A stretch of DNA of 64,000 bases, taken from NCBI GenBank assembly GCA_963722735.1, contig CAVROH010000013.1:2942-66941 (forward strand), read 5' to 3'. This stretch comes from an uncultured Chloroflexia bacterium. Lineage in GTDB: Bacteria > Chloroflexota > Anaerolineae > Anaerolineales > UBA11579. The notes under the pieces were generated by a model, which saw only the letters and a program-made list of their open reading frames with translations, was not told the origin of the DNA and did no database searches. The translations under genes were made by a program, and so were the position numbers. Positions 1 through 64,000 of this stretch are shown one piece after another; positions within the stretch are counted from its first letter, which is position 1; the number at the start of each line of letters is the position of its first letter.

Positions 1-163
1 CCGGCTTGTTCTACCAATTGGTCCAGGGAGATCGGATCAGGGGAGAGGTAAATTGCCCCATAGATCGCCCCCATCGCTTTTGGGAAGCCCCAGAAATTGC
101 TGATCCGGCTCATCCCCTGAATGAAATGCTGTCTCGGCGATTGATCAAGGTGGGTTCTGACAT
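1..163 (-). CDS. GbsR/MarR-family transcriptional regulator, N-terminal part (runs off window; frameshift near start)
   Basis: Manual translation gives QGMSRISNFWGFPKAMGAIYGAIYLSPDPISLDQLVEQA, typical of the GbsR family (wG-hxr-xG-iygxLyls-xpl-sldel). ATG at 163. Confidence 0.75.
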
Positions 164-179
164 ATCGAATACCTTTATT

Positions 180-210
180 TAGTATGTTTAGTTATATACT
201 AAACAAACTA
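180..210. promoter_or_regulatory. 13-bp inverted repeat, probable autoregulatory operator
   Basis: TAGTATGTTTAGT-tatat-ACTAAACAAACTA (1 mismatch), 17 bp upstream of the GbsR-like start. Confidence 0.6.
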
Positions 211-405
211 TACAACAATTTAGATAACTTGTCAAGCAGGAGCGGAACTTTTCCAGATCCCACCCCATATCAATCGAGGAAGAGAAGATTTTGCCCGAAA
301 TTGAAACGAAATCTGATTGCAGGGAGAGTGTGCTTGGGTTAAAGTATAGTGTGAGGTTCAGGCAACCGTCCCTGGGCCTGATTTAGCTGTTCACAGGAGA
401 CCAGC

Positions 406-2484
406 ATGGAAGATCATTAAAGGCCGGCAGTTAGGCGACTATCAGATCATCGAGCAGATCGGCAAAGGTGGTATGGCCAGCGTTTTCAGGGCCTACCAGC
501 CCTCACTGGACCGTGATGTGGCGATCAAAGTGCTCCCGCCCTATTATGCCGAACAGGATGAAGCCTTTACCCAGCGTTTCAAGCGTGAGGCCAAAGCAAT
601 TGCCGATCTGCGCCATCCCAATATCCTCATGGTGATGGAGGCCGGCGAGCAGGATGACCTGGCCTACATCGTGATGGAATATGTCACGCCGGCACGCTGA
701 AGGACCGTCTCCGAAACAGCCAATCTCCCTGAAAGAGATCTACAGCCTGGTAAAGCAGATCGCCAGCGCTCTGGAACATGCCCACGAGCTGGGCATCGTG
801 CACCGGGATATCAAACCCTCCAATATCATGCTCCCGAAACCAGATTGGGCCCTGCTGACCGACTTTGGCCTGGCCCATATCGTCGGGCGGCAGCTTCCTG
901 ACCCAATCGGGGATGACGGTGGGCACCCCGGCTTATATGTCTCCGGAGCAGGGGCGCGGCGAACGTGTGGACCACCGTACCGATATCTATGCTCTTGGGA
1001 TCATGCTGTATGAGATGACCGTTGGTGAAGTGCCTTATACCGCCGAAACCCCGATGGCGGTGGTGGTCAAACATATTGTCGACCCGCTGCCGATCCCGCG
1101 TGAGAAGAACCCCAATATCCCCGAAGAACTGCAGCGCATCATCCTCAAAGCGCTGGCTAAAAACCCGGAAGACCGCTTCCAGAGTGCTGGCGAGTTTGCT
1201 GCCGCGCTTGAGCGGGTGGCGGTCGATCATCCGGATTGGTCGGCCGCCGAGATGAAAGCGGTCAATGCAGTGCGCGGACCGCAAATCGATAAGCCTGAGA
1301 CCCGCCAGCTGGACGACGAAGGAAATTGAGGCCGGGATGGCGGATGATCCCACGATCCTGCCGCCAGGTATGAAACCCTCCTGCAGGAAGCATCCGGCCC
1401 GGAGACATCGGCGGCTCAAACCAGCCGCAGCGCTGGCAGACCCGCGCTGGATTCCCAGGCCGGGGAAACCAGCTAAAAAGAAGAAGAAAGGCCGCGGCTG
1501 GATGATTGCCGGGGCGATCATCGGTGTGCTGGTCTGTGGTTTGATCGGATTGGCAGTGCTGAACGGTATCCGTGAGAACCGGCAGGCTGCTGAGAATGAT
1601 GCTCCCGTTGAGGTGATGACCGGTGAGGATGAATGACCCGGAGAGATGCCCGCCGGAAGAAGAATTTCCCGATGGCAATGGCCGAGGAAGCGATCGCCGA
1701 AGGGTTTGACCAGATCGGTGAATTGGTGGATCAGGGCGATATCGCCATGGCCCAGGAGATTTATACCCAACTGGAGGAACGCTTCCCGCGCGATCTGGGA
1801 TTTGTTCATGATGCGCCGCTTCTATCCGCTTCTCGACAGCGGTGAGACCGAGCAGGCTTTGATCCTGCTGAATGCTGCCCTGGAGGTCAATCCTGATGCT
1901 CCGCCGGAAGCATATGAAATTCCGGGTTCCTGTACTGGGAACTGGGCCACCCGATCAAGCCTTGGAAGCATTTGAGAAAGCGATTGGGCATCATCCCTGG
2001 TATGCCCCGGCCTATTCCCATATCACCAATCTGGCATATGTCAATGAGGGTGATGTGACGCTCCAAAGCAATTGATGTGATGCAGAAGATCAGTGAGTCA
2101 CATCCTAACGCCAATGCTGCCCATACACTGGGCAACCTGTATTTCCTGGTCGGTGATGAGAGCATGGCAATGATGCAGTACCATGAAGCCAAAGACCGCT
2201 ACCGGGATGCAATGAGGAGATTCTAAGAATAATGCGGGCTGGAATTCCTTGGGACTTGGTACCATGCTCTACTATGTAGATGAATCCCCAGATGAGATGC
2301 GGAAAAGCTCAACGAGGCAGAACGACTGGGTTTAAAGGACGGATGTCTGGCTGCTGGAAGAACTCGGCTGGCTGCTGTTATGAGATGGATGACTGCCAGG
2401 GCGTGAAGGAACTGCTTGCAAAATGGAAAGCCGGATCCCGGATTATGTCTGCCAACCCGAGATGCTTGAAGGGTCTGCCCGTAA
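406..2484 (+). CDS. Hanks-type Ser/Thr protein kinase with TM helix and C-terminal TPR-like region (frameshifted)
   Basis: IGKGGMASVF, VAIK, HRDIKPSN, TDFG and GTPAYMSPEQ motifs; KKKKKG followed by a TM segment; TPR-like repeats (EQALILLNAALEVNP, ALEAFEKAIGHHPWYAPAY); RBS AGGAGA before ATG 406. Confidence 0.9.
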
Positions 2485-2502
2485 ATTTTTTACTGGATCA
2501 GG

Positions 2503-2539
2503 AAAGCCCACGAGGATGAATGCTCGTGGGCTTTTTTTT
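2503..2539 (+). terminator. Rho-independent terminator between convergent genes
   Basis: AAAGCCCACGAG-loop-CTCGTGGGCTTT followed by a T-run. Confidence 0.8.
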
Positions 2540-2566
2540 GGATTCCCGGCATAAGCGATGGGGAAA

Positions 2567-3718
2567 TTACCCGAGCACGTCCGCCGGATATCGTGTTCTC
2601 CAGATACGTCCTCAAATTTTTTCAATGCTTCACCGAAACCGCGCCGTCCAAAGCCCATGCGCATATGCTGGTCATCGCTGCCCAGGTTGACTGCCGGGAG
2701 GATTAGTACCCCGGCTTCCTCTGCCAGCCGCTCGACTGAAAGCGGAGACCGAGGGGACATTGCATCCCCACCAGGGCTACCGACCCGCCTGGGGCCGCCG
2801 CCAGGTGAATAGATCCGGCCAGCGGGCAAAGAAATCATCTGCCAGGATGCAGATTCTTTCGATCAGGGCCTGGCTCCGGGCGCGGAGTTCCTCCCGAACC
2901 TGCCAGGCGGCTGCTGCCAGAAACTCAGATGGGGCTGGTGGGCAGATCGTGGTGTAGAACTTCCAGTTGAGCAAATTGTCACGCAGGGCCTAAATCCTGA
3001 ACGATCAGCCAACCGGTACGCAGGCCCGGCAATCCATAGGTCTTGGAGAGGCCGGAAAGCACGACCGCATTTTTCAATTTTCCCGGCGGCAGAGGGGATC
3101 GGCTCGGTGCCGGCATTGACCAGTCCATGATACATCTCGTCGCAGAACAGGATCAGGTCATGCTTTTCTGCAAAATCGACCAGCCGGTCCAACTCAGTTG
3201 CGGGGTGGGCAGGTAGCCGGTGGGGTTATGAGGGAAATTGACCACCAGCATGCGGGTCCTTCCACTGACCAATTTTCAAGATGGTCGAAATCCAGCAGCC
3301 ATCTTTCTTCCCCAGGGATGAATTCCCAGCGGCGCAGATTTTCTTCCCCAACCACATGGGCAAACATATTAATCAACGCATCGTAAGCCGGGTTGAGCAC
3401 GATGACCTCATCTCCCGGGTTCAGGGCGGCACGCGCCATCAGGTAAATGCCCTTCCACTGGCGCGCCGAGGATGATGACTTGATCAGCGATCCACACCGG
3501 GGTAGGCCTCGGCGATCATCTCCCGCAGTATCGGAGTTCCCTTGAGATTCGGTGTAGCCCAGTTGGAGCGCGCCGAGGTCGGCAAGCGGAATACCAGCCA
3601 TTTCCAGCAGCTCAGCGACTGTGATGGTCTCGCAGTCTGAATTGCATAGTTGGTAAGGGGTGTTGAATTCATATCGGGCGAAAAAATGCTCGGTTTGGAA
3701 GGGGGCGATCTTCATCAT
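2567..3718 (-). CDS. PLP-dependent aminotransferase class I/II (frameshifted; end approximate)
   Basis: MKIAPFQTEHFFARYEF start, NFPHNPTG, FCDEMY and GLSKTYGLPGLRTGW (PLP lysine) across frames. Confidence 0.85.
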
Positions 3719-3724
3719 GACTCC

Positions 3725-4649
3725 TTAGAGTTGCGCCTGGGGATAGAACTGCAGGATAGCGGGGGTGACATCCGCCAGGGTGTGCAGATTTTGGGTGAAG
3801 CGGCGGCGCAGATCCGGTGCGCCGATCACCAGGGCAGGGACGGGATTGCCGGTATGCCGCCGGGTATCGAGCGATTCGAGATTCCCGTGATCGGAGGTGA
3901 TCAGCACAAGCCCGGTTTGATCATCCCAGGCAGATAATAAGCCGCCGAGCACCTGGTCAAAATGTTCCAGTAGGGCAAGTGCGTCTTCCCGGTTCTGACG
4001 GTGCCCGGCGTAGTCACTGGGCCAGAATTCGAAGAAAGCCAGGTCGAGGCTAGCAGACAGCGCGGCCATTTTCTTCCCGGCCTCGTGTGGGGAATAGACG
4101 GGCACATCCGGCATCTCAGCCGGTCGCGCCAGCCTTCCCCGGTGAAATCGGCGGAAAAAGCTTGCCCATCAAACAACTCAGCCGGGCCTTTGAGCGGGAT
4201 CCCGGCGTCGGTAACCGACTGTGGGATGGCGGAATGCAGCCGTTTGCCGGAACGGATGGCAGAAAAATACCCGTCGGGATAAGCGTTCAGCAGGGCAGCC
4301 CGGTATCCGCCTTCTGCCAGGGCGCTGAACAGGGTGCCTTCTGCCAGTACGTCCCGGACTGCCTGGTTGGGTTTGGGACCGTAATGCCGTCCGATCCGCC
4401 CGGAAACATTCTTGCCGGTCAACAGGGCGGCTTGCCCGGTGGCGGACTGGGGAAGCCCTGCTACCCCATGACTGCGTCCAGGGCCAGCAGGCTGGCGCGT
4501 TCGGTCTCCAGCGGGGGCAGGTTTGCCAGCAGGCGGTGTCCATCCAGCAGATTGATGAGATTGGGCATCTCGGCGGCAGCCAGGGGATTGGTCTGCGGAT
4601 CGTCCGCGCCCAGCCCAACACCGTCCATGAAGAGGAAGAGGAATTTCAT
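3725..4649 (-). CDS. Alkaline-phosphatase-superfamily metalloenzyme (cofactor-independent phosphoglycerate mutase-like)
   Basis: MKFLFLFMDGVGLG, LPQSATGQ, DYAGH, TSDHGN and HTGNPVP motifs. Confidence 0.85.
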
Positions 4650-5222
4650 GCTCTTTGATTCGAACCACAGCCACACGGAACCCTTCTCCCCCTGATCGAA
4701 GCCATCCTCGCGCCGGGTGAGGGTCAGGAGGGCTTGGAAGGCAGCCAGATCCGTTTCGGAGATCTGATCCCCGGTGGGACTGTAAAAGCCGTAGAGCATA
4801 TAGCTGCCTCCCGGAGAGAGATGTTCGGCCACCAGGTTCTGGTAGCGCGCCCGGTCGGCGGGATCGATGATGTGATAGCAGCCGATATCGTAGATCAGAT
4901 CGTACTGGCCCTTGAAATGGGCTGGATCGGTGACATCCCCGATGTGGAACTCGATCTCCAGACCAGCAGCGCGTGCTTTTCGCCGGGCCTGGCGGATGGC
5001 TTTGGGGACAAAATCCACGCCGGTGACCTGCCAGCCGTGTGCTGCCAGGGTGATGGCATTTGTGCCGGTGCCGCAGCCCAGGTCCAGTGCCCGGCCGGGT
5101 GGGTGGCTGGCAATGAATTCTTCCAGCTCCGGCGGAGTGATGCCGGTTTCCCAGGGCGGCTTGCCCAGGTAAAAGATGCGGAAGAAAAGATTGCGGTTGA
5201 GATGTTGGATGCGCTTGAGCAT
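4646..5222 (-). CDS. Class I SAM-dependent methyltransferase (TPMT-like)
   Basis: PPWETG, ALDLGCGTG, VTGVDF and YDIGCYH. Confidence 0.85.
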
Positions 5223-5316
5223 GGTGTGATTATAATCGAGTGATCAGTGAACAGTCACCTGGGTATCAGGGAAAACCCGACACAGATATATTCATATGAA
5301 TCCAGGTGGAAGGATA

Positions 5317-5392
5317 GATTCCCGCTAAAAGCCTGCGGGAATGACATACAGATATCCAGTAGATTCTGTCATTCCCGCGGAAGCGGGAATCC
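5317..5392. repeat. Pair of REP-like palindromes (ATTCCC...GGGAAT family)
   Basis: GATTCCCGCtaaaagcctGCGGGAATGAC (5317-5345) and GTCATTCCCGCggaaGCGGGAATCC (5368-5392). Confidence 0.7.
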
Positions 5393-5411
5393 AGGGGATT
5401 AAGGGAATCTT

Positions 5412-6323
5412 CTAATCCAGCGCCAATGACAGGAAGACGTCTTCCAGGCCGGGGGTGGTCTGGCTGACGTTGACCCCCTGCAAGCCGGCTGTTTTCAGCA
5501 TGCCTGCCAGCGTGGATTTTTTGATCTTCTTATCGGTGATCACGCGCAGGTGGTCGCCGGAGAGGCCGACCCGCAGGATGCCGGGCTGACCCTCCAGTAC
5601 GGAGATGGCCTGCAGGGCGGGGTGGGCGCTGACATCCCAGGCCAGCCCGGGAAGCACATCCCGCTTGAGACGTTCGGGGGTGTCCATCGCCAGTAACTTG
5701 CCCTGGCGCATGATCCCGACCCGCTGGCAGTATTCAGCCTCGTCCATGAAGTGGGTCGTGACCAGGGCGGTGATCCCGTCCTCGACCACCTCGTAGATCA
5801 GGTCCCAGAAGGCGCGGCGGGCCATCGGGTCCACACCGCTGGTCGGCTCGTCGAGGAAGAGCAGTTTGGGCTGGTGGACGATGGCGGTCGCCAGAGCCAG
5901 ACGCTGCCGCCAGCCGACGGGCAGGTCTCTGACCATCGCGCCCGATTGGTTGAGCATCCCGACCCGGTCGAGGGTTGCCTGGAGGTAGGCCTTATCGGTG
6001 ACGGCGTACACACCGGCGTAAAATTCCAGGTTCTCCCAGACGGTCAGCTCATCATACAGGGCGAAACGCTGGGACATATAGCCAGACATGCGCCGGATTG
6101 GTTCGGGGTTGGTGCGGATATCGTAGCCGAGGACTTCGGCCTCTCCGGAGGAGGGCAGCAGCATCCCCAGCAGCATGCGGATGGTGGTGGTCTTGCCGGA
6201 GCCGTTGGGGCCGAGGTAGCCGACGATCTCTCCGGCGTTGATCTGGAAGGAGACCGCATCCACGGCGGTGAAATCGCCGAAGCGTTTGGTCAACTGGTCG
6301 GTGCGGACGACGATCTCAGTCAT
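5412..6323 (-). CDS. ABC transporter ATP-binding protein (ABC-2 exporter)
   Basis: GPNGSGKTT, LPVGWRQR and LFLDEPTSGVD; start MTEIVVRT overlaps the upstream stop. Confidence 0.92.
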   Translation of the reverse strand: MTEIVVRTDQLTKRFGDFTAVDAVSFQINAGEIVGYLGPNGSGKTTTIRMLLGMLLPSSGEAEVLGYDIRTNPEPIRRMSGYMSQRFALYDELTVWENLEFYAGVYAVTDKAYLQATLDRVGMLNQSGAMVRDLPVGWRQRLALATAIVHQPKLLFLDEPTSGVDPMARRAFWDLIYEVVEDGITALVTTHFMDEAEYCQRVGIMRQGKLLAMDTPERLKRDVLPGLAWDVSAHPALQAISVLEGQPGILRVGLSGDHLRVITDKKIKKSTLAGMLKTAGLQGVNVSQTTPGLEDVFLSLALD

Positions 6324-7305
6324 GGCTGGCTCCGTTGATCCGGTAAAGCCCGTCGGCGGAGATATGGTCAGCCAGGGCGGCGTTGAAGACATCATCCAGC
6401 ATTGGTTCTGCCGGGCTGATCGACTCCAGCGAGAGACCGGCTTCCCGGCCGGCACCTCGGGCTGCAGATTTGAGGGCCCGGGTAACGGCGCGAGCGCGGC
6501 CGGGGGCAACCCGCAGGTGCAGATGGGTGCCAAACACCTGGATATCGCGCACATCGGCGATCCCGGCGGCGATCCGGCGCCAGCCTTGCAGCGGTGTACC
6601 GTGGATCTCGAGGATCTGCCCGGCGAGGGTGGCGCGCAGCTCTGAGGGCGGGCCTTCCAGCACCAGCTTTCCGCCGACCATCATGCCGACATAGGTGCTG
6701 CGGACGGCTTCATCCATATAAGGAGTGCTGACCAGCACACCGACGCCTTCCTCGCGCACCAGGCGGATGAGCAACTGCCAGAAATCCTGCCGGGTGACCG
6801 GATCGACGCCGCCGGTGGGCTCATCCAGTAGCAGCAGGCGGGGACGGTTCACCAGCGAGGCGGCCAGCCCGAGCTTTTGTTTCATCCCCCCGGAGAGCTT
6901 CCCTGCAAGCCGGTCGGTGAATTCCCCCAGGCCGACAAAATCGAGGATCTCCAGAGTGCGGGGACGCCAGTCATCGGCGGAAAGCCCGCGCACCTCGGCG
7001 AAGAAGCGCAGGTTCTCAAGCACGGTGAGGTCATTATATAAAGAGAAGCGCTGTGAGAGATAGCCCAGTTCGCCGCGGGCTTCGTCCGGTGATTTTTGCA
7101 TGCTGATGCCGTTGATATATACCTCGCCGCTATCCGGCAGTAGTGCCCCGCAGATGATGCGCATCAGGGTGGTCTTGCCGGCGCCGTCCGGCCCCATCAG
7201 GCCAAAGATCTCACCGCTGCGCACCTGCATGGTGAGGTCCTGAACGGCCTGGTGGTCGCCAAAGCTGCGCGAGACCAAATCGACTTGAAGTAGTTTCTCA
7301 GCCAT
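6316..7305 (-). CDS. ABC transporter ATP-binding protein (ABC-2 exporter)
   Basis: GPDGAGKTT, LSGGMKQK and LLLDEPTGGVD. Confidence 0.92.
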   Translation of the reverse strand: MAEKLLQVDLVSRSFGDHQAVQDLTMQVRSGEIFGLMGPDGAGKTTLMRIICGALLPDSGEVYINGISMQKSPDEARGELGYLSQRFSLYNDLTVLENLRFFAEVRGLSADDWRPRTLEILDFVGLGEFTDRLAGKLSGGMKQKLGLAASLVNRPRLLLLDEPTGGVDPVTRQDFWQLLIRLVREEGVGVLVSTPYMDEAVRSTYVGMMVGGKLVLEGPPSELRATLAGQILEIHGTPLQGWRRIAAGIADVRDIQVFGTHLHLRVAPGRARAVTRALKSAARGAGREAGLSLESISPAEPMLDDVFNAALADHISADGLYRINGASHD

Positions 7306-7312
7306 GATGCTC

Positions 7313-8443
7313 CTAGTCCAGACGTTTGCGGAAGCGTACCGAGGCGACTACCAGCAGTCCCAATCCAAAGAGGGTCAGAAGGAGCACATCAGTCTGCATG
7401 GCGGGGATGCCGACACCCTTGAGCAGCAGGGCCCGGATGATGCTCATGTAGTAGCGCAGCGGGATGCCGTAAGAGATCCACTGCAGCACTTTGGGCATTG
7501 CCTGGATGGGGAAAAAGAAACCGGAGAGGAACACCGATGGCAGGAAGATCATATAAACGATCATCATGGCTTCCTGCTGCGTGTTGGCGATCGTCGAGGC
7601 CAGCAACCCGATTCCCAGACTGGTCATCAGGAAAACCCCGGACAGCCCGAATACGAGGATCAGGCTGCCGCGGATGGGGACGCCAAACCACAGCGAACCG
7701 ATCAGGAGCACCTCCCCGGTATTGATAAAGGCCAGGATCACATAGGGCACCATTTTTCCCAGTACCATCTCCCAGGGGCGGATCGGGGTGACGATCAGCT
7801 GCTCGATCGTGCCGCGCTCGCGTTCACGCACGATCGAGTTGGCGGTCACCATTGAGGTGAGAGTGAAGAGCACCATGCCGACGATCCCGGGGACCATGAA
7901 GTAGGCGTCTTCGAGGGTCGGGTTGTACCACACCTGGGTGCGCACTTCCACCGGCTGAAAGTTCATTCCCCCCATGCCGTTGAGCGCCAGCCGTTCTTCC
8001 TGAATGGCAGCGCCGTGGGCCTGCCCGATCAGTTGGGAGGTGGAAAGTGCAGTCTTGGCGATAGATGGATCGGAGCCGTCGATCACAAAGCCGACCTGGG
8101 CCGGTTTTCCGGTGCTCAGGCTGCGGCTGTAATCCGGGGGGATCAGCAGCCCAACCCGGACTTCACCGTACTCGATCAGCTTCTGCAATTCCTCTTCTGA
8201 GGAAACGTAATTTGTCACCAGGAAATATTCGGCGTTGCCGTAGGCCTGGATCAGGGCGCGGGATGCTTCGGATTTGTCCAGGTCATACACGGCCATGGCA
8301 ACATCGCTGACATCGTTGGTGGCGGCGTACCCCAGCAGGAAGAGCTGCATCACCGGGATGATGATGATCATCGCCAGGGTGCGGGGATCGCGTTTGATCT
8401 GGATGAATTCCTTGCGGATCAGGGAACGTAAGCGCTGGATCAT
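7313..8443 (-). CDS. ABC-2 type permease (YbhS/YbhR-like)
   Basis: MIQRLRSLIRKEFIQIKRDPRTL, IVRERERGTIEQLIVTP and six TM segments. Confidence 0.9.
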   Translation of the reverse strand: MIQRLRSLIRKEFIQIKRDPRTLAMIIIIPVMQLFLLGYAATNDVSDVAMAVYDLDKSEASRALIQAYGNAEYFLVTNYVSSEEELQKLIEYGEVRVGLLIPPDYSRSLSTGKPAQVGFVIDGSDPSIAKTALSTSQLIGQAHGAAIQEERLALNGMGGMNFQPVEVRTQVWYNPTLEDAYFMVPGIVGMVLFTLTSMVTANSIVRERERGTIEQLIVTPIRPWEMVLGKMVPYVILAFINTGEVLLIGSLWFGVPIRGSLILVFGLSGVFLMTSLGIGLLASTIANTQQEAMMIVYMIFLPSVFLSGFFFPIQAMPKVLQWISYGIPLRYYMSIIRALLLKGVGIPAMQTDVLLLTLFGLGLLVVASVRFRKRLD

Positions 8444-9067
8444 GACGCGTCTCCTGGCTGAATGCCATGCAAATAGATCTCCATCATCTGGTGGAGGATT
8501 TGATCGGGCTCCCCGATATCTACCAGTTTGCCAAACAGCCGCTGGAAGAGATAAAAAGAAAAGTTCATCCCGATGAAGGTGGCGACCATCACCGGCAGGG
8601 GGATATCGTCCCGCAACGCGCCGGGTTTGTTCTTTAAGCCGCTGGCTGAATTGGACTGCACGCGGGAATATCTCTGAGAACAGGCTGGGGAAGTGTGCCC
8701 CCTTGAACTCGACCGCCTCGATCAGCAGCAAGTTCATAAAGTCGTCGCGCTGGTTGAGGGTGCTGAACATCCGGTCGGCGGAATGGTGGATGACTTCTTC
8801 AACTGTGCCGCCCTCGTCGGCTTCCAGGGCAGGGAGGATCGTGCGGATGGGGTGGAAATGGCGGGCAACATCGGTGAAAATGGCTTCCTTGCTCTCGAAA
8901 TGGTTATAGATGCTGCCGAGGGCAATGCCGGCCCGGTCCGCGATCTGGCGCATGGAGGTGCCGTGGAAGCCCTGTCCGGAGAAGAGCTGGTTGGCGGCTT
9001 CCAGGATCTGCAGGCGGGTGCGCTCGCCTTTGGTGAGGGGATCGGTTAGGGATTGGTCTGAGGTCAT
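8440..9067 (-). CDS. TetR/AcrR-family regulator (frameshift makes it look fused to the permease in the ORF track)
   Basis: HTH: ILEAANQLFSGQGFHGTSMRQIADRAGIALGSIYNHFESKE. C-terminus lies in the 8440..8661 frame, with an ATGA overlap with the permease. Confidence 0.9.
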
Positions 9068-9094
9068 CTTGCCTCCGTGAGGATTTATATAAAC

Positions 9095-9106
9095 GAACGT
9101 ACGTTC
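9095..9106. promoter_or_regulatory. Perfect palindrome GAACGTACGTTC upstream of TetR operon (TetR operator or LexA box)
   Basis: Seen directly in an AT-rich promoter region about 30 bp upstream of the TetR start. Confidence 0.6.
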
Positions 9107-9179
9107 ATATATTATTTGAAAGTTGATCTGGAGTCAAGAGGGGAAAACCACCCTTTCACCTTTTAGGTGAAAGGGAAGG

Positions 9180-10412
9180 TTAGCTGGCGTTCTGGAGTGG
9201 TTGCCCTTCAGCCGTGCTGTGCTGGTCGAAGTTGATCATCAAAATCGGGATTAAGGCGAAGACCGAAATTACTGCGCTAATCGTGAAGGTGGTTCGCAGC
9301 CCCCAGGCATCTCCACCGATACCAAGCAATACCAGCACCAGTGAGCGCACCAGGAAGTTGATCGTCATATACAGACCGTTGGCAACCGCCCGGTTGTCGG
9401 GGACGGCATCCTGCACCAGGGCAAGGAGCACAGGCTGGGGGGCTATGGAGAAGAATCCCAGCAGCAGGAGCACTGGAATGGTCGCCCAGCCGCCCACCTG
9501 GAGGAAGACGAACATCAGAATTGATGAAAGCGATAGGCAGATCAGCAATACCGGGCGGCGGCCAAGCCGGTCGCTGGCTGTGCCGGAGAGCAGAGCTCCG
9601 GCCACACCGGCGGCTTCCAGCACGGAAAGCGAGATTGCGGCAAAGGTCAGGGAAGCGCCTTCAAAGCTGAGGAAGGTGGGCAGGTAGGTGGTGATGCTGC
9701 CGGTGAGGAAGGCGCGCGTGAAGGTTAAGAGCACAATCGGGAGGAAGAAACTGCGCAGCTTGGGCAGTTCGGTGATCAGGTTGCCGGCCTGCATGCGGTA
9801 ATCGCTGGTGGAGACATTGCGGAAGCGCCAGAAGAGGATCAGCGAGGCGGCCCAACCCAGGACTATAAGGCGGTAGATGCCCTCCAGACCCCAGAGGGAG
9901 ACTGCCGAAACAGCTACTAATGGCCCAACGGTGCGCCCAAGCTCGCCGCCTGCCATGTACAGGCTCATCCCCAGGCCGATGCGCTTGCCGGAAACGCGGG
10001 CGATCATCGCCGGAGTGGGGGCGTGGAAGGCCGCCACACTGATGCCGATGAGGATAAACAGGAAAACCAGGGTGCCGTAATTGGGCGCCAGACCCATCAA
10101 CCCGATCAGGGTGGCAGTGGCGGCGGGGGCGAAGATCACAAAATAACGCAGGCTGAGCTTGTCGGCCAGATAGCCGATGAAAGGATTAAGCACCGCGGGG
10201 AGCTGCATGAAGGCGTTCAATGCCCCGGCCATGGTCAGCGACAGCGACAGTTTTTCGATCACCAGGGGGAGTAGGGGGGCGACAAAGGCGGTGAAGGTGT
10301 CGTGGACGAAGTGCCCGCTGGCGATCGTCGCAACCAGACCGGTGCGGAATTCTTCCTGTGTCTCTATGGGGATGGTTGGTTCTGCAGCAGCGGCTTGTTC
10401 GGTGTTGGTCAT
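9180..10412 (-). CDS. MFS transporter (Fsr-like)
   Basis: GHFVHD, GYLADK, AAFHAP, GGELG and SDRLGRR; about 12 TM segments. Confidence 0.88.
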   Translation of the reverse strand: MTNTEQAAAAEPTIPIETQEEFRTGLVATIASGHFVHDTFTAFVAPLLPLVIEKLSLSLTMAGALNAFMQLPAVLNPFIGYLADKLSLRYFVIFAPAATATLIGLMGLAPNYGTLVFLFILIGISVAAFHAPTPAMIARVSGKRIGLGMSLYMAGGELGRTVGPLVAVSAVSLWGLEGIYRLIVLGWAASLILFWRFRNVSTSDYRMQAGNLITELPKLRSFFLPIVLLTFTRAFLTGSITTYLPTFLSFEGASLTFAAISLSVLEAAGVAGALLSGTASDRLGRRPVLLICLSLSSILMFVFLQVGGWATIPVLLLLGFFSIAPQPVLLALVQDAVPDNRAVANGLYMTINFLVRSLVLVLLGIGGDAWGLRTTFTISAVISVFALIPILMINFDQHSTAEGQPLQNAS

Positions 10413-10429
10413 TGGTTTGCTCTCTCGCG

Positions 10430-10557
10430 GGCATTATCGTCAGGCACATATCTTACCACTAAAAGAGGGGGCAGTCCGCTGCCTGGAGAGGAACAGCGGA
10501 AAGATCTTCGACCTCCGGCTGGTTGAGCTGGTTTTAGAAATAGTTCGTGAAAACTAA
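10430..10557 (+). pseudogene. Remnant of an HD-GYP domain C-terminus
   Basis: HYRQAHILPLKEGAVRCLERNSGKIFDLRLVELVLEIV resembles the HD-GYP tail (RPYR..EEAL..L..nsGkhFDP.lV..Fl); no upstream domain. Confidence 0.45.
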
Positions 10558-10662
10558 GTAGAGGATTAATCTTCCTCATCCTTCCCTTGACATTCTTCTG
10601 AAACCTAATATGATTGATTTCCTGTTTGAGTGGTGAAAATTAACCCGATTCAATCTGTAGAG

Positions 10663-11430
10663 ATGACGATGAACGAGAAACCAAACCTGATTATAAGACG
10701 TTACCGGATTATTGATCTATCTGGTTGGCGTAGTTCTGGCACTGGCATTGCTGACCCTGGTCATCTGGCCGGATATTGAGGCCAGCACCTTCGACTCAGC
10801 CATCGGGGCGGATACAGCCCTGCGCAGCCTGCACTGCCCGGCATTTATTACCAAGGATGAGATCGGGACGATCTCCGTCCGCGTGGATAATCCCAGTGAT
10901 CGTGAAGCGAACCCGACGGTGCGCGCCCGGATTACCAAGGGATATATCACCTTTGTACAGGAATACCGCGAGAAAGTGGTAGTTGCGCCAGGCGGCTCTG
11001 AGAAGGTGGAGTGGCAGGTGGAGCGCAAGGATGCCGCTTACGACCGGATGATCCTGGGGCGTTTCTACCAGTTACGCAACTATTCGCTCCCATCGCGAAT
11101 GTCAACCTGCGGCATCTATGTGCTGCCATTCTCCGGCCCAAGCGGTCAGCAGGTTCTGATCGGTACGTATGCCGCCAGCCTGGTGCTGATGGCGGTGGGG
11201 CTGATCCTGATGCTGCCCAAAGACCGCAAGAAATTAATGTATTCAGCCAATGAGAGCAGTGTCCGGCAGCGCAAAAGACTGAAGGCGTTTGCCTATTTGG
11301 GCGGCTTATTGCTGGTGGGTACGCTGATCGCCTTGATCGGTGAACGCTGCTGAGCATTATCTTGGCTGTGCTGGTGGCGACTTCGATGATTGCCGTGTTT
11401 TCTTATGCGCTGATCTCCCATTAGCCGGGA
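10663..11430 (+). CDS. Hypothetical membrane protein with extracytoplasmic Ig-like segment (ends approximate)
   Basis: ORF 10712..11353 plus frameshifted ends; N-terminal TM, beta-rich middle, C-terminal TMs. Confidence 0.6.
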
Positions 11431-11540
11431 TGAATTCCTGCTGGTAGGTGTGGTAATATAATTCAGGCTGAGGCAGATTGCTCTGGTAATCGGCCTGGCC
11501 TGATTTTTTATTGCAGGGAAAAGAAACCATCCAGAAAACC

Positions 11541-12125
11541 ATGAAACTCTTTCCAAAGCTTACAAAGGCAGAAACACTCACTCTGCTGCTGGTGTGCGCC
11601 TTTCCGGTCCACCTCTGGGCGATCATAATCCTGATCTATGATCTGTCCTGGTATCTTCAAAAGCGGAGTTTAGGTTTCTTCCTGGGGGTCTCTGGTTATG
11701 GTCTGGGCTTTGCCATTCTGGAGAGCCTGGTATTCTTTGGATTCATCTATTTGCTCACATTTTTATTTCCCAGGAGTTGGCAGGGGAGCACACCGATAGC
11801 CATTGCCAGTACCGCGGCATTGGTGATCGCTTTTTGGGCGATTATAAATAAGGTGTTCCTGTGGACCTCGGAAATCTCCCCAGCCTGGTTTGAGTGGATC
11901 ATGCTGCGGGCGTATTACCGCCAACCGCAACTCTACCCGATCTTCTGGATCGTCCTGTTGAGTTCAGCGGTCTTCCCGTTCTTTGTCCTGCCGCGCTGGG
12001 GAAAAGGCCAGAAGGGGATGATCGCCCTCACCGAAAAGCTCACCATCCTGGTGCCGATCTATTTACTCTTCGATCTGATCGGGATCGGGGCTGCCATCAC
12101 CCGCGTGATCAGTTACGGTATATAA
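11541..12125 (+). CDS. Hypothetical polytopic membrane protein (sulfatase-associated)
   Basis: About 5 hydrophobic segments; ends 5 bp before the sulfatase-like gene. Confidence 0.7.
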   Translation: MKLFPKLTKAETLTLLLVCAFPVHLWAIIILIYDLSWYLQKRSLGFFLGVSGYGLGFAILESLVFFGFIYLLTFLFPRSWQGSTPIAIASTAALVIAFWAIINKVFLWTSEISPAWFEWIMLRAYYRQPQLYPIFWIVLLSSAVFPFFVLPRWGKGQKGMIALTEKLTILVPIYLLFDLIGIGAAITRVISYGI

Positions 12126-12130
12126 CCAAT

Positions 12131-13666
12131 ATGAAGATCCAGGATCTCTCCCGCCGTGATTTTCTGAAATTAGCCTCTTTGGCTTCGTTCAGTTCGGTCA
12201 TCCCTCGCCAGATGGTCCAGCAGTCTGAGAAACCCAATATCATCGTGGTCGTATTTGATGCCTGGAGCGCTAATAATATCGGGCTGTACGGATATCTGCG
12301 CCAGACGATGCCAAAGCTGGCTGCCCTGGCGGAGAAGGCGATCGTGTATCACAACCACTATGCTGCCGGCCCGTGGACGGTCCCCGGTACTGCCAGCCTG
12401 CTGACCGGCACTTACCCGTGGACTCACCGCTGCATCAGCATGGACCAGATCCAGATCGCCGACGCCGGAAAACAATCTCTTCCGGCTGATGAAGGAGGCC
12501 GGCTATGCTTCGGTGGCGGCTACCCATAATATGTATGCCGACAACATCCTCTCCCAATTCAACCGCTGGCTGACGCTCCACCCGCGCTTCACAGAGCTGT
12601 TCCTGCCGACCCGCTTCCCGTTTACCCGTCTGTTCAGGAAGGATATTGAGGTGACTGCCCTGGCCCAGCAAATGGCGATCTGGAACGTTCAGCCGGGCCG
12701 CCAGAGTTCTATTTTTCTGGGTGAGTTCTTCAAAAAAATGATCCAGGCCAACCTCGACCGGATCAATCAGGAGTACGGAGATCAATTTCCGGATGGTGTT
12801 CCCCAGATCCCGGTGCTGGATATGCCCTTCCTGCTGGAGGATGGGATCGACCACCTGTTGACAACCGCAAGCGCTTTCGCCCGGCCCCAATTGAGCTATT
12901 ATCATTATTATCCCCCGCACCAGCCCTACCGCACCCGGGTTGAATTCGTTGATGCTTTTAAGAATGACGGGGTCACATTCCCTGAGAAGCCGTTGTCCCA
13001 CATCTCCGAGGGGAAGACCCATCCGCAAGAGCTGCGCTCCCGGCAGGATTATGATGCAAGCCTGCTGTATGTGGATGCGGAAATTGAGCGCTTATACCAG
13101 GGGCTGGAAGCAAACCGGACAACTGGAGAACACCTGGCTTGATGTTGACCTCGGATCATGGGGAAATATTCGAACGCGGCAACATCGGCCATGAGACCCC
13201 AATGGGGTACGAACCGCTGGTGAAGGTGCCATTGCTGATCTTCCCGCCCGGGACAGCAAACCGGTGTCGATATCCACGCCACCACCGGGGCGGTGGATGT
13301 GCTGCCGACCTTGCTGCAGCTTGCCGGACAGCCGATCCCGGATTGGGTGGAAGGGGCAGCTTTACCTCCATTTATTGAAATCGGTTCTACGCCAGACCGG
13401 GCTGTATTTTCAGCGGACGGGATGATGATCAAGGCAAAACAACCTTTCTCCCAGGGGTCTGTCACTATGGTCCGGATGGGATCAAATTGATCTTTACCTT
13501 TGAAGAGGATCGTCTGGACGCCAGCGGCCATGTGCTGGAATTGTACGATCTGGCTGCCGACCCGGAGGAACTGAATAACCTGTACACGGACACTCACTCC
13601 GCTGCCCGGCAGATGCTGGCAGAAATGCAGGCACAGATCGAGCGTGCCGACCAGCCGTACAAGTAA
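12131..13666 (+). CDS. Tat-exported sulfatase-like hydrolase/transferase (frameshifted)
   Basis: Tat motif SRRDFLK; KPNIIVVVFDA, WTVPGTASLLTG, YYPPHQPY, TSDHGE and ELYDLAADPEE. Confidence 0.85.
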
Positions 13667-13672
13667 TCTCAG

Positions 13673-14569
13673 ATGAAAACCCCGCAAAAGACCAAACGCG
13701 TGCCGAAAATTTTGCTGGCCGACCTGGGGCTGGTGTACGCCAGCGCCATCTGGGGCAGCACCTTCATCATGGTGAAGAACAGCCTCGATTCACTGGACCC
13801 GGTGACTCTGGTGGCTTACCGCTTTTTGCTGGCCGCCGCCCTGATGGGCGCTTATCTGCTGTGGCGGGGCAAGCCGCTGTTCCGGAATTTTATGCCCGGG
13901 CTGATCCTTGGAGTGGTGCAGATGTTCCTCTACATCCCGCAGACGATCGGGCTGAAGTTCACCACCGCGGCCAATTCAGGGTTCATCACCGGGCTGTTCG
14001 TGGCTTTCGTGCCCCCGCTCTCCCTGCTGATCCCCCGGCAGAAGCCGCGCCCGATCCCAGTGGGTCGCGATAGCCATCTCACTGGTGGGGCTGTGGCTGG
14101 TGACCGGCGGAATGGACTCGGTGAATGTGGGGGACCTGATCACCCTTTCGGCGGCGTTCACTTATGCGCTGCACGTGATGTTGTCCGACCGCTACATCCG
14201 GGATCACCGATCACTGAGCAGCTGGTCTTCCAGCAGTTCCTGGTGGTGGGGGTGCTGAGTCTGGCGGTGTCGGCGATCTTCAGACTGCCGTTGGCGGTGC
14301 CGAATCTTGGGGCGGGTGGGGTGATCGTCTTTCTGGCGCTGTTCCCGACCCTGTCGGCCTACCTGGTGCAATTCAAGGCGCAGACGGTCACCTCTCCGAT
14401 CCGGGTTTCGCTGATCTTTGCCCTGGAGCCGGTGTTTGCCGGGGTATTTGCCTGGACGGTGGGCCGGGAGGCATTTGAGCCGCTGAATGCCCTCGGCGGG
14501 CTGCTGATCTTCCTGGCGGTGGTGGTCAGTACGGTGCAGCGGCAGCCTGAGTTCGGGGATCGGCGGTAA
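13673..14569 (+). CDS. DMT/EamA-family transporter
   Basis: IWGSTF, QTIGLKFTTAANSGFITGL and LIFALEPVFA. Confidence 0.88.
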   Translation: MKTPQKTKRVPKILLADLGLVYASAIWGSTFIMVKNSLDSLDPVTLVAYRFLLAAALMGAYLLWRGKPLFRNFMPGLILGVVQMFLYIPQTIGLKFTTAANSGFITGLFVAFVPPLSLLIPRQKPRPIPVGRDSHLTGGAVAGDRRNGLGECGGPDHPFGGVHLCAARDVVRPLHPGSPITEQLVFQQFLVVGVLSLAVSAIFRLPLAVPNLGAGGVIVFLALFPTLSAYLVQFKAQTVTSPIRVSLIFALEPVFAGVFAWTVGREAFEPLNALGGLLIFLAVVVSTVQRQPEFGDRR

Positions 14570-14744
14570 AAAATCTCTAATGAAACCTTGATATTCCTGC
14601 TCCCCAAATCTGGTTTTCTGTGGCTTAATCGCAAGGTGCTGGAGAGAGAAATAACCCTAAGTTGCCGCTTCACCCCAGACTGGGCTGATTGTCTGTGTGG
14701 GAAGACGACAACTTTGATTTTTTAACCAGAATTTGGAAGGTGAT

Positions 14745-15710
14745 ATGAAAATTAAAACAAAATGGATGTTTTTGCTGGCTCTGATGTTGGTGATGGTCCT
14801 GGCTCTGGCTGCCTGTGGCGGCAGCGGGGATGCCCCCGAGGATGAGAACTATGCCGTCACCCAGGTGGTAGAGACGGCGATGGCGGCGATCTCGCAGACT
14901 GCTGCTGTGCAGTCGCCGACCCCTAATAACACACCAACTTTCACCCCGGCACCGACAGAAACCCCCGCGCCGACGGCGACTACTGCTCCGGTGGCAACCC
15001 TGCCGTCAATCCCGACCAGTACCAGCGTTTTCCAGCAGCCCGGCACGAATGTCTCGACCTGTGATATCGGCGGGTTCGTGAAGGATGTGACCATTCCGGA
15101 CGGCACCAATATGGCTACCGGGGCCAAGTTCACCAAGACCTGGGAGATCAAAAATATCGGCACCTGCACCTGGAACAAGAATTACCAGATCATATTCTAT
15201 GGCGGTGACCAGATGGCGGCTGATACCATCTTCACTTTCACTGATAAGGATATCGAGCCGGGTGAGTCCGTGCAAATCTCGATCGAGATGACCGCACCGG
15301 AAAAGACCGGTAACTTCCAAAGCTACTGGATCTTCAGGAACGATGTGGGGCAGAACTTCTTTGTGGATGGCAGCTCGATCTATGTCCAGATCTCTGTAGG
15401 GATCACCGCCACGCCGACCAAGACCACCAGAGCCGAATGATCCGCCCACACTCCAGATCGATTCGCCGGTGATTGCGTAACGATTATCCGTCGGAGACTG
15501 TGACCACCTTCACCGGGACTGCTTCCGATCCCGCAGGATGGGGATATTTCCACCTCGATTGTGTGGAAATCGGACATTGATGGAGTTCTGGGCACCGCGG
15601 CCAGCCTGAATTTCACCCTGAGCGAAGGTTCGCACACGATCACCGCCTCGATCACAGACAGTGGGGGAGCAAAGGTGGAGAAGACGGTCACTATCGTGGT
15701 CAACCCATAG
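14745..15710 (+). CDS. Lipoprotein with Thr/Pro-rich linker, NBR1-like Ig domain and C-terminal PKD/Ig-like domain
   Basis: Lipobox LALAAC; DVTIPDGT...FTKTWEIKNIGTCTW (NBR1-Ig); then FTGTASDPQDGDIS..IVWKSD..G...LSEGSHTITA after a frameshift. Confidence 0.8.
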
Positions 15711-15734
15711 CCATCATCAGGCAATTGATGAAAT

Positions 15735-15770
15735 AAACAGGCGTGACCGACTATCGGTCACGCCCGTTTT
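15735..15770. terminator. Bidirectional terminator hairpin
   Basis: AAACAGGCGTGACCGA-cta-TCGGTCACGCCCGTTT between convergent genes. Confidence 0.75.
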
Positions 15771-15790
15771 GATTTATAGGGAATGCCAGA

Positions 15791-16836
15791 TTACTTATCC
15801 AGCCGTTCCTTCAACGCCGCGGTCAGCGGGGGCAGGATCTGGTAGAGATCGCCGACCACGCCAAAGCGGGCGTATTTGAAGATCGGGGCATCAGCGTCCT
15901 TATTGATCGCCACGATCACCTTGCTGGAGCGCATCCCGGCGAGGTGCTGGATCGCCCCGGAGATGCCGCTGGCAATGTACAGATCGGGGGAGACGACCTT
16001 GCCGGTCTGCCCGACCTGGTGGGTGTAGGGGATATAGCCGGCATCCACAGCGGCGCGGCTGGCGCCGACAGCGCCACCCAGCACAGCCGCCAGATCGTTG
16101 ATCAGCTTGAACCCCTGCTGCGCCTTCCAGATCTCTTTCTCTGCGTCATCGGTGATCTCGGCGGGCGGGTCTGCAGGGTTGTTGCTCGTGCCGCGGCCGC
16201 CAGAGACGATCACATTGGCATCCGTCAGGCTGACGCCGCCTTCCGCTTCCTGATAGCCGGTGACCTTGAGCTTGACTCATCCTCTGCCATGGCGGCAGGG
16301 ATTTTGGTGACGGTGCCGCTGCGACCTGCATCGGCGACGGGCTTCTCAAAGGCGCGCCCGCGCAGGGTGACCAGTCTGCGGGTTTGGCAGCACATACCAC
16401 CTCTGAGAGCAGCTTGCCGGCATACACCGGGCGGATGGCAGTAACTTTATCGCCATCCAGCTTGATCTCGGTGACATCCACCAGCACGCCGGTGTTCAGG
16501 TCAATGGCGGCCATCCCGGCGATCTCGCGTCCCCGGGTGGTGGTGGGGAACAGGAAGATATCGGGTGCAGCTTCACCGGCAGCTTTCGCCAGCACGGCGG
16601 CATAGGGGTTGGCGCGGTAGTCTGCCAGGCTGGGGTCATCTGCCAGCAGGACTTCATCAGCGCCGTATTCGATGGCGGTCTTGGCCGAGCGGTTCGATCT
16701 CGCTGCCGATCACCAGCACGGTCAGGCCGGAGCCGAGCTGATCGGCCAGCTTGCGTCCGGTGAACACCACTTCCCAGGAAGCGGGAAGCGCCTGGCCTTT
16801 GAAATGGTCTACGTATGCCCATACTTTGTTCGCCAT
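15791..16836 (-). CDS. etfA: Electron transfer flavoprotein alpha subunit
   Basis: [32 protein letters not shown] and AINKD. Confidence 0.93.
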
Positions 16837-17612
16837 CACAGCACCTTCTCTTCCATGATCTTGTCGGCCAATTTGGCAGCGATCTCTTCCGGGCTGCCGC
16901 CTTCGATGATCTCGTTGGTGACCTGCGCGCTCCGGCGGGGCCATCACATTCGGCCAGGAGACCAGCGCAGCCGGGAACTTCGATCCCGGTATCGGCGACA
17001 GTCCATTCTGGCACTTCGGCCCGGGCAGCTTTGCGGATCCCCATGAAGGAGGGATAGCGCGGCTCGCCGTAGTCCTTGACGATGCTGAGTACCACCGGGA
17101 GGGAGGCTTCGACCTGCTGGCGGCCTTCTTCCATGGCGCGGGCGGCCTTGATCTGCGCTGTCGCTGCACTCGCTGATCTCAGAGACCAGGGTGAGGGCCG
17201 GCCAGCCGAGCAGACGGGCAACCATCGCCGGGGTAGCGCCGACATCGCTGTCGATCGCCTGCTTGCCGAAGACGACAATATCTGCATCGCCGATCTTCTG
17301 GATGGCGGCGGCCAGCACCCGGGCAACTGCCTGGGTATCGGCGCCAGCCATGGCAGGATCATTGACCAGGATGGCTTCACTGCAGCCCATTGCAAGGGCA
17401 TGCTTGATCGCCTCTTTGGCGTTTTCGTCCCCGAGGGAGAGGGCCACTACCTCACCGCCCTGTGCCTCAGTCAGACGCAGTGCGGCTTCAACGGCGTATT
17501 CGTCCCAGGGATTGATCACCAGGGGCGCATCTCCCCAGGAGATCTTGCCATCTTCCACCGACATGGTGGCGGCGGAGTCTGGCACCTGTTTGACACATAC
17601 AATGATCTTCAA
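16836..17612 (-). CDS. etfB: Electron transfer flavoprotein beta subunit
   Basis: KIIVCVKQVPD, INPWDEYAVE, GKQAIDSD and EPRYPSFMGI. Confidence 0.93.
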
Positions 17613-17699
17613 GTCTTCCTCCTTATCTAATAGTGAATGACTGAGGTCATCCAACTGCTGCCGGATCTAGATGTCCGGCAGCAGACAATCACTAATTAA

Positions 17700-18915
17700 T
17701 TATGCTTCTTCCTGCCAGAGATCCGGGTCGTAGGCGGGGAGTTCACAGCGCAGCGGGCGGTCCTTGCGGTAGCCAAGGGCGTAGTCCGCCTGCATCAGGG
17801 TGTGGACTTCGCTGGTGCCTTCATAGATCACCGCACCCTTGGAGTTGCGCAGGAAGCGCTCGACGGGGTATTCATCACTGAAGCCGTAAGCCCCATGCAC
17901 CTGGACAGCCTCGGAAGCGGCGGTGAAGGAAGCGTCGGTGGCAAACCACTTGGCCATCGAGGTCTCTTTGGTGTTGCGCAGGCCCTGGTTCTTCATCCAG
18001 CCGGCCTTCAGGATAAGCATACGGGCCATTTCATAGTCGCGCTTCATGTGGGCGATCTTCTGTTTGATCAGCTGGAAATTGCCAATCGGGCGGCCAAAGG
18101 CTTCGCGTTCATGGGCATATTTCACACTGGCATCCAGGCTGGCGCGGATCAGGCCAGTTGCCCCGGCGCCGACGGTGTAGCGCCCATTATCCAGGCAGGA
18201 CATGGCGATCTTGAAGCCTTCGCCTTCCTCGCCGATGCGGTTCTCTTCCGGGATGCGCACATCCTGCATCGCCACCCAGCCGGTGGAACCGGCGCGCACA
18301 CCCAGCTTGCCGTGGATATCGCCAGTAGTTACGCCTCGCGGTCGGTTTCGACCATGAAGGCGGTCAGCCCGCTGAAGATTTGTCAGCTTCAGAATCTGTG
18401 CGGGCGACAACCAGCACATTGTGGGCTTTGGTCGCCAGAGAGATCCACATCTTCTCACCATTGAGGATGTAATCACTGCCGTCCTTGACGGCGGTGCTGG
18501 CCATGGCGGCCACATCGGACCCGGCACCCGGCTCGGTGAGACCAAAGGCGGCATACTTCTCGCCTTTTGCCTGCGGCACCAGGAAGCGCTGCTTCTGCTC
18601 TTCGGTGCCCCACTGCGAGCAGACCCATGCTGTTCAGCCCCATATGCACGGACATGACCACCCGCAGGGTGGTGTCGGCGTATTCCAATTCTTCACAAAC
18701 CAGGCCAAGGGTGATGTAGTCGAATCCCTGTCCCCCATATTTGACGGGGATATTGATCCCCAGGATGCCCAGTTCTGCCCATTCTGGGCAGAATGTGCGG
18801 GGCCATTTCCTGCTTCTGGTCCCACTCTGCGATCGTGGGGATCACTTCTTTGTGGGCAAAGTCCCGCACCATCTTTTGCAGCCATCCGATGTTCATCAGT
18901 CAGGTTAAAGTCCAT
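17700..18915 (-). CDS. Acyl-CoA dehydrogenase
   Basis: [38 protein letters not shown] and IYEGTSEV. Confidence 0.93.
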
Positions 18916-19173
18916 TATCTTCCTCTAGGTTGAATTTACAGCCTATCCAGAACAATGGCGCGCCTCAAAACATCTGCCATTTTCTGGCTCTTCAGGCTGC
19001 ATCAGGAATTCCATTATAACATTTGTGAGGTGTGATTGGGAATTTGGGATTGGCGACGAAGCAATCTCCAGTTGTTGGCTGGCAGGTGTAGAGAGGTTCC
19101 TTCATCTTTGCAGTTTCGCTGACCCCAGTTTTTCTGACCCGGCTTCGCAAGGGCACTGCGAGGTGGATGCTTT

Positions 19174-19206
19174 TATCTGTGCGCATCTGTCTCCATCTGT
19201 GGCGAA
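19174..19206. repeat. Solo copy of the GxxExxY-associated 10-bp-periodic repeat
   Basis: TATCTGTGCGCATCTGTCTCCATCTGTGGCGAA; compare 29768-29801. Confidence 0.7.
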
Positions 19207-19316
19207 AATTTTTAGGTCTTCTGCGCATGTACACATTTATCCCCAGCGTGTATACTGGTACCAATATTCGATAGAAGGCACAGGCTGGCTGTGGTCCGCT
19301 TGGGCGCTGATCTGTT

Positions 19317-21496
19317 ATGGCTGATACTGAAAAAGACCTCCCCGAATTTACCGAACCCTCTGTTTTGGATTATGTGCGTGCCCGGCTGATGCCCTGGCGC
19401 GGGCCTGCTCCTGAGATCCCGGAAGCGCCGACTGAAGGTGTCTACTGGCTGGCGGAAACTGACCTGGGCGGAGGCATGGACTTGCCCCGCGAGCGGGTCG
19501 CCGACCGGCTGCCGGCGAAATCTCTGGGGGCGCTGGCTTTGGCCCTTTTGGGGCAGTTTTTCCTGATGCCGCCGCTGCGCCAGCCGCTGGTGGGGAGCTT
19601 CTTCTTCATTTTGGCGGTGGGCGTGCTGATCTGGGCAGTCAACAGCGGGGAATTGACGCTGGCCGCGCCGCAGCCATCCGAGGAGAGCACCGACCGGTTT
19701 GAGGTGCGGGTGCGCCCGCTGATCGCCGGGATTATCGTGCTATTTCTGGCCTTCTGGGCTTTCTCCAAAAATCCGCAGAGTGGCGAATTCCTCTACACCG
19801 GGTTGAATCTTATGCTGTGGTTCACGGGGATCGGGCTGGTGCTGTGGGCGTTGTGGATGCCCGTTCCCGATTGGGCCGGGCTGTGGGAGAAGGCCAAAGG
19901 CTTTTTCAGGCGCGAGAACTGGGAGATCAAGATCACACCGCATGCGCTGCTGGTGGTGCTGGTCTTCCTGGTGGCGGTGTTCTTCCGCACATACTCGGGT
20001 GGGAGATGTGGTGCCGGAGATGTTCAGCGACCATGCCGAAAAGCTGCTGGATGTCTATGATGTGCTCCAGGGACATTCCAAGATCTTCTTTGAGCGCAAT
20101 ACCGGGCGCGAGGGATTGCAGTTCCATCTGATCGCCTGGACGGTCAAGCTGTTTGGCACCGGGATCTCGTTTTTGAGCATGAAGATCGGGACGATCTTCT
20201 TCGGTATCTTCATGCTGCCGTATATTTATCTGCTGGGCAAGGAACTGGCGAATAAGAATGTTGGCCTGATGGCGATGTTGTTGACCGGGGTGTCCTACTG
20301 GCCGAACGTCCTCGCCCGGGTGGCGCTGCGTTTCATTCTCTACCCGGCCTTTGCCGCCCCCACGTTGTATTACCTGGTGCGCGGGCTGCGCACCGGCAAA
20401 CGCCATTATTTCATCCTCAGCGGCATCTTCCTGGGGATTGGTCTGCATGGGTACAGTCCTTTCCGGGCAGTGCCGGTGCTGGTGGTGATTGTGATGCTGT
20501 TGTATTGGCTGGAACGGCGTGAGAGCAACCGCTTCGACCGGGCATTTGTCTGGCTGGGGATCGTGGCGTTCGTCTCATTGGTCATCTTCCTGCCCCTGCT
20601 GCGGGTATGGACCCAGGATCCCGAGATTATTCAATTACCGGATGGCCTCCCGCCTGACGGCTTTGGAAGCCGGTGATCAGATGGCCCAGGGCTGGGCTTT
20701 GGTGGGCGTGTTCATTAAGAATGTGTGGGATGGGCTTGCTGATGTTCAACTGGAACAGCGGTGAGATCTGGGTGAATACGATTGTGAATACTCCCAGCCT
20801 GGAACTGGTTTCCGGGGCGGCGTTGATCATCGGCGCGGTGCTGGTGATCGGCCGGTATGCGCGGGACGCCAGTGGGAAGACGGCCTGCTGCTGTGGGGGA
20901 TCCCGATCCTGATGCTGCCCTCGACGCTTTCGCTGGCTTTCCCGCATGAGAACCCGGCCCCCAACCGGGCCGGTGGAGCGATGATCATGGTCTTTATCCT
21001 GGCGGCAATGGGGATCGAGGCGGTGCTGCGGGCGGTGCGCCAGCGGACTGGCGGGGTATTAGGCCTCCGGCTGGCAGTCGTGCTGGGGATTGGCTTGATG
21101 TTGATCTCCGTGGGGCAGAATTACCATCTGACCTTCACGACCTTCCCAGAGAATTACATCCCGAATTCCCGCGATACCTCCGAGATGGGCGCCGTGATCG
21201 CCCAGTTCACTGATACAGTTGGGTCTCCGGACCAGGCCTGGGTGGTGGCGTACCCGCATTGGGTCGATACCCGCCTGGTGGGGATCAATGCCGGCTTCCC
21301 GATCAAGGATTTCGCCATCTGGGAGGAAGATCTGGATGAGACCTTGCTGGTCAGCTCCCCCAAGTTGTTCCTGCTGAAGCTGGATGATAAGTACCGGGCT
21401 GGACGAGGCTGCAGGAGCTTGTATCCCGAAGGCAAGTTCTCGGTTTATCCGACCGAATACCCGGTGCATAGTTTCATTATTTATTCTGTCCCATAA
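19317..21496 (+). CDS. GT-C fold glycosyltransferase (PMT/GT39/ArnT-like; frameshifted)
   Basis: Polytopic; MFSDHAEK, FFERNTGRE, LGIGLHGYSPFR and a C-terminal soluble domain. Confidence 0.75.
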
Positions 21497-21511
21497 GTTG
21501 AGCCGATACGT

Positions 21512-24500
21512 ATGAGCGATCAAGAATCAATGCAGAAGCCGGAGACTGAATCCGGCACAATAAAGATGAAGAAACCGGCCCGCAACGACTGGATTTTTGA
21601 TGCGGTGATGATCCTGCTGCTGATCGCCGGGGCGGTGCTGCGTCTCTCGGGGATCGAGTGGGCGGCCGACCAATATCTGCACCCGGATGAACGCCATCTG
21701 GTAAATGTGGAGACCGCCCTCTCCACGGTGCAGACCTTCGGCCAGTATTGGGATACGGCCAATTCCACCCTCAACCCGCATAACGTGGGCTATAACTTCT
21801 TCGTGTACGGCACTCTGCCGATCTTCCTGGTGCGTTATGTCGGCTGAATGGCTGGGCCAGATCGGCTATTCGGAGATCATGATCATCGGGCGGCAGCTTT
21901 CGGCGATCGCCGACCTGTTCGTGGTGCTGCTGGTCTATCTGACCGCCTCACACGCCTTTGACCGCCGGGTCGGACTGGCAGCGGGGGCCTTCAGCGCCTT
22001 CACCGTGTTGGAGATCCAGATCTCGCATTTCTTTGCCGTCGATACCTATCTGACGTTGTTCAGTATGCTGGCGGTGTATATTGCCGTGCGGCTGGCGACT
22101 GAGGAGAATCCGGAGGAAGGGCCGGTGTTCAAGCCCTGGCTGTTCGTGTTCTTCGGCATCGCCCTGGGGATGGCGGTGGCTTCAAAACTGAATACCGTCC
22201 CGGTGGCGATGGTGCTGCCGCTGGCGGTGTGGGTGCGCATCTCACGCCTGCCGCGGGAGGAGCGTCTTGATGCCGCCTGGCATGCCTCCGGATATCTGAT
22301 CCTGGCGGCGGTGGTCAGCCTGGTCACCTTCCGTATTTTCCAGCCGTATGCCTTCAGCGGGCCGGGCTTCCTGGGTGTGCTGCCCAATCCGAAGTGGATC
22401 GATGATATTTCTGAGCTGATGCGCCAGACCAGCGGCGATTTTGACTGGCCGCCCTCGATCCAATGGGCGCGCCGGCCGGTATGGTTCTCCTTGCAGAATA
22501 TGGTGCTGTGGGGGATGGGCATTCCGATGTCGGTGATGGCCTGGGGCGGGTTCCTGGTCTCGGGCTGGCAGATGTTGAAGGGCAAGTGGCGCACCTTCGT
22601 GGTGATGTGGGTCTGGACGGCGTTTTATTTCGGCTGGCAGTCCATGGCCTTTAATCCGACGATGCGCTACCAGATTCTGGTCTACCCGATGCTGGCGATC
22701 TTTGCCGGCTGGGCGGTGGTGAGCCTGTGCGACTGGGCCGGCGCAGCGGCCAGGGGACAGCGTGCAGCCCAGATCGGGGCGGCGGTGTTGGGCGCAGGCT
22801 CGATTTTGCTGACTGCCTGGTGGGCGGTGGCCTTTGCCGGGATCTATACCCGCCCGATCACCCGGGTGGAGGCATCCGAGTGGATCTTCCACAATGTGCC
22901 CGGCCCGTTGAACTTGCAGATCCAGACTGGTGAGGAATCCTATTCCCAGCCGCTGCCGCTGCCGTATGGGCAGACGGTCAGTGACCAGATCGCCGTATTC
23001 CACCAGCTTTATCCCCAACCAGGCCGGCTTGCTGACCGAGGTGGCCTTCAAGGATGTGCTCACCGGGGGCGGTGACTCAGCTGGTGACCGTCTCGGTGGC
23101 GGAAATGGGTGGGTTGGACCTGCCGGTGTATGTAGACAGCGGCGAGGCGTATTTCGGTCCCGATGGCGCGCCGCTGCAGCTTACCCTCACGGATGAAGAC
23201 CACGCCGTCCTGCCCGGCAGCCGGACTTATATCCTCGAAGTGGGGCTGTTTTCCGGGGATACCCCGCTGCTGCTTGAGAACGGCTATCTCCGGTTGCAAA
23301 GCGTTTCGGGAGCGATCAGTCTGCCGATCACGGTGGAACCGGTGATCCTGGAGGCCGACGGCAGCGTATTCAGCTATTCATTCACCACTGTGGAGACTGT
23401 CTCACTGGTGGATGTAACCCTCTTCCTCGGCCAGGTCGACGTGGACCGGCTGGATGAGCAGACCTTCCGAATCCTGCTGGATACCGATCCGCGAATTCAG
23501 CAACCCGGTGGTCTCCGAGCCGGTCACGGTCACCGGGTTGGCGGACGGGGTCAGCCGGGAGGGCGGGGTTTTTGATCTGGATCAGCCAGTGCTGATGGAA
23601 TCGGCGAGTATCTATCATCTGCGGATCGAGAATCTGACCGAGGGCGGTGACGGCAACCTTCCAGGGCGCTTCACTGGCAAATGAGGGTGCCTGGGATGAC
23701 GGCTTGCCGATGCGGATCGAGAGGCTATAATGCTTATGGCGGGATCTATCCGCCCGACCTGGGCTTCGATATGTACAACGATGCCAACCCGGAAAAGCTG
23801 GACCGCTTCCTCGATTTGCTGGAGACCTCCGAGTACCTGACGATCTCTTCCAGCCGGCAGTGGGCCAGCACGACTCGCATCCCGGAACGCTACCCGTTGA
23901 ATGTGATCTATTACCGCAACCTGCTGGGCTGCCCGGAAGAGCGCACAATCGAGTGGTGCTACAACGTGGCTGAACCGGGGATGTTTGAGAGCAATCTGGG
24001 CTTCGATCTGATCAAGACATTCCAGTCAGACCCGGAATTTGCCGGTCGTGCGGATCAATGACCAGTTTGCCGAGGAAGCCTTCACCGTTTACGATCATCC
24101 CAAGGTGTTCATCTTCGAAAAGCAGGCGGGTTACAACCATGCCGCCGTGGTGGAGATATTTAGCCGAGGCAGATTTTGACAATGTGATCCGGCTGACGCC
24201 CAAGCAGGCCAGCGAATTCAAATCGCTGCTGCTGTCCGATGCCGCGCATCGCCCGCCAGCGGGAGGCCGGCACCTGGTCTGAACTGTTCGATTCGGATGC
24301 CTGGTACAACCGCTCCGGTTTGGGGGCGGTGGCGGTCTGGTATCTGGCGCTGACCGTGCTGGGGTGGGCGGTCTTCCCACTGGTGCGCAAAGCGCTGCCC
24401 GGACTGCCGGATCAGCGGCTATCCCGCTGGTGCGGACTGCCGGGATGCTGCTGCTGGCCTATCTGAGCTGGCTGGCGGGGTCAGTGGGGTTGGGGTATAC

Positions 24501-26761
24501 CCGCCCGGTGATCGCTGGGCGTCTATCTGCTGCTGGTGGCGGTGGGAATCTGGCAGGCGATCCGGCAGCGGGATGAGCTGAGTACCGCTGCTGCGGGAAC
24601 ACTGGCGCGATTTCCTCCGGGCGGAACTGGTCTTCCTGGCGGCCTTCGTGCTGGTGCTGCTGGTGCGCTACGGCAACCCTGATCTGTGGCACCCGTATAA
24701 GGGCGGCGAGAAGCCGATGGACTTCGCTTATTTCAATGCCATTCTGAAAACGGTTTCCTTCCCGGCTTATGATCCCTGGTATGCGGGCGGCTACATCAAC
24801 TACTATTATTTCGGGTTTGTGTTCGTCGGTACGCTGGTGAAAATGTTGGGGATCGTCCCGGCGCTGGCCTATAACCTCATTCTGCCGACTTTGTTTGCGA
24901 TGATCTTCTGCCGGGGCGTATTCTGCGGCTGGGTAATCTTTTCCGCAAATGGCAGGAAGACCGGGGCGGAGATGCAGGCGAAGCTAAAGCTGCCCGGCCT
25001 GGCTGGTAGGGATCGCTGGGGCGCTGGTCACCGCATTCCTCGGCAACCTGGGCACCGTCCGGTTGTTCATGGAGGGCTTCCAGCGGCTGGCGGCTCAGGG
25101 TGATTTCAGCCGGGAAGCGGCCTTCTTCACCAAATTGGGCTGGACCTTCAGCAGGTTTTGGTCAAGTATTCAAGGGATCGGTCTGCCCTATGCCACGGGA
25201 GAATTTTACTGGCAGCCAAGCCGGGTGATCCCGGCGATCAACGAGCCGGAACCGATCACCGAGTTCCCCTGGTTCACCACGATCTACGCCGATCTGCATG
25301 CCCATTTCATGTCGCTGGCGCTGGTCTTTTTGGCGGTGGCCTGGGTGCTGGCGGTGGTTTTCTCCAAAGCATGGCAGGGGCAGAAGCCGCTGGCAGGTGG
25401 CGTGGAGCTTTGTATTTGCCGGGGTGGCGATTGGTGCATTGCGCCCGACCAATACCTGGGACCTGCCGACCTACCTGGCGCTGGGTGTGGTGGCGGTGAT
25501 TTATGCCGCTTTCCGCTATGGGGGGGAGAATCCGCCAGGTAAGCCTGAAGCTCCGGTCAATGGAAACTGGATCCAGGCTGTGGGTGGGGCGCTGGCCCTG
25601 ATTGCGCTGACCTTCATACTCTACCAGCCGTTTGCCCAGTGGTACGGCATGCCTTACTCTAAAATCATGGATCTGGCGCGGCACGCATACCCCGGTCAGT
25701 TCATATTTCTGTGCATTGGGGGCTGTTCCTCTTCATCCTGGTGTTCTGGATGGGTTGGGAGACGCGCCAGTGGATGGCGACAACCCCGCTTTCCGCTTTG
25801 CGCAAACTGGAACCGTACCGTAGCTGGATCTGGGTCGGGGTTGGGCGGTCTTGCTGGTGATGGCTGTCATGGCGCTGGCGCTCAAGGTGCGCATTCAGTT
25901 GATCGCCTTGCCGCTGGCAGTCTGGGCGGCGATGCTGCTCTTCCGCCCGGGGACCAGCGACAGCAAGCGGATCGTGCTGTTCATCACCGGCACGGCCTTC
26001 TTCCTGACGATGCTGGTGGAAGTGATCGTGCTTTCCGGCGATATTGGCCGGATGAACACGGTATTCAAATTCTATTTGCAGGCCTGGGTGCTGTTTGGGG
26101 CCAGCAGTGCGGCCGCCTTTGGCTGGACGCTGATGGAACTGCGCCGCTGGCGGGAAGGCTGGCAGGTCGTCTGGCGGATCGGGCTGGCGGCGCTGGCATT
26201 GGGGGCTTTCATGTTCCCGCTGACAGCGACCACGGCCAAGATCCAGGACCGGATGTCTGCTGACAGCGCCGCATACCCTGGACGGGATGGCCTTCATGCA
26301 GACCTCTGAGTACCCGGATGAGGGCGGGGTGGTGCAGCTGGATGCGGAATATGAAGCCATCCGCTGGGTGCAGGAGAATATCTCCGGCACGCCGGTGATC
26401 GTGGAGGCGAATACGCCGCTGTACCGCTGGGGGAGCCGCTTCAGCATCTACACCGGGCTGCCGACCGTGCTGGGGTGGGACTGGCATCAAACCCAGCAGC
26501 GCGGCCACTCACCAGGTCAGCGATATCTCCGGCCGGCAGCAGGATATCAGCATGTTTTACCTGATGGATGACCGTATGATCGCCGAGAACTTCCTGCGTG
26601 AGTACGAAGTGGAGTATGTGATCCTCGGACAGCTGGAGCGCAATTATTATCCCGGCGCGGGGCTGGACAAGTTCGAGCGCTGGGAGGGCGACCTGTGGGA
26701 AGAGGTCTACCGCAATGAGCAAACCGTGATCTATCGGGTGATTGGAGGATGCCCTGTATGA
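21512..26761 (+). CDS. Very large membrane protein: N-terminal GT39-like domain plus DUF2298 (Chlor_Arch_YYY) domain (many frameshifts)
   Basis: HPDER, FVYGTLP, SHFFAVD; later GGEKPMDFAYFNA..DPWYAGGYINYYYFG, ADLHAH and RMNTVFKFY. Confidence 0.75.
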
Positions 26762-26783
26762 TGGGGCGGGAGAGTAGGCGGAG

Positions 26784-29282
26784 ATGGTCTGGTTAGCGCC
26801 GGTATTGTGGGTTTTGCTGGTCAGTGCGGTGGGGTGGGGCGTGTTCCCGCTGGCTTACCGCTTCTTTCCCGGGCTGTCAGACCGGGGCTATGCGGTCAGC
26901 CGAGCGCTGGGCCTGCTGCTGTGGGGGTATCTCTTCTGGCTGCTGAGTTCGCTGGGCGTGCTGGTGAATACCACCGGCGGGATCCTGACGGCGCTGCTAC
27001 TGGTGCTGGGGGTCAGCTATTTCTTCTGGCGGAAAATTGATAGAGACGAGTTCAAAGCCTGGCTGAGGGAGAAGCGTAAGACCCTGATTATCGCAGTAGA
27101 GATCGTCTTCCTGGTCAGCTTTGTCTTCCTGCTGATCTTCCGGGGGATGGACCCGGCGATTTTAGGCACCGAGAAGCCGATGGAACTGGCCTTCATCAAT
27201 GCGATCCTGCGCTCCCAGCAGATGCCGCCGCTGGACCCATGGCTGGCGGACTATTCGATCTCGTATTATTACTTCGGTTACGTGATGGTGGCGATGCTGG
27301 CGAAGATCACCGCGGTCAGTGGGGGTGTGGCCTTCAATCTGGGGCTTTCGCTGGTGTTTGCGATGGGCGCGGCCGGGGCGTATGGGATTATCCATAACCT
27401 GCTGGCGGCACTGCCCGAGGAACGGCGGCCAAATCTGACCAGGCTGCCGGTGCTGGGGCCATTGTTTGTGCTGATCCTGAGCAATGTGGAGGGCTTTCTG
27501 GAGTTCATCCACGGGCGGGGGGCTTTCTGGCAGCAGGCTGCAGACGGCACCTGGACTTCCACATTCTGGACGTGGGTCAACCTGGATAATCTCAAGCTGC
27601 CGCCGCCGGACAATACTGCTCCGGGACAACTGCGCCACTGGTGGTGGTGGCGGGCCTCCCGCGTGGTGGCCGATTTCGACCTGTTCGGCAACTTCCGCGA
27701 GGTGATCGACGAGTTCCCCTTCTTTTCCTTCCTGCTGGCCGATCTGCATCCGCATGTGCTGGTGATCCCCTTCGTGATGCTGGCGCTGGCCTTCAGCCTG
27801 AATATGTTCCTGCAGCCGGCGGAGGAATTCGAGCGCCGTTTCCGCCTGTTCCGGTTCGATTATGATTTCTCCCCGCAGACCTTTTTCCTGGGGGTGGTGA
27901 TCTTTGGTGGGCTGGGCTTCCTGAATATCTGGGACTTCCCCTGGTACGTGGTGGTCTTCGCCGGGGCGCATTTGCTGCGCAAGGCAGAACGGCGCGGCTG
28001 GCATGGCGACCGGCTTTTGGAGTTCGTGGTGCTCGTGCTGGCATTCGGCGTCTTTGGGATCGTGGCGTACCTGCCGTTCTACATCAGCTTCTCCTCACAG
28101 GCCGGTGGGATCCTGCCGAATGTGATCAACCCGACGCGGGGCATTCACCAGTGGATCATGTTTGGGACGCTGTTCCTGCCGCTGTTCTCCTTCCTGATCT
28201 ACCTGGCTGCCCGGCGCAAGAAGACTGGGTATACGCTACGCGGCCTGGGTCTGGCATTGTTTGGGATTGTGCTGCTGTTTGGTGCTCTCGCTGGGGATGA
28301 CCAGTTCTGATGGGGGCGCAGACCGAGGTGGCTGGCGGCGTAGAGGTACATCCATTCTTGCAGCTGTACGGTGCTGAGTCAGCGGGGCAGTTGATCCGTG
28401 AAGGTCTTTCCCGGCGGGGGACGGCGATCTTCAGTGCGCTGACCCTGACCGCCTTGCTGGGACTGGCATTTGGTGCGGTCTGGCCGAGGCGGGATGTAGA
28501 GGGTGAGGAAGAGCCAGAGGAAAAACTGCCAGCTCCGCACCAGTTTGCGGTGGTGATGATCATCGTCGCCGGGCTGCTGGTGGTGGTGCCGGAGTTCTTT
28601 TACCTGCGGGATCTGTTTGGCAGCCGGATGAACACGATCTTCAAGTTTTATTACCAGGGCTGGATCATGTGGGCGCTGGCTGGCGCGTATGGCAGCGCCG
28701 TGCTGTTCAGCGCGCCGAAGAAGCAGCTTGCCGGCAAGATCTACCCGGTGGTATTTGTGATCGCGCATGCTGGTGGGGCTGACCTACCCGGCGATGGGGC
28801 TGCATACGCGCATCTCTCATTTTGCCGCCCAGCCGGAGCCGGCGCTGGAGCTGGACGGCACGGCGAATAATTTTTATCTCAGCGAGGAGGAGCATGCCGC
28901 CGTGGATTGGCTGATGGATGCGCCGACCGGCACGCTGGTGGAGGCGGTGCATCCCTATGGGGGCAGCTATACCCATTACGCCCGTATCTCGATGAATTCC
29001 GGCCAGCCGGCTTTGCTGGGATGGGTCGGGCATGAGGGCCAGTGGCGCGGCGGCAACGAGGAGATGGGGTCCCGCCAGTCGGATATTGAGCGGCTTTACC
29101 AGACGCCTTCCTGGCAGGAGACCTCGGGAGATCATTGACCAGTACCAGATCGTGTACATTGTGCTGGGCAATCTGGAGCGGACGACCTATCGGTCTACGA
29201 GGAGAAGTTTATCCAGAATCTGACACCGGTCTTCCAGCAGGGCGGGGTCACGATCTACCATACGGGTTTGATCGGTGAGTAA
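26784..29282 (+). CDS. DUF2298 (Chlor_Arch_YYY) membrane protein
   Basis: GTEKPMELAFINA..DPWLADYSISYYYFG, EFPFFSFLLADLHPH, RMNTIFKFYYQ and GWVGHEGQWR. Confidence 0.85.
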
Positions 29283-29288
29283 GATTTA

Positions 29289-29801
29289 ATTCACCACAGA
29301 TAAACACAGATGAACACGGATAATTAAAATTAATTTAGAAAAAATTAAAGACCATGGAAATAAATGTGATCTCTGAGAAGATAATTGGGGCGGCTTATAC
29401 GGTCAGCAACGAATTGGGCGTTGGCTTTCTGGAGAAAGTCTATGAGAATTCCCTGGTGCATGAATTAATTAAGTCTGGACTTGAGGTCAAGCAACCGCAT
29501 CCATTACGGGTATTTTACGATGTCAGATCGTGGGCGAATTCTTCGCCGATTTAGTGGTAGAAGATACTGTATTGGTAGAGTTGAAAGCAGTCAATGCGTT
29601 GAATAATGATCACCTGGCTCAATGTTTGAATTATTTACGGGCCAAAGATATCCCGTTGTGCCTATTGATTAATTTTGGAGAGAAACGGGTAAAGGTGAAA
29701 AGAATAGTTGGTGCAAACTTCAACCTCGAGGCTGCAGAATATACATTAGGCAATTATCGAATACCACTATCTGTGTTTATCTGTGTGCATCTGTGGTGAA
29801 T
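29289..29801. mobile_element. Putative GxxExxY cassette bounded by 34-bp inverted repeats
   Basis: Left 29289-29322 ATTCACCACAGATAAACACAGATGAACACGGATA; right 29768-29801 reverse-complements to it at 30/34 positions; AT-rich interior. Confidence 0.6.
29354..29799 (+). CDS. GxxExxY protein (PD-(D/E)xK nuclease-like), one frameshift near 29525
   Basis: GFLEKVY (GxxExxY), ADLVVEDTVLVELKAV, HLAQCLNYL and LLINFG. Confidence 0.92.
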
Positions 29802-29842
29802 ATGGTTTTAATGATGTATAAGATATAATCCCTAATCAGGAC

Positions 29843-31633
29843 ATGGATATGGAAGCAAGAAGCGATTCAAAACTGAAATGGTCGCCGACGCTTGAAGAAT
29901 TGCTGTACCTGCTGGCGTTTGTGATCGCGCTGGTGATGCGGCTGGTGATCCTCGGGCAGTACCATCTCTCTGAGACGGAAGCGGGATACGCCTTACAGGC
30001 TTACCAGGTCTCTCAAGGGGAGGATCTGCAGATGCTGGGGAATCCGGCCTATATCCAACTGACCGGGATATTGTTTTACTTGCTGGGCAGCGGTGATGTG
30101 ATTGCCAGGATGCTTCCGGCAGTGGTGGGCAGCGCGGTGGTCCTGCTGCCGTATCTGTGGCGGGAGCATCTCGGTGAGAAAGCGGCCCTGGTAGCGGCGT
30201 TTGGCCTGGCGCTGGACCCGATCTCGATGGCGGTCTCCCGGCAGGCGGGCAGCCCGGTATGGCGCTGGGATTTCTGACTCTGGCGGTCTTCTTCTGGCAG
30301 CGCAAGCGGATGCTGGCTGGCCGGGATCCTGGCTGGATTGCTGATCATGTCCGGGATATCATTCGTGTTCGGTCTGGTGGGCCTGCTGGCGGCCTGGGCA
30401 GTGATCCATTTTGTCTCCGATATCCGGACCGGAATTTAAAATCGATCCCGCAGGAGCGCAACCTGCTGCTGGCCGGGATCGGGATTGCGCTGGTGGCGGT
30501 GGGGACTCTGTTTGCACTCGAATTCCAGGGGCTGGCGGCGACAGTACAGGCGCTGGCGATTATATTGCCGGCTGGTTTGGCGGAGTCCGATGGGCAGCAT
30601 CCGCTGGCGATCCTGCTGGGGCTGATCGTCTATCAGCCAATGGGGCTGCTGTTTGCGATCCTGCTGTGGCTCAACCGCAACAAGAATGGCGAGATCGTCA
30701 ATATCCTGCTGACGATCGTCTTCCTGGTGTTCCTGGCGCTGACGCTGGTGTATCCCGCCAGGGGGATGTGGATGCTGATCTGGGCGGTGGTGCCGCTCTG
30801 GCTGCTGGCCGGCCAGGTTGATCGGCGAGTATCTCTCTGCGCCGGATGAGCAGGACCGTATCCTGGTGTGGGGCGGGGCGGTCTTCTATTTGATCCTGCT
30901 GGTGTACTGGTGGATGAACCTGGCTCAGATGACAGCGGAGATCGGTCTGGTGCGGCCGGAGGGGGTGAGGTTGTTGGAGTTGACTCAGGGTCGATCCGGT
31001 TTCCAGGGTGTATGTGGTGCGCCTGGCTGGTCACGATCCTGATCCCGCTGCTAATCGTGATATTATCAGGGCTGGTCTCATGGGGGTGGGCGGCAGAAGC
31101 CTCGATCCGCGGTGCTGTCTGGGGGGTGGGGGCGTTCCTGGTGTTCTACATCGTAATGGCTGCCTGGGGATTTTCAGCCCCGCCGGAAGAAGTGGCTTCC
31201 GAGTTGTGGGTGCAGGGGCCGTCTGTCGGGCAGACCGAGGTGAAATGGTGACTGCCATCGAAGAGGCCTCCATGCAGATCACCGGGACGAAGTATGAACT
31301 GGCGTTGGTATATCAGATTGATTCCCGGCTGGTGGACTGGCTGCTGCGTGATTTCCCCAATGCGCGTTACAGCCCGACCCTGGCGGCCAATGATCTGCCG
31401 GATGTGGTCTTGAATCAGGATCTGGGCTTTGTGGAGACGAATCGGGGCAGTTGTATGGCGGGCAGCAGTTTGTGCTTCATCTGGAGCGCGCCTGGGGGAA
31501 TCCGGTGCTGCCGCCTGATTTTGACCGTTGGCTGGTGTTCCGCCAGTCTCCGGTGAGTCAAGGATTGGGCCTATCTCTGTGGACACGGGCAGACCTGTTC
31601 CCGTTGTACGACATTCTGAGAATAGCCCGGTAG
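29843..31633 (+). CDS. GT-C-like membrane protein (TIGR03663/GT39-related; frameshifted)
   Basis: LSETEAGYAL..GNP..FYLLGSGDVIARMLPAVVG..LLPYLWREHLG..AALVAAFGLALDP..SRQ pattern; polytopic. Confidence 0.65.
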
Positions 31634-31683
31634 AGTAAAATACAGCCTTGAAAATTCAATCCTGGAGAGATGATGCATGATGA

Positions 31684-32379
31684 GTGAAGATCGCGCGCAT
31701 AAATACAATTGCCCTGGATGGCCCGGCGGCCTCTGGAAAATCCACTGTAGGAGAGCTGGTTGCCAAAGAGCTGGGCTTCCTGTTCTTTGATACCGGGGTG
31801 ATGTACCGGGCGATCACCCTGGCGGCGCTTGAGGCGGGCGTATCTGTATTTGATGAAGCGGGTTGTACCCAATTGGCAAAGGAAACCCAGATCGACGTGC
31901 AGCCCGGCTTCTATGGATGACGGCCGCAAAAATGATATTTTGATCAATGGGGTGGACAAGACCTGGGGCATCCGCACACCGGAAGTGGATGCGAATGTCT
32001 CTGAGGTCTCCACTTATGCGGGCGTGCGCACTGCTCTGACCGCCCAGCAGCGCAAGATCGGTGTGCGCGGGCGGGTGGTCATGGTGGGGCGCGATATCGG
32101 CACGGTGGTGATGCCGGATGCTGCCCTGAAGATCTATCTGGATGCTTCTGCCGAGGAACGTGCCCGCCGCCGGCATGCGGAACGGTGGCCCGCGGTGAAG
32201 AATCGGATTATGAGGAAGTGCTGGCGATCGTGAAGAAACGCGATCAGATCGACTCAAGCCGGGAAGTGGCTCCGCTGTGTGCCGCCGAGGATGCCGTGGT
32301 GATCGATTCGGATCACTTGAGCATTGAAGAAGTATTCGCGCCATGATGGCGTTGATCAGAGGAAGCTGGAATTGGATGA
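31684..32379 (+). CDS. cmk: Cytidylate kinase
   Basis: [29 protein letters not shown] and [12 protein letters not shown]. Confidence 0.93.
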
Positions 32380-33074
32380 GTGAGACTTACACGGTTTCCA
32401 CGAGTTCAGCAGATGAAGCGCATTCTATTGCGAGGATTTGTCCGCATGTTGTTTAAGCTGCTGTTCAAGGTAAAGATCTCGGGGAATGGAGAATATTCCG
32501 GTCAGGGGGAGCGTATGTGATCGCCTCCAACCATGTCTCGCATTATGAGCCGCCGCTGCTGTTGGCCTTCTGGCCGGAGATCCCGGAGGCGTTGGCGGGG
32601 CATGATGTCTGGGATCGGCGGAATACCGGAATTTTTCCGCGTATATTTGGCGCCATCCCGGTGAAGCGCGGGGAATATGACCGCCAGGTGATTGAGACCA
32701 CCCTGAATGTGCTGGCTTCTGGTACGCCGTTGTTGATCGCACCTGAGGGCGGGCGCTCAAACACGCCGGGGATGCGCCGGGCAAAGCCTGGAGTCGCTTA
32801 TCTGGTGGACCGGGCAAAAGTACCGGTTGTGCCGGTGGCAATATTGGGGACGCGCAACGATTCCCTGAACGAGGCGCTAAAGTTCCGCCGTCCGATGCTG
32901 GAAATGCGCATCGGGGAGCCGTTTATGATCCCGGAGATCACCGGAAAGGGTGAGGAACGCCGGGCGGCGCGCCAGAAATCTGCGGATGAGGTCATGCTGC
33001 GGATTGCCGCGATGCTGCCGGAGGAGTATCATGGCGTTTACTCCGGCAAGGTGGAAAGCTTTCCTCAATCCTGA
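32376..33074 (+). CDS. plsC: 1-acyl-sn-glycerol-3-phosphate acyltransferase family
   Basis: ASNHVSHYE (HxxxxD/E), FGAIPVKRG, APEGGRS and VPVVPVAI. Confidence 0.85.
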
Positions 33075-33264
33075 GCGTGGGGCGGACGCCGACCAGGTGG
33101 AGAATTTTCCCCAATTTGAAAAGAGGCCGCTAAATGAGTAAGGTCGGGGGAAAGTCCGTCAGAAACCCTGGCGCATTCATATTTATGCGTGAAAAGCACC
33201 TGAATGCTATAATGAAACTCCGATTTTTACGCACTAATTCAGAGGTTGAGCATGTGGTGAAGCA

Positions 33265-36200
33265 ATGAGTTTCATTGATCAGATTATTAATCACCAGGTT
33301 ATTTTGACCTGCCGCAGGGGGTAGACGGTTGGTTGTTTTTCGCGTTGATCATCACTCTCAATATTTATCTGGCGATCCGTTGGCGCAAGTTTGATAAGCC
33401 GATGAACCGGATGCGGATGATGATCATGATCGTGCTGGTTGTTTCAACAGTCGTGACCAGCCTGGTGATCGGATGCATCTTCCCTCGGCGGATAATATGC
33501 CCGTGCCAGGGAAGACCTGCTTACCCGCGGCGCGACGCTGATGTTCTTTTCAGCGCTGCCCTGGTGTCTGGCGGCAGGATTCCTCGGCCCGGTGTGGACA
33601 GGCGCGCTGGCGGGTTTTCCGGCTTGCTGATCGGCTATTACGATAATCATAATCTTTTTCTGCCGCTGGTGTATTTCATGCTGGGGATGATCTTCAGCTT
33701 CTTTGTCCGGCAGAATTATCGCACGCTGCCTACCGGTTGCTCAGACATCCGGTGCTGGCCGGTTTTGTGATTTCGCTGATCTATCCCGCTGATGGTGGTG
33801 GTCTCGATGATCTTCATCACCGCAGATACATTTGTGGTGCGGGTGGGCTATGCGGTTGCCCAGATGCCGATCAGCTCGGTGGCATATATTGGCCAGTTGG
33901 TTTGGGGCGTGATCGTGGCTCAGGTGTTGGCAATGACCATGCCGCAGTTCTGGTATGGGGAGATTGAGGAGAAACCCTCTCCTGCTGAGGCCAGCCTGGA
34001 ATCCAATCTGATCTACCGCCTGATGCCGCTGGTGATGGTGTTTGCGTTCATCCTCCTGATCGGAATTGGCTTGCTGTCTGGTGGATGGCAACAAACGCCA
34101 GTTGTGGTCCAGATGAAAAATGTGGCTGAGGCTTCGGCGGCCTCGATCCCATTTTCTCTTGAAACTGGCCAGAACCTGATCGTGCAGCTTTCAGAAGACC
34201 CGCGCATGCTGGTAACGGATAACCCGGAATTGCTGCAGGTCACCTGATTGAATATTTGCGGCGGGTGCCTTTCTTCAACCAGCTGACCTATCTGGACACA
34301 TCCGGGAAGCTGATCGCCGCTTATCCACTGGAAGACCAGGACCATCTCTTCCTGACCCTGGAAGAACAGCAGGCAATTGATTTTGCAGCCAGCGGGGTAG
34401 GGTTCCAGATGTACAGCTTGCCGCCGGAATCTGGCGATGATATTGCCCGGCTGGTTTTCGTGGTGCGGTGAAAGATGACGGATGGACTGGCGGGGTGGTT
34501 TTGGGCCGTACCTATCTGGATGAGAATCCTTTCTTTTTGCCGGTGATGGATACCCTGGAGATGCTTACGCCTCTGGGGGGCACCGGGATGCTGCTCGAGT
34601 GAACAGGGGATGATCCTTTACCATCCGGATGCTACCCGGATCGGCACGATCTACCCACAGGAAATCAGCCTGACAGAGGCATTCTTATGATCCTAAACAT
34701 ACAGCCACGGATGGGCACCAGGAGATGATGTATGCCTATCCCTGTGCCGGGCCGCTCATGGGTGGTGGTGACGGCGATCCCGCTGTCAGTACCGCAGCAG
34801 GCGGGCTTGCAGCGCTCTATCAATCTTCTGGCGATACTGGCGTTGCTCCTGTTTGGTCTTTACAAGCTGCTGCAGCGGGTGGTGCGTTCGGTGATCAAAG
34901 AGATCAGCCGTCTGGCAGATGATGCCGGGCAGATCGCTGCTGGGGATTTGAATATGTCCTTGAAGACCGACCATGTGGATGAGGTGGGCAAGCTGGCCGA
35001 GGCTGTGGACGGAATGCGGGTCAGCCTGAAGGCGCGCATGGATGAAGTGGACCAGCTGCTGACCGTCAGCAAAGGGGTGGCTTCCTCGCTGGATCTGCAG
35101 TCGGCGGTCAAACCGATTTTGAATGGTGCGCTGACCACCGGGGCAAGCTCGGCGCGGCTGGTGCTGGCTGATACAGCCGCGCCGGAGTTCGAATCTGAAC
35201 TGCGCACCCGCTATGGCGAAGGTCCCTCTACAAGTACATACAAGAATCTGGATCACCAGATACTGAAGATGACGACCCAGCGCCCGGAGGTGGTGCTTTC
35301 CAACCCGGCCAGGGCCAGGCTGCAAAATCTGGGGTATCCGATGCCCGGGGCGATTTTGGCCGAGGCGCTGGAGCATGAGGGTATCCATTACGGGGCGCTG
35401 TGGATCGCCTACGATCAGGCCCATCCTTTCAGCGAGGAGGAAAAACGGTTCATCCGGGCGGTGGCGGGACAGGCGGCGCTGGCGGTTTCCAATGCCAGGC
35501 TTTATCTCTCTGCCCAATTGGGCCGCCAGCGGATGGAGGAGATCCTCTCATCCACACCTGAACCGGTGATCGTGACCGATTCGCATAACCGCTTCCTGCT
35601 GGTCAATCCCCCGGCGCAAAAATTGTTGGGACTCCCGTTGGGAGAATTGATCGGGCAGCCGGTGGAAGAGATTGGTGAGCAGAGGCGGCGCTGCGAGAGC
35701 TGCTGGTCTCTGATCTGGTGAAGGATAGCGATGCTCCGAAAGAAGTGAAACTGAAGAACATGAACACTTATTACGTGACCGCCTCTCCGGTGCTGATGGA
35801 CAATGGCAAGCGGGTGGGGCGGGTTTGTCTGCTGAGTGATATTACCCGATTCAAGGAACTGGATGAGATGAAATCGGACTTTGTGGATACAGTCAGCCAC
35901 GACCTGCGCTCTCCGCTGATGACCATCCGGGGATATGCCACCATGCTGGATATGGTTGGGGATCTTGAATGAGCAGCAGACGATGTATGTACAGAAGATC
36001 AGCGAGAATGTGGAGCGTACTCATCACCTGGTGAATACGCTGCTGGACATGGGGCGCATCGAAGCGGGCGTGGAGCTGAAGGCTGGAATGGCTGATGCTC
36101 TCCGAACTGGTGCGCCAGGTGGCAGAAGATTTGCGCATGAATGCAGTCCAGAAGCGGATCAACTACCAGGTGGATTTGCCGGAGGGCACAGAACCGATGG

Positions 36201-36633
36201 TGCAGGCTGACCGCGATCTGATGATGCAGGCGGTACAGAATGTGATCGATAATGCGATCAAATATACTCAGAACGGCGGCGAGATCCGCATCTCCGTGAG
36301 CTTTGAAGAAGATAGTTGGGTCAGCTGATCAGGGTGGCGGATAACGGTTCTGGGATCGCGCCAGTAGACGAGCCAAGACTGTTTGAACGGTTTTACCGCG
36401 GCGCTGGGCGCTCGACCAAGGATGGTGGCAGTGGGCTGGGGCTGGCGATCGTTAAATCGATCATTGACCGGCATAACGGTTCGATCCACGTGCAGACCCG
36501 TCTGGGGGAGGGCAGCACCTTTACACTGCGGATTCCGCTAAAACAGCCGGAAGGTGATAGTCAATTTGCTGATTTTGACGCTTATAATGAAGAATACAGG
36601 CACTTTCGAGTACGAAAAGGCAAATTTGCTTGA
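33265..36633 (+). CDS. Membrane sensor histidine kinase (TMs, Cache-like, HAMP, GAF, PAS, HisKA, HATPase)
   Basis: DEVGKLAEAV (HAMP), VSHDLRSPL (H box), NVIDNAIKYT, DNGSGI, FERFYR and GSGLGLAIVK; no cognate response regulator adjacent. Confidence 0.9.
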
Positions 36634-36659
36634 CTTAAAGGGCCTGCTTTCGTTATAAT
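36630..36659 (+). promoter_or_regulatory. Sigma70-type promoter for rpoC
   Basis: TTGACT-18 bp-TATAAT. Confidence 0.7.
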
Positions 36660-36911
36660 TCTTAGTCTGGGCAAACTAAAAGCCATTAAATTAAGCAAGC
36701 GAGCGATTGAGAAACAATTCTCAATCCGCTTGCTTCGTTTTGCATGTTTTTGTAGCACATTTGTTCAATGATTGCGTGCCCTAAATTTTTAGGATAAACT
36801 GGATCAGGATTAATATGGAACGGTTGATTATCGAGATTACGGGGATAGCAACAAACAACCAAACAGTTTTCCGGACCTCAGATTTTGCTGTACTCAGGAG
36901 GCATAATTAGT

Positions 36912-41241
<4,330 letters not shown>

Positions 41242-41261
41242 TCCGAATTATAGCATCAATC

Positions 41262-41293
41262 CATCCGCAGCCCTGACAGGCTGCGGATTTTTT
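41262..41293 (+). terminator. rpoC terminator
   Basis: ATCCGCAGCC-ctgaca-GGCTGCGGAT followed by a T-run. Confidence 0.85.
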
Positions 41294-41445
41294 TAAGGCA
41301 TCTTCTGACATCCGATTATGCTTTCTCGGGATAAAATCAAGCTGAATCGCGGGCATTTGATATAATTAGGTTTCCGCGTCTGGACGTGGCAGGGAGCCAG
41401 TATTGGCCCGCCAACCATCCAGCGGACGCCGTCAAGTGGATTTCT

Positions 41446-41495
41446 TTGACGGAAACTGAAATTCGTACTACAATACAAATATAGCACATACGTTC
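41446..41495 (+). promoter_or_regulatory. Promoter TTGACG-17-TACAAT followed by a LexA-like box
   Basis: -35 at 41446-41451, -10 at 41469-41474, GCACATACGTTC at 41484-41495. Confidence 0.6.
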
Positions 41496-41515
41496 TATAA
41501 TATGGAGTTTGTTTG

Positions 41516-44207
41516 ATGGAAATTGGTTTGGTTCGAAAGATCAATATTGATGAGGAGATGCAGCAGGCGTACCTGGATTATGCGATGAGCACGATCGTCT
41601 CGCGTGCCCTGCCGGATGCGCGTGACGGCCTCAAGCCGGTGCACCGCCGAATCCTCTATGCAATGTATGATATGGGCCTGCGCCCGAATACGAGTTACAA
41701 GAAATCGGCCCGCGTGGTGGGTGAGGTGCTGGGTAAGTACCATCCCCACAGTGACGCGGCGGTGTATGATGCCATGGCCCGTATGGCGCAGGACTTTTCT
41801 CTGCGCTACCCGCTGGTGGATGGACAGGGGAACTTCGGCAGCGTGGACGGCGACCCGCCGGCGGCGATGCGCTACACCGAGGCCAAGATGGCCGCCGCCG
41901 CCATGGATATCATGGTCGATATCCAGAAGGATACCGTCGATTTTACCGAGAATTTTGATGCTTCGCTGACAGAACCGAGCGTGCTGCCGGCCACGATCCC
42001 GAACTTACTGGTCAATGGGGCTGTGGGTATTGCGGTGGGGATGTCCACCAGCGTGCCGCCGCACAACCTTGGCGAGGTGGCCGATGCGGTGGTCTATATC
42101 CTGGAGAACTGGAGCAAGGTGGACAAGATCGATGTGGATACGCTGATGCAGTTCATCAAGGGGCCGGATTTTCCCACCGGGGGCGTGATCCTCGGCGGGT
42201 TGAAGGAAGAGGGCGGCCTGGCGAAGGCTTACGGCTCCGGACGGGGACGGATCACAGTGCAGGCGCGGGCGCATGTCGAAGATATGACCCGCGGCCGCCA
42301 GCGGATCATCATCACCGAGCTGCCTTACATGACCAACAAGACCACGCTGATCGAGCGGATCGCCAAACTGGCCCGCGACGGCGTGCTGGAGGGGCTTTCC
42401 GATCTGCGTGATGAAAGCGACCGCCAGGGGATGCGGATCGTGATCGAGCTGACCAAGAACGCCAATACTGACAAGGTGCTGGAGCAGCTCTATAAGCGCA
42501 CCCAGATGCAGACCACCTTCAGCATCATTCTGCTGGCATTGGTGGATGGCGAGCCAAAGATGCTCAGCCTGAAGAATGCCCTGATGGTGTATATCAACCA
42601 CCGGCTGGAGATCATCAGGCGGCGCAGTGAGTATGACCTGGCGCGTGCCCGAAAGCGGCTGCATATCCTTGAAGGGCTGCGGATTGCCCTCGACAATCTG
42701 GATGAGGTCATTGAACTGATCCGGCGCTCACGGTCTGCGGAGACCGCCCATGCCAATCTGAGGAAGACCTACAAGCTCAGCGATGAGCAGGCTACCGCGA
42801 TCCTGGATATGCCTCTGCGGCGGCTGGCCGCCCTGGAGCGCAAGAAGATCGAGGACGAATATAAAGAGGTGCGCCGGCTGATCCAGGATCTGGAGGGCTT
42901 GCTGAAATCCCCCAAGAAGATGCGCAGCGTGGTGGCGGAAGAACTGCTGGAAGTAAAAGAGAAATACGGCGACCGCCGCCGCACCCAGATCATCGAGGTG
43001 GCGGAAGGCGCTAAGATCAAGGATCTGCTGACCGCCAGCGACCTGGTGGAGGAATATACCACCTATGTCAACCTGGACAGCGAGGGACGCATTTCCCGCA
43101 CCCCGGAGGGCAAGGATGCCCGCCTGTGGGGCAGCACGGCTGCCGACCTGGTGCTGGAAGGCAATACCCGCGATACGCTGTATGTCGTCTCGGCCAGCGG
43201 GGAGACCGCCGCGGTGGCGATGCACGCCATCCCTGAAGCTGAACTGGCCGATCAGGGTGTGAGTGTGGCTTCGGTCACCCCGTTTACTGACAAGGTCAAC
43301 GTGAAAGCGATCTTCAGCCTGCCGCCGGAAGCCTTGCAGAATGAAGACTGGTATGTGATGACGGTCTCGAAATATGGGATGGTGAAGAAGAGCGCCCTCA
43401 GCGAGCTGCCCGGCCCGGCTGCCGAGACCTTTGAACTGGCCCGCACCAAACCCGGTGACGAGATCGGCTGGGTGCTGATCACCAATGGGGAGAACGAGGT
43501 TATGCTGGCGACGGCCAATGGGATGGTGATCCGCTTCAGTGAGGACGCCGTGCGCCCGATGGGGCTGATCGCTGCCGGCGTGAACGGGATCAAGCTGAAG
43601 GGCGAGGACGAAGTCATCGGCGCGGCGGTCTTCAATCCGCAGTATGACGTCTTCCTGCTGACCAGCGAGGGGATCGCCAAACGGGTCAAGGCGGACCAGT
43701 TCCCGGTGCAGGGACGTTACGGCCAGGGTGTGATCGGCTGGAAGCTGGATGGGGATGCCCAACTGGTCGGCCTGGCGCAGAACAAGCCGAACTTCGAGGT
43801 CGGGATTCATCTGGCCCGGCTGGCGGCCAAGCGCGTCCGGCTGGATGATGCCAAGCTGCGCGGACGTCCGTCGCAGCGGCAACTCGGTGATCGATAAGTT
43901 GAAGGAAAAGGTCACCCTCGTGACCGTGCCGTGGGAGACGCCGGACGGCCTGCCGGGACCGGAGAAGAAACGCAAAGCGCCAGAAACGCCTACTCTGCCA
44001 GAGCCGCCGAAGGAAAAAGCCAGGCCTAAGGCCAGGAAGAAATCAACGCCGGTAGAGCAGATCAGCATGGATCTGGACACCCCCGCGGCCAAGACGCGGG
44101 CGCGCAAAACCAGCACCCGCAAGGCGAGCACGCGTAAGACGACGACGCGCAAGACCACGACGAAGAAAACCCCGGCGAAGAAGACCAGCACCCGGAAAAA
44201 GAAGTAA
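41516..44207 (+). CDS. gyrA: Type IIA topoisomerase subunit A (GyrA/ParC family; no GyrA-box, so ParC-like) with Lys/Arg/Thr-rich tail
   Basis: [22 protein letters not shown], catalytic [15 protein letters not shown] and beta-pinwheel repeats. Confidence 0.93.
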
Positions 44208-44239
44208 ATGGCGAATAGGGATTTCCGAAGGAGAAAATC

Positions 44240-44901
44240 ATGGGAGTGATCTCAGAACTGTATGGGGATATTCGTTTCATCCTCAAGTATCGCGGCAAGG
44301 TAATGAAAAAGCAGTTGGCGCTGAACAAAGCTGCGCCCAAGGCTGGTGATCTGGCCCCGGATTTTACCCTGTATGATATTTCGGGGACAGCATCGGTGAC
44401 CTTATCCGAATTCCGCGGTAAAAAGCCGGTTGCACTGGTATTCGGGAGTTTTACCTGACCGCCGTATGTCCGGGGTACCGTGAGTATCCAGAAACTTTAT
44501 CAAGAATATCATCAGGAAGTGCAATTCCTGAGCATTTATATCCGTGAAGCCCATCCGATCGACGGCTGGTGGCTGGGACGGCGGCTGACGAAGAAGGTGA
44601 TGTATAAGATGGCCCCGAAGGTCTCGGATGGCGCATTATGATCCGAAAACCATCGAGGAGCGCCGGGCTGTCGCCGGGGAATGTGAAACCGCCCTCCAGT
44701 ATGGGATTAGGACCTATGTGGACGAGATGGACGACTTTGTAAACGATTCTTACGCCGCCTGGCCGACGCGTTTATATCTTATCGGCCTGGATGGCAAAGT
44801 GGAATATGCGGGCGGGCTGGGCCCGTATCGATTTCAAGCCGGCGAAACTGAAAGCAGCGATCGACCGGTATCTGGCTGGATTGAACCAAGAATTGAATTA
44901 G
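44240..44901 (+). CDS. Iodothyronine-deiodinase-like thioredoxin-fold selenoprotein (UGA 44456-44458 = Sec)
   Basis: APDFTL..KPVALVFGSFT-UGA-PPY..FLSIYIREAHPIDGW..VDEMDD..YAAWPTRLYLIG..GKVEYAGGLGP matches DIO motifs; the frame is continuous across the UGA. Confidence 0.88.
44473..44489 (+). promoter_or_regulatory. Candidate bacterial SECIS hairpin
   Basis: GGGUAC-CGUGA-GUAUCC; the loop starts 20 nt after the UGA with G at loop position 2. Confidence 0.6.
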
Positions 44902-45067
44902 ATCCTGAATCTATTCAGCAAACGAAAATCCTGTTCTGCATTGAAAGATGGCCAGAACGGGATTTTCTTATTCTCCAAGCATCACAATTATCATATTTTG
45001 TCTGATTTCTATGGTTCTGCCCCGAGAGTATAATCATTGAAAATAAATCAGCAATGGGATAGGGATC

Positions 45068-45319
45068 ATGGCAATTCAGCGGTTTTTTGCTCGGAGACGA
45101 TATCGACGATTTCAACGGCAGGCGCGCGAGCGAATCGTGCTGGCAATCATCCTGGGCATCTTCATCCTGAACTTCTGCCTGTGCTTTGGATTGGGCTTGG
45201 TCACCACCGCCCTGCAGCAGATCGGGATTTTGCCGACACCCACGCCCACGCCGGTAGAAGTGGAGACTCAGGTGCAGGGGGTGGTTCTCCACCTAAAACA
45301 GATGTATCTAAAGACATAA
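45068..45319 (+). CDS. Small single-pass membrane protein
   Basis: Arg-rich N-terminus, TM segment, then PTPTPTP linker. Confidence 0.55.
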   Translation: MAIQRFFARRRYRRFQRQARERIVLAIILGIFILNFCLCFGLGLVTTALQQIGILPTPTPTPVEVETQVQGVVLHLKQMYLKT

Positions 45320-45330
45320 AAAAGGCGGGC

Positions 45331-45355
45331 GTCCTTCCCGCACAAGCGGGAATCC
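45331..45355. repeat. REP-like palindrome, same family as 5317-5392
   Basis: GTCCTTCCCGCacaaGCGGGAATCC. Confidence 0.65.
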
Positions 45356-45500
45356 ATCAAGTAAAAGAGTGCAGGTAGGGAAAAATCCACCGTGGAAAAT
45401 GAGAGGAGAATGCCCCAGGCTTGAACGAAGTGAACGCGGTACGTTAAGGTGCCATTGCCGGTCAACCCCCTTGAATCTGTAAATCAACTTTTTAAAAAGT

Positions 45501-45540
45501 GTCAGATTTTGTCGGGTTTTGTCGGGTTTTGTCGGGTTGT
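45501..45540. repeat. 10-bp tandem repeat x4
   Basis: GTCAGATTTT GTCGGGTTTT GTCGGGTTTT GTCGGGTTGT. Confidence 0.8.
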
Positions 45541-45553
45541 GGTGTGAAAAGGC

Positions 45554-46118
45554 CTATCCCCCCGCCAGCCCCAATTCCTCGGCGATCCCCTGCATCGCCT
45601 CCAGCACGTTGCCGACATGCTCCCATTTCTCCACCCCAAAGGCTTCGATCGCTGCGTCCATCTCGTCCCGGTTGGCGCCGGCGGCAAAGCTGGGCACCTT
45701 CCACTTCTTCATGCACCGATTTGACCTCCACATCCCGGATGTCTTTGGAGGGGCGCACCAGGGCGGTGGCGGTGATCAGGCCGGTCAGCTCGTCACACGC
45801 CGCCAGCGCCTTGCGCAGGGGGGTATCCCGCGGCACGCCGGTATGGTCGGCATGCGAGAGGATATCCTCGATGATCTCTTCCTCGATGCCGCGCTCCCGC
45901 AGGATCGGGGCGCCGGCTTGGGGGTGGCGTTCCAGGTCGGGGTGGATCTCCCAGTCGAAGTCGTGCAGCAGGGCGACCAGTCCCCAGCGCTCCTCATCTT
46001 CGCCCAGCTTGCGGGCATACCAGCGCACCGCGGCTTCCACCGCCAGCATGTGCCGCACCAGGCTCTCATTTTTCACATATTCCCGCACGATGGCAAGCGC
46101 TTCTTCTCGGGTGGTCAT
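45554..46118 (-). CDS. HD-domain (HDIG) metal-dependent phosphohydrolase
   Basis: RHMLAVE, LLHDFDWE, RHP, ILSHAD and ACDELTG. Confidence 0.88.
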
Positions 46119-46752
46119 GGCTGGGTTCCCTCCTGGTACAGAGTCGGCGTATTCGCTGGTGTCTGGCGGGGAGATATAGATCTCGATGAAGGCCAGCACG
46201 GTCGCCAGCGTCTCCCGGATATTCCATGCGATCCTGGAGCCGAGCCAGTACATGCCGTGATGGGCAGCCACGCCGGTGGCTTCGATCCCCAATGAGCGGC
46301 ACAGGAACAGCGTCCGCGGCAGGTGATACGGCTGGGTGACGAAGATCGCTTCGTCCAGGCCCAGCTGGGTGTGGGCGTTGTAGCAGGTGGCATAGGTGCG
46401 GATCCCGCCGTCATCCAGGAGGATGTCTTCCTCAGGGACACCGTGCTCAACGGCATACGTCGCGCATGATCGCCGGCTCGGGGTTGCGTCCGGACATCAC
46501 CAGCTGATCTACCACACCGGCCTGGTACAGTTCGACGCCGCGGTCAAGCCGGTCTCGCAATACCGCCGATGGCTTGCCGTTGATCGTCTCAGCCGCCAGC
46601 ACGATCCCGATGGGGGTGTGGCCGGCTTCCTCGATGGTGGTAGTGTACCCGCGGGCGATCGTTGTGGTGATCATCCGGGGGATCACCGCCAGCACCGCCA
46701 GGATCACAATCCCGCGGTAGATGGAGGTGAGGATCGGTTTACGTTTGCGCAT
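46115..46752 (-). CDS. SanA/YdcF (DUF218) family protein
   Basis: N-terminal TM; LRDRLDRGVELYQAG, MSG, DDGGIRTYATC, FVTQPYHLPR and RETLA. Confidence 0.82.
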
Positions 46753-46783
46753 GGGGGTGATTTTAACATCAAACCACCCAGTT

Positions 46784-47477
46784 TTAGAAATACACCCGTT
46801 CAATGCCCATTACATATTTTGAACTTTTCGTGACCCGGAAAGGGAAAAATCCGGCGACATGGTTGGCTTCCACATCTTCGTCTTTCCCGTATTTCAGCTC
46901 GACGATGATATTGCGGAGGTCGCTTTGTGAGTGGATGAAGCGGTTTTCAAAGTGCGCCCACCCGGTAATACGAGAGATCGGTATCTACCGTCAGGCGGAA
47001 GCGATTATCGTGGGTGGCAAAGTAGTGGCGGAAATAGCGGTTGAGCAGCACGATCTGTTGGGTAAGGAGCACCAGTTTTATATCCTCCGGCAGGTCTGGA
47101 TGGTTGGCAAATTGGCGCAGTTCTCTGGTGTTGTAGCCTTCATCCAGGGTGAACCCGTCCAAGCGGATAGAGCCGTTTGGTACCGACCAGGCCGCGCTTG
47201 ATCTTGAATTCCAGGGTGGATTTGTCGATCTTGACCAAAAAGGGGACCATACCAACGCAGGCGGACCTTACGCCGATCAGCCGCCCCGCTGACATTGTCA
47301 TCATAGTTATCCATGTCCGGGGTATCCAGGTAGAAGTTATTGATGTAGCGGGGCGGATACGGCTGATAGAACAGGTAAGGATGGCGTTTGATCAGCGCGA
47401 TCGCCTGGTGATGTTCAAACTGATTGACCAGGAATTTCCGCTCATAGCGATAAGAGCGCGGGTTCGCTTTCAGCCAT
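46784..47477 (-). CDS. VTC-domain (polyphosphate polymerase, CYTH-like) protein
   Basis: RYERKF, NNFYLDT, RRKVRLRWYG, LEFKIKRG, RFRLTVDTDL, IVELKY and SKY across frameshifts. Confidence 0.85.
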
Positions 47478-47479
47478 GG

Positions 47480-48874
47480 TTACCAGATGCCTTTGTTATC
47501 CAGGAAGGAGATCTGCATCGCAGGAGAGAGGGATTGCAAGATCAGCTTTGGCCTGGCTGAGGTCTGAGAGTTTTTTGAACTCGATCACAAAGGATGATTC
47601 CTGAGCACATCGGCGGTCTCATCAAAACGGAGCAGCTTGATCTTTGAGCAGTGTTTCTCCAGGATAGCAGTGATCTGGTCCATATCAACCTTGTCCGGGG
47701 CTTTGCTGGATACGGTCAGGTGCAGGTTGACATCTGCTTTGGTGTTGCGAAAGATCCTTCAGCAGGCCCATGATGGCAATTGCCACTACCAGGGTCAGCA
47801 ATGTGATCAGTCGCTGGTTATCGCCGAGTCCGATACCGAGGCTGATGGCGAAAAATAGATAGGCTAATTCTTCGGGTTCTTTGACAGCCGCACGGAAGCG
47901 GACGATGGAGAGGGCGCCGACCAGACCAAGGGACAGGGCCACCGAGGAGCGTACCACCAGGATGATAAAGGTGGTGGTGATGGTGAGGAGCATGAAGTTG
48001 GCGGCAAATGCCCGCCGGTTGGAGAGGGAGGTGCCCCAAAAGATATATACCCGGCCAAGGATGAAAGAGCAGATTGCTGCCAGGAGGAGATTGATCAGGA
48101 AGGTGCTCAATTCCAGCTGGTTGGATTGGCTGGATATTAGCTCTTCTATCAGGGAGAGCTTTTCACTGCCGGTGGAATCTGTCTGGATGGGTGGAGAGTC
48201 ATTTGCCGGAATATTTCCGGGGAACGGCTCTTCTGGGGTAGGGCCTTCTTCAAGCGGTCCTTCACCTTCCGGCATGGGGCCTTCCGCTGGGGTGCCGCTC
48301 AGACTGATCGAGTCGATCTCTGCGCCGGTCTCGCCGAAGACGTGGAGTATGAAACCTCCACCGGAGAGCGGTTGATCATCGGTGACGGTGAGGACCTGAG
48401 TATCATTGAGAGATAATCGTATGTGTTACCGTTTTCCACCTTTATATTGATCTTATTCCAGCTTTCGACGCTAAGGTATTCAACTGGTGATTCACCTAAC
48501 TGGGAGGGCTGTTCATCACTGATCCTCTCGAGGATGATGTGGTTGTCTAGCAGGATGAGAGCGTTGTGCGCCCCTTCCTGCGTGTTGTAATTCACAATGA
48601 TCTCATTGGGAGACTCGAAGCGCAGGGTGATTGTCAGGTCTATGTTGGACCAGCTGCCCATGACGGAGGATGAAATTACCTGCCGCCCATTTTGAGGACG
48701 CCGTTTTCCACAGTAAGATCCTGGGAGCGTTCCCATTCCTCCCAATTCACATCGTCAAATTCCTCGGTGAATTCTGAGGCTCCTTCCTGGGCGAAGCCCA
48801 GATCGACTGGAACCAGGCAGATAGCTGCAACCAGCGTCAGGGCGATTAAAAGTCTGATTATATTTAGATTTCAT
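47480..48874 (-). CDS. DUF4956 membrane protein with extra N-terminal extracytoplasmic beta-sandwich domain
   Basis: VALSLGLVGALSIVRFRAAVKEPEELAYLFFAISLGIGLG; N-terminal signal/TM, beta-rich domain and Pro/Glu linker. Confidence 0.8.
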
Positions 48875-48884
48875 GTTTTCCTCC

Positions 48885-50559
48885 TCACTTATGGAACCGG
48901 GGTGAGATTCTCTTGAATAAATTGGCTGCGATCTCCGGCGAACTCCGCCAGTTGCAGCCATCCGTTTTCAAATTCGTTGTAGTTCTGAACCAGGCGGTTT
49001 CACCGAAGAAAGCTTTGTCTCCGGTGGACTGGCTGACATAGGGTGCAATAAGCTGATGGTGGTTGGCTGATTGCTGATAGATGTTTTCGTAATTGAACCA
49101 TTGTCTGGAGAGCAGATCGACGTAAGCAGCAAATTTCTGCCGGTAGCGCGGGACTTTGAAGATATTCTCGGTGAGTGGGGCGCGCTCCATCAGCCCGAAG
49201 CCTTCGATCTCATACAGGGGCATACTGGGATCTCCGCCCCAGGTCTGATCCCAAGGGATCCATTCAAAGCGGTTGGTGCCGGGGTTGTTGTAAAGATAGA
49301 AGTTATTGCCAGTATAGGGATAATAGTCCCAGCTGGATACGGTGACCATGACGGCCATGTAACGCAGGAAGCTGTCAACATTGAAGACGGCCTCCAGATG
49401 CTTGGGCAAAGTCTTCGGGGGTGTTATAGCTGGCGCCATCAATGATATAGGCCAACTGGATCACATCTGAATAATCATTTTCTTCTTCGTTGGTCATTTT
49501 ACCGTAGGCGTACTGGCCGTTCTGGGTCGGGTAGCCGGTGATATCTGGTCCGTAGTAGATCAGGTCCATCGGGCCACGCTGGGCATGGCTGGCCTTGTAC
49601 AGGTTGCCGTTACGGTTGTCGTTTCCAAAGCGGCTGGCGAGGAATTTGCGGTCAACGCGCTCGATGAGGGTGTACACACCCCAAAATTCAGCTGGCTGTG
49701 TATCATCGGTGAAGTCGATCCACATTTCAGCGAAGCTAGCGAAGCTGGCCGGTACACCGGCAAAGTTGAGCATGTCATAGGTCATCTTTTCCTGGATGAT
49801 GTTGCGTCGCCGATGCTGTTAATGAACATGAACTGCTTGAGGTTGTGGAATTCCTGCCCGTCAACGTAGTAATCGGTGTCAATCTTGAATGGTTTCTTTT
49901 CCCCGGATTCGCGCAGAGAGAACTGCCCGCGGAAGCGCAGTCCAACATCATTGAGACGCTCTCCGAAAATGACAGCATTGGCGGGTACAGTTGTCTTGGC
50001 TTCAGGATCCTGCCACATCAGGGCCCAGTTCTCTTCGGTGATCTCGATAGCAACCCGGCCTACCTTGCTGTCATCAAAAACTGACCAGTAGTCCACACTG
50101 GCAGAGCCTGGGATGGCGGACATAGACCCACAGGTTGTCGGTGGTGGTGCGCCCGCTGCTGTCTATCACCCGCAGGGTGACCTGGTATTCTCCTGGTTTG
50201 GCGTAATAGTAGGAGGTGTATCCGCCGGTGGAGGTGGCGTCGGTGTCGTAGATGCCGTTTCCGTCAAGATCCCACTCGTAACGGGTGATCTCTCCCGTGG
50301 TGGATGAGCTGCCAAAGGCGCTGAAGTAGACTTTCATTGGCGCCCAGCCCTGATGGGGCATGGCATTGGCTTGGGCAGTCACACTGCTTGCCGCGCTTAC
50401 TTCTATGTTCTCGGCGGAGAGGAAATTTGGACTTATCAGAAGCAGGAGAATGCTGGCGGCGATGAAGATTCCGACAAGTACCCTTTCAGCGATCCGGAAC
50501 CATTCAAAGTTGTGGCCCTTCCTGGATACTTGCATTTTGATATTCTTTTTCAAGTTCAA
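48885..50559 (-). CDS. CotH-family kinase with N-terminal TM and PKD domain
   Basis: PKD YEWDLDGNG..Y..PGEYQVTLRV; CotH GLRFRGQFS..KKPFKID, GVYTLIERVD, GNLYK and WDYY..NNFYLY..WIPWD. Confidence 0.88.
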
Positions 50560-50621
50560 CTGGCGAGTAGTGATTTGATTATAGCAATTTCAGGTTAGCG
50601 AGGCAACTCTCAGGGAAAATT

Positions 50622-50653
50622 AAAAAGACCCGGCAGGTTCTCGCCGGGTCTTT
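50622..50653 (-). terminator. Terminator after phnE
   Basis: AAAAGACCCGGC-aggttctc-GCCGGGTCTTT. Confidence 0.75.
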
Positions 50654-50671
50654 GGAGGTTAGTTAATCAAA

Positions 50672-52511
50672 TTAGACAAACCGCTCGCGCAGGCTGGAGG
50701 AAATGTAATCCATGCTGGCAACCACGACAGCGATCGCCAGCATGTTAACGCTGGCCGCCCGGTAGTTGAGCAGGTTGACATTCTGCTGCAGCACAAAGCC
50801 GATACCACCACCACCGACGAAACCGATGATCGTGGACATACGCACGTTGATATCCCAGCGGTACATGGTAAAGGAGATGTACGGCGGGATGATCTGCGGC
50901 ACAACCGCGAAGACGATCGTCTGCAGCCGGTTAGCCCCGGTGGCTGTTACGGCTTCCAGCGGCCCTTCCATGATGCTTTCTACCTGTTCTGAGTAAAGCT
51001 TGGACAGGGCAGCAATGGTGTGCAGGCCAAGGGCGAGCGCACCGGCGAAAGGTCCTAGACCGACCCAGGTAACGAAGACAATCGCCATCACCAGGGCTTC
51101 GATAGAGCGTGTGCCGTTCAAGATCGTGCGGATGATCGCGTAAATGACCATCCCGATCGGGAGAGATTGCTTCGGTGCCACCAGAAGTGCCAGGGCAAGC
51201 CCGATCACAGCGCCGATTCCTGCCGGCCACCAAATGGTGACTGCCGGGTTATTGAACTGGTAGAACCAGTCGATGCCTTGCATGACCAGAACGGCCACAA
51301 TACGCCGTCGCAATCGGTGTGATCACCAGATTGAGTATCTTGGCGGCCTGCGGCTGATTTTGTCACTGATGTTCTGTCCGATATTGCCAAGTAACCCGCC
51401 GATAATCCCGCCAAACGCCAGGGCTGTGATTGCAGGTACCATCATGACGATCAAGTCGCCGATCTGCTGAATAAACCGCCGCAGGAAGTACAGGGGCACG
51501 TCTTCAGAGGGGTCAGCGCAACACCGATCTCGGACAGCAATTGACCAAGGAGCAAGGCTGAGAAGATTACTAGCAAAAGGGCTACCAATGTGAAGAGCAA
51601 GGTCAGCAGCCGGTCGCTAAAGGTGATCTCTTTATCGTCGTCCTGTTTGGAGAGTCCCCATCGAATGAACAGGAAGGTCAGAATTGGGAAGAGGATTGAT
51701 CCTCCGACCAGTACCAAGCAGGTTGGAGAACAGGGGATTTGCCAGACTGATGGCCAATTGTGCGGATTGAATTCCCAGCCACATGCCGAGGGGCCAACCG
51801 ATCAGCGAGAGGGCGATGTTGCTCAATGGCAGCTTGATATCGGACATCAGGTTGCGGGCAGCAAAGAAACTGATCGGGATGGCGATCAAAGTACCGAAGG
51901 TGGTGGCCAGCAAAGCCATGAAGACAGTCTCAACGATCTTATCCCAGGTGACTTTGCTTTCCCTGGAGATCATCGGCGCGCCAACTTTCACCCTGCCGGT
52001 GACCGAATCGCCTGGGCTTCCTCTTTTATGGTCCGGTTGGGTATCTTGAGTTCCTCTGTAAAGCTGCCATTGGCATCCACCTGGAAATTCTCCATCTGGA
52101 TGGGAACGCCATCCGGCGCTTCGGCACTGAAACCAATGAAGTTGATCGGGCCAGAAGAATTTGACTGGAAGTTGTATCCTTCGATAGTGATGGTTTCGCC
52201 GGGTTCTGCACAACCAGCGCTCGGTCAGGATGAATGGACCGAAGCGGTCAACGTCTGGTACATCGACGCCACCTTCAGGGCAGCCAAGGTAGAAGGGGAT
52301 TTCAACATCGGTTTCTTCATAATTGTAATCCACCAGTTTGGGGTGGGCCAGCGCCCGCAGGATGCGGGTAAGTGAAGCGAGCCGTTTTTCAGAGCGGGAT
52401 TCCTCAAAATCTACCCTGGTGACATTGAAACCGTAGGCCAGCACTATCAGGACAACCAGGGTAGATGAGACCAACACTAGCAGATCGTAAGAGAGAAGGT
52501 TTCTTTTTCAT
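50672..52511 (-). CDS. phnE: Phosphate/phosphonate ABC permease PhnE/PtxC-like, oversized
   Basis: ETVFMALLATTFG, GLGPFAGALAL, KLYSEQVE and RWDINVRMSTIIGFVGGGGIG. Confidence 0.85.
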
Positions 52512-52521
52512 GGTATCCTCC

Positions 52522-53283
52522 TTAGCCTACCCTTTCAGCGTCTTTGCCGTAGATTTCTCTGAACTTATCATCGTCAATGTCTTCTGGTTTTCCGTCAAAC
52601 ATGAGGATGCCGTCATTGAGGGCGATGGCCCGGTCAGCATAGCGGTGTACCAGGTCGAGGAAGTGGAGGCTGCACAGGATGGTCACGCCGTCTTCCTTAT
52701 TGATCTTTTCCAGGTACTGCATGATCGAGTGGGCCAGGACAGGGTCGAGGCTGGCAACCGGTTCATCCGCCAGGATCATCATCGGTTCCTGCATCATTGC
52801 CCGGGCGATGCCGACGCGCTGCTGCTGCCCGCCGCTGAGTTCGTCGGCCCGCTTGTAGGCCTGTTCCTTGATGCCGACCCGGTCGAGCTGTGCCAGGGCG
52901 TTGTCAACATCTTCCTTGGGGAACCTGTTGATGGCGCTCATGATCGGGCTGACATATCCAAGCCGACCTGATAACACATTGGTGATCACCTTGGAACGGG
53001 AGACAAGGTTGAAATGCTGGAAAACCATGCCGATCTTGCGGCGAATGCGCCGCATCTCGTCCTGGCTGGCGGCAGTGACGTCCTGCCCATCCCAGATGAT
53101 CTGTCCCCCGGTAGGTTCGATCAGCCGGTTGATGCAGCGCAGCAAGGTGGATTTCCCGGAACCGCTCAAACCGATCACAGCCAGGAACTCCCCTTGTTCG
53201 ACATTGAAGCTGACACCCTTGAGGGCCTGGACTCCTCCGTCATAGGTTTTCGATAGATTTTTGACTTCTAACATAGATGCCAT
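52522..53283 (-). CDS. phnC: Phosphonate ABC ATP-binding protein
   Basis: [31 protein letters not shown] and [10 protein letters not shown]. Confidence 0.92.
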
Positions 53284-53362
53284 TCCGCCTTTCTTAGGAA
53301 TATTCGCAAATCGTGGGGAATACGCTATAAAATGATAAATAAAATGATTATGCCGAATTAAA

Positions 53363-53392
53363 ATCATGCCCCAGGATATTCTGGGGCATGAT
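53363..53392. terminator. Intergenic hairpin between phnD and phnC
   Basis: ATCATGCCCCAG-gatatt-CTGGGGCATGAT. Confidence 0.6.
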
Positions 53393-53428
53393 CAGGTCAA
53401 GCTTCATTAGTGTTAGAACTTCGAGCAA

Positions 53429-54577
53429 CTACTCGCCGAGGTTCTCGAGGGTGATGCCTTGCTGGGCAACCAGGATGCGGACGCCATCGAAGTTTTCGTC
53501 AGCGATGGTGTCAACTGCGGTCCAGTTGTAGAAGGCTTCAGCACACAGGGATTGGACACAGGCTTCGTTGTCGAGGGACACGAAAGCGATCATTGCATCA
53601 ATGATGCCCTGCTTCATCTCATCCGGGAAATCGGGGGAGAAGGACATGGTGTCATTCGGGATTTCCTTGGAGAGGGTCAGGATGCGGACTTTCTGAACGA
53701 TGTCAGGGGCGTCCGTGGTGACTGCTGCACGGGCATCCAGCACGCGGTATTCACCGCAGTACAGTTTACCATCTTCGTTCGGGGCGCAGTCTTCAACAAC
53801 CTCATCTGGAACATCCGGGGCCATATCGACGGTCCAATTGCCTTCCGGCAGGAGCGGGGCGCTGAAGTAAGCGGTGGATACATCGGCATCGCCATTGTAG
53901 ACTGCCAGCACGGACTGCGGGTGGCCGCCAGCTTCAACGGTCTCACCAACCTCAACACCCAGATCTGCGAAGATCGAGGAGGGGTAGAGGAAGCCAGAGG
54001 TGGAGCCTGCATCCGGGTATGCCCAGGTGGCGCCGGCGAGGTCTTCCAGGGTCTGATATTCACTGTCGCGGGCAACGTAGAAGCCGGTCCAGTAAATGTT
54101 CCAGCCATAGCGCACGGAGGCCAGGCCAGGTTCAACACCACAGAGCTGGTTGGCCAGCACGTAACCGAGGGCGGGGATGAAGCCGATGGTGTCCTCAGGA
54201 GAGGCGCACATTTCCTCGATGGTGGCGGCGTAGGAGGTCGGCACGCTGACTTCGAAGACGTAGCCAGTGGCGTCCTGCAGAGCCTGGGCGATCAGGTCAC
54301 CGGATTCGATCATGAAATCTACGTCCACGGAGGGGACGAAGAGGACTTTGACCGGGTATTCGGCGGAGCCAAGCATCGGGTCCGGTTCTTCCATCGGTTC
54401 CTCTGCCGGTTCTTCTACTGGTTCTTCGACGGGCTCTTCAGCCGGTTCTTCCATTGGTTCTTCCATTGGTTCTTCGGCGGGTTCATTCGCAGGGGTATTT
54501 GTGGAACCACATGCAGACAGAACCAGCGCGGCGATAACCAGAAGACCCAAAACTACAAACAGTTTGTTGAACTTCAT
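53429..54577 (-). CDS. phnD: Phosphate/phosphite/phosphonate ABC substrate-binding lipoprotein
   Basis: Lipobox LSAC; (EEPx)n linker; PTSYAATIE, DAGSTSGFLYP, GGHPQSVLAV and IPND. Confidence 0.88.
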   Translation of the reverse strand: MKFNKLFVVLGLLVIAALVLSACGSTNTPANEPAEEPMEEPMEEPAEEPVEEPVEEPAEEPMEEPDPMLGSAEYPVKVLFVPSVDVDFMIESGDLIAQALQDATGYVFEVSVPTSYAATIEEMCASPEDTIGFIPALGYVLANQLCGVEPGLASVRYGWNIYWTGFYVARDSEYQTLEDLAGATWAYPDAGSTSGFLYPSSIFADLGVEVGETVEAGGHPQSVLAVYNGDADVSTAYFSAPLLPEGNWTVDMAPDVPDEVVEDCAPNEDGKLYCGEYRVLDARAAVTTDAPDIVQKVRILTLSKEIPNDTMSFSPDFPDEMKQGIIDAMIAFVSLDNEACVQSLCAEAFYNWTAVDTIADENFDGVRILVAQQGITLENLGE

Positions 54578-54806
54578 TTCTTCTCCTTATCTAAAGATCG
54601 TTTGTGGTATACAGGCGTATACCTTTAATGGGTTTATACTCAATTTTACCCCAGATTGTTTGGGTTTCAAGTTTTTTTAAGGTATGTGATTTGCTTATCA
54701 ATCAGATGGCTGAATGCAACAAATTATGGTTTCTGGCACGATTATACCTGGGTTTCTATCCGGTTACAGCTTGCGGCAGGCTGGATCAGACGTTAGAATC
54801 AGCCCT

Positions 54807-56111
54807 ATGAAGGAAATTAACAATTATCAGCAGGCATTGGATTTTTTATTCTCATTTGTGGATTTCAGCCTGACCCACCAGGAGCAAATTGCCCCGGAGC
54901 AGTTTGAACTGGAGCGAATGTTCCAGTTGATGGAATTGCTTGGCAATCCGCAGGAAAGCTTTGCGGCGATCCATATTGCCGGCACCAAGGGGAAGGGCTC
55001 GGTGGCAGCGCATTGTGCGGCGGCGATGCAGGCAGCGGGTCTGCGGACGGGGCTGTACACTTCTCCGCACCTTTCGGACTTCCGGGAGCGGATCCAGGTG
55101 GATGGTGAGATGATCCCGGAGGAGGATTTTGTGGCCGGGATGCAGGTTTTACAGGAGGCTGCCCCAAAGCTGCCGGGCGTGACCTCGTATGAGCTGCAGA
55201 CCGCGCTGGCTTTCTGGTATTTTTCCCGGGCAGGGGTGGATGGGCTGCTGTGGAGGTGGGGATGGGCGGGCGGCTGGATTCTACCAATATCCTCACGCCG
55301 CGGGTCTCGGTGATCACCAATATCTCCTATGACCATACCGCCATCCTGGGGGATACGTTGCCGAAGATCGCTGCCGAGAAGTGTGGGATCATCAAGCAAG
55401 GTGTGCCGGTCGTCTCTGCTCCGCAGGAACTGGACGCTTTGATAGTGATCCAGCAGATCGCCGCTGAGAAGGGGGCGGATCTGACCATGGTGGGTGCGCA
55501 TCTGCGGGTTGAAACTCTGACCAGACTGACCTGGCGGGGCAGGATTTTCGCATCATCTGACGGGGAAGAGGAAAAAGCAATTCTCCACCCGGCTGCTAGG
55601 TCCGCACCAGGTGGAGAATGCAGTGACGGCCTATGCTGCGCTGAACTGCTCCGGCCTGGAGATCTCTGATGAAGCCATCCGGGCTGGGTTTGGCAGGGTG
55701 CAGTGGCCGGGGCGGTTTGAGGTCTTTCCCGGCGCGCCGGTGATCGTGCTGGATGGGGCGCATAACCGCCAGTCGGCCCGACGGCTGGCAGAGACTGTGC
55801 GGGAACATTTCCCCGGGAAGAAGGCTGGCGATGATCTTTGGCGCTTCGGAGGATAAGGATATCGCCGGGATATTTGCCGAATTGCTCCCTCTGGCAGCCG
55901 GATTGGTGCTGTATCAGGCAAACCATCCCCGGGCGGCCAGCAGCGAGGATCTGGATGGTCTGCTGGAGGATTTTGACGGTGAAGTGCAGGTCGCTGGGTG
56001 AGGCTGAAGAGGCCTTTGCCGCAGCTGCACGAGATGGCCGGGGAGGACGGGGTGGTGCTGGTGACCGGCAGTTTGTACCTGGTGGGCGAATTGCGCCGGG
56101 AATTGGTCTAA
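54807..56111 (+). CDS. folC: Folylpolyglutamate synthase/dihydrofolate synthase
   Basis: HIAGTKGKGS, YTSPHL, EVGMGGRLDSTN, WPGRFE, LDGAHN and TGSLYLVGE. Confidence 0.93.
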
Positions 56112-56155
56112 AAACTGGTTATAATATCCAGACATTAACTGGAGAGTGAAATTGT

Positions 56156-58692
56156 ATGAACGATCAAGACTGGTATTCTCAAATTGAAGGCGCTCTGAAC
56201 ACCGAGGAACTGCACCAACGGGCCGAACAACTTGAGAATATCCCCAATATTCAGACCGGATGAAGAAGGGATCATCTTTTGTCCGATCCTGCCGCTGCGC
56301 GAGGTGATCGTCTTCCCGCATATGGTGGTGCCGCTGCCCGTTGGGCGTTCTGGCACAATGGAGGCGATCGAGGCTGCCAACCAGCAGGATCAGGTGATGA
56401 TCGCCATCCCCCAGCGCAACCCGCGCAAACATTCAGTCCAGAAGAAGGATTTTTTGCCGGTTGGCGTGCTCTCGGCGGTAAGTGATATGTTCTCCACCGG
56501 GCAGAGTGATAATCTGGTGATCGTTCAGGGGCGCTTCAGGGTGGAATTGATCGAGATCGTGCGCGACCATGCTGTGCTGTATGCCAAAGCGCGGGTGGTG
56601 GAAGAGCGCATGCGCCCTTCCCAGCAGGATACTGCCCTGATGCGCAATCTGATGCGTTTGTTCAAGCGCTATGCCGAACTGACCCGCTCGATCCCGGATG
56701 AGGCGCTGGATTATTTGATCGAGATTGACGAGCCCGGCTGGCTGGCGGATATGCTGACCAACTCGTTCTCTGTGCATCTGGATGACCGGCATGAACTGCT
56801 GCTGAGCCTGGACCCGACCGATCGGCTGGAGAAGGTCAATAACCTGCTGATCCGGGAATTGGGCGTGCTGGAACTTGAAGATGAACTGCATGCCAAAGTG
56901 CAGGATGAGGTGGAACGCGGCCAGCGGGAGAATTATCTGCGCGAGCAGATGCGCGTGATCCAGCGCGAGTTGGGTGAGCAGGACCCGTGGAGCAAAGAAC
57001 TCCAGGAGCTGCATAATCACGATCAAAGAGGCCGAACTGCCCGAAGCAGGCAGAAGAAGCCGCCATGAAGGAATTTGAACGCCTGTATCAGATGCCGCCG
57101 ATGTCGCCGGAAGTGGGCGTGATCCGCACCTATATTGACTGGATCCTCGAACTGCCGTGGACGAATATGACCGAAGACAACCTGGATGTAACCCATGCTA
57201 TTGAGGTGCTGGAAGAGAACCATTACGGCCTGGAAAAGCCCAAGGACCGCATCCTGGAATCGATTGCCATCCGCAGCCTGAAACCGGGTAAGACCCGGCA
57301 GCCGATCCTGTGCTTTATCGGCCCGCCCGGGACCGGGAAAGACCACCCTGGGCAAGTCGATCGCTGAGGCGATGGGGCGCAAATTTGTGCGCATCTCGCT
57401 GGGCGGGGTGCGGGATGAGGCCGAAATGCGCGGCCACCGGCGCACCTATATCGGGGCGCTGCCGGGACGGATCATCCAGACGATGAAACGCGCCGAGACG
57501 CTGAACCCGGTCTTTATCCTGGATGAGGTCGATAAGCTGGGCGTGGGTTACCGTGGCGATCCGGCGGCGGCGCTGCTGGAAGTGCTGGACCCGGAGCAGA
57601 ACCAGGAATTCTCCGACCATTATCTGGAGATTGCCTACGATCTTTCCAAGGTGCTGTTCATCACCACAGCCAACGACCGCAGCGATATCCCCTGGGCGCT
57701 GCTGGACCGGATGGAAGTGGTCGAGTTCCCCGGCTATATTGAGGAAGAAAAGGTCGAGATCGCCAAGAAGTTCCTCATCTCCCGCCAGCTGGAAGAATCC
57801 GGGCTGGAGGAGGGTGAGCTGAGCTTCACCGAGAAGGCCATCCGCCGGATCATCAATGAATATACCTATGAGGCCGGGGTACGCAACCTGGAGCGCGAGA
57901 TCGGACGGGTGTGCCGCAAGGTGGCCCGCCTGAAAGCAGAAAAGAAGGCCTTCCCGGCCAGGATCGGGGACACTGTGCTTGAGAAGTATCTTGGCCCGCC
58001 GGAATATTCGGCCACGGATGTGGAGACCGAGGACCAGGTGGGTGTGGCCACCAGTATTGCCTGGACGATGGCAGGCGGCGATATTATGCCGATTGAAGTC
58101 GCTCTGACCGAAGGTAAGGGAAATTTGCAGATCACCGGCCAGATCGGCGAGGTGATGCAGGAATCGGCTCAGGCGGCTATGACCTACCTGAAATCCCGGG
58201 CGAAGAGATTTGGGATTAAAGAGTGATGTATTTGAGGGTGTGGATGTGCACATCCATGTACCGGAGGGCGCGATCCCCAAGGATGGCCCCAGTGCGGGAA
58301 TCACCCTGGCAACAGCAATGATCTCGGCATTTACCGGGCGCAAGGTGCGCAAGGATGTCTGCATGACCGGTGAGGTCACCCTGCGGGGGCGGGTGCTGCC
58401 GATCGGCGGGGTGCGCAATAAGGTGTTGGCGGCGCACCGCAATGGCCTGAAGATGGTGCTGCTCCCAAGCCGCAATGAGAAAGACCTGATGGATGTGCCC
58501 AAGAAGGTGAAATCCGACCTGAAGCTGATATTTGTCAAACAGATGGACGATGTGCTGGATGCGGCTTTGCTGCCCGCTGAGGAGAAACCCAAGAAAGACA
58601 AAAAGGCTTCCAAAAAGGACCAGCCTGCGGCGGTGAAATCAGCCAAGCAGGTCTCGGATGAGACCCAGCCGCCGGCCTCGGCTGGGGTCTAG
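56156..58692 (+). CDS. lon: ATP-dependent protease La
   Basis: [30 protein letters not shown] and catalytic PKDGPSAG...GGVRNK. Confidence 0.96.
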
Positions 58693-58777
58693 ATAACCCC
58701 TTCCCGTCAGTTTCCAAACGCCAGGTGTGAGACTTGATTGAAACATGAATGGGGTATAATCAGCAGCGCTTAAAAAC

Positions 58778-58865
58778 GGAGAGGTGCCAGAGTGGACGAT
58801 CGGGGCGGTCTCGAAAACCGTTGTGGCCTTCCGGGCCACCGTGGGTTCGAATCCCACCCTCTCCG
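58778..58865 (+). tRNA. tRNA-Ser(CGA)
   Basis: Acceptor GGAGAGG/CCTCTCC, anticodon arm GCGGT-CTCGAAA-ACCGT, long variable arm GTGGCC-ttccg-GGCCAC, T-loop GTTCGAATC. Confidence 0.95.
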
Positions 58866-58949
58866 CAGAGATTGAACGTTGAGAGAAATACCCTCGGGTA
58901 CCATTGGTTGAATACGACGAACTGTTGCGCGGGGTTACCCTCTCTTTTT

Positions 58950-59283
58950 TTATTCCCCAAACCAGATATCCTGCCCGAGACAATACTCCCTTGAACTGTC
59001 AGGGTCAATCAGTCTGTAGATAAAGGAAAACCGGATAAATTTGAAACGCAAATCGCCTTGAGGGAGGATCTTGATGATGTTGCTATTTGGCTCAAGGCTA
59101 AATCCGATGCAGCCATGCGTTTTTGGACGCAGGCCAAATGATCCATCCACGCCCCCTAATATAGAAACGATTACCGGCTGAACCTGGCATAGGATGACAA
59201 TGAAAAGAATCGTTATGAGGATGATGACCGCCAATTTCTGACGATATTTTGAGCGATTAGTTGAGGGTCCTCTGTGTTTCATA
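58950..59283 (-). CDS. Small hypothetical membrane-anchored protein (AT-richer)
   Basis: ORF with N-terminal TM, ending YCLGQDIWFGE. Confidence 0.5.
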
Positions 59284-59315
59284 GAAATACCCATCCTAAT
59301 TCATCGTCCAAATCC

Positions 59316-60125
59316 TTACCCCTGATCGCCTGTTTTGACGGCTTTATTCACCAATCGGTCTACCAGGCCAGGCAGGAGGAATTGAATCAGGGGGAGGAAT
59401 TTGCCCCGCGTGGATAACACCGCGTCGCGCTTGCGTTGGGCAATCGCTTTGAGGATCATCCGGCTGGCTTCTTCCACGCCCATGACTTTGCCGCCGCGCC
59501 TGGTAGGATCGTAAACCGTTTCCCCGTCCGGGCCGAGCGATTCCAGGCGGGTGCCAGTCTCCACAAAATCGGGGTAGAGCACTGTCACACTGACCCCGCT
59601 GCCGGCCAGTTCCACCCGCAGGGCATCAAAGAACCCGGCCATGGCATGTTTGCTGGCGCTGTAGGCAGATCGATTGGGTACCCCAACTTTTCCGGTCATG
59701 CTGGAGACGGCAGCAAGACGGCCCTGGCTTTGCTTGAGGTGCGGCAGGGCATGCCATGTGCAGTACACGCTGCCCAGATAGTTGGTCTGCATGACTTTCT
59801 CGATGGGCCAGAGCACCTGCATCTCATCGAATCGGTTGCGGGCGGTGATCCCGGCGTTGTTGATCAGCACGTCAATGCGGCCAAATTCAATGATGGCGGC
59901 CTCGATCAGGGCTTTGCACTCAGCTTCGTTGGAGACATCGGTCCGCACGGCAACCGCTTGCCCACCAAGCGAGGCGCATTCGTCCACCAGAGAGTTGAGC
60001 TTCTCGATTCGCCGGGCAGCCAGTACTAGCAATGCGCCCTGTTGGGCCAGGTCCAGCGCCATCTGGCGGCCGATCCCGCTGGAGGCTCCGGTAAGAACTA
60101 CGACTAACTCTTTGAAATTTGCCAT
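59316..60125 (-). CDS. SDR-family oxidoreductase
   Basis: TGASSGIG, NNAG and YSASK. Confidence 0.92.
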   Translation of the reverse strand: MANFKELVVVLTGASSGIGRQMALDLAQQGALLVLAARRIEKLNSLVDECASLGGQAVAVRTDVSNEAECKALIEAAIIEFGRIDVLINNAGITARNRFDEMQVLWPIEKVMQTNYLGSVYCTWHALPHLKQSQGRLAAVSSMTGKVGVPNRSAYSASKHAMAGFFDALRVELAGSGVSVTVLYPDFVETGTRLESLGPDGETVYDPTRRGGKVMGVEEASRMILKAIAQRKRDAVLSTRGKFLPLIQFLLPGLVDRLVNKAVKTGDQG

Positions 60126-60243
60126 TTCAACAACTCCTGCCGTGGGGTATTGTTATTGTAGCGGATTTTTGGTCTCCGGGCAGTTATAATATCCGGGATG
60201 ATCCTGATAGGCAGGATCGGTGGTTGTAACAAGGACGCTGCTG

Positions 60244-61770
60244 ATGAAAGAGAACAAAGCTGTAAAGACCCTGCTGACGGTGCTCTTCTGGACCGGGCTG
60301 ACCCTGGTGGTGGTGCTCCTGGTGGGAGGTTTTGGCCCGCTGTACACCGGTAACCAGACCACAAAGCTGCTTCCTGGGATGGCCAAGGCCGGGTTTGGCT
60401 ACCTGTCGGATGACTGGATGGCAAATGCCAGGGATCCGCTGCCGATATTCAGTTGGCTGGTGCAAGTCACTTACATGTATCTTGGCGAGTGGGCCTTCTT
60501 GCTCTTCCAGTTTATCCTGATCGAGATCTATCTCTACAGCCTGGTCCATATCGCCGACCATTTCTTCCAGATCAAACGCAACAACCTGGTGTATTTCCTG
60601 TTCCTTTCGATCTTCCTGCTAACTTTCTCGGCGGTCTGGCTGGGAACCGTCTCCGGTGTGCTCCAGCACGGCGTTGCCGGGCAGGACTTTGGTTTCGGGC
60701 AGTTACTGCCTAATGGGTTTGCCGCTTTCCTTTTCCTGGGGATACTGCTGTTCCTGAAGGAGAAGCCTTATTGGGGGGCAACGGCGGTCGCCGTGGCGGG
60801 CAATTTCCATACCGGATACCTGATCAGTGCGGCGGCAATCGTGGCGGCATTCCTGCTGGTGGACCTGTGGGAAAAGCGCGATCTGAAGCAGATGCTGAAG
60901 ATTGGCGGATTGGCTGCGGTGCTGGTGCTGCCGATCGTGGTGTACTATTACACCGCCAATTTGGGGGCGACCGGGGCTGAAACCGCGGAGGCGATCAAAA
61001 TCTTGGTCAATACCCGCATTCCGCACCACGCGCTGGTAACCGTATGGTGGAATGACTGGGTGGTTGTGAAGACACTCCTGGTGTTGGGGGCATTGCTTGT
61101 AACCCGGCGGACAAAGATATTCCCCTTCTTTTTGGTGAGTTTCCTGATCGCCACTGTCCCGTCAGTGCTCCTGGCGGTGCATCCCAGCAATACGATCGCC
61201 ATGCTCCAGCTCTGGCGGGTGAGCGTTGTCACCGTGCCGCTGGCGACGGTGATCCTAGTGGGGGCGCTGGCTTCAAGCCTCTATCAGGCTGAAGAAGCAG
61301 CGATTGAAAAATGGCGCTGGGTGTGGGGGACGACGCTGGCTGTCATCCTGCTTGCTGGTGTTGGACTAGGGTTGCGAGATCAAATCCAGTGCACCGAGAT
61401 GTGGTATCTGACACCAGCCGAGGCAGACCTGGTCACCTATGTGCAAGAGAATGGTGGGCCGGGTGAGATGTACATGCTCCCTACAACAGAGCTTTATTCT
61501 TTTCGCTTGCTGACCGGGCAGCCAATAGTGGTTAATTTCAAGGACCACCCGTATTCCTCAGTGGAGGTTCTTGAATGGCACAAGCGCATTGTGCGGCTGA
61601 ATGTGTTTTATGGGGCCAGTGATGAGAAGCGCTGTGATCTTCTCTTCCCGCTGGTAGAAGATTACCGGGTCACCCACGTGGTCATGCTGAGATCCCGTCC
61701 GCTGGACTGCGTGGCCGTGGAGAAGGTGTACACGAATGACGGGTACTGGGTGTATCAGATTGCGCCGTAG
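60244..61770 (+). CDS. Polytopic membrane protein (DUF6798-like; possible GT-C)
   Basis: GVAGQ, RIPHHA, FRLLTGQPIVVNFKDHP..EVLEWHKRI; about 12 TM segments plus a soluble C-terminus. Confidence 0.7.
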   Translation: MKENKAVKTLLTVLFWTGLTLVVVLLVGGFGPLYTGNQTTKLLPGMAKAGFGYLSDDWMANARDPLPIFSWLVQVTYMYLGEWAFLLFQFILIEIYLYSLVHIADHFFQIKRNNLVYFLFLSIFLLTFSAVWLGTVSGVLQHGVAGQDFGFGQLLPNGFAAFLFLGILLFLKEKPYWGATAVAVAGNFHTGYLISAAAIVAAFLLVDLWEKRDLKQMLKIGGLAAVLVLPIVVYYYTANLGATGAETAEAIKILVNTRIPHHALVTVWWNDWVVVKTLLVLGALLVTRRTKIFPFFLVSFLIATVPSVLLAVHPSNTIAMLQLWRVSVVTVPLATVILVGALASSLYQAEEAAIEKWRWVWGTTLAVILLAGVGLGLRDQIQCTEMWYLTPAEADLVTYVQENGGPGEMYMLPTTELYSFRLLTGQPIVVNFKDHPYSSVEVLEWHKRIVRLNVFYGASDEKRCDLLFPLVEDYRVTHVVMLRSRPLDCVAVEKVYTNDGYWVYQIAP

Positions 61771-61789
61771 TACCGCAAATTAATAGTCA

Positions 61790-61818
61790 AGAGCCGCACT
61801 TTGAAGTGCGGCTCTTTT
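61790..61818. terminator. Bidirectional terminator
   Basis: AAGAGCCGCACTT-tg-AAGTGCGGCTCTTTT. Confidence 0.8.
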
Positions 61819-61832
61819 GGTATCAGACGGTG

Positions 61833-62287
61833 TTACTTCTTGATCGGGATGTACACGTATAGGATCGAGTCGGGCTGCGAGGGGTCGAAGGCTTCGTCGT
61901 AGAATTCATAGTCGGGGCCGTCGGCGCGCTTGTAGCCGTTCTTCGGCATCCAGGTGCCGTGGGCGAACTCATAGGTCTGGTGGATCTCTGCCAGGGTGCA
62001 GGGGAAGACAGCGTAGGTGTTCTCCGGGACATCCCAGATTTCCATGTCGGCGGGCAGGTCTTCTGCCTTCTCTACCTCGATCCCTGCCAGGTAGGAGAAG
62101 CTGCCGTCCTCTTCCATATCGCCGCAGATGCCGAAGGCACGTTCACCGGCTTAGCAGGGTGCTTGATCTCGTCCCAGCGGGGATTGATCTTCCCCCACAT
62201 GGCTTTGATCTCCTGGTTCTCGTTCTTGCCTTTGTACATCATCCCGGCGGCAGTGAAGGCGGGGATAGTTTTGATTTCAACATTCAT
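61833..62287 (-). CDS. GyrI-like small-molecule-binding protein
   Basis: FSYLAGIEV, YAVFPC, WMPKNGY, GPDYEFY and VYIPI; one frameshift. Confidence 0.85.
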
Positions 62288-62699
62288 TTGATCTGACTCC
62301 TTGTCTTTGGTACTGGTTCTGATTCGGTTGGCTGCACGCTGGTGATCTGCTCCAGGCCACCGCCGTTCTCCAACTGGTTGAGACGGTCTTCGATCAGGGC
62401 CAGTTGGGCAATGTTGGCTTCGATCTCCTGCTCAAGTTCAGTCTGCTTGAGATGCAGCATGGCTTTGAGCTGGGGGAGGGTGATCTCCTCAAGGAGGATG
62501 GTCTGGACCTGCTCCAGAGAGAAGCCCAGTTCCTTGAGAGCCAGGATGCGGTTGAGCTCTCCACCTGGGAGCGGTGATAGAATCTGTATCCTGTGAAGCG
62601 GTCCTTCCAGGTGGGTTTGAGCAGCCCCATCTGGTCGTAGTAGCGCAGTGTTTTGACGGATACTTTGGCAGCCTGTGCGAATTCGCCGATCTTGAGCAT
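62284..62699 (-). CDS. MerR-family regulator
   Basis: MLKIGEFAQAAKVSVKTLRYYDQMGLLKP..DRFTGYRFY and LKELGFSLEQV. Confidence 0.92.
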
Positions 62700-62759
62700 A
62701 TCTCACCTGTGCGGTTCACTTCTGGCCGGAAGTTTGGTTGATGCTTAAGCATCACACAC

Positions 62760-62790
62760 ATTGTAACCCCTCCAGTAGGGGGAGAGTCAA
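62760..62790 (-). promoter_or_regulatory. MerR-type promoter with 19-bp spacer
   Basis: TTGACT-CTCCCCCTACTGGAGGGGT-TACAAT with an imperfect dyad in the spacer. Confidence 0.8.
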
Positions 62791-62945
62791 GGGATTCATA
62801 GAAAACTTGTTCTTGATTTCTGACAGCCTGAGGAAATTAATAATGTTCATTAAAAATATTATAAGTGACTTGAAAAATATCAAGAGGAACATTAAACTAT
62901 TGACATTCCTTTTGAAAGATATTTTATAAATGAAAGGCTAACATC

Positions 62946-64000
62946 ATGCAGCAGGAAAATACCAAGCTCGGGGGGATGAAAGGTTTCATTGTGGTCTGGC
63001 TGGGGCAGATCGTTTCGGTGCTGGCATCCGGGATGACCCAATTTGCGCTGACACTGTGGATCTACGACCAGACCAAGAGCGCTATGGCGTTCGCCGGGAT
63101 GCAGGTGGCATTTATCCTGCCTTTCCTACTGATGTCGCCGGTGGCAGGGGTATGGGTGGACCGCTACAACCGCAAGCTGATGATGATGGTCAGCGACCTG
63201 GGTGCGGCGGTGGGTACGGTATTGATCCTGGTTTTCAATTCCATGGGCGTGCTGGAATTCTGGCATTTGTATGTGGTCAGCGCGTTGATCGGGATCGGAA
63301 ACACTTTCCAGTGGCCGGCATATTCGGCGGCGATCAGCACGATGGTACCCAAGGAGCAATACGGCCGAGCCAACGGGCTGATGTCGGTGATGGAAGCCGG
63401 GCCGGCGGTGCTGGCGCCTTTACTGGCCGGAGCATTGCTGCCGATCATCGGTTTCAACTGGATCCTGGCAATCGATCTGATCACCTTTAGCTTTGCGATT
63501 GGCGCCCTGCTGGTCGTGCATATCCCAGCTCCGGCGAAAACCGTGGAGGGGCAGAAGAAGAGCGGCAGCGTGTGGTCGGAGGCCTGGTACGGCTTCCAAT
63601 ACATCTTTGAACGCCCCAGTTTGTTGGGTTTGCAGTTGATCTTCCTGTTCGGTAACCTATTCAGCGGGATGGCATTTACGCTGATGGCCCCGATGATCCT
63701 GGCGCGCACCAATTCGAATGAGATCCTTTTTGGCACGATCCAATCGATCATGGCGGTCGGCGGTCTGACTGGGGGGATCATCATGAGTGCCTGGGGCGGG
63801 TTCAAGCGCCGGGTGCACGGTGTGCTGATGGGGTGGATCATCATCAGTCTGTTCGGGATGACCTTGATGGGAATCGGACGCGGCCTGGTCGTCTGGATCG
63901 TGGCTGCGGTGTTCGTGACGATTCCGAATGCGCTGATCAATGCCTCCAACCAGGCGATCTGGCAGGCCAAGGTAGCCCCAGACCTGCAGGGACGGGTGTT
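62946..64000 (+). CDS. MFS transporter (DHA3/macrolide-efflux-like), truncated by window end
   Basis: FIVVWLGQIVSVLASGMTQFAL, AGVWVDRYNRK, FQWPAYSAAISTMVP and QAKVAPDLQGRV in a frame absent from the ORF track. Confidence 0.88.
   Translation, partial: MQQENTKLGGMKGFIVVWLGQIVSVLASGMTQFALTLWIYDQTKSAMAFAGMQVAFILPFLLMSPVAGVWVDRYNRKLMMMVSDLGAAVGTVLILVFNSMGVLEFWHLYVVSALIGIGNTFQWPAYSAAISTMVPKEQYGRANGLMSVMEAGPAVLAPLLAGALLPIIGFNWILAIDLITFSFAIGALLVVHIPAPAKTVEGQKKSGSVWSEAWYGFQYIFERPSLLGLQLIFLFGNLFSGMAFTLMAPMILARTNSNEILFGTIQSIMAVGGLTGGIIMSAWGGFKRRVHGVLMGWIIISLFGMTLMGIGRGLVVWIVAAVFVTIPNALINASNQAIWQAKVAPDLQGRV

Follow-up and report, generated by a model that had tools for sequence, protein, structure and literature searches.

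The intervening sequences (IVS) of the 23S rRNA in Coxiella, Leptospira, Salmonella and others carry an ORF of the S23p or four-helix-bundle type. Elements of this kind measure ~430-500 nt, have terminal inverted repeats forming a ~28-bp stem and combine one small ORF with heptamers placed beside it. As described in passages of PMC4990558, the Coxiella IVS has 428 nt, a 28-bp terminal stem and tandem GACAGAT heptamers and undergoes RNase III cleavage; in the same passages, the origin and the mobility of IVS elements are called unclear. A second system of reference is that of the REPIN/RAYT pairs, where REP doublets go with a REP-associated tyrosine transposase (abstracts of PMC3337134 and PMC5581495). 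The locus studied here shares features with both. Its single gene encodes a GxxExxY protein (PF13366), a family whose function is entered as 'Unknown' in a passage of PMC3424549, and literature searches on GxxExxY or PF13366 found no paper addressing function. The package made of the gene, its repeats and gene-less copies of these repeats, which recurs in many bacterial and some archaeal phyla, has the appearance of a selfish element of a type not described before.

The cassette occupies positions 29289-29801 (513 bp, no strand assigned) of the window, that is, of the whole stretch of 64,000 nucleotides from an uncultured Chloroflexia bacterium (genome G000) that was analysed. It is delimited by an arm at both ends, a dip in GC content and absence from the corresponding junction in three congeners. 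The preliminary description had placed here an AT-rich segment beginning 6 bp past the stop codon of a DUF2298 gene, in GC-rich surroundings, and coordinates and composition confirm it: the left arm starts 6 bp past the TAA at 29280-29282 and, in a scan of 29200-29900, the GC content falls from ~0.60-0.65 in the flanks to 0.38-0.45 in the cassette. The terminal inverted repeats reported at first are also found, with 34 nt each and complementarity at 30 of 34 positions (88%). The left one (29289-29322, + strand), which matches the consensus of the genome-wide repeat, contains heptamers at 29295-29301, 29305-29311 and 29315-29321; the right one (29768-29801, - strand) has its three phased heptamers within 29769-29795. 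The announced number of units, three per arm, and their spacing of exactly 10 bp are correct for both arrays (29295-29321, + strand; 29769-29795, - strand). Their announced identity as CACAGAT fails in one case, since unit three of the left arm reads CACGGAT. The three-unit phased pattern has three matches in the window, compared with none in 100 shuffles. The third match (19175-19201, - strand) belongs to a solo repeat with no gene attached, at 19172-19207 (- strand). This solo copy lies inside a stretch found in G000 only (~18968-19219), at a synteny break with respect to the congeners.

The cassette contains a GxxExxY ORF alone, in two frame pieces. The N-terminal piece (29354-29554, + strand) matches positions 2-52 of TIGR04256 with 55.3 bits, and the C-terminal piece (29530-29799, + strand) matches positions 58-116 with 71.8 bits (cut-off 35); with PF13366 the scores are 54.9 and 65.9 bits, respectively (cut-off 22). 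Homology within the N-terminal piece is confined to ~29354-29520, the remainder being out-of-frame read-through. The gene appears frame-shifted near 29520-29554, in an assembly with indel errors in the flanking genes. The domain ends at ~29709 and is followed by a 29-aa tail reaching into the right arm, with a stop codon at 29797-29799. Profile matches on both halves thereby recover the single gene first proposed, with a frame ending inside the right repeat. When compared with an alignment of homologues, the conserved G..E..Y, E, D, ExK, QxxxY and NF motifs are all readable across the two pieces, D, ExK, QxxxY and NF being present in the C-terminal one. In the numbering of this alignment, the predicted active-site residues are D70, E80 and K82. 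The protein is under constraint, with 78 of 80 loci devoid of internal stop and 72 of the 80 keeping the full set of motifs.

An AlphaFold model of the G023 homologue (pLDDT 95.2) was submitted to Foldseek. The best match in the PDB is Cas4 SSO0001 (E 9e-5, TMq 0.54-0.59), with lambda exonuclease, MGME1, RecE and Hjc among those that come next. By sequence, the PDB gives a chance-level match only (E 0.19), PADLOC returns weak matches to a Cas4b profile (E 0.004-0.006) and PHROGs yields no match to the GxxExxY protein. On the basis of the model, GxxExxY is a predicted minimal PD-(D/E)xK nuclease of ~125 aa, with Cas4- and lambda-exonuclease-type proteins as the nearest folds. Its predicted core fold and its E...D...ExK...QxxxY residues are those of Cas4, RecB-type nucleases, lambda exonuclease and Hjc. 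However, with its ~125 aa, only ~100-130 columns align to the ~200-aa Cas4 chains, and there is no CRISPR context.

The flanking genes allow the insertion to be seen in comparison with close relatives. The upstream DUF2298 membrane-protein gene (26784-29282, + strand; PF10060, E 3.7e-91) has its reading frame split into several pieces in the present assembly; its frames in congeners are intact, with 736-793 aa (cut by the locus edge) and the same C-terminal motif. The downstream co-directional gene, the start of which is at 29843-30277 (+ strand), is frame-broken further on and corresponds to no Pfam family. In the congeners G003, G001 and G004, its orthologue directly follows DUF2298, with 27-33 bp from the DUF2298 stop to the downstream ATG, as compared with 559 bp in G000. 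Because these congeners have empty sites, the segment 29289-29801 is a real, discrete insertion. The search for an empty site suggested in the preliminary description has thus shown the cassette to be missing from the DUF2298 junction in three congeners, rather than conserved in synteny in all relatives. Flank, arm and gene are joined in independent metagenome contigs, interpreted over the covered parts of the stretch (X2 record 10, corresponding to 29125-29522; X5 record 17, corresponding to 29277-29472 with 1 difference). Metagenome contigs differ from the assembly by single-base indels. One of them represents an alternative allele, where 29231-29266 is joined to 29918-29953 via 295 other letters.

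Cassettes with the same arms are found at other sites. In G023, the cassette follows a CYTH gene; in G017, it lies between BCCP-like and CYTH genes, where the spacer of G023 has 6 bp; in G037, a decayed copy separates a DeoC-family aldolase gene from the ORF that follows it. Insertion sites vary, since cassettes occur after DUF2298, CYTH, BCCP-like, DeoC-family and tmRNA genes. Taking a score of 14 or more as the arm criterion, arms are present in 20 of the 26 GxxExxY loci of relatives; in a second batch from relatives, 4 of 17 domain matches reach this score and three fused two-domain ORFs have no arms. A cross-phylum sample was also collected and, because a 4-sequence subfamily alignment was the query, it represents one GxxExxY subfamily only. 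Within this sample, the prediction of inverted phased repeats on both sides of GxxExxY genes is upheld and a lack of association is not observed: 63 of the 70 testable loci (of 80) have arms and 7 are arm-negative, versus 0 of 139 shifted control windows. The same arms, together with the same GxxExxY subfamily, extend across Chloroflexota, Acidobacteriota, Planctomycetota, Proteobacteria and archaea of the Methanosarcinales. Neighbouring heptamers are exactly 10 bp apart in 294 of 331 pairs, and different phyla share the heptamer sequence and its 10-bp phase, whereas loops and spacers are not conserved. The elements have a median size of 474 bp (range 417-662) and are often found directly behind a stop codon, in very short spacers, with the upstream ORF co-directional at 45 loci and opposite at 12. 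Neither a target duplication nor a conserved flank was found beside 68 cassettes, the only feature there being that the inverted repeat continues for ~5-16 nt of A/T-rich sequence; the initial remark that no target-site duplication is evident, borne out at the window junctions, is thereby extended.

The type of the arm unit (GAT-type, AAG-type or CTGAG-type) tracks the protein subfamily, a covariation that could reflect simple co-inheritance of one unit. Analogous phased inverted arms also occur at genes of the 23S IVS protein family (four-helix bundle, TIGR02436), in 17 of 27 cases versus 2 of 54 controls. Because these unrelated genes carry analogous arms, the architecture does not depend on a nuclease, and the encoded protein need not be the mover of the cassette. 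The only TIGR02436 gene of G000 is located at C12:50434-50760, away from the cassette.

The arms are members of a repeat family scattered over the genome. G000 has 60 arrays of three 10-bp-phased CACAGAT-type heptamers, compared with none for the reversed pattern, and one GxxExxY gene only. The conserved unit of these repeats is ~50 nt long, with flanks that are not conserved, and most copies are solo arrays unable to form the stem. Arrays are located in short spacers between successive genes; of the 60 in G000, 35 are co-directional with the neighbouring ORF and 25 opposite according to ORF calls that are crude in this frameshift-rich assembly. The two bases preceding the first heptamer (AC in G000, TC in G042) are a genome-specific mark common to cassette arms and dispersed copies. 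Within the genus, the distribution is patchy, with arrays in 3 of 7 congeners. At least 5 arrays are present in 14 related genomes; six of these (G001, G003, G007, G015, G016 and G022; 70-93% complete) have no GxxExxY match, and a renewed search at E<=1 in five of the six returned nothing. Judging by these six genomes, arrays persist, and may spread, without a GxxExxY gene. The link between gene and arrays is weak, with GxxExxY in 8 of the 14 genomes having at least 5 arrays versus 9 of 27 genomes, all being kin rather than independent.

Larger numbers are found elsewhere. On the complete acidobacterial chromosome G042, a single gene goes with 156 arrays, many of which form hairpin doublets; the corresponding counts are 3 genes and 149 arrays for G041, and 21 GxxExxY matches and 74 arrays for G045. 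The 18 inverted array pairs fetched from G042 all form hairpin doublets, 67-118 bp long, in which the heptamers are conserved and the loops vary. Short gene-less pairs resembling MITEs (128-250 bp) also exist and have no internal sequence in common with the gene-bearing form. Seven of the GxxExxY matches in G045 have arrays of the CGCTGAT, CACAGAT, CACGGAT or CACCGAT types no more than ~60 bp away. The 13 identical GxxExxY copies of that genome were considered as markers of cassette ends and rejected, for they correspond to a 2.2-kb IS-like unit in which the gene is a passenger.

Because the arms recur in many dispersed copies and only one gene is flanked by them, the analogy with REP/RAYT pairs put forward in the preliminary description holds better than the sequence of the locus alone could show. 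In both cases, a low- or single-copy gene lies between inverted copies of an extragenic repeat dispersed in tens to hundreds of copies, many of these copies are hairpin-forming inverted doublets, and one genome can hold several repeat variants, each beside its own gene copy (G045 in the present case). However, the enzyme here is of the PD-(D/E)xK type, not an HUH/Y1 (IS200-like) transposase, and the single repeat consists of three direct heptamers at 10-bp phase, not of an imperfect palindrome, so that hairpins arise from doublets only. Doublet loops are not conserved, in contrast with recent REPIN copies, and many array-bearing genomes lack the gene. The likeness to 23S IVS elements concerns size, terminal inverted repeats, the single small ORF with adjacent heptamers, and the heptamer itself, GACAGAT of Coxiella being one base off the present unit (passages of PMC4990558). 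It also concerns the stem enclosing the ORF: in the predicted RNA fold of the cassette, the arms close a terminal stem in both MFE and centroid structures (z -4.06; 0 of 100 shuffles reach the energy). Moreover, the four-helix-bundle genes located outside rRNA in relatives have phased inverted arms too. Unlike an IVS, the cassette lies between protein-coding genes rather than within 23S rRNA (helix 25 or 45), its ORF is GxxExxY and not S23p or a four-helix bundle (TIGR02436), and its units are 10 bp apart instead of strictly tandem. No 23S rRNA was found in the G000 assembly, and an Rfam search of 18800-30200 in the window at E<=1 gave no match. As for classical IS or MITE elements, they share with the cassette the terminal inverted repeats, the short gene-less derivatives and the presence/absence polymorphism; they were rejected, since no duplication exists at 68 cassettes or at the window junctions, no recognised transposase (in particular no DDE transposase) is encoded and the gene-less pairs have no shared internal sequence. 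A free-standing homing endonuclease gene was rejected as well, the insertion sites being different and not one conserved target.

Considering these properties, the segment may be regarded as one copy of a widespread selfish cassette, in which a ~125-aa GxxExxY gene is enclosed by terminal inverted repeats of ~35-45 bp. Each arm comprises a short, cassette-specific outer part and three C-R-C-N-G-A-T heptamers exactly one helical turn apart. Gene-less arms, in tens to more than 150 per genome, take the form of solo arrays, hairpin doublets or short MITE-like pairs. The product of the single nuclease gene would recognise its cognate heptamers through several subunits or binding events, lined up on the same side of the helix or on a hairpin, and its action would cause arms and nuclease gene to be copied or moved together. 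Expression would be ensured by read-through from the host operon, and the transcribed arms would pair into a long closing stem of the kind known from 23S rRNA intervening sequences, making the insertion less harmful to the flanking genes. Taken as a whole, this REPIN/RAYT-like model, with a candidate nuclease moving its own phased arms and itself, has in our opinion slightly better than an even chance of being right. Its observed part is very probably correct: cassettes are gained or lost between close relatives, at varied sites, without target duplication, behind stop codons and with conserved phased heptamers. That the nuclease acts on the arms of its own cassette is about as likely as not.

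Another explanation would be situated at the RNA level. The arms would then be a double-stranded stem from which RNase III cuts the cassette out of a polycistronic transcript, GxxExxY having an unrelated role, or none, in a mobility due to host recombination, horizontal transfer or a trans-acting factor of another kind. The predicted terminal stem is consistent with this proposal, and so are the position of cassettes within operons, in sense orientation behind stops (the 45 co-directional loci versus 12), the arms at genes of the 23S IVS protein family, the precedent of RNase III cleavage in Coxiella, and promoter and terminator signals no higher than chance (3 promoter-like sites versus 2.1 +/- 1.4 in shuffles; no terminator). 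Yet mismatches between arms on the sense strand show no wobble bias (77 G.U-compatible versus 75 A.C-type). Recognition of a stem by shape alone needs neither a conserved heptamer sequence nor an exact 10-bp phase, whereas both are conserved across phyla; the solo arrays that prevail in G000 cannot form a stem; and none of 17 other loci scanned with Rfam is in an rRNA gene, the sole match being the tmRNA adjoining the L074 cassette. We consider this explanation rather unlikely.

It may also be imagined that the arrays are useful to the host, as binding sites of a conserved host protein, stabilisers of mRNA ends or operators, with GxxExxY merely standing between them, for instance as an autoregulated gene, and with the local insertion acquired by ordinary illegitimate recombination. 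Arrays in genomes devoid of any GxxExxY gene, their location in short spacers between successive genes, the conservation of heptamers and not of loops, as expected from selection at each site, and the one solo array at a synteny break all speak for such a role. It is hard to reconcile with arms that travel with a protein subfamily through several bacterial phyla and the Methanosarcinales; we know of no host factor common to Chloroflexota, Acidobacteriota, Planctomycetota, Proteobacteria and Methanosarcinales. Furthermore, arrays are patchy within a genus (3 of 7 congeners), the arm type switches with the protein subfamily, and the cassette is either there as a whole or missing altogether. We consider such a host role improbable. 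Finally, chance similarity or an assembly artefact might be suspected in an indel-rich assembly, where DUF2298 is in several pieces and metagenome contigs differ by single-base indels. This suspicion is refuted by the absence of matches in shuffles, by independent metagenome contigs crossing flank, arm and gene, and by the recurrence of the same architecture in dozens of unrelated assemblies in the cross-phylum survey; its probability is negligible.

Returning to the selfish cassette, a broader and more tentative proposal, which we hold possible but would not bet on, is that GxxExxY cassettes form a new class of prokaryotic mobile elements, in which a Cas4-like nuclease of ~125 aa, without transposase or recombinase partner, recognises phased arrays and spreads itself as well as gene-less doublets. 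In our literature searches, no paper describing the phased-heptamer GxxExxY cassette architecture was found. If the proposal is true, these cassettes would be a second, independently evolved system of the REPIN/RAYT type and would give REP/RAYT biology a counterpart that lacks an HUH enzyme. A small protein that reads a 7-bp word recurring at every turn of the helix would, moreover, have practical interest as a DNA-recognition module. In the same case, 23S rRNA intervening sequences would be one branch of the same class, that of cassettes with a small ORF between inverted repeats of phased heptamers. The finding bears on the origin and mobility of these sequences, as the same architecture is found outside rRNA, with presence/absence polymorphism and in culturable hosts, the cultured carriers including Geothrix paludis SG195, Rhodopirellula sp. 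SWK7 and Scytonema sp. NUACC26. GxxExxY/PDDEXK_3 is a large family distributed over many phyla, for which no function is known. Nearly all sampled members of one subfamily are located inside the same repeat-bounded cassette, in genomes having up to ~150 arrays, and this association assigns the family a definite role that can be put to the test.

The cassette of the window (29289-29801, 513 bp) is bounded by two inverted arms of 34 nt each (29289-29322 and 29768-29801), 88% complementary, the left one lying 6 bp from the stop of the upstream DUF2298 gene (TAA at 29280-29282). Each arm is an array of three heptamers spaced by exactly 10 bp. The three-unit pattern matches three times in the window versus never in 100 shuffled sequences, the third match being a solo array on the minus strand (19175-19201). 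GC content is about 0.4 along the segment, compared with about 0.6 outside. The enclosed ORF matches the GxxExxY family (TIGR04256, PF13366) in two frame pieces; the family domain ends near 29709 and the frame then continues into the right arm. The preliminary description, which had proposed an AT-rich segment within a GC-rich cluster, phased inverted repeats close to the DUF2298 stop and a GxxExxY gene entering the right arm, is borne out by these data. The GxxExxY frameshift cannot be taken as real, because single-base indels abound in the surrounding assembly (26784-30850 and elsewhere). Both DUF2298 and its downstream neighbour are broken over several frames, and at 30258 and 30319 contigs of two metagenome runs concur with each other on single-base indels relative to the window. 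Apparent pseudogenes in the window should not be trusted.

When 40 relatives were searched with window 28300-30800, both cassette flanks were found adjacent in congeners. In three of them (G003, G001 and G004), the DUF2298 frame ends in the same C-terminal motif as in G000, the window's own genome, and a repeat-free spacer of 27-33 bp separates it from the downstream ATG, versus 559 bp in G000. These congeners hold the empty site, and the window segment is an insertion. Contigs from sediment metagenomes independently run across flank, arm and gene: one (run X2, record 10) covers 29125-29522, and one (X5, record 17) covers 29277-29472 with one difference from the window. Another contig (X1, record 6) links 29231-29266 to 29918-29953, 295 other letters replacing 651; this junction is an alternative allele. 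In runs X1, X2, X5 and X6, summed contig depth on the arms (29270-29326 and 29726-29839) is far above that of the flanks, up to 287 in X6, and contigs link arm to arm with 7-32 other letters in between. The arms therefore belong to a repeat family present in many contigs of the four sediment metagenome runs.

Three relatives of other genera or families also have, at other sites, a GxxExxY gene enclosed by inverted arms of the window type. The G023 cassette lies 4 bp behind a CYTH gene, and a convergent 292-aa ORF reaches with its 3′ end into the right arm. In G017, a BCCP-like gene and the CYTH gene are 473 bp apart, a gap that the cassette fills and that in G023 is a spacer of 6 bp only; behind the G017 CYTH gene, where the downstream context is unlike that of G023, no cassette is present. 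The G037 copy is decayed and separates a DeoC-family aldolase gene from the ORF that follows. To score arms, the 220 bp upstream of each GxxExxY match were aligned to the reverse complement of the 220 bp downstream. Among the relatives, the score reached at least 14 in 20 of 26 testable loci of a first batch (shuffle maximum 13) and in 4 of 17 domain hits of a second, where three fused two-domain ORFs had no arms. These ORFs, at G027 loci L173, L174 and L175, are about 273-282 aa long with two tandem GxxExxY domains each and no flanking phased arms, and may be fixed, non-mobile derivatives. The type of repeat unit tracks the protein subfamily: GAT-type for that of the window, AAG-type for the 'NFNV/NWNV' subfamily and CTGAG-type for a third.

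A broader sample, restricted to the window's subfamily, comprised the best 80 of 576 relatives confirmed in a scan of species genomes. These 80 span Planctomycetota, Acidobacteriota, several proteobacterial classes, Verrucomicrobiota, NC10, Cyanobacteria, Spirochaetes, Chloroflexota and Methanosarcinales archaea. Where the flanks were long enough, the arm score was at least 14 in 63 of 70 loci and at least 16 in 58, versus at least 14 in none of 139 control windows shifted by 900 bp at the same loci (maximum 13.5). In this subfamily, GxxExxY genes are thus flanked by inverted repeats far more often than by chance. In this sample the cassettes measure 474 bp in the median (range 417-662), neighbouring heptamers are exactly 10 bp apart in 294 of 331 pairs, and the unit consensus is C-R-C-A-G-A-T-(G/A)-A-A. 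Past the outermost heptamer, a cassette-specific stretch rich in A/T usually prolongs the inverted repeat by about 5-16 nt; outside it, no flank is conserved and no direct duplication was found. The upstream ORF is co-directional at 45 loci and opposite at 12. The stop of this ORF and the start of the left arm are often within about 15 bp of each other, and the right arm is often directly adjoined by a convergent downstream gene. At L074, the cassette (1465-1907) directly follows a tmRNA gene (1023-1413) rather than a protein-coding gene. The coding sequence has no internal stop in 78 of the 80 copies, and 72 carry the full motif set.

The arms also exist apart from the gene. The G000 assembly (3.58 Mb, 35 contigs, 70% complete) contains a single GxxExxY gene and 60 arrays of type ACCACAGAT-NN-ACACAGAT (at most 2 mismatches), versus none of the reversed pattern. 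With the copies anchored on the heptamers, its conserved repeat unit is about 50 nt long, with no conserved sequence outside. Most arrays are solo; the five inverted pairs within 1 kb comprise the cassette, three pairs without a gene (about 70-370 bp) and an apparent duplicate of one of these three. With a general pattern (C-R-C-N-G-A-T three times, at most 1 mismatch), at least 5 arrays were found in 14 of 41 genomes (G000 and 40 relatives), patchily distributed, and the reversed pattern in none. One solo array (19172-19207), inside a G000-only stretch (18968-19219), sits exactly at a synteny break with congeners: sequence to its left matches G003:C34, and that to its right, from 19220 on, G003:C84. 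Heptamer repeats may mark or mediate rearrangements. Other short phased repeats, such as AGTAG-type 8-nt and GATCAG/GGGATC-type units, adjoin arrays in composite intergenic blocks (G000 C16:199110-199160 and C15:141150-141250; L041 and L045 in G007).

In five genomes of other phyla, those behind cassette loci L084, L093, L128, L133 and L119, arrays and GxxExxY matches number respectively 149 and 3 (G041), 156 and 1 (G042, a 5.4-Mb Pyrinomonadaceae chromosome), 5 and 10 (G043), 38 and 6 (G044), and 74 and 21 (G045), versus 0-4 matches for the reversed pattern. The single GxxExxY gene of G042 is flanked by arms. All 18 inverted array pairs examined there are hairpin doublets of 67-118 bp with conserved heptamers, variable loops and variable 3-nt spacers. 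Immediately before the first heptamer, the G042 cassette and 16 of the 18 doublets have the two bases TC; in G000 the cassette and the dispersed consensus alike have AC. This signature is genome-specific and common to copies with and without the gene. G045 has seven GxxExxY matches that each have arrays of a single heptamer variant (CGCTGAT, CACAGAT, CACGGAT or CACCGAT) no more than about 60 bp away, and each variant is also present as dispersed doublets. At L221-L227 of this genome, both arrays stand upstream of the gene in outward-facing order, as in a circularly permuted cassette, and at L227 a separate 14-nt perfect inverted repeat encloses arrays and gene. G045 also carries a 2.2-kb IS-like unit (L200:5089-7290; CTAG-type ends, 13 identical copies) containing a 531-aa ORF with no clear assignment in Pfam (a weak hit to DUF5682, E 0.0065); its passenger, near one end, is a GxxExxY gene from a different subfamily.

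Alignment of 23 GxxExxY proteins shows the G, E and Y of the name motif, E80, Y59, N111 and R121 to be invariant, and E41, D70, K82 and Q94 nearly so. These residues yield an E...D...ExK...QxxxY pattern, which we take to be 'RecB/Cas4-type'. For the G023 homologue, AlphaFold gives a confident model (pLDDT 95.2, pTM 0.88); its top Foldseek match in the PDB is Cas4 SSO0001 (E 9e-5), followed by lambda-exonuclease-family proteins, Cas4 Pcal_0546, MGME1, RecE and Hjc resolvases. Sequence searches with the GxxExxY protein gave nothing meaningful in the PDB and no match in PHROGs, and PADLOC returned weak Cas4b hits only. In a passage of PMC8934634 the GxxExxY domain is a mere label for a Cas4-like neighbour, and a table row of PMC3424549 gives the function of PDDEXK_3/PF13366 as 'Unknown'.

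At the RNA level, the arms are predicted to form a long closing terminal stem of 29275-29820 in MFE and centroid structures alike (-155.5 kcal/mol, z -4.06; none of 100 shuffled sequences folds as well). Arm-to-arm mismatches show no excess of G.U-compatible changes (77 versus 75), and Rfam has no match at the cassette locus (window 18800-30200 searched). Promoter-like sites are no commoner than in shuffled sequences and no terminator was found, which fits co-transcription of the cassette with the operon. In the Coxiella 23S IVS, passages of PMC4990558 describe 428 nt, a 28-bp terminal stem cleaved by RNase III, and tandem GACAGAT heptamers preceding the S23p ORF, and call IVS function and origin unclear. 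The cassette of the window shares this anatomy, with a different ORF and a site outside rRNA. Among the same relatives, genes of the four-helix-bundle family of 23S IVS proteins (TIGR02436; L134-L163) have flanking inverted phased arrays in 17 of 27 testable cases, versus 2 of 54 controls at shifted positions; the unit types around these genes are unlike the cassette's, mostly with a period of about 8 nt. The one such gene of G000 lies outside the window (C12:50434-50760).

It is established that the window holds a discrete cassette, gained and lost, belonging to a cross-phylum family with gene-less arm copies alongside. Whether the mini-nuclease acts on its own phased heptamers, in a REPIN/RAYT-like logic, is a proposition that we find about evenly balanced. 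The heptamer word and its exact helical phase are kept across phyla while the rest of the arms drifts, which points to a sequence-reading factor, and the sole component visibly travelling with the arms is the GxxExxY protein. On the other hand, 6 of 14 array-rich relatives (G001, G003, G007, G015, G016 and G022; 70-93% complete) gave no GxxExxY match, five of them not even at E<=1. The gene-array link is weak (8 of 14 versus 9 of 27 genomes, kin not being independent), arms are absent from some GxxExxY genes, analogous arms surround the non-nuclease TIGR02436 family, and conservation does not extend to the doublet loops. That unit type varies with the protein could be due to co-inheritance, which also counts against a nuclease-driven system. 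Literature searches on GxxExxY, on IVS and four-helix-bundle proteins, on heptameric repeats and on REPIN/RAYT, covering papers outside subscription journals and without supplements, gave no description of this architecture. Finally, action of the nuclease on the heptamers may coexist with an IVS-like RNA stem. If so, the stem would explain why insertions are tolerated inside operons.

Follow-up and report, generated by a model that had tools for sequence, protein, structure and literature searches.

A deiodinase-family selenoprotein gene from an Anaerolineales bacterium, with a comparatively supported SECIS hairpin and two probable assembly frameshifts

The region 44240-44901 (+ strand) of the window, by which we mean the whole 64-kb stretch of DNA that was analysed, is well supported by sequence comparison as the gene of a soluble thioredoxin-fold selenoprotein of the deiodinase family. 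The predicted protein has about 220 residues and would belong to an Anaerolineales bacterium. Its in-frame UGA at 44456-44458 reads as a selenocysteine (Sec) codon, at residue 73; both the identity of the gene and its Sec decoding are well supported by the comparison with related loci. A hairpin 3' of this codon is predicted to act as the SECIS element. Two frameshifts interrupt the coding sequence, and they probably stem from the assembly. Taken as a whole, this explanation (a Sec-decoded deiodinase-family gene, its SECIS, artefactual frameshifts, and the chemistry proposed below) seems to us likely. With this gene, a selenoprotein family that has been on record since 2005 gains a member from the Anaerolineales; the family itself is not new.

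Locus layout and reading frame

A Shine-Dalgarno-like AAGGAG (44228-44233, + strand) is located 6 nt 5' of the ATG at 44240, as read directly from the sequence. The open reading frame that starts at this ATG (44240-44458) encodes 72 amino acids and ends at the TGA 44456-44458. The sequence-only reading of this DNA had proposed that the frame goes on past that TGA, and the translation with TGA as U bears it out. The ATG frame reads on as ...VALVFGSFT-U-PPYVRGTVSIQKLYQEYHQEVQFLSIYIREAHPIDGWW... and its active-site region is FGSFT-U-PPY...YIREAHPIDGWW, where FGSFT-U-PPY corresponds to residues 68-76.

The same reading carried this single frame, with UGA as Sec, through to 44901. Here it is contradicted by the sequence. 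The ATG frame is stopped again at a second TGA (44639-44641), and the remainder of the protein lies in frames +1 and +2; two frameshifts had escaped notice. Coding segment 1 (44240-44625, + strand) stays in the ATG frame. It holds residues 1-128, with FGSFT-U-PPY and the YIREAHPIDGWW loop edge. At 44626-44627 the window reads GG against only one G in the relatives; in pairwise blastn this is an insertion of 1 nt (frameshift 1). Coding segment 2 (44628-44828, + strand, frame +1) translates as MAHYDPKTIEERRAVAGECETALQYGIRTYVDEMDD...WPTRLYLIGLDGKVEYAGGLGPY and tiles the family alignment. An additional C at 44829 is again a 1-nt insertion, by pairwise blastn against the related loci L005 and L002 (frameshift 2). 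Coding segment 3 (44830-44901, + strand, frame +2) gives DFKPAKLKAAIDRYLAGLNQELN and then the TAG at 44899-44901. These last 23 residues of the deiodinase-like protein (44830-44898) match the C-terminus of the family.

An intrinsic-terminator-like hairpin followed by a U-rich run occupies 44924-44973 (+ strand), 23 nt past the TAG. The RNA fold of 44902-44985 reaches -26.2 kcal/mol (z = -4.57), which was matched by 0 of 200 shuffles. A consensus terminator scan overlooked this hairpin because of its composite loop.

Conservation of the selenocysteine codon

We compared the gene with the best 80 of 389 related genomic loci (L001-L080). All 80 of these best-matching loci present TGA at the Sec column, 79 by pattern and L032 by eye. 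Each of the 79 related genes analysed (L032 left out) has exactly one in-frame TGA. Most of them, 76 of the 79, read as proteins of 200-224 amino acids; L024 and L040 are longer N-terminal calls, and L079 shows an early stop at a second TGA.

In the wider family the column is occupied mainly by cysteine. The best 150 representatives, aligned with hmmalign, show C in 139, W in 3, S in 3, L in 1 and A in 1, while 3 are N-truncated. Whether homologues carry Cys or UGA at this position had been suggested earlier as a check, and both are found: UGA in the related loci and Cys in the distant representatives. The conservation of the TGA together with the hairpin across the 80 loci appears to be far beyond chance.

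No selA, selB or selD domains are present among all 263 stop-to-stop ORFs of at least 100 amino acids in the 64-kb window, and no tRNA-Sec is found in the window or in the flanks of L001-L060 (of the 80 related loci). A search for selA, selB, selC and selD had also been proposed; run on the 64-kb window, it came back empty. The absence of sel genes from the window counted against the Sec-decoding explanation. The relevant part of PMC4959059 reports that Anaerolineales genomes encode formate dehydrogenases of the Sec type as well as an elongation factor for Sec.

The SECIS hairpin

The hairpin consists of GGGUAC (44473-44478), the loop CGUGA (44479-44483) and GUAUCC (44484-44489), on the + strand. 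It has a 6-bp stem and a 5-nt loop. The distance from the UGA to the loop is 20 nt, and the loop presents G at position 2 and U at position 3. The hairpin coordinates, the spacing and the loop G of the sequence-only reading are all correct. The account of the bSECIS model within PMC13188914 gives a loop of 3-9 nt, a stem of 4-16 bp, a spacing of 16-37 nt, a G within the first two loop positions, and an MFE at or below -7.5 kcal/mol. Loop, stem, G position and spacing of the window hairpin are all within these ranges, and the geometry is thus shared with the bSECISearch consensus. The energy does not clearly reach the limit. By our own calculation, which is not that of bSECISearch, the hairpin alone has -5.0 kcal/mol and, when forced in a 50-nt fold, -7.1 against an MFE of -7.5 kcal/mol. 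The forced-fold energy is at or below -7.5 kcal/mol in 58 of the 80 relatives, again by our own calculation and not by bSECISearch's.

The single sequence was considered by itself. The hairpin is absent from the 60-nt MFE structure of 44456-44515 (-8.5 kcal/mol, z = +0.68). It is recovered in a local 27-nt fold, yet with a z of only -0.86. As the single-sequence folds are unremarkable, we discarded thermodynamics alone as evidence for the hairpin. The TGA triplets of the window are followed by a hairpin of the same geometry in 414 of 2325 cases, and by one at or below -5.0 kcal/mol in 239 of 2325. Judged in the window sequence alone, the hairpin by itself is not above chance.

The comparison of the 80 loci adds a different kind of evidence. 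RNAalifold, with the 80 sequences, independently predicts the same hairpin (columns 19-23/29-33). The stem positions are paired in 90.8% of the alignment cells, against 28.5-58.1% in slid controls; the shuffle control of this test is not to be read as a probability. Compensatory changes are observed at two pairs, G-C to U-A in 7 sequences and A-U to G-C in 1. The 7 U-A sequences cluster at the base of the tree, and probably no more than about two evolutionary events underlie the changes. Among the related loci the loop G (column 25) never varies. Synonymous entropy at codons +6 to +10 is 0.35-0.79 bits, whereas the other 4- and 6-fold codons show 1.4-2.5 bits. Rfam shows no match to the hairpin, either in the window at gathering thresholds or over 44400-44560 at E values up to 10. 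Because of the compensatory pairs, the invariant loop G and the constrained synonymous sites, we regard the hairpin 44473-44489 as a genuine bacterial SECIS on comparative grounds. The earlier proposal of a bacterial SECIS stands, therefore, through the comparison of the 80 loci; read from the single sequence it is weak, and the energy does not clearly reach the model threshold.

The deiodinase family and its relatives

Segment 1 matches the Pfam family PF00837 (T4_deiodinase) with 66.5 bits (E = 2.8e-18, cutoff 27). Segment 2 alone aligns to profile positions 181-227 of this family with 23.9 bits, under the cutoff. Together with the TGA at the Sec column of all 80 loci compared, the Pfam match upholds the earlier claim that the gene is deiodinase-like and carries a Sec-type UGA in frame. 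Redoxin (37.5 bits) and AhpC-TSA (27.4 bits) are weaker matches over the same N-terminal stretch. The protein has in common with peroxiredoxin, AhpC-TSA and Redoxin a nucleophilic Cys or Sec that follows a T-x motif and opens helix 1. However, it scores much higher on the deiodinase model and possesses the Dio-specific insertion. The best NCBIfam match is NF038285 (deiodinase family protein, a 347-position model with a cutoff of 250). The window piece scores 102 bits, and the intact L005 protein, with 177.5 bits, is also under that cutoff. Only model positions 169-340, its deiodinase-like half, are aligned; the N-terminal ~170 residues of the model have no counterpart in the window protein.

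Compared with solved structures, the profile of the relatives matches mouse Dio3 best (4TR3, E = 3.2e-23), and also Dio2 (9H48, 6.4e-15). FGSFT-U-PPY and YIREAHPIDGWW align with FGSCTCPPF...YIEEAHPSDGW of the mouse Dio3 crystal construct 4TR3, and the alignment to the vertebrate deiodinase active site proposed from the sequence is confirmed. Several features are shared with Dio1-3 (4TR3/4TR4 for Dio3, 9H48 for Dio2). These are FGSxT-U/C-PP[FY] in a thioredoxin-fold catalytic domain, the Dio-specific insertion with its edge Y-I-x-E-A-H-P-x-D-G-W, an Arg within ..RLY.. equivalent to Dio3 Arg275, and GG.GP near the C-terminus. Other features differ. The N-terminus MGVISELYGDIRFILKYRGKVMKKQLALNKAAPK has no hydrophobic span and the bacterial protein no N-terminal membrane anchor (both by eye). 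The Cys two residues ahead of Sec is replaced by Phe or Tyr in the bacterial clade, and the insertion is 10-13 residues longer in Dio. The SECIS is within the coding region in the window, whereas it is in the 3' UTR in Dio. The window protein lacks a Cys at the distal Cys site of Dio3, which we take to be Cys239, and has the conserved Cys148 about 8 residues earlier. Thyroid hormones are not expected as substrates of the bacterial protein.

The bacterial DIO-like selenoprotein family was described by Zhang, Fomenko and Gladyshev in 2005 from the Sargasso Sea, as given in the part of PMC1088965 that treats it, and a listing within PMC2398784 counts 22 Sec and 21 Cys sequences. The window gene shares with this family the Pfam assignment (PF00837), an in-frame UGA paired with Cys homologues, and a bacterial-type SECIS right after the UGA with a G in the small apical loop. 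The published examples are marine metagenome reads, whereas the window clade is mainly from Anaerolineales/Chloroflexota: 68 of the 80 related loci (the best 80 of 389) are labelled Chloroflexota, mostly Anaerolineales. Two reviews give the family motif as UxxC in the entries concerned (PMC9312934, PMC13188914). In contrast, the window clade reads U-P-P-Y/F and lacks a Cys at +3, a comparison made by the listed motif only. The sequence-only reading described the family as metagenomic and functionally uncharacterised, in agreement with the corresponding passages of PMC1088965 and PMC13188914, where no function is assigned to it.

Catalytic residues and proposed mechanism

All 76 clade members share the residues Y100, E103, H105, W110, T72 and R177, and 75 of the 76 also have S70. 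The window conserves all of them. One other cysteine, C148 (in AGECE), is retained in 74 of 76 members. R177 (in WPTRLY) aligns with FERLY of 4TR3, that is, with the substrate-clamp Arg275 of Dio3. His132 of L005 stands opposite the His of PQH in 4TR3 in the pairwise alignment; the profile alignment places it otherwise. It is present in 14 of 76 clade members, and the window reads MAHYDP at this point. The second relay His is presumably numbered His219 in Dio3. In Dio2 it is His182, and the relay and clamp roles of Ser, Thr, Tyr, Glu, His and Arg in Dio2 and Dio3 are laid out in the structural part of PMC11592359. The same part describes the deiodinases as peroxiredoxin-like, with a selenolate that takes the halogen as X+.

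By analogy with the established bacterial SECIS mechanism, the hairpin, which is inside the coding sequence and 20 nt 3' of the UGA, would offer its loop G(U) to SelB. This Sec-specific elongation factor would bring Sec-tRNA(Sec) to the ribosome ahead of release factor 2. In the resulting protein, the Sec73 selenolate of FGSFT-U-PPY could be backed by hydrogen bonds of Ser70, Thr72, Tyr100, Glu103 and His105. His132 may join this deiodinase-type set in the subgroup of the window. The selenolate would attack an electrophile, either the halogen of a halogenated aromatic, formally X+, or a peroxide. The oxidised selenium would be resolved by a thiol, most likely that of Cys148, and a thioredoxin- or glutaredoxin-type system might re-reduce the enzyme. 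We infer the role of Cys148 and the entire chemical mechanism from conserved residues. As for the substrate, generic thiol or peroxide redox chemistry may come first, at a little under an even chance. Reductive dehalogenation is possible and rather unlikely, and something else slightly less likely again.

Genomic neighbourhood and the RdhA-like cassette

The upstream neighbour is gyrA (DNA gyrase subunit A, 41513-44207, + strand), identified by NCBIfam (NF004043, 911 bits, cutoff 902) and Pfam (DNA_topoisoIV, 529.8 bits). Its ORF ends at the TAA 44205-44207, and 32 nt precede the ATG at 44240. The topoisomerase gene said earlier to end 32 bp before our gene is therefore gyrA, and the distance is exact. 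The consensus scan shows no terminator-like site on the + strand of this gap, and co-transcription with gyrA is possible, as far as the sequence suggests. As gyrA adjoins the gene in 0 of the 80 related loci (the best 80 of 389), the adjacency implies no functional link. The whole window presents no blastn match to the 80 loci outside the deiodinase-like gene. Among neighbour families, none is common to more than 17 of 79 loci, antisense shadow ORFs excepted.

In 8 of these best 80 of 389 loci, one or two RdhA-like genes are placed head-to-tail with the deiodinase-like gene, and a TetR regulator is next to the cassette in 6 of the 8. The RdhA-like neighbours score 67-85 bits against TIGR02486 (6 scanned), where the cutoff is 160. 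The one protein searched against the PDB, that of L012, matches best PceA 8Q4H (4e-20) and 4UQU (1.4e-17). In the tree, all 8 loci fall in a 21-row set that contains the window, and 7 of them in an 18-row set. The His that the pairwise alignment sets opposite Dio3 His219 is present in 7 of the 8 and also in the window.

This arrangement might suggest that the subgroup is a selenium-dependent reductive dehalogenase, or a partner of cytoplasmic corrinoid enzymes of the RdhA-like type, acting on halogenated aromatics, and not a generic redox protein. Such an alternative concerns the choice of substrate only; the identity of the gene is unaffected. In its favour are the packed genes, the flanking TetR, the common position of the 8 cassette loci and the window in the tree, and the shared His. 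The Dio-type residues are kept, the Arg275 equivalent included. Deiodinases abstract a halogen as X+ through a selenolate (mechanistic part of PMC11592359). Nevertheless, tblastn shows no RdhA-like gene in the window, and there is none within 10 kb of the gene in the nearest relative, L005. Of the 79 clade members analysed, 71 lack the neighbour, and conservation extends to no other neighbouring gene. Only 2-4 events may account for the adjacency, and the RdhA-like proteins score under the family cutoff. We consider this substrate assignment possible but unlikely.

A more specific proposal is more doubtful still. It says that the subgroup with a long N-terminus and the SM[ED]HYDP His would be a selenium-dependent dehalogenating enzyme and that, in Anaerolineae, it would partner cytoplasmic corrinoid proteins of the RdhA-like type within an organohalide cassette under TetR control. 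The sequence-only reading had suggested a possible B12-independent reductive dehalogenase or redox enzyme. For this the RdhA-like neighbours of the 8 loci count as indirect support, but because they are of the corrinoid type, the term B12-independent would apply only to the DIO-like protein itself. Our full-text literature search retrieved no paper that connects bacterial deiodinase-like selenoproteins with RdhA genes.

Frameshifts and assembly quality

Compared with its nearest loci, L005 and L002, the window gene has exactly two 1-nt insertions by pairwise blastn, the G at 44626/27 and the C at 44829. The database protein P0015 (94% identical) reads KVSMAHYDPKT across the point of frameshift 1. 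P0015 thereby supports an intact first junction, but it is truncated after GLDGKV, with odd substitutions at conserved sites.

The 64-kb window contains at least 21 frame breaks in 12 genes, rpoC and gyrA among them; this is a lower bound, which we counted ourselves from ORF domain tables and blast comparisons. The rpoC gene is split into 6 pieces. The gyrA gene has one frame shift near 43875 and a Lys/Thr/Arg-rich tail in the ORF 43749-44207. Its closest named relative, P0331, is an intact Anaerolineales protein of 902 amino acids, 92% identical. In tblastn, P0331 is spread over two frames of the window: residues 1-787 fall on 41516-43876, and residues 787-867 on 43875-44126. The base errors observed in the window are indels. 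The many frame breaks of the window bear on the refutation test that the sequence-only reading set for itself (TGA versus TGC or TGT).

The gene could also be a real pseudogene, inactivated by two genuine 1-nt insertions and producing at most an N-terminal fragment. The two frameshifts are inside 204 nt, and two breaks in the 660 nt of the gene exceed the lower-bound mean of the window (~0.3 per kb). Moreover, Sec machinery was not found in the 64-kb window, and the relative L079 likewise presents a premature second TGA. However, essential genes are broken alike, rpoC in its pieces and gyrA against an intact relative, so frame breaks here are not evidence of decay. The conserved columns are intact. 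When the three pieces of the window protein are set against the clade consensus, 76 of the 77 columns conserved in at least 90% match, as do all 32 invariant ones. No damage is seen in the Shine-Dalgarno-like site, the SECIS or the terminator, and the first and last of these frame the whole unit. We judge a pseudogene improbable. Since the window is full of frame breaks, rpoC and gyrA included, the most likely source of both frameshifts (44626/27 and 44829) is the indel-rich assembly, which would have inserted the two bases in error; real lesions are the less likely reading. With this artefact reading, the organism would probably produce one intact protein.

Stop codon or selenocysteine

The UGA at 44456 could be a plain stop that separates two small proteins, one of 72 amino acids and one of ~135 amino acids from the GUG at 44480. 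Gene callers annotate the relatives in this way. Most of the short homologues (128 of 156) begin at this GUG within the SECIS loop, and the 85-aa database entries terminate at ...FGSYT. On the other hand, the break would hit the catalytic residue of a single thioredoxin-fold domain, which is continuous in Dio3. The conservation spans the UGA in 80 of 80 loci, the Cys homologues are single proteins, and the supposed start GUG is the conserved hairpin loop. We find two separate proteins very improbable. The anticipation that standard gene callers would split the gene proved right, as most of the short homologues begin in the loop and the closest full-length ones carry W.

Finally, a UGA reassigned to Trp or Gly (code 4 or 25), or a TGA that is a base-call error for TGC or TGT, is hardly credible: W does occupy the Sec column in 7 of 21 database sequences fetched, the closest full-length entries among these, and the assembly is rich in errors, but TGA serves as an ordinary stop at the end of 4 of 16 window ORFs with Pfam matches and of 34 of 79 family genes, W is implausible at a catalytic Cys/Sec position, the same error could not recur in 80 of 80 independent genomes, and the errors seen in the window are indels.

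Significance

In public protein collections this clade is represented almost exclusively by fragments that gene callers have misannotated. Because most of the fragments start in the SECIS loop and W replaces Sec in the closest full-length entries, a family-aware re-annotation is needed. In error-rich long-read assemblies, a true recoding signal and sequencing frameshifts coexist, and they have to be distinguished through comparison with relatives. For the enzyme, the conserved Cys148 is a testable candidate for the resolving thiol. The TetR/RdhA-like/DIO-like cassette of the 8 relatives is the first concrete testable lead to organohalide chemistry for the family. If the proposed partnership with the RdhA-like proteins were true, deiodinase-type halogen abstraction through a selenolate would have arisen long ago in bacteria, and vertebrates would have taken it over later for thyroid hormones.

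The deiodinase-like gene and its family

The gene occupies 44240..44901 on the forward strand. AAGGAG stands 6 nt upstream of its ATG (44240), and 32 nt separate this ATG from the end of the upstream ORF, as the sequence-only reading had it. That reading was also right about the frame around the UGA. The ORF (44240..44458, 72 aa) terminates at the TGA of 44456-44458, and read-through gives ...KPVALVFGSFT-U-PPYVRGTVSIQKLYQEYHQEVQFLSIYIREAHPIDGWWLGRRLTKKVMYKMAPKV...

The first segment matches Pfam T4_deiodinase with 66.5 bits (cutoff 27), above its Redoxin and AhpC-TSA scores. The second aligns to positions 181-227 of that profile. Using a profile of relatives, the best solved structures were mouse Dio3 (4TR3, E 3.2e-23) and Dio2 (9H48, 6.4e-15). 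Generic thioredoxin-family proteins ranked behind them, and the same order was obtained with the intact protein of L005, a related genomic locus. The suggested alignment with the vertebrate active site was recovered: FGSFT-U-PPY corresponds to FGSCTCPPF, YIREAHPIDGW to YIEEAHPSDGW and, in addition, WPTRLY to YFERLY. PMC11592359 describes the aligned Dio2/Dio3 positions as the catalytic Sec, a relay of Ser, Thr, Tyr, Glu and His, the Trp used in stacking and the Arg that clamps the substrate. Of 76 clade members, 75-76 conserve the matching residues. The finding is real, and the identification as deiodinase-like is correct.

The bacterial proteins differ from the vertebrate enzymes. They have no membrane anchor, their Dio-specific insertion is 10-13 residues longer, and one additional cysteine is conserved (Cys148, in AGECE; 74 of 76 members). 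The 347-residue NCBIfam "deiodinase family protein" model matches in its C-terminal half only, with a score under the cutoff. In the wider family, some members (P0121, P0122, P0127 and others) carry 2-4 deiodinase-like stretches, with fusions of up to 913 aa. Many others are proteins of ~350-420 aa with an extra, NCBIfam NF038285-like N-terminal half.

UGA as a probable selenocysteine codon

A scan of species-representative genomes yielded 402 candidates and, from them, 389 related stretches, of which the best 80 were kept. All 80 loci have TGA at the position of interest (79 scored by pattern and L032, not caught by it, by eye). Each of the 79 loci analysed further has exactly one in-frame TGA; the length is 200-224 aa in 76, the N-terminal call is longer in two, and L079 halts early at a second TGA. 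At E <= 0.001 the wider family counts 12049 representatives, of which 357 reach <= 1e-30. Of the best 150, 139 have Cys at this column, 3 have W, 3 Ser, 1 Leu and 1 Ala; the other 3 are truncated at the N-terminus. Judged from these alignments, TGA in the clade against Cys in the wider family is a classical Sec/Cys pair. We rejected a reassignment of UGA: TGA serves these organisms as an ordinary stop, ending 34 of the 79 clade genes and 4 of the 16 window ORFs with Pfam hits.

The full-length database proteins that come closest read FGSFTWPPY, with W at the Sec column. Splitting by gene callers had been anticipated, and it occurs: 128 of 156 short homologues start exactly at the GUG conserved in the hairpin loop (44480-44482), as does 44480..44641 in the window's own ORF list. 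The W-bearing and truncated entries are gene-caller artefacts. In 85% of relatives, the Thr codon directly 5' of the UGA (44453-44455) is ACC; its entropy of 0.74 bits compares with about 1.8 at the other four-fold codons. This preference may be a 5' context requirement of the Sec codon.

The SECIS hairpin

The proposed SECIS hairpin (44473-44489) proved conserved and covarying, with a fitting geometry, but taken alone it is unimpressive. Its energy is -5.0 kcal/mol, the 60 nt that follow the UGA have a different minimum-energy fold (z +0.68), and hairpins of the same geometry follow 414 of the 2325 TGA triplets in the window. The geometry agrees with the bacterial SECIS model as far as PMC13188914 sets it out; the published energy criterion is borderline for this hairpin by our own calculation. 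No Rfam model matches it.

The comparison used 80 sequences, aligned ungapped over 63 nt counted from the UGA. On this alignment, RNAalifold independently predicted the same helix (columns 19-23 with 29-33). Paired cells amount to 90.8%, and sliding the partner lowers this share to 28.5-58.1%. The loop G never varies, and 52 of 80 sequences have CGUGA as their loop. One pair changes from G-C to U-A in 7 sequences, the window included, and another from A-U to G-C in one sequence. Since the U-A sequences cluster in the tree, these compensatory changes probably reflect about two events. The switch to U-A consists of a synonymous Gly codon change coupled to a Leu-to-Ile change, and the column of this Ile is the only highly conserved one where the window and the clade consensus differ. 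Codon choice is constrained at exactly the five hairpin codons (preferred fractions GGG 0.88, ACC 0.86, GUG 0.85, AGU 0.93, CUC 0.93). Their entropy is 0.35-0.79 bits, against 1.4-2.5 at the other four-/six-fold codons of the gene. Judged comparatively, the evidence for the predicted hairpin is convincing.

Frame breaks in the gene and in the window

The proposed end of the gene stands, although 44240..44901 is not one open frame as sequenced, even with UGA as Sec. The ATG frame meets a second stop at TGA 44639-44641, and translation past that point is nonsense. The next 67 family residues (MAHYDPKTIEERRAVAGECETALQYGIRTYVDEMDD...GGLGPY) are encoded in the +1 frame and the final 23 (DFKPAKLKAAIDRYLAGLNQELN, then TAG 44899-44901) in the +2 frame. 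These three pieces tile the homologue alignment with no overlap or loss. Alignment of the window with L005 (78% nucleotide identity) and L002, the genomic relatives nearest to it, gave exactly two gaps: an extra G in GG 44626-44627 and an extra C at 44829. With these two 1-nt insertions as the only gaps, 44901 is the true gene end. Directly 3', on the same strand, lies a terminator-like hairpin (44924-44973; -26.2 kcal/mol, z -4.57), which a consensus terminator scan did not pick up.

Across the whole window, a Pfam scan of all 263 stop-to-stop ORFs of at least 100 aa found neighbouring ORFs in different frames that match successive parts of one and the same model. The protein kinase and Lon are in 3 pieces each; the sulfatase, ETF-alpha, acyl-CoA dehydrogenase, cytidylate kinase and CotH are in 2. 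Of the tandem DUF2298 genes (24582-28867), the first is in 4 frame pieces and the other in 2. They are membrane-protein genes downstream of PMT-type glycosyltransferase genes (19807-23072). For gyrA, 794 aa are followed by a tail in another frame; a 92%-identical Anaerolineales GyrA (P0331, 902 aa) maps onto the window in two frames, joining at ~43875. The C-terminal tail (43749-44204), long, of low complexity and rich in Lys, Thr, Arg and Pro, weakly matches Pfam HC2, histone-H1-like (16.8 bits), and the tail of P0331 is of the same kind. By our count there are at least 21 breaks in 12 genes, for example in 350-1326, 24582-26306, 31802-32343, 36849-41044, 43875 and 56199-58689. The rpoC gene is in 6 ORF pieces. 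A six-piece rpoC is incompatible with a living cell, so the breaks are read as assembly indels. With so many indels the window resembles an unpolished assembly, and ORF-based readings of it call for care.

The two insertions in the deiodinase-like gene could instead, with low probability, mark a real, recent pseudogene. Of its highly conserved positions the gene retains 76 of 77, and of the invariant ones all 32; a 94%-identical database fragment runs intact across the first junction (KVSMAHYDPKT). A ribosome-binding site precedes the gene, and a strong terminator-like hairpin follows it. Given these features and the pervasive breaks, both insertions are most likely errors.

Organism and capacity for selenocysteine

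GyrA comparison places the window in Anaerolineales. Among the best 80 of 389 loci, 68 are labelled Chloroflexota, 36 of them Anaerolineales. Genes from bins labelled Methanosarcinales, Rickettsiales, Actinomycetes or Desulforhopalus (L060, L039, L070, L011, L014) nest within Chloroflexota, and L060 adjoins L073 on very short branches. Such bins could be binning contamination or recent transfer.

No selA, selB or selD domains were found among the 263 window ORFs, and no tRNA-Sec in the 64 kb; absence from a stretch of this size says little. For Anaerolineales single-cell genomes, PMC4959059 reports formate dehydrogenases of the Sec type as well as a Sec elongation factor. The BSepDB entries cited from PMC13326102 include Chloroflexota genomes with 46-49 selenoprotein genes.

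A cassette in relatives and the possible function

The neighbourhood is not conserved in general among the clade loci, and adjacency to gyrA is seen in the window only, with no such neighbour in the 80 loci. Eight loci are an exception (L003:6420-10669, L004:140-1823, L006:225-2630, L007:8247-11705, L009:9226-11631, L010:9031-11647, L012:7417-12216 and L016:1875-4169). There, the deiodinase-like gene adjoins one or two same-strand genes for ~330-370 aa proteins; in 7 of the 8 loci the spacing is 0-80 nt. For each of the six neighbours scanned, the best NCBIfam match is a reductive-dehalogenase model (67-85 bits, under the cutoff of 160). The one searched against PDB, from L012, matched PceA and NpRdhA before QueG. 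No twin-arginine signal was found in these RdhA-like neighbours. This cassette, compact and on a single strand, combines a TetR regulator (6 of 8 loci) with the selenoprotein gene of deiodinase type and one or two RdhA-like Fe-S proteins, which are cytoplasmic. Nearby, L012 has in addition a flavoprotein disulfide reductase fused to a glutaredoxin.

The window has no RdhA-like gene. In the tree, all eight cassette loci belong to the starred 21-row set that includes the window, and seven to an 18-row set. A His opposite the second relay His of Dio3 (pairwise alignment) is common to the window and 7 of the 8. Our full-text literature search found no description linking TetR, RdhA-like and deiodinase-like genes in a cassette.

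An analysis of the Sargasso Sea had already reported the family; it described Cys homologues and SECIS elements of bacterial type and considered a redox role probable, with no relation to thyroid hormones (PMC1088965). The entries for the family in later listings give no function (PMC2398784, PMC9312934, PMC13188914). Generic thiol or peroxide redox is a putative function with somewhat under an even chance. A putative role in organohalide chemistry gains some plausibility from the cassette but is less likely than generic redox. The window gene adds a member to a known selenoprotein family, and what merits following up is the cassette in its relatives.

Follow-up and report, generated by a model that had tools for sequence, protein, structure and literature searches.

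Genes for a CotH-family kinase, a DUF4956 membrane protein and a poly-phosphate polymerase with a VTC domain are described in the literature as accessory genes of Pel loci in Gram-positive bacteria, where they adjoin pelDEADAFG and are accompanied by DUF4832 or a DGC-PDE (Whitfield et al. 2020, PMC7112168, as far as its available text goes). In S. intermedius this triad corresponds to SIR_1592-1594, and in the available portions of the mBio 2025 report (PMC12345266) mutants of these genes have phenotypes: deletion of the DUF4956 gene raised Pel, deletion of the CotH gene lowered it, and no effect on aggregation or Pel is reported there for deletion of the VTC gene. According to the same portions, the DUF4956 protein has an MgtC-like TM domain and an ACT domain, and no such synteny was seen outside Pel loci. 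In NELoc-2 of C. perfringens (PMC2879425, in its accessible part), VTC genes for ~230-aa proteins are each followed by a gene for a ~225-aa cytoplasmic-membrane protein and then by CotH, with a glycosyltransferase adjoining; the membrane proteins, labelled "tubulin/FtsZ-like" and present twice, may correspond to DUF4956. The sequence-only reading of the present locus knew of no characterisation of the triad, which was mistaken in view of these descriptions from Pel loci and S. intermedius; published biochemistry of the triad was not found in the literature.

The window analysed here, i.e. the whole stretch of 64,000 nucleotides, carries the genes in the order CotH, DUF4956 and VTC on the minus strand between 46784 and 50559, as assigned by Pfam on stop-to-stop fragments, and the coordinates are listed in Table 1. 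The genes had been described as closely packed, with gaps of about 10 and 2 bp; the order is confirmed, and the measured spacers are 14 and 2 nt. For gene 1, an alternative start, TTG at 50559, is given in the ORF listing. As in the Pel accessory group (in its available description), the same three Pfam families are contiguous on one strand, CotH is secreted or anchored, VTC is a soluble protein, and DUF4956 joins a membrane part to a soluble C-terminal domain. The differences are that CotH here has a PKD domain whereas that of the Pel group has FN3, and that DUF4956 here has an extra N-terminal DUF1080-like ecto-domain. NELoc-2, as described in the accessible text, differs from the present locus by the duplicated VTC/membrane pair, the Firmicute host and a chitin-synthase-like GT (polysaccharide synthase) close by. 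Among 117 ORFs of the window between 30.7 and 64 kb, Pel, GT1/2/4 and DUF4832 families were not detected.

Table 1. Coordinates of the triad genes, their domains and neighbouring signals in the window.
Feature	Position	Strand	Remarks
Gene 1, PKD-CotH kinase with membrane anchor	48889..50535	minus	~548 codons, ATG 50535, TAA 48891-48889
Gene 1, N-terminal part	50077..50535	minus	Short N-terminus, one hydrophobic anchor, PKD domain
CotH kinase domain	48889..50162	minus	Pfam CotH profile positions 49-153 and 156-312
CotH/DUF4956 spacer	CotH TAA 48891-48889, DUF4956 ATG 48874	minus	14 nt, contains GGAGG
Gene 2, DUF4956 protein	47480..48874	minus	~464 codons; 74% identity with the 463-aa L023 protein
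DUF4956 membrane core	47823..48100	minus	Invariant motif S.ALSLGLVGALSI.RFR.A.K...EL.Y...G.G.G
DUF4956/VTC gap	DUF4956 TAA 47482-47480, VTC ATG 47477	minus	2 nt
Gene 3, stand-alone VTC (triphosphate-tunnel) domain	46784..47477	minus	~230 codons, no TM segment, TAA 46786-46784
Promoter-like site	50578..50606	minus	5' of gene 1; TTGCCT, 17-nt spacer, TATAAT; consensus scan
Terminator-like hairpin	50624..50653	minus	After upstream phnE-like gene; consensus scan

None of the triad genes is an intact ORF; under table 11, ORFs here reach at most 196 aa when a start codon is required and 246 aa from stop to stop. Using the intact proteins of L023, the locus of the closest relative, as the reference for frameshift-aware alignment, the end-to-end identity was 83% for CotH (547 aa in L023), 74% for DUF4956 and 81% for VTC (aligned to L023 residues 3-229), and 4, 8 and 3 frameshifts, respectively, were needed; in-frame stops were absent. 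The shifts lie near 50112, 49798, 49398 and 48985 in gene 1, near 48862, 48681, 48662, 48424, 48414, 47756, 47601 and 47540 in gene 2, and near 47233, 47157 and 46958 in gene 3. Since the ATG of VTC and the YRYERKF stretch lie in different frames, a further shift, probably directly after the ATG, is implied, and the three genes have at least 15 and probably 16 single-base frameshifts. The sequence-only reading passed over these shifts without mention.

That the triad consists of decaying pseudogenes, or that the organism uses an unusual code or frameshifting, would be in keeping with the difference between the triad (15-16 shifts in 3.75 kb, ~4 per kb) and gyrA (1 in 2.7 kb, 0.4 per kb) and with the longer ORFs obtained when TGA is read as sense. 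TGA recoding was rejected, because this gain is seen in all frames of the 55-60% GC sequence and is not frame-specific. Other genes of the window are broken as well: lon and cmk lie in several pieces, and the shifts number 9 in the 3.7 kb of rpoC (2.4 per kb) and 7 in the 1.4 kb of a Mur ligase gene (5.1 per kb). The shifts have no link with homopolymers (41% against a background of 43%), and 27 of 34 are single-base insertions. All 54 invariant or catalytic residues that were checked are kept (24/24 in VTC, 28/28 in DUF4956 and both CotH aspartates). Because in-frame stops are absent and the essential rpoC is equally frameshifted, the triad is regarded as not decayed, and such decay or recoding is highly improbable; because every family-invariant residue is also kept, the genes are most likely functional and read through an indel-rich assembly. 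They are thus probably functional, ordinary members of their families, and polishing of the window sequence is needed before its annotation can be trusted.

The fragments of gene 1 match Pfam CotH (PF08757) at 8e-13 and 9e-22 (49 and 78.4 bits, above the gathering score), and orthologues score 197.5 and 186.1 bits over profile positions 2-322. Residues D228 and D251 of B. subtilis CotH are the catalytic Asp and the metal-binding Asp, respectively (PMC7821199). For the L023 orthologue, the alignment to 5jd9_A has E = 3.8e-12, and D224 and D247 in the numbering of that chain, 23 residues apart like D228 and D251, fall on SWD and IPWD motifs; both aspartates are present in the window, with codons ending at 49326 and 49248. 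The PKD domain is found by Pfam (PKD_4 4e-12 (4.1e-12), PKD 5.3e-09), and collagenase PKD domains are PDB sequence matches of the L023 CotH orthologue. A hydrophobic anchor precedes the PKD domain, and such an N-terminal anchor is present on CotH in 59 of 64 loci, in line with the proposed membrane-anchored PKD-CotH kinase. The anchor is predicted to be N-in, with the kinase domain outside. The general premise that CotH kinases are extracytoplasmic agrees with this predicted topology, but not with Bacillus CotH, which acts in the mother cell. The Bacillus protein (PDB 5jd9/5jda), a member of the same Pfam family with both catalytic aspartates in common, is soluble and acts on CotB and CotG in coat assembly, whereas gene 1 encodes a membrane-anchored protein that contains PKD and is predicted to face outward.

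The protein of gene 2 begins with a signal peptide and a lectin-like ecto-domain of ~200 aa; then come a Pro-rich linker and the DUF4956 membrane core, and the C-terminal domain is soluble. Its orthologues in L001 and L004 match Pfam 3keto-disac_hyd at 1e-8 and 8e-8. The DUF4956 profile (PF16316) matches the window at 2.7e-13 (50.5 bits against a 30.6-bit cut-off), ~5 hydrophobic segments besides the C-terminal domain were found by hydropathy, and all 28 family-invariant positions of alignment A2 (73 sequences) are kept, in agreement with the original assignment of a DUF4956 membrane protein. We infer that the N-terminal domain lies outside and the C-terminal domain in the cytoplasm, and the positive-inside rule places the invariant R/R/K residues in a predicted cytoplasmic loop. 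The further proposal that DUF4956 supplies the membrane channel for VTC found no support at the sequence level, where similarity to the 3-TM channel domain of VTC is undetectable: the DUF4956 profile gave no VTC match in PDB, including 7ytj and 8i6v, at E <= 10, DUF202 is absent from its Pfam matches at E <= 10, and the hhalign probability against E. coli YidH is 1%. No significant similarity to any solved structure was found in the PDB profile search. The match to MgtC (PF02308) has 9.5 and 13.9 bits against a 31.4-bit cut-off (E = 0.07 and 1.7), and hhalign gave 7.4% against an MgtC profile of 28 sequences and 5% against YhiD alone; the faint alignment is collinear across 132 columns and is not significant. 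MgtC/SapB proteins (E. coli YhiD, Salmonella MgtC) resemble DUF4956 in having a TM bundle of ~5 helices and a small soluble C-terminal domain, but lack the invariant DUF4956 motif and a linkage to VTC or CotH genes. MgtC is known as a regulator, not a channel.

The fragments of gene 3 match Pfam VTC (PF09359) at 7.5e-11 and 0.0019 (42.5 bits for one fragment, against a 23-bit cut-off), and intact orthologues score 84 and 78.6 bits over profile positions 2-235. The bacterial proteins, of 229-243 aa, consist of the VTC domain only and have no hydrophobic segment, as expected from the stand-alone catalytic domain that had been recognised. In yeast Vtc4, K200, R264, R266, K281, Y359, R361, S457 and K458 are critical for polyP synthesis (bioRxiv 10.1101/2023.01.27.525886; PMC9911596), and the position of K458, occupied by I or L in the inactive Vtc2 and Vtc3, is the single one by which active Vtc4 differs from these two (bioRxiv 10.1101/2023.01.27.525886). 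By HMMER alignment to 5iig_A/3g3q_A, these residues correspond to K14, R72, R74, K91, Y147, R149, S218 and K219 of the L023 protein; all eight are invariant in 73 of 73 bacterial VTC sequences and present in the window, which keeps 24 of 24 invariant residues, and this lends support to the view of the protein as a Vtc4-type domain. The invariant E192-x-K194 (VVELKY) is likely the equivalent of the Mn2+ ligand E426, with an HMMER alignment that is unreliable across that stretch. A demonstration of polyP synthesis by any bacterial VTC protein was not found in the published literature. The protein might instead be a triphosphate-tunnel enzyme of a different kind, for instance a triphosphatase or one that modifies nucleotides, with the polyP label being a carry-over of annotation; TTM/CYTH enzymes are described, in the available part of PMC4641920, as sharing a common basic tunnel and catalysing diverse reactions, the similarity to Vtc4 is weak (E 1e-6 to 1e-8), and L066 couples a VTC gene with a CYTH-domain gene without DUF4956 or CotH. 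Against this stands the invariance of all eight alignable polyP-critical residues, including the K458 equivalent, and we consider such a different activity very unlikely.

The yeast VTC complex (the Vtc4 TTM domain and the 3-TM domains of Vtc1/Vtc3/Vtc4; PDB 7ytj, 8i6v and 3g3q) shares with the present system the VTC/TTM domain with the eight equivalent residues, a position of this domain on the cytoplasmic side, which for bacteria is suggested by sequence, and, in some bacteria, the tethering of the catalytic domain to a membrane protein by fusion. Five protein clusters (P0055-P0059, 486-491 aa), on contigs reaching 823 kb, are natural DUF4956-VTC fusions with DUF4956 at residues 31-133 and VTC at 261-479, and 24 of 52 DUF4956-to-VTC junctions lie within -11 to +2 nt; these fusions and tight stop/start junctions back the earlier suggestion that VTC works with DUF4956. 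Unlike the yeast catalytic subunit, bacterial VTC has neither an SPX domain nor a C-terminal 3-TM (DUF202) domain; its membrane partner, even in the fusions, is DUF4956 with ~5 hydrophobic segments and a soluble domain instead of DUF202 3-TM units, and sequence similarity between the yeast and bacterial membrane parts was not detectable. Another difference is the third partner, an extracytoplasmic kinase, which the yeast complex does not have.

A neighbourhood check set beforehand found that VTC, DUF4956 and CotH co-occur very strongly: the full triad is present in 65 of 80 VTC-anchored loci. A Chloroflexi query gave at least 531 matches, of which these loci are the best 80, and the rate in more distant relatives may therefore be lower. 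In 13 of the other 15 loci, the contig ends within 2.6 kb upstream and truncates the neighbourhood; true exceptions are L066 and L069 only, i.e. among the 67 loci with sufficient flank, 2 are without a partner. The full triads have the orders CotH-DUF4956-VTC (51 loci), DUF4956-CotH-VTC (13) and DUF4956-VTC-CotH (1), and any further flank family is shared by at most 9 of the 80 loci. CotH in 19 loci was assigned by our own iterated HMM, and of the 9 among these that were scanned with Pfam, 6 were confirmed, CotH not being called in the L073 and L076 proteins and the L072 paralogue at 10773-13349. The hosts in the 80 loci belong to Chloroflexota, Acidimicrobiia, Bacteroidota, Planctomycetota, Omnitrophota, Gemmatimonadota, Acidobacteriota, Spirochaetales and Parcubacteria, and the triad is a conserved module widespread across phyla. 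In 12 of 12 Chloroflexi-type loci (95 flank ORFs), pel genes, DUF4832 and GT1/2/4 were not found within ~7 kb, and the Chloroflexi triad stands alone, apart from polysaccharide genes; 7 of 10 non-Chloroflexi loci lie in Wzx/Wzy/GT clusters. The triad is thus common outside Pel loci, contrary to the mBio 2025 statement cited above.

The reading that we prefer, tentatively and as possible rather than probable, is a conserved envelope module in which VTC on DUF4956 polymerises phosphate and the CotH ecto-kinase modifies a surface polymer. We infer that CotH faces outward and VTC faces the cytoplasm. The soluble VTC protein would dock on the cytoplasmic face of DUF4956, beside the invariant basic R-F-R...K loop, and would polymerise phosphate from ATP in a Vtc4-like manner; DUF4956, probably oligomeric, would hand a product or a signal across the membrane; and the anchored CotH ecto-kinase, with carbohydrate-type ecto-domains (PKD, DUF1080-like, beta-helix), would phosphorylate or otherwise modify a polymer of the cell surface, for which a polysaccharide or a surface protein is the likeliest candidate. 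The least secure step is the export of polyP and its use by CotH as a donor.

A strict supply chain, in which DUF4956 is a polyP channel like the TM part of Vtc1/3/4 and CotH uses or attaches the exported polyP, would build on the conserved VTC catalytic residues including the K458 equivalent, on the DUF4956-VTC fusions, which mirror the TTM-TM fusion of Vtc4, on the invariant R/R/K in the predicted cytoplasmic loop, as the yeast channel is also lined by basic residues (PMC9911596), and on the predicted position of CotH outside the membrane, where ATP is scarce. The lack of DUF202 or Vtc1 similarity in the searches above and an architecture unlike the VTC channel make it unlikely, and to our knowledge, and in the literature searched, there is no case of a CotH-family kinase using polyP. 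A simple linear chain from VTC through DUF4956 to CotH, which the sequence-only reading had drawn, is also hard to fit, because in the available S. intermedius data (PMC12345266) no phenotype is reported for the VTC deletion and the DUF4956 and CotH deletions have opposite effects on Pel; these data weigh on the envelope-module reading too. These phenotypes, the MgtC-like and ACT domains seen by the same authors, the collinear though weak MgtC match and the lectin-like ecto-domain of Chloroflexi DUF4956, which could be a sensor, are consistent with another reading, in which DUF4956 is an MgtC/ACT-like regulator or sensor of a membrane-tethered VTC, the product stays cytoplasmic, and CotH is a coordinated, ATP-using ecto-kinase without any export. 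The MgtC similarity is, however, under every significance threshold applied, and this regulatory role would leave unexplained an invariant, membrane-tethered polymerase-type TTM with the Vtc4-specific lysine and would not solve the phosphoryl-donor supply of the ecto-kinase; we regard it as rather unlikely.

Bacterial polyP synthesis is ascribed to PPK1 and PPK2, and if many phyla have a VTC-type polymerase coupled to the membrane, this would mean a new polyP route and possibly an export route. The furthest extension of the envelope-module reading, a second, eukaryote-like polyP route in many bacteria in which DUF4956 passes the chain out and CotH uses polyP instead of ATP on exopolysaccharides or surface proteins, is in our view quite unlikely; if true, it would address an old puzzle, the phosphoryl-donor supply of kinases outside the cytoplasmic membrane, and the triad would be a self-contained extracytoplasmic phosphorylation system that can be plugged into various polysaccharide loci or be free-standing as in Chloroflexi. 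Since the triad is linked to Pel and Wzx/Wzy loci and affects aggregation of S. intermedius, its chemistry could explain a modification of the matrix polymer. In comparison with the literature, the occurrence outside Pel loci, the natural DUF4956-VTC fusions and the invariance of polymerase-specific residues are new, and with them the hypothesis can be put to a direct test on orthologues from species that can be cultured.

One such orthologue of the triad is found in the cultivable Pelolinea submarina (L060). Upstream of gene 1 in the window, the promoter-like site has 10 of 12 consensus matches and a TG preceding its -10 hexamer, and is weak evidence because the region contains 6 such sites where 3.9 are expected from shuffled sequence. 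The terminator-like hairpin has 12 pairs, 7 of them G-C, with a T-rich tail behind, and would set the Phn transporter apart from the triad.

Between 46784 and 50559, the longest ORF under genetic code table 11 has 196 codons with a start codon (246 from stop to stop), and the minus strand shows short ORFs chained across shifting frames, whose protein families are recognisable after translation. These belong to three genes (hereafter the triad): a CotH kinase (gene 1), a DUF4956 membrane protein (gene 2) and a VTC polyphosphate-polymerase domain (gene 3). The gene positions in the table have been obtained by frameshift-aware protein-to-DNA alignment of the window with the three proteins of L023, an Anaerolineales MAG that is the closest intact relative among the 80 top-ranking VTC loci (out of at least 531). 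This alignment gave no in-frame stop codon across the three genes. The VTC ATG at 47477 and the conserved YRYERKF motif lie in different frames, which makes a 16th frameshift between them likely. The spacer between CotH and DUF4956 is 14 nt including GGAGG, and that between DUF4956 and VTC is 2 nt.

Features of the triad, its surroundings and other loci discussed in the text (window positions)
Feature	Position (strand)	Evidence or remark
CotH gene	50535-48892 (-)	83% identity to L023; 4 frameshifts
DUF4956 gene	48874-47483 (-)	74% identity to L023; 8 frameshifts
VTC gene	47470-46787 (-)	81% identity to L023; 3 frameshifts
PKD_4, gene 1 fragment	(-)	Pfam E 4e-12
CotH, two gene 1 fragments	(-)	Pfam E 8e-13 (profile 49-153) and 9e-22 (profile 156-312), in that order
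DUF4956, gene 2 fragment	(-)	Pfam E 2.7e-13
VTC, two gene 3 fragments	(-)	Pfam E 7.5e-11 and 0.0019
PhnD	53432-54586 (-)	Phosphonate/phosphite-type ABC importer, directly upstream of triad
PhnC	52525-53391 (-)	Same importer
PhnE-type	50675-51322 plus upstream pieces (-)	Same importer; importer span 50675-54586
Terminator-like hairpin	50653-50624 (-)	Consensus match only; between phnE and CotH
Promoter-like match (best)	50606-50578 (-)	Consensus match only; between phnE and CotH
DUF218 (SanA/YdcF-like), then HD-domain gene	45560-46751 (-)	
Terminator-like hairpin	45341-45325	After HD gene
gyrA	41513-44198	
Indel-broken housekeeping and other genes: rpoC, Mur ligase, lon, cmk, Ser/Thr kinase, sulfatase	36849-41178, 54743-56105, 56199-58689, 31802-32343, 350-1326, 11894-13139, all (+)	
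TetR_N/ABC-2 permease ORF	7316-9133 (-)	606 codons; TetR_N at residues 43-87, ABC-2 at 251-598
Membrane glycosyltransferase-C-type cluster	19807-28867 (+)	
PMT_2/PMT proteins (two)	19807-20673, 21705-23072 (+)	
DUF2298 paralogues (two)	24582-26306 (frameshifted), 26778-28867 (+)	
tRNA-Ser (anticodon CGA)	58778-58866 (+)	Rfam, ARAGORN

Three explanations of the broken frames were weighed: recoding, decay of the genes and errors of the assembly. ORFs become longer when TGA is read as a sense codon; this lengthening is seen in all six frames and produces many overlapping ORFs with in-frame TGAs. Because a gain in every frame is the noise expected of DNA with 55-60% GC, an alternative genetic code was rejected. 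Breaks of the same kind are distributed over the window: in Pfam searches of the window ORFs, rpoC was split over at least six pieces, lon over three and cmk over two, and comparison with the L023 proteins gave nine shifts over 3.68 kb in rpoC (92% identity) and seven over 1.36 kb in the Mur ligase. By the same comparison only one shift was found in the 2.7 kb of gyrA, so that the density of errors varies strongly over the window, from 0.4 to 5 per kb. Single-base insertions account for 27 of the 34 mapped shifts, and no association with homopolymers was found (41% of the shifts vs 43% of random positions); GC3 frame tracking of the window was too noisy for use. All invariant residues are kept in the window copy, namely 24/24 in VTC, 28/28 in DUF4956 and both catalytic aspartates of CotH. 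Since the same breaks occur window-wide and these residues are all retained, we conclude that the organism probably has working copies of the triad genes and that indels abound in the assembly. The three-gene operon described by the sequence-only reading is thus confirmed only in part: its gene calls and close spacing stand, and sequencing noise has disrupted the frames. Single-base indels also split a Ser/Thr kinase (three pieces) and a sulfatase (two), and the ORF that joins TetR_N to an ABC-2 permease may represent two genes fused by a stop-removing indel.

In the gene 1 product, a short N-terminus and a single hydrophobic anchor are followed by a PKD domain and then a complete CotH domain. 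A hydrophobic N-terminal anchor is present in 59 of 64 CotH proteins of related loci, and basic residues precede it in all five N-termini inspected, which suggests an N-in orientation with the kinase outside. The product of gene 2 has a signal peptide, after which come a domain of about 200 aa and a Pro-rich linker; about five hydrophobic segments follow, carrying an extraordinarily conserved motif in the DUF4956 alignment, and the C-terminal domain, of about 85 aa, is soluble. The counterparts of the 200-aa domain in the orthologues of two other VTC-anchored loci (L001 and L004) gave matches to the 3-keto-disaccharide hydrolase/DUF1080 family (1e-8 and 8e-8). If the N-terminal domain is external, the positive-inside rule would put the C-terminal domain and the loop with the invariant R-F-R...K-E-P-E-E in the cytoplasm. 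Gene 3 is a bare VTC domain with no hydrophobic segments.

For the co-occurrence analysis, one genome per GTDB species was scanned with the VTC alignment, at least 531 relatives were confirmed and the best 80 loci were analysed, with genes called by HMMs built from these loci and examples checked with Pfam. The complete triad lies within 8 kb in 65 of the 80 loci, a count that is anchored on VTC only and concerns the loci most like the Chloroflexi query (best 80 of at least 531). The gene order is CotH-DUF4956-VTC in 51 loci, DUF4956-CotH-VTC in 13 and DUF4956-VTC-CotH in one. Thirteen of the 15 incomplete loci end at a contig edge no more than 2.6 kb upstream of VTC, and the only exceptions with full flanks among these 80 loci are L066 (8929-10690), where VTC has a CYTH-domain gene and a gene for a 1579-aa beta-helix/T9SS protein as neighbours, and L069 (Gammaproteobacteria; 3810-10678), where two CotH genes are accompanied by a PMT_2 membrane protein in the expected place of DUF4956. 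The co-occurrence proposed by the sequence-only reading is therefore strongly borne out. CotH was called in 19 loci solely by the iterated model built here (E 1e-97 to 1e-127); Pfam confirmed six of nine scanned proteins of this kind, and gave no CotH call at 1e-4 for the L073 and L076 proteins or for a paralogue of L072 (10773-13349). The VTC-anchored loci are distributed over Chloroflexota, Acidimicrobiia, Bacteroidota, Planctomycetota, Omnitrophota, Gemmatimonadota, Acidobacteriota, Spirochaetales and Parcubacteria, and one of them (L060) belongs to the cultivable species Pelolinea submarina. A fourth conserved gene was rejected, as each flanking family occurs in at most 9 of the 80 loci. 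The DUF4956 family comprises 6,067 clusters (50% identity) at E <= 0.001 and 912 at E <= 1e-30; about 226 aa is the length of most, and 15 of the best 150 have at least 440 aa, the long form to which the window protein belongs. In two Saprospiraceae loci, L072 (10773-17687) and L078 (10788-17816), three more CotH-like paralogues lie directly downstream of a DUF4956-CotH-VTC core.

The neighbours of the triad at 12 full-flank Chloroflexi-type loci (95 ORFs) are unrelated genes, with no Pel (the biofilm exopolysaccharide of pel loci), Wzx/Wzy, GT1/2/4 or DUF4832 within about 7 kb, and likewise none of these was found near the window triad. A polysaccharide cluster surrounds the triad in seven of ten loci from other phyla, containing Wzy_C, Polysacc_synt, GT1/GT2/GT4, Wzz/GNVR, Bac_transf and sugar-nucleotide enzymes; CotH at these loci has about 860-890 aa, with a beta-helix region in some copies. 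At one of these loci, in a Planctomycetota MAG (L038; 6848-10421), a phosphonate biosynthesis set comes directly after the triad: a fusion of cytidylyltransferase and PEP mutase, a TPP-dependent decarboxylase and an Fe-alcohol dehydrogenase. This set hints at phosphorus-decorated surface glycans.

The bacterial VTC profile matches the catalytic domains of yeast Vtc2 and Vtc4 in PDB (E 5e-8 to 6e-5). According to work on the yeast enzyme (bioRxiv 10.1101/2023.01.27.525886; PMC9911596), polyphosphate (polyP) synthesis depends on K200, R264, R266, K281, Y359, R361, S457 and K458, E426 binds Mn, and K458 is the single position replaced in the inactive Vtc2/3. After correction of a +3 offset in the numbering of chain 5iig_A, these eight critical residues align to positions invariant in 73/73 bacterial sequences, and E426 has a putative counterpart. 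The coupling of VTC to DUF4956 gains independent support from natural fusions. A search of proteins of 437-2000 aa gave 7 of 7,563 candidates at E <= 1e-5, and five fusions (P0055-P0059; 486-491 aa) join an N-terminal DUF4956 to a C-terminal VTC with complete catalytic motifs, on contigs of up to 823 kb. In addition, 24 of 52 junctions from DUF4956 to VTC lie within -11 to +2 nt. The other two of the seven, P0053 (CotH-VTC) and P0054 (PKD-CotH-VTC-fragment), resemble artefacts and were not counted: each is the only member of its cluster and comes from a short contig, and P0053 has an Arg-rich junction suggestive of read-through. Nor was P0001 counted (86% identical, DUF4956+VTC, 305 aa), which resembles a frameshift artefact in a close relative.

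The sequence-only reading proposed that DUF4956 is a channel for polyP which CotH then uses; both roles are hypotheses. Sequence comparison with PDB (E <= 10 searched) gave chance matches only for DUF4956 (E 0.7-3), DUF202 was not matched in Pfam at E <= 10, and hhalign against E. coli YidH (DUF202) gave a probability of 1%, so that PDB, Pfam and hhalign lend no support to a VTC-like channel. A 2025 mBio paper (PMC12345266) proposes an MgtC-like TM domain plus an ACT domain; Pfam MgtC matches were E = 0.07 and 1.7 and hhalign probabilities 5% and 7.4%, the latter over 132 collinear columns, and neither program confirmed the proposal. In CotH, both catalytic aspartates are conserved by sequence comparison.

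The sequence-only reading was wrong in knowing of no characterisation of the triad, which is described at Pel loci with deletion mutants. Whitfield et al. (2020; PMC7112168) list an accessory group that directly adjoins pelDEADAFG in streptococci and clostridia and consists of DUF4956, DUF4832, a poly-phosphate polymerase and a CotH-like kinase; DGC/PDE takes the place of DUF4832 in bifidobacteria. In the mBio paper (PMC12345266), aggregation of Streptococcus intermedius persists in all deletions of SIR_1592 (DUF4956), SIR_1593 (VTC) and SIR_1594 (CotH); Pel is up in the DUF4956 mutant and down in the CotH mutant, more than 50% of aggregation is lost in both of these in artificial sputum, and no change is reported there for the VTC mutant. 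These results argue against the simplest linear version of VTC, DUF4956 and CotH action. The authors of that paper state that they did not find triad synteny outside Pel loci, which the loci collected here contradict. In C. perfringens NELoc-2, according to Lepp et al. (2010; PMC2879425), VTC, a membrane protein and CotH lie beside a chitin-synthase-like gene. The remaining literature mentions of triad genes are rows of transcriptome tables, and a search with most subscription journals outside its reach found no biochemical work on bacterial VTC proteins, on DUF4956 or on the use of polyP by CotH. We rate the window operon as a variant of a known, biochemically uncharacterised triad: it is stand-alone, has extra ecto-domains and lies outside Pel loci. 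A membrane-coupled polyP synthase with an ecto-kinase acting on a surface polymer is a tentative reading, to which we give somewhat less than an even chance; the full system with polyP as the donor appears improbable.

The phosphorus-uptake genes adjoining the triad on the same strand are suggestive, yet common to L023 only, as are the DUF218 and HD neighbours (1 of the best 80 of at least 531 loci). A functional link of the triad to PhnD/C/E upstream or DUF218/HD downstream was rejected as a conserved feature, since L023 alone has them and terminator- and promoter-like sites intervene between phnE and CotH; both sites, being consensus matches only, would set the triad operon apart from the upstream transporter. 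Because 32 nt free of terminator-like sites separate the VTC stop from the start of DUF218, and a terminator-like hairpin follows the HD gene, the transcription unit in the window lineage may comprise five genes (triad, DUF218 and HD). The PIG-V-like gene located next to gyrA in L023 was not detectable in the window, and ORFs of at least 100 aa in the approximately 1.3 kb from gyrA to the HD gene (44200-45500) gave no Pfam match. About 18 kb from the triad, where the AT skew is strongly negative, the large membrane glycosyltransferase-C-type genes form a cluster that may serve in surface glycosylation. The tRNA-Ser gene is the sole RNA gene detected in the window.
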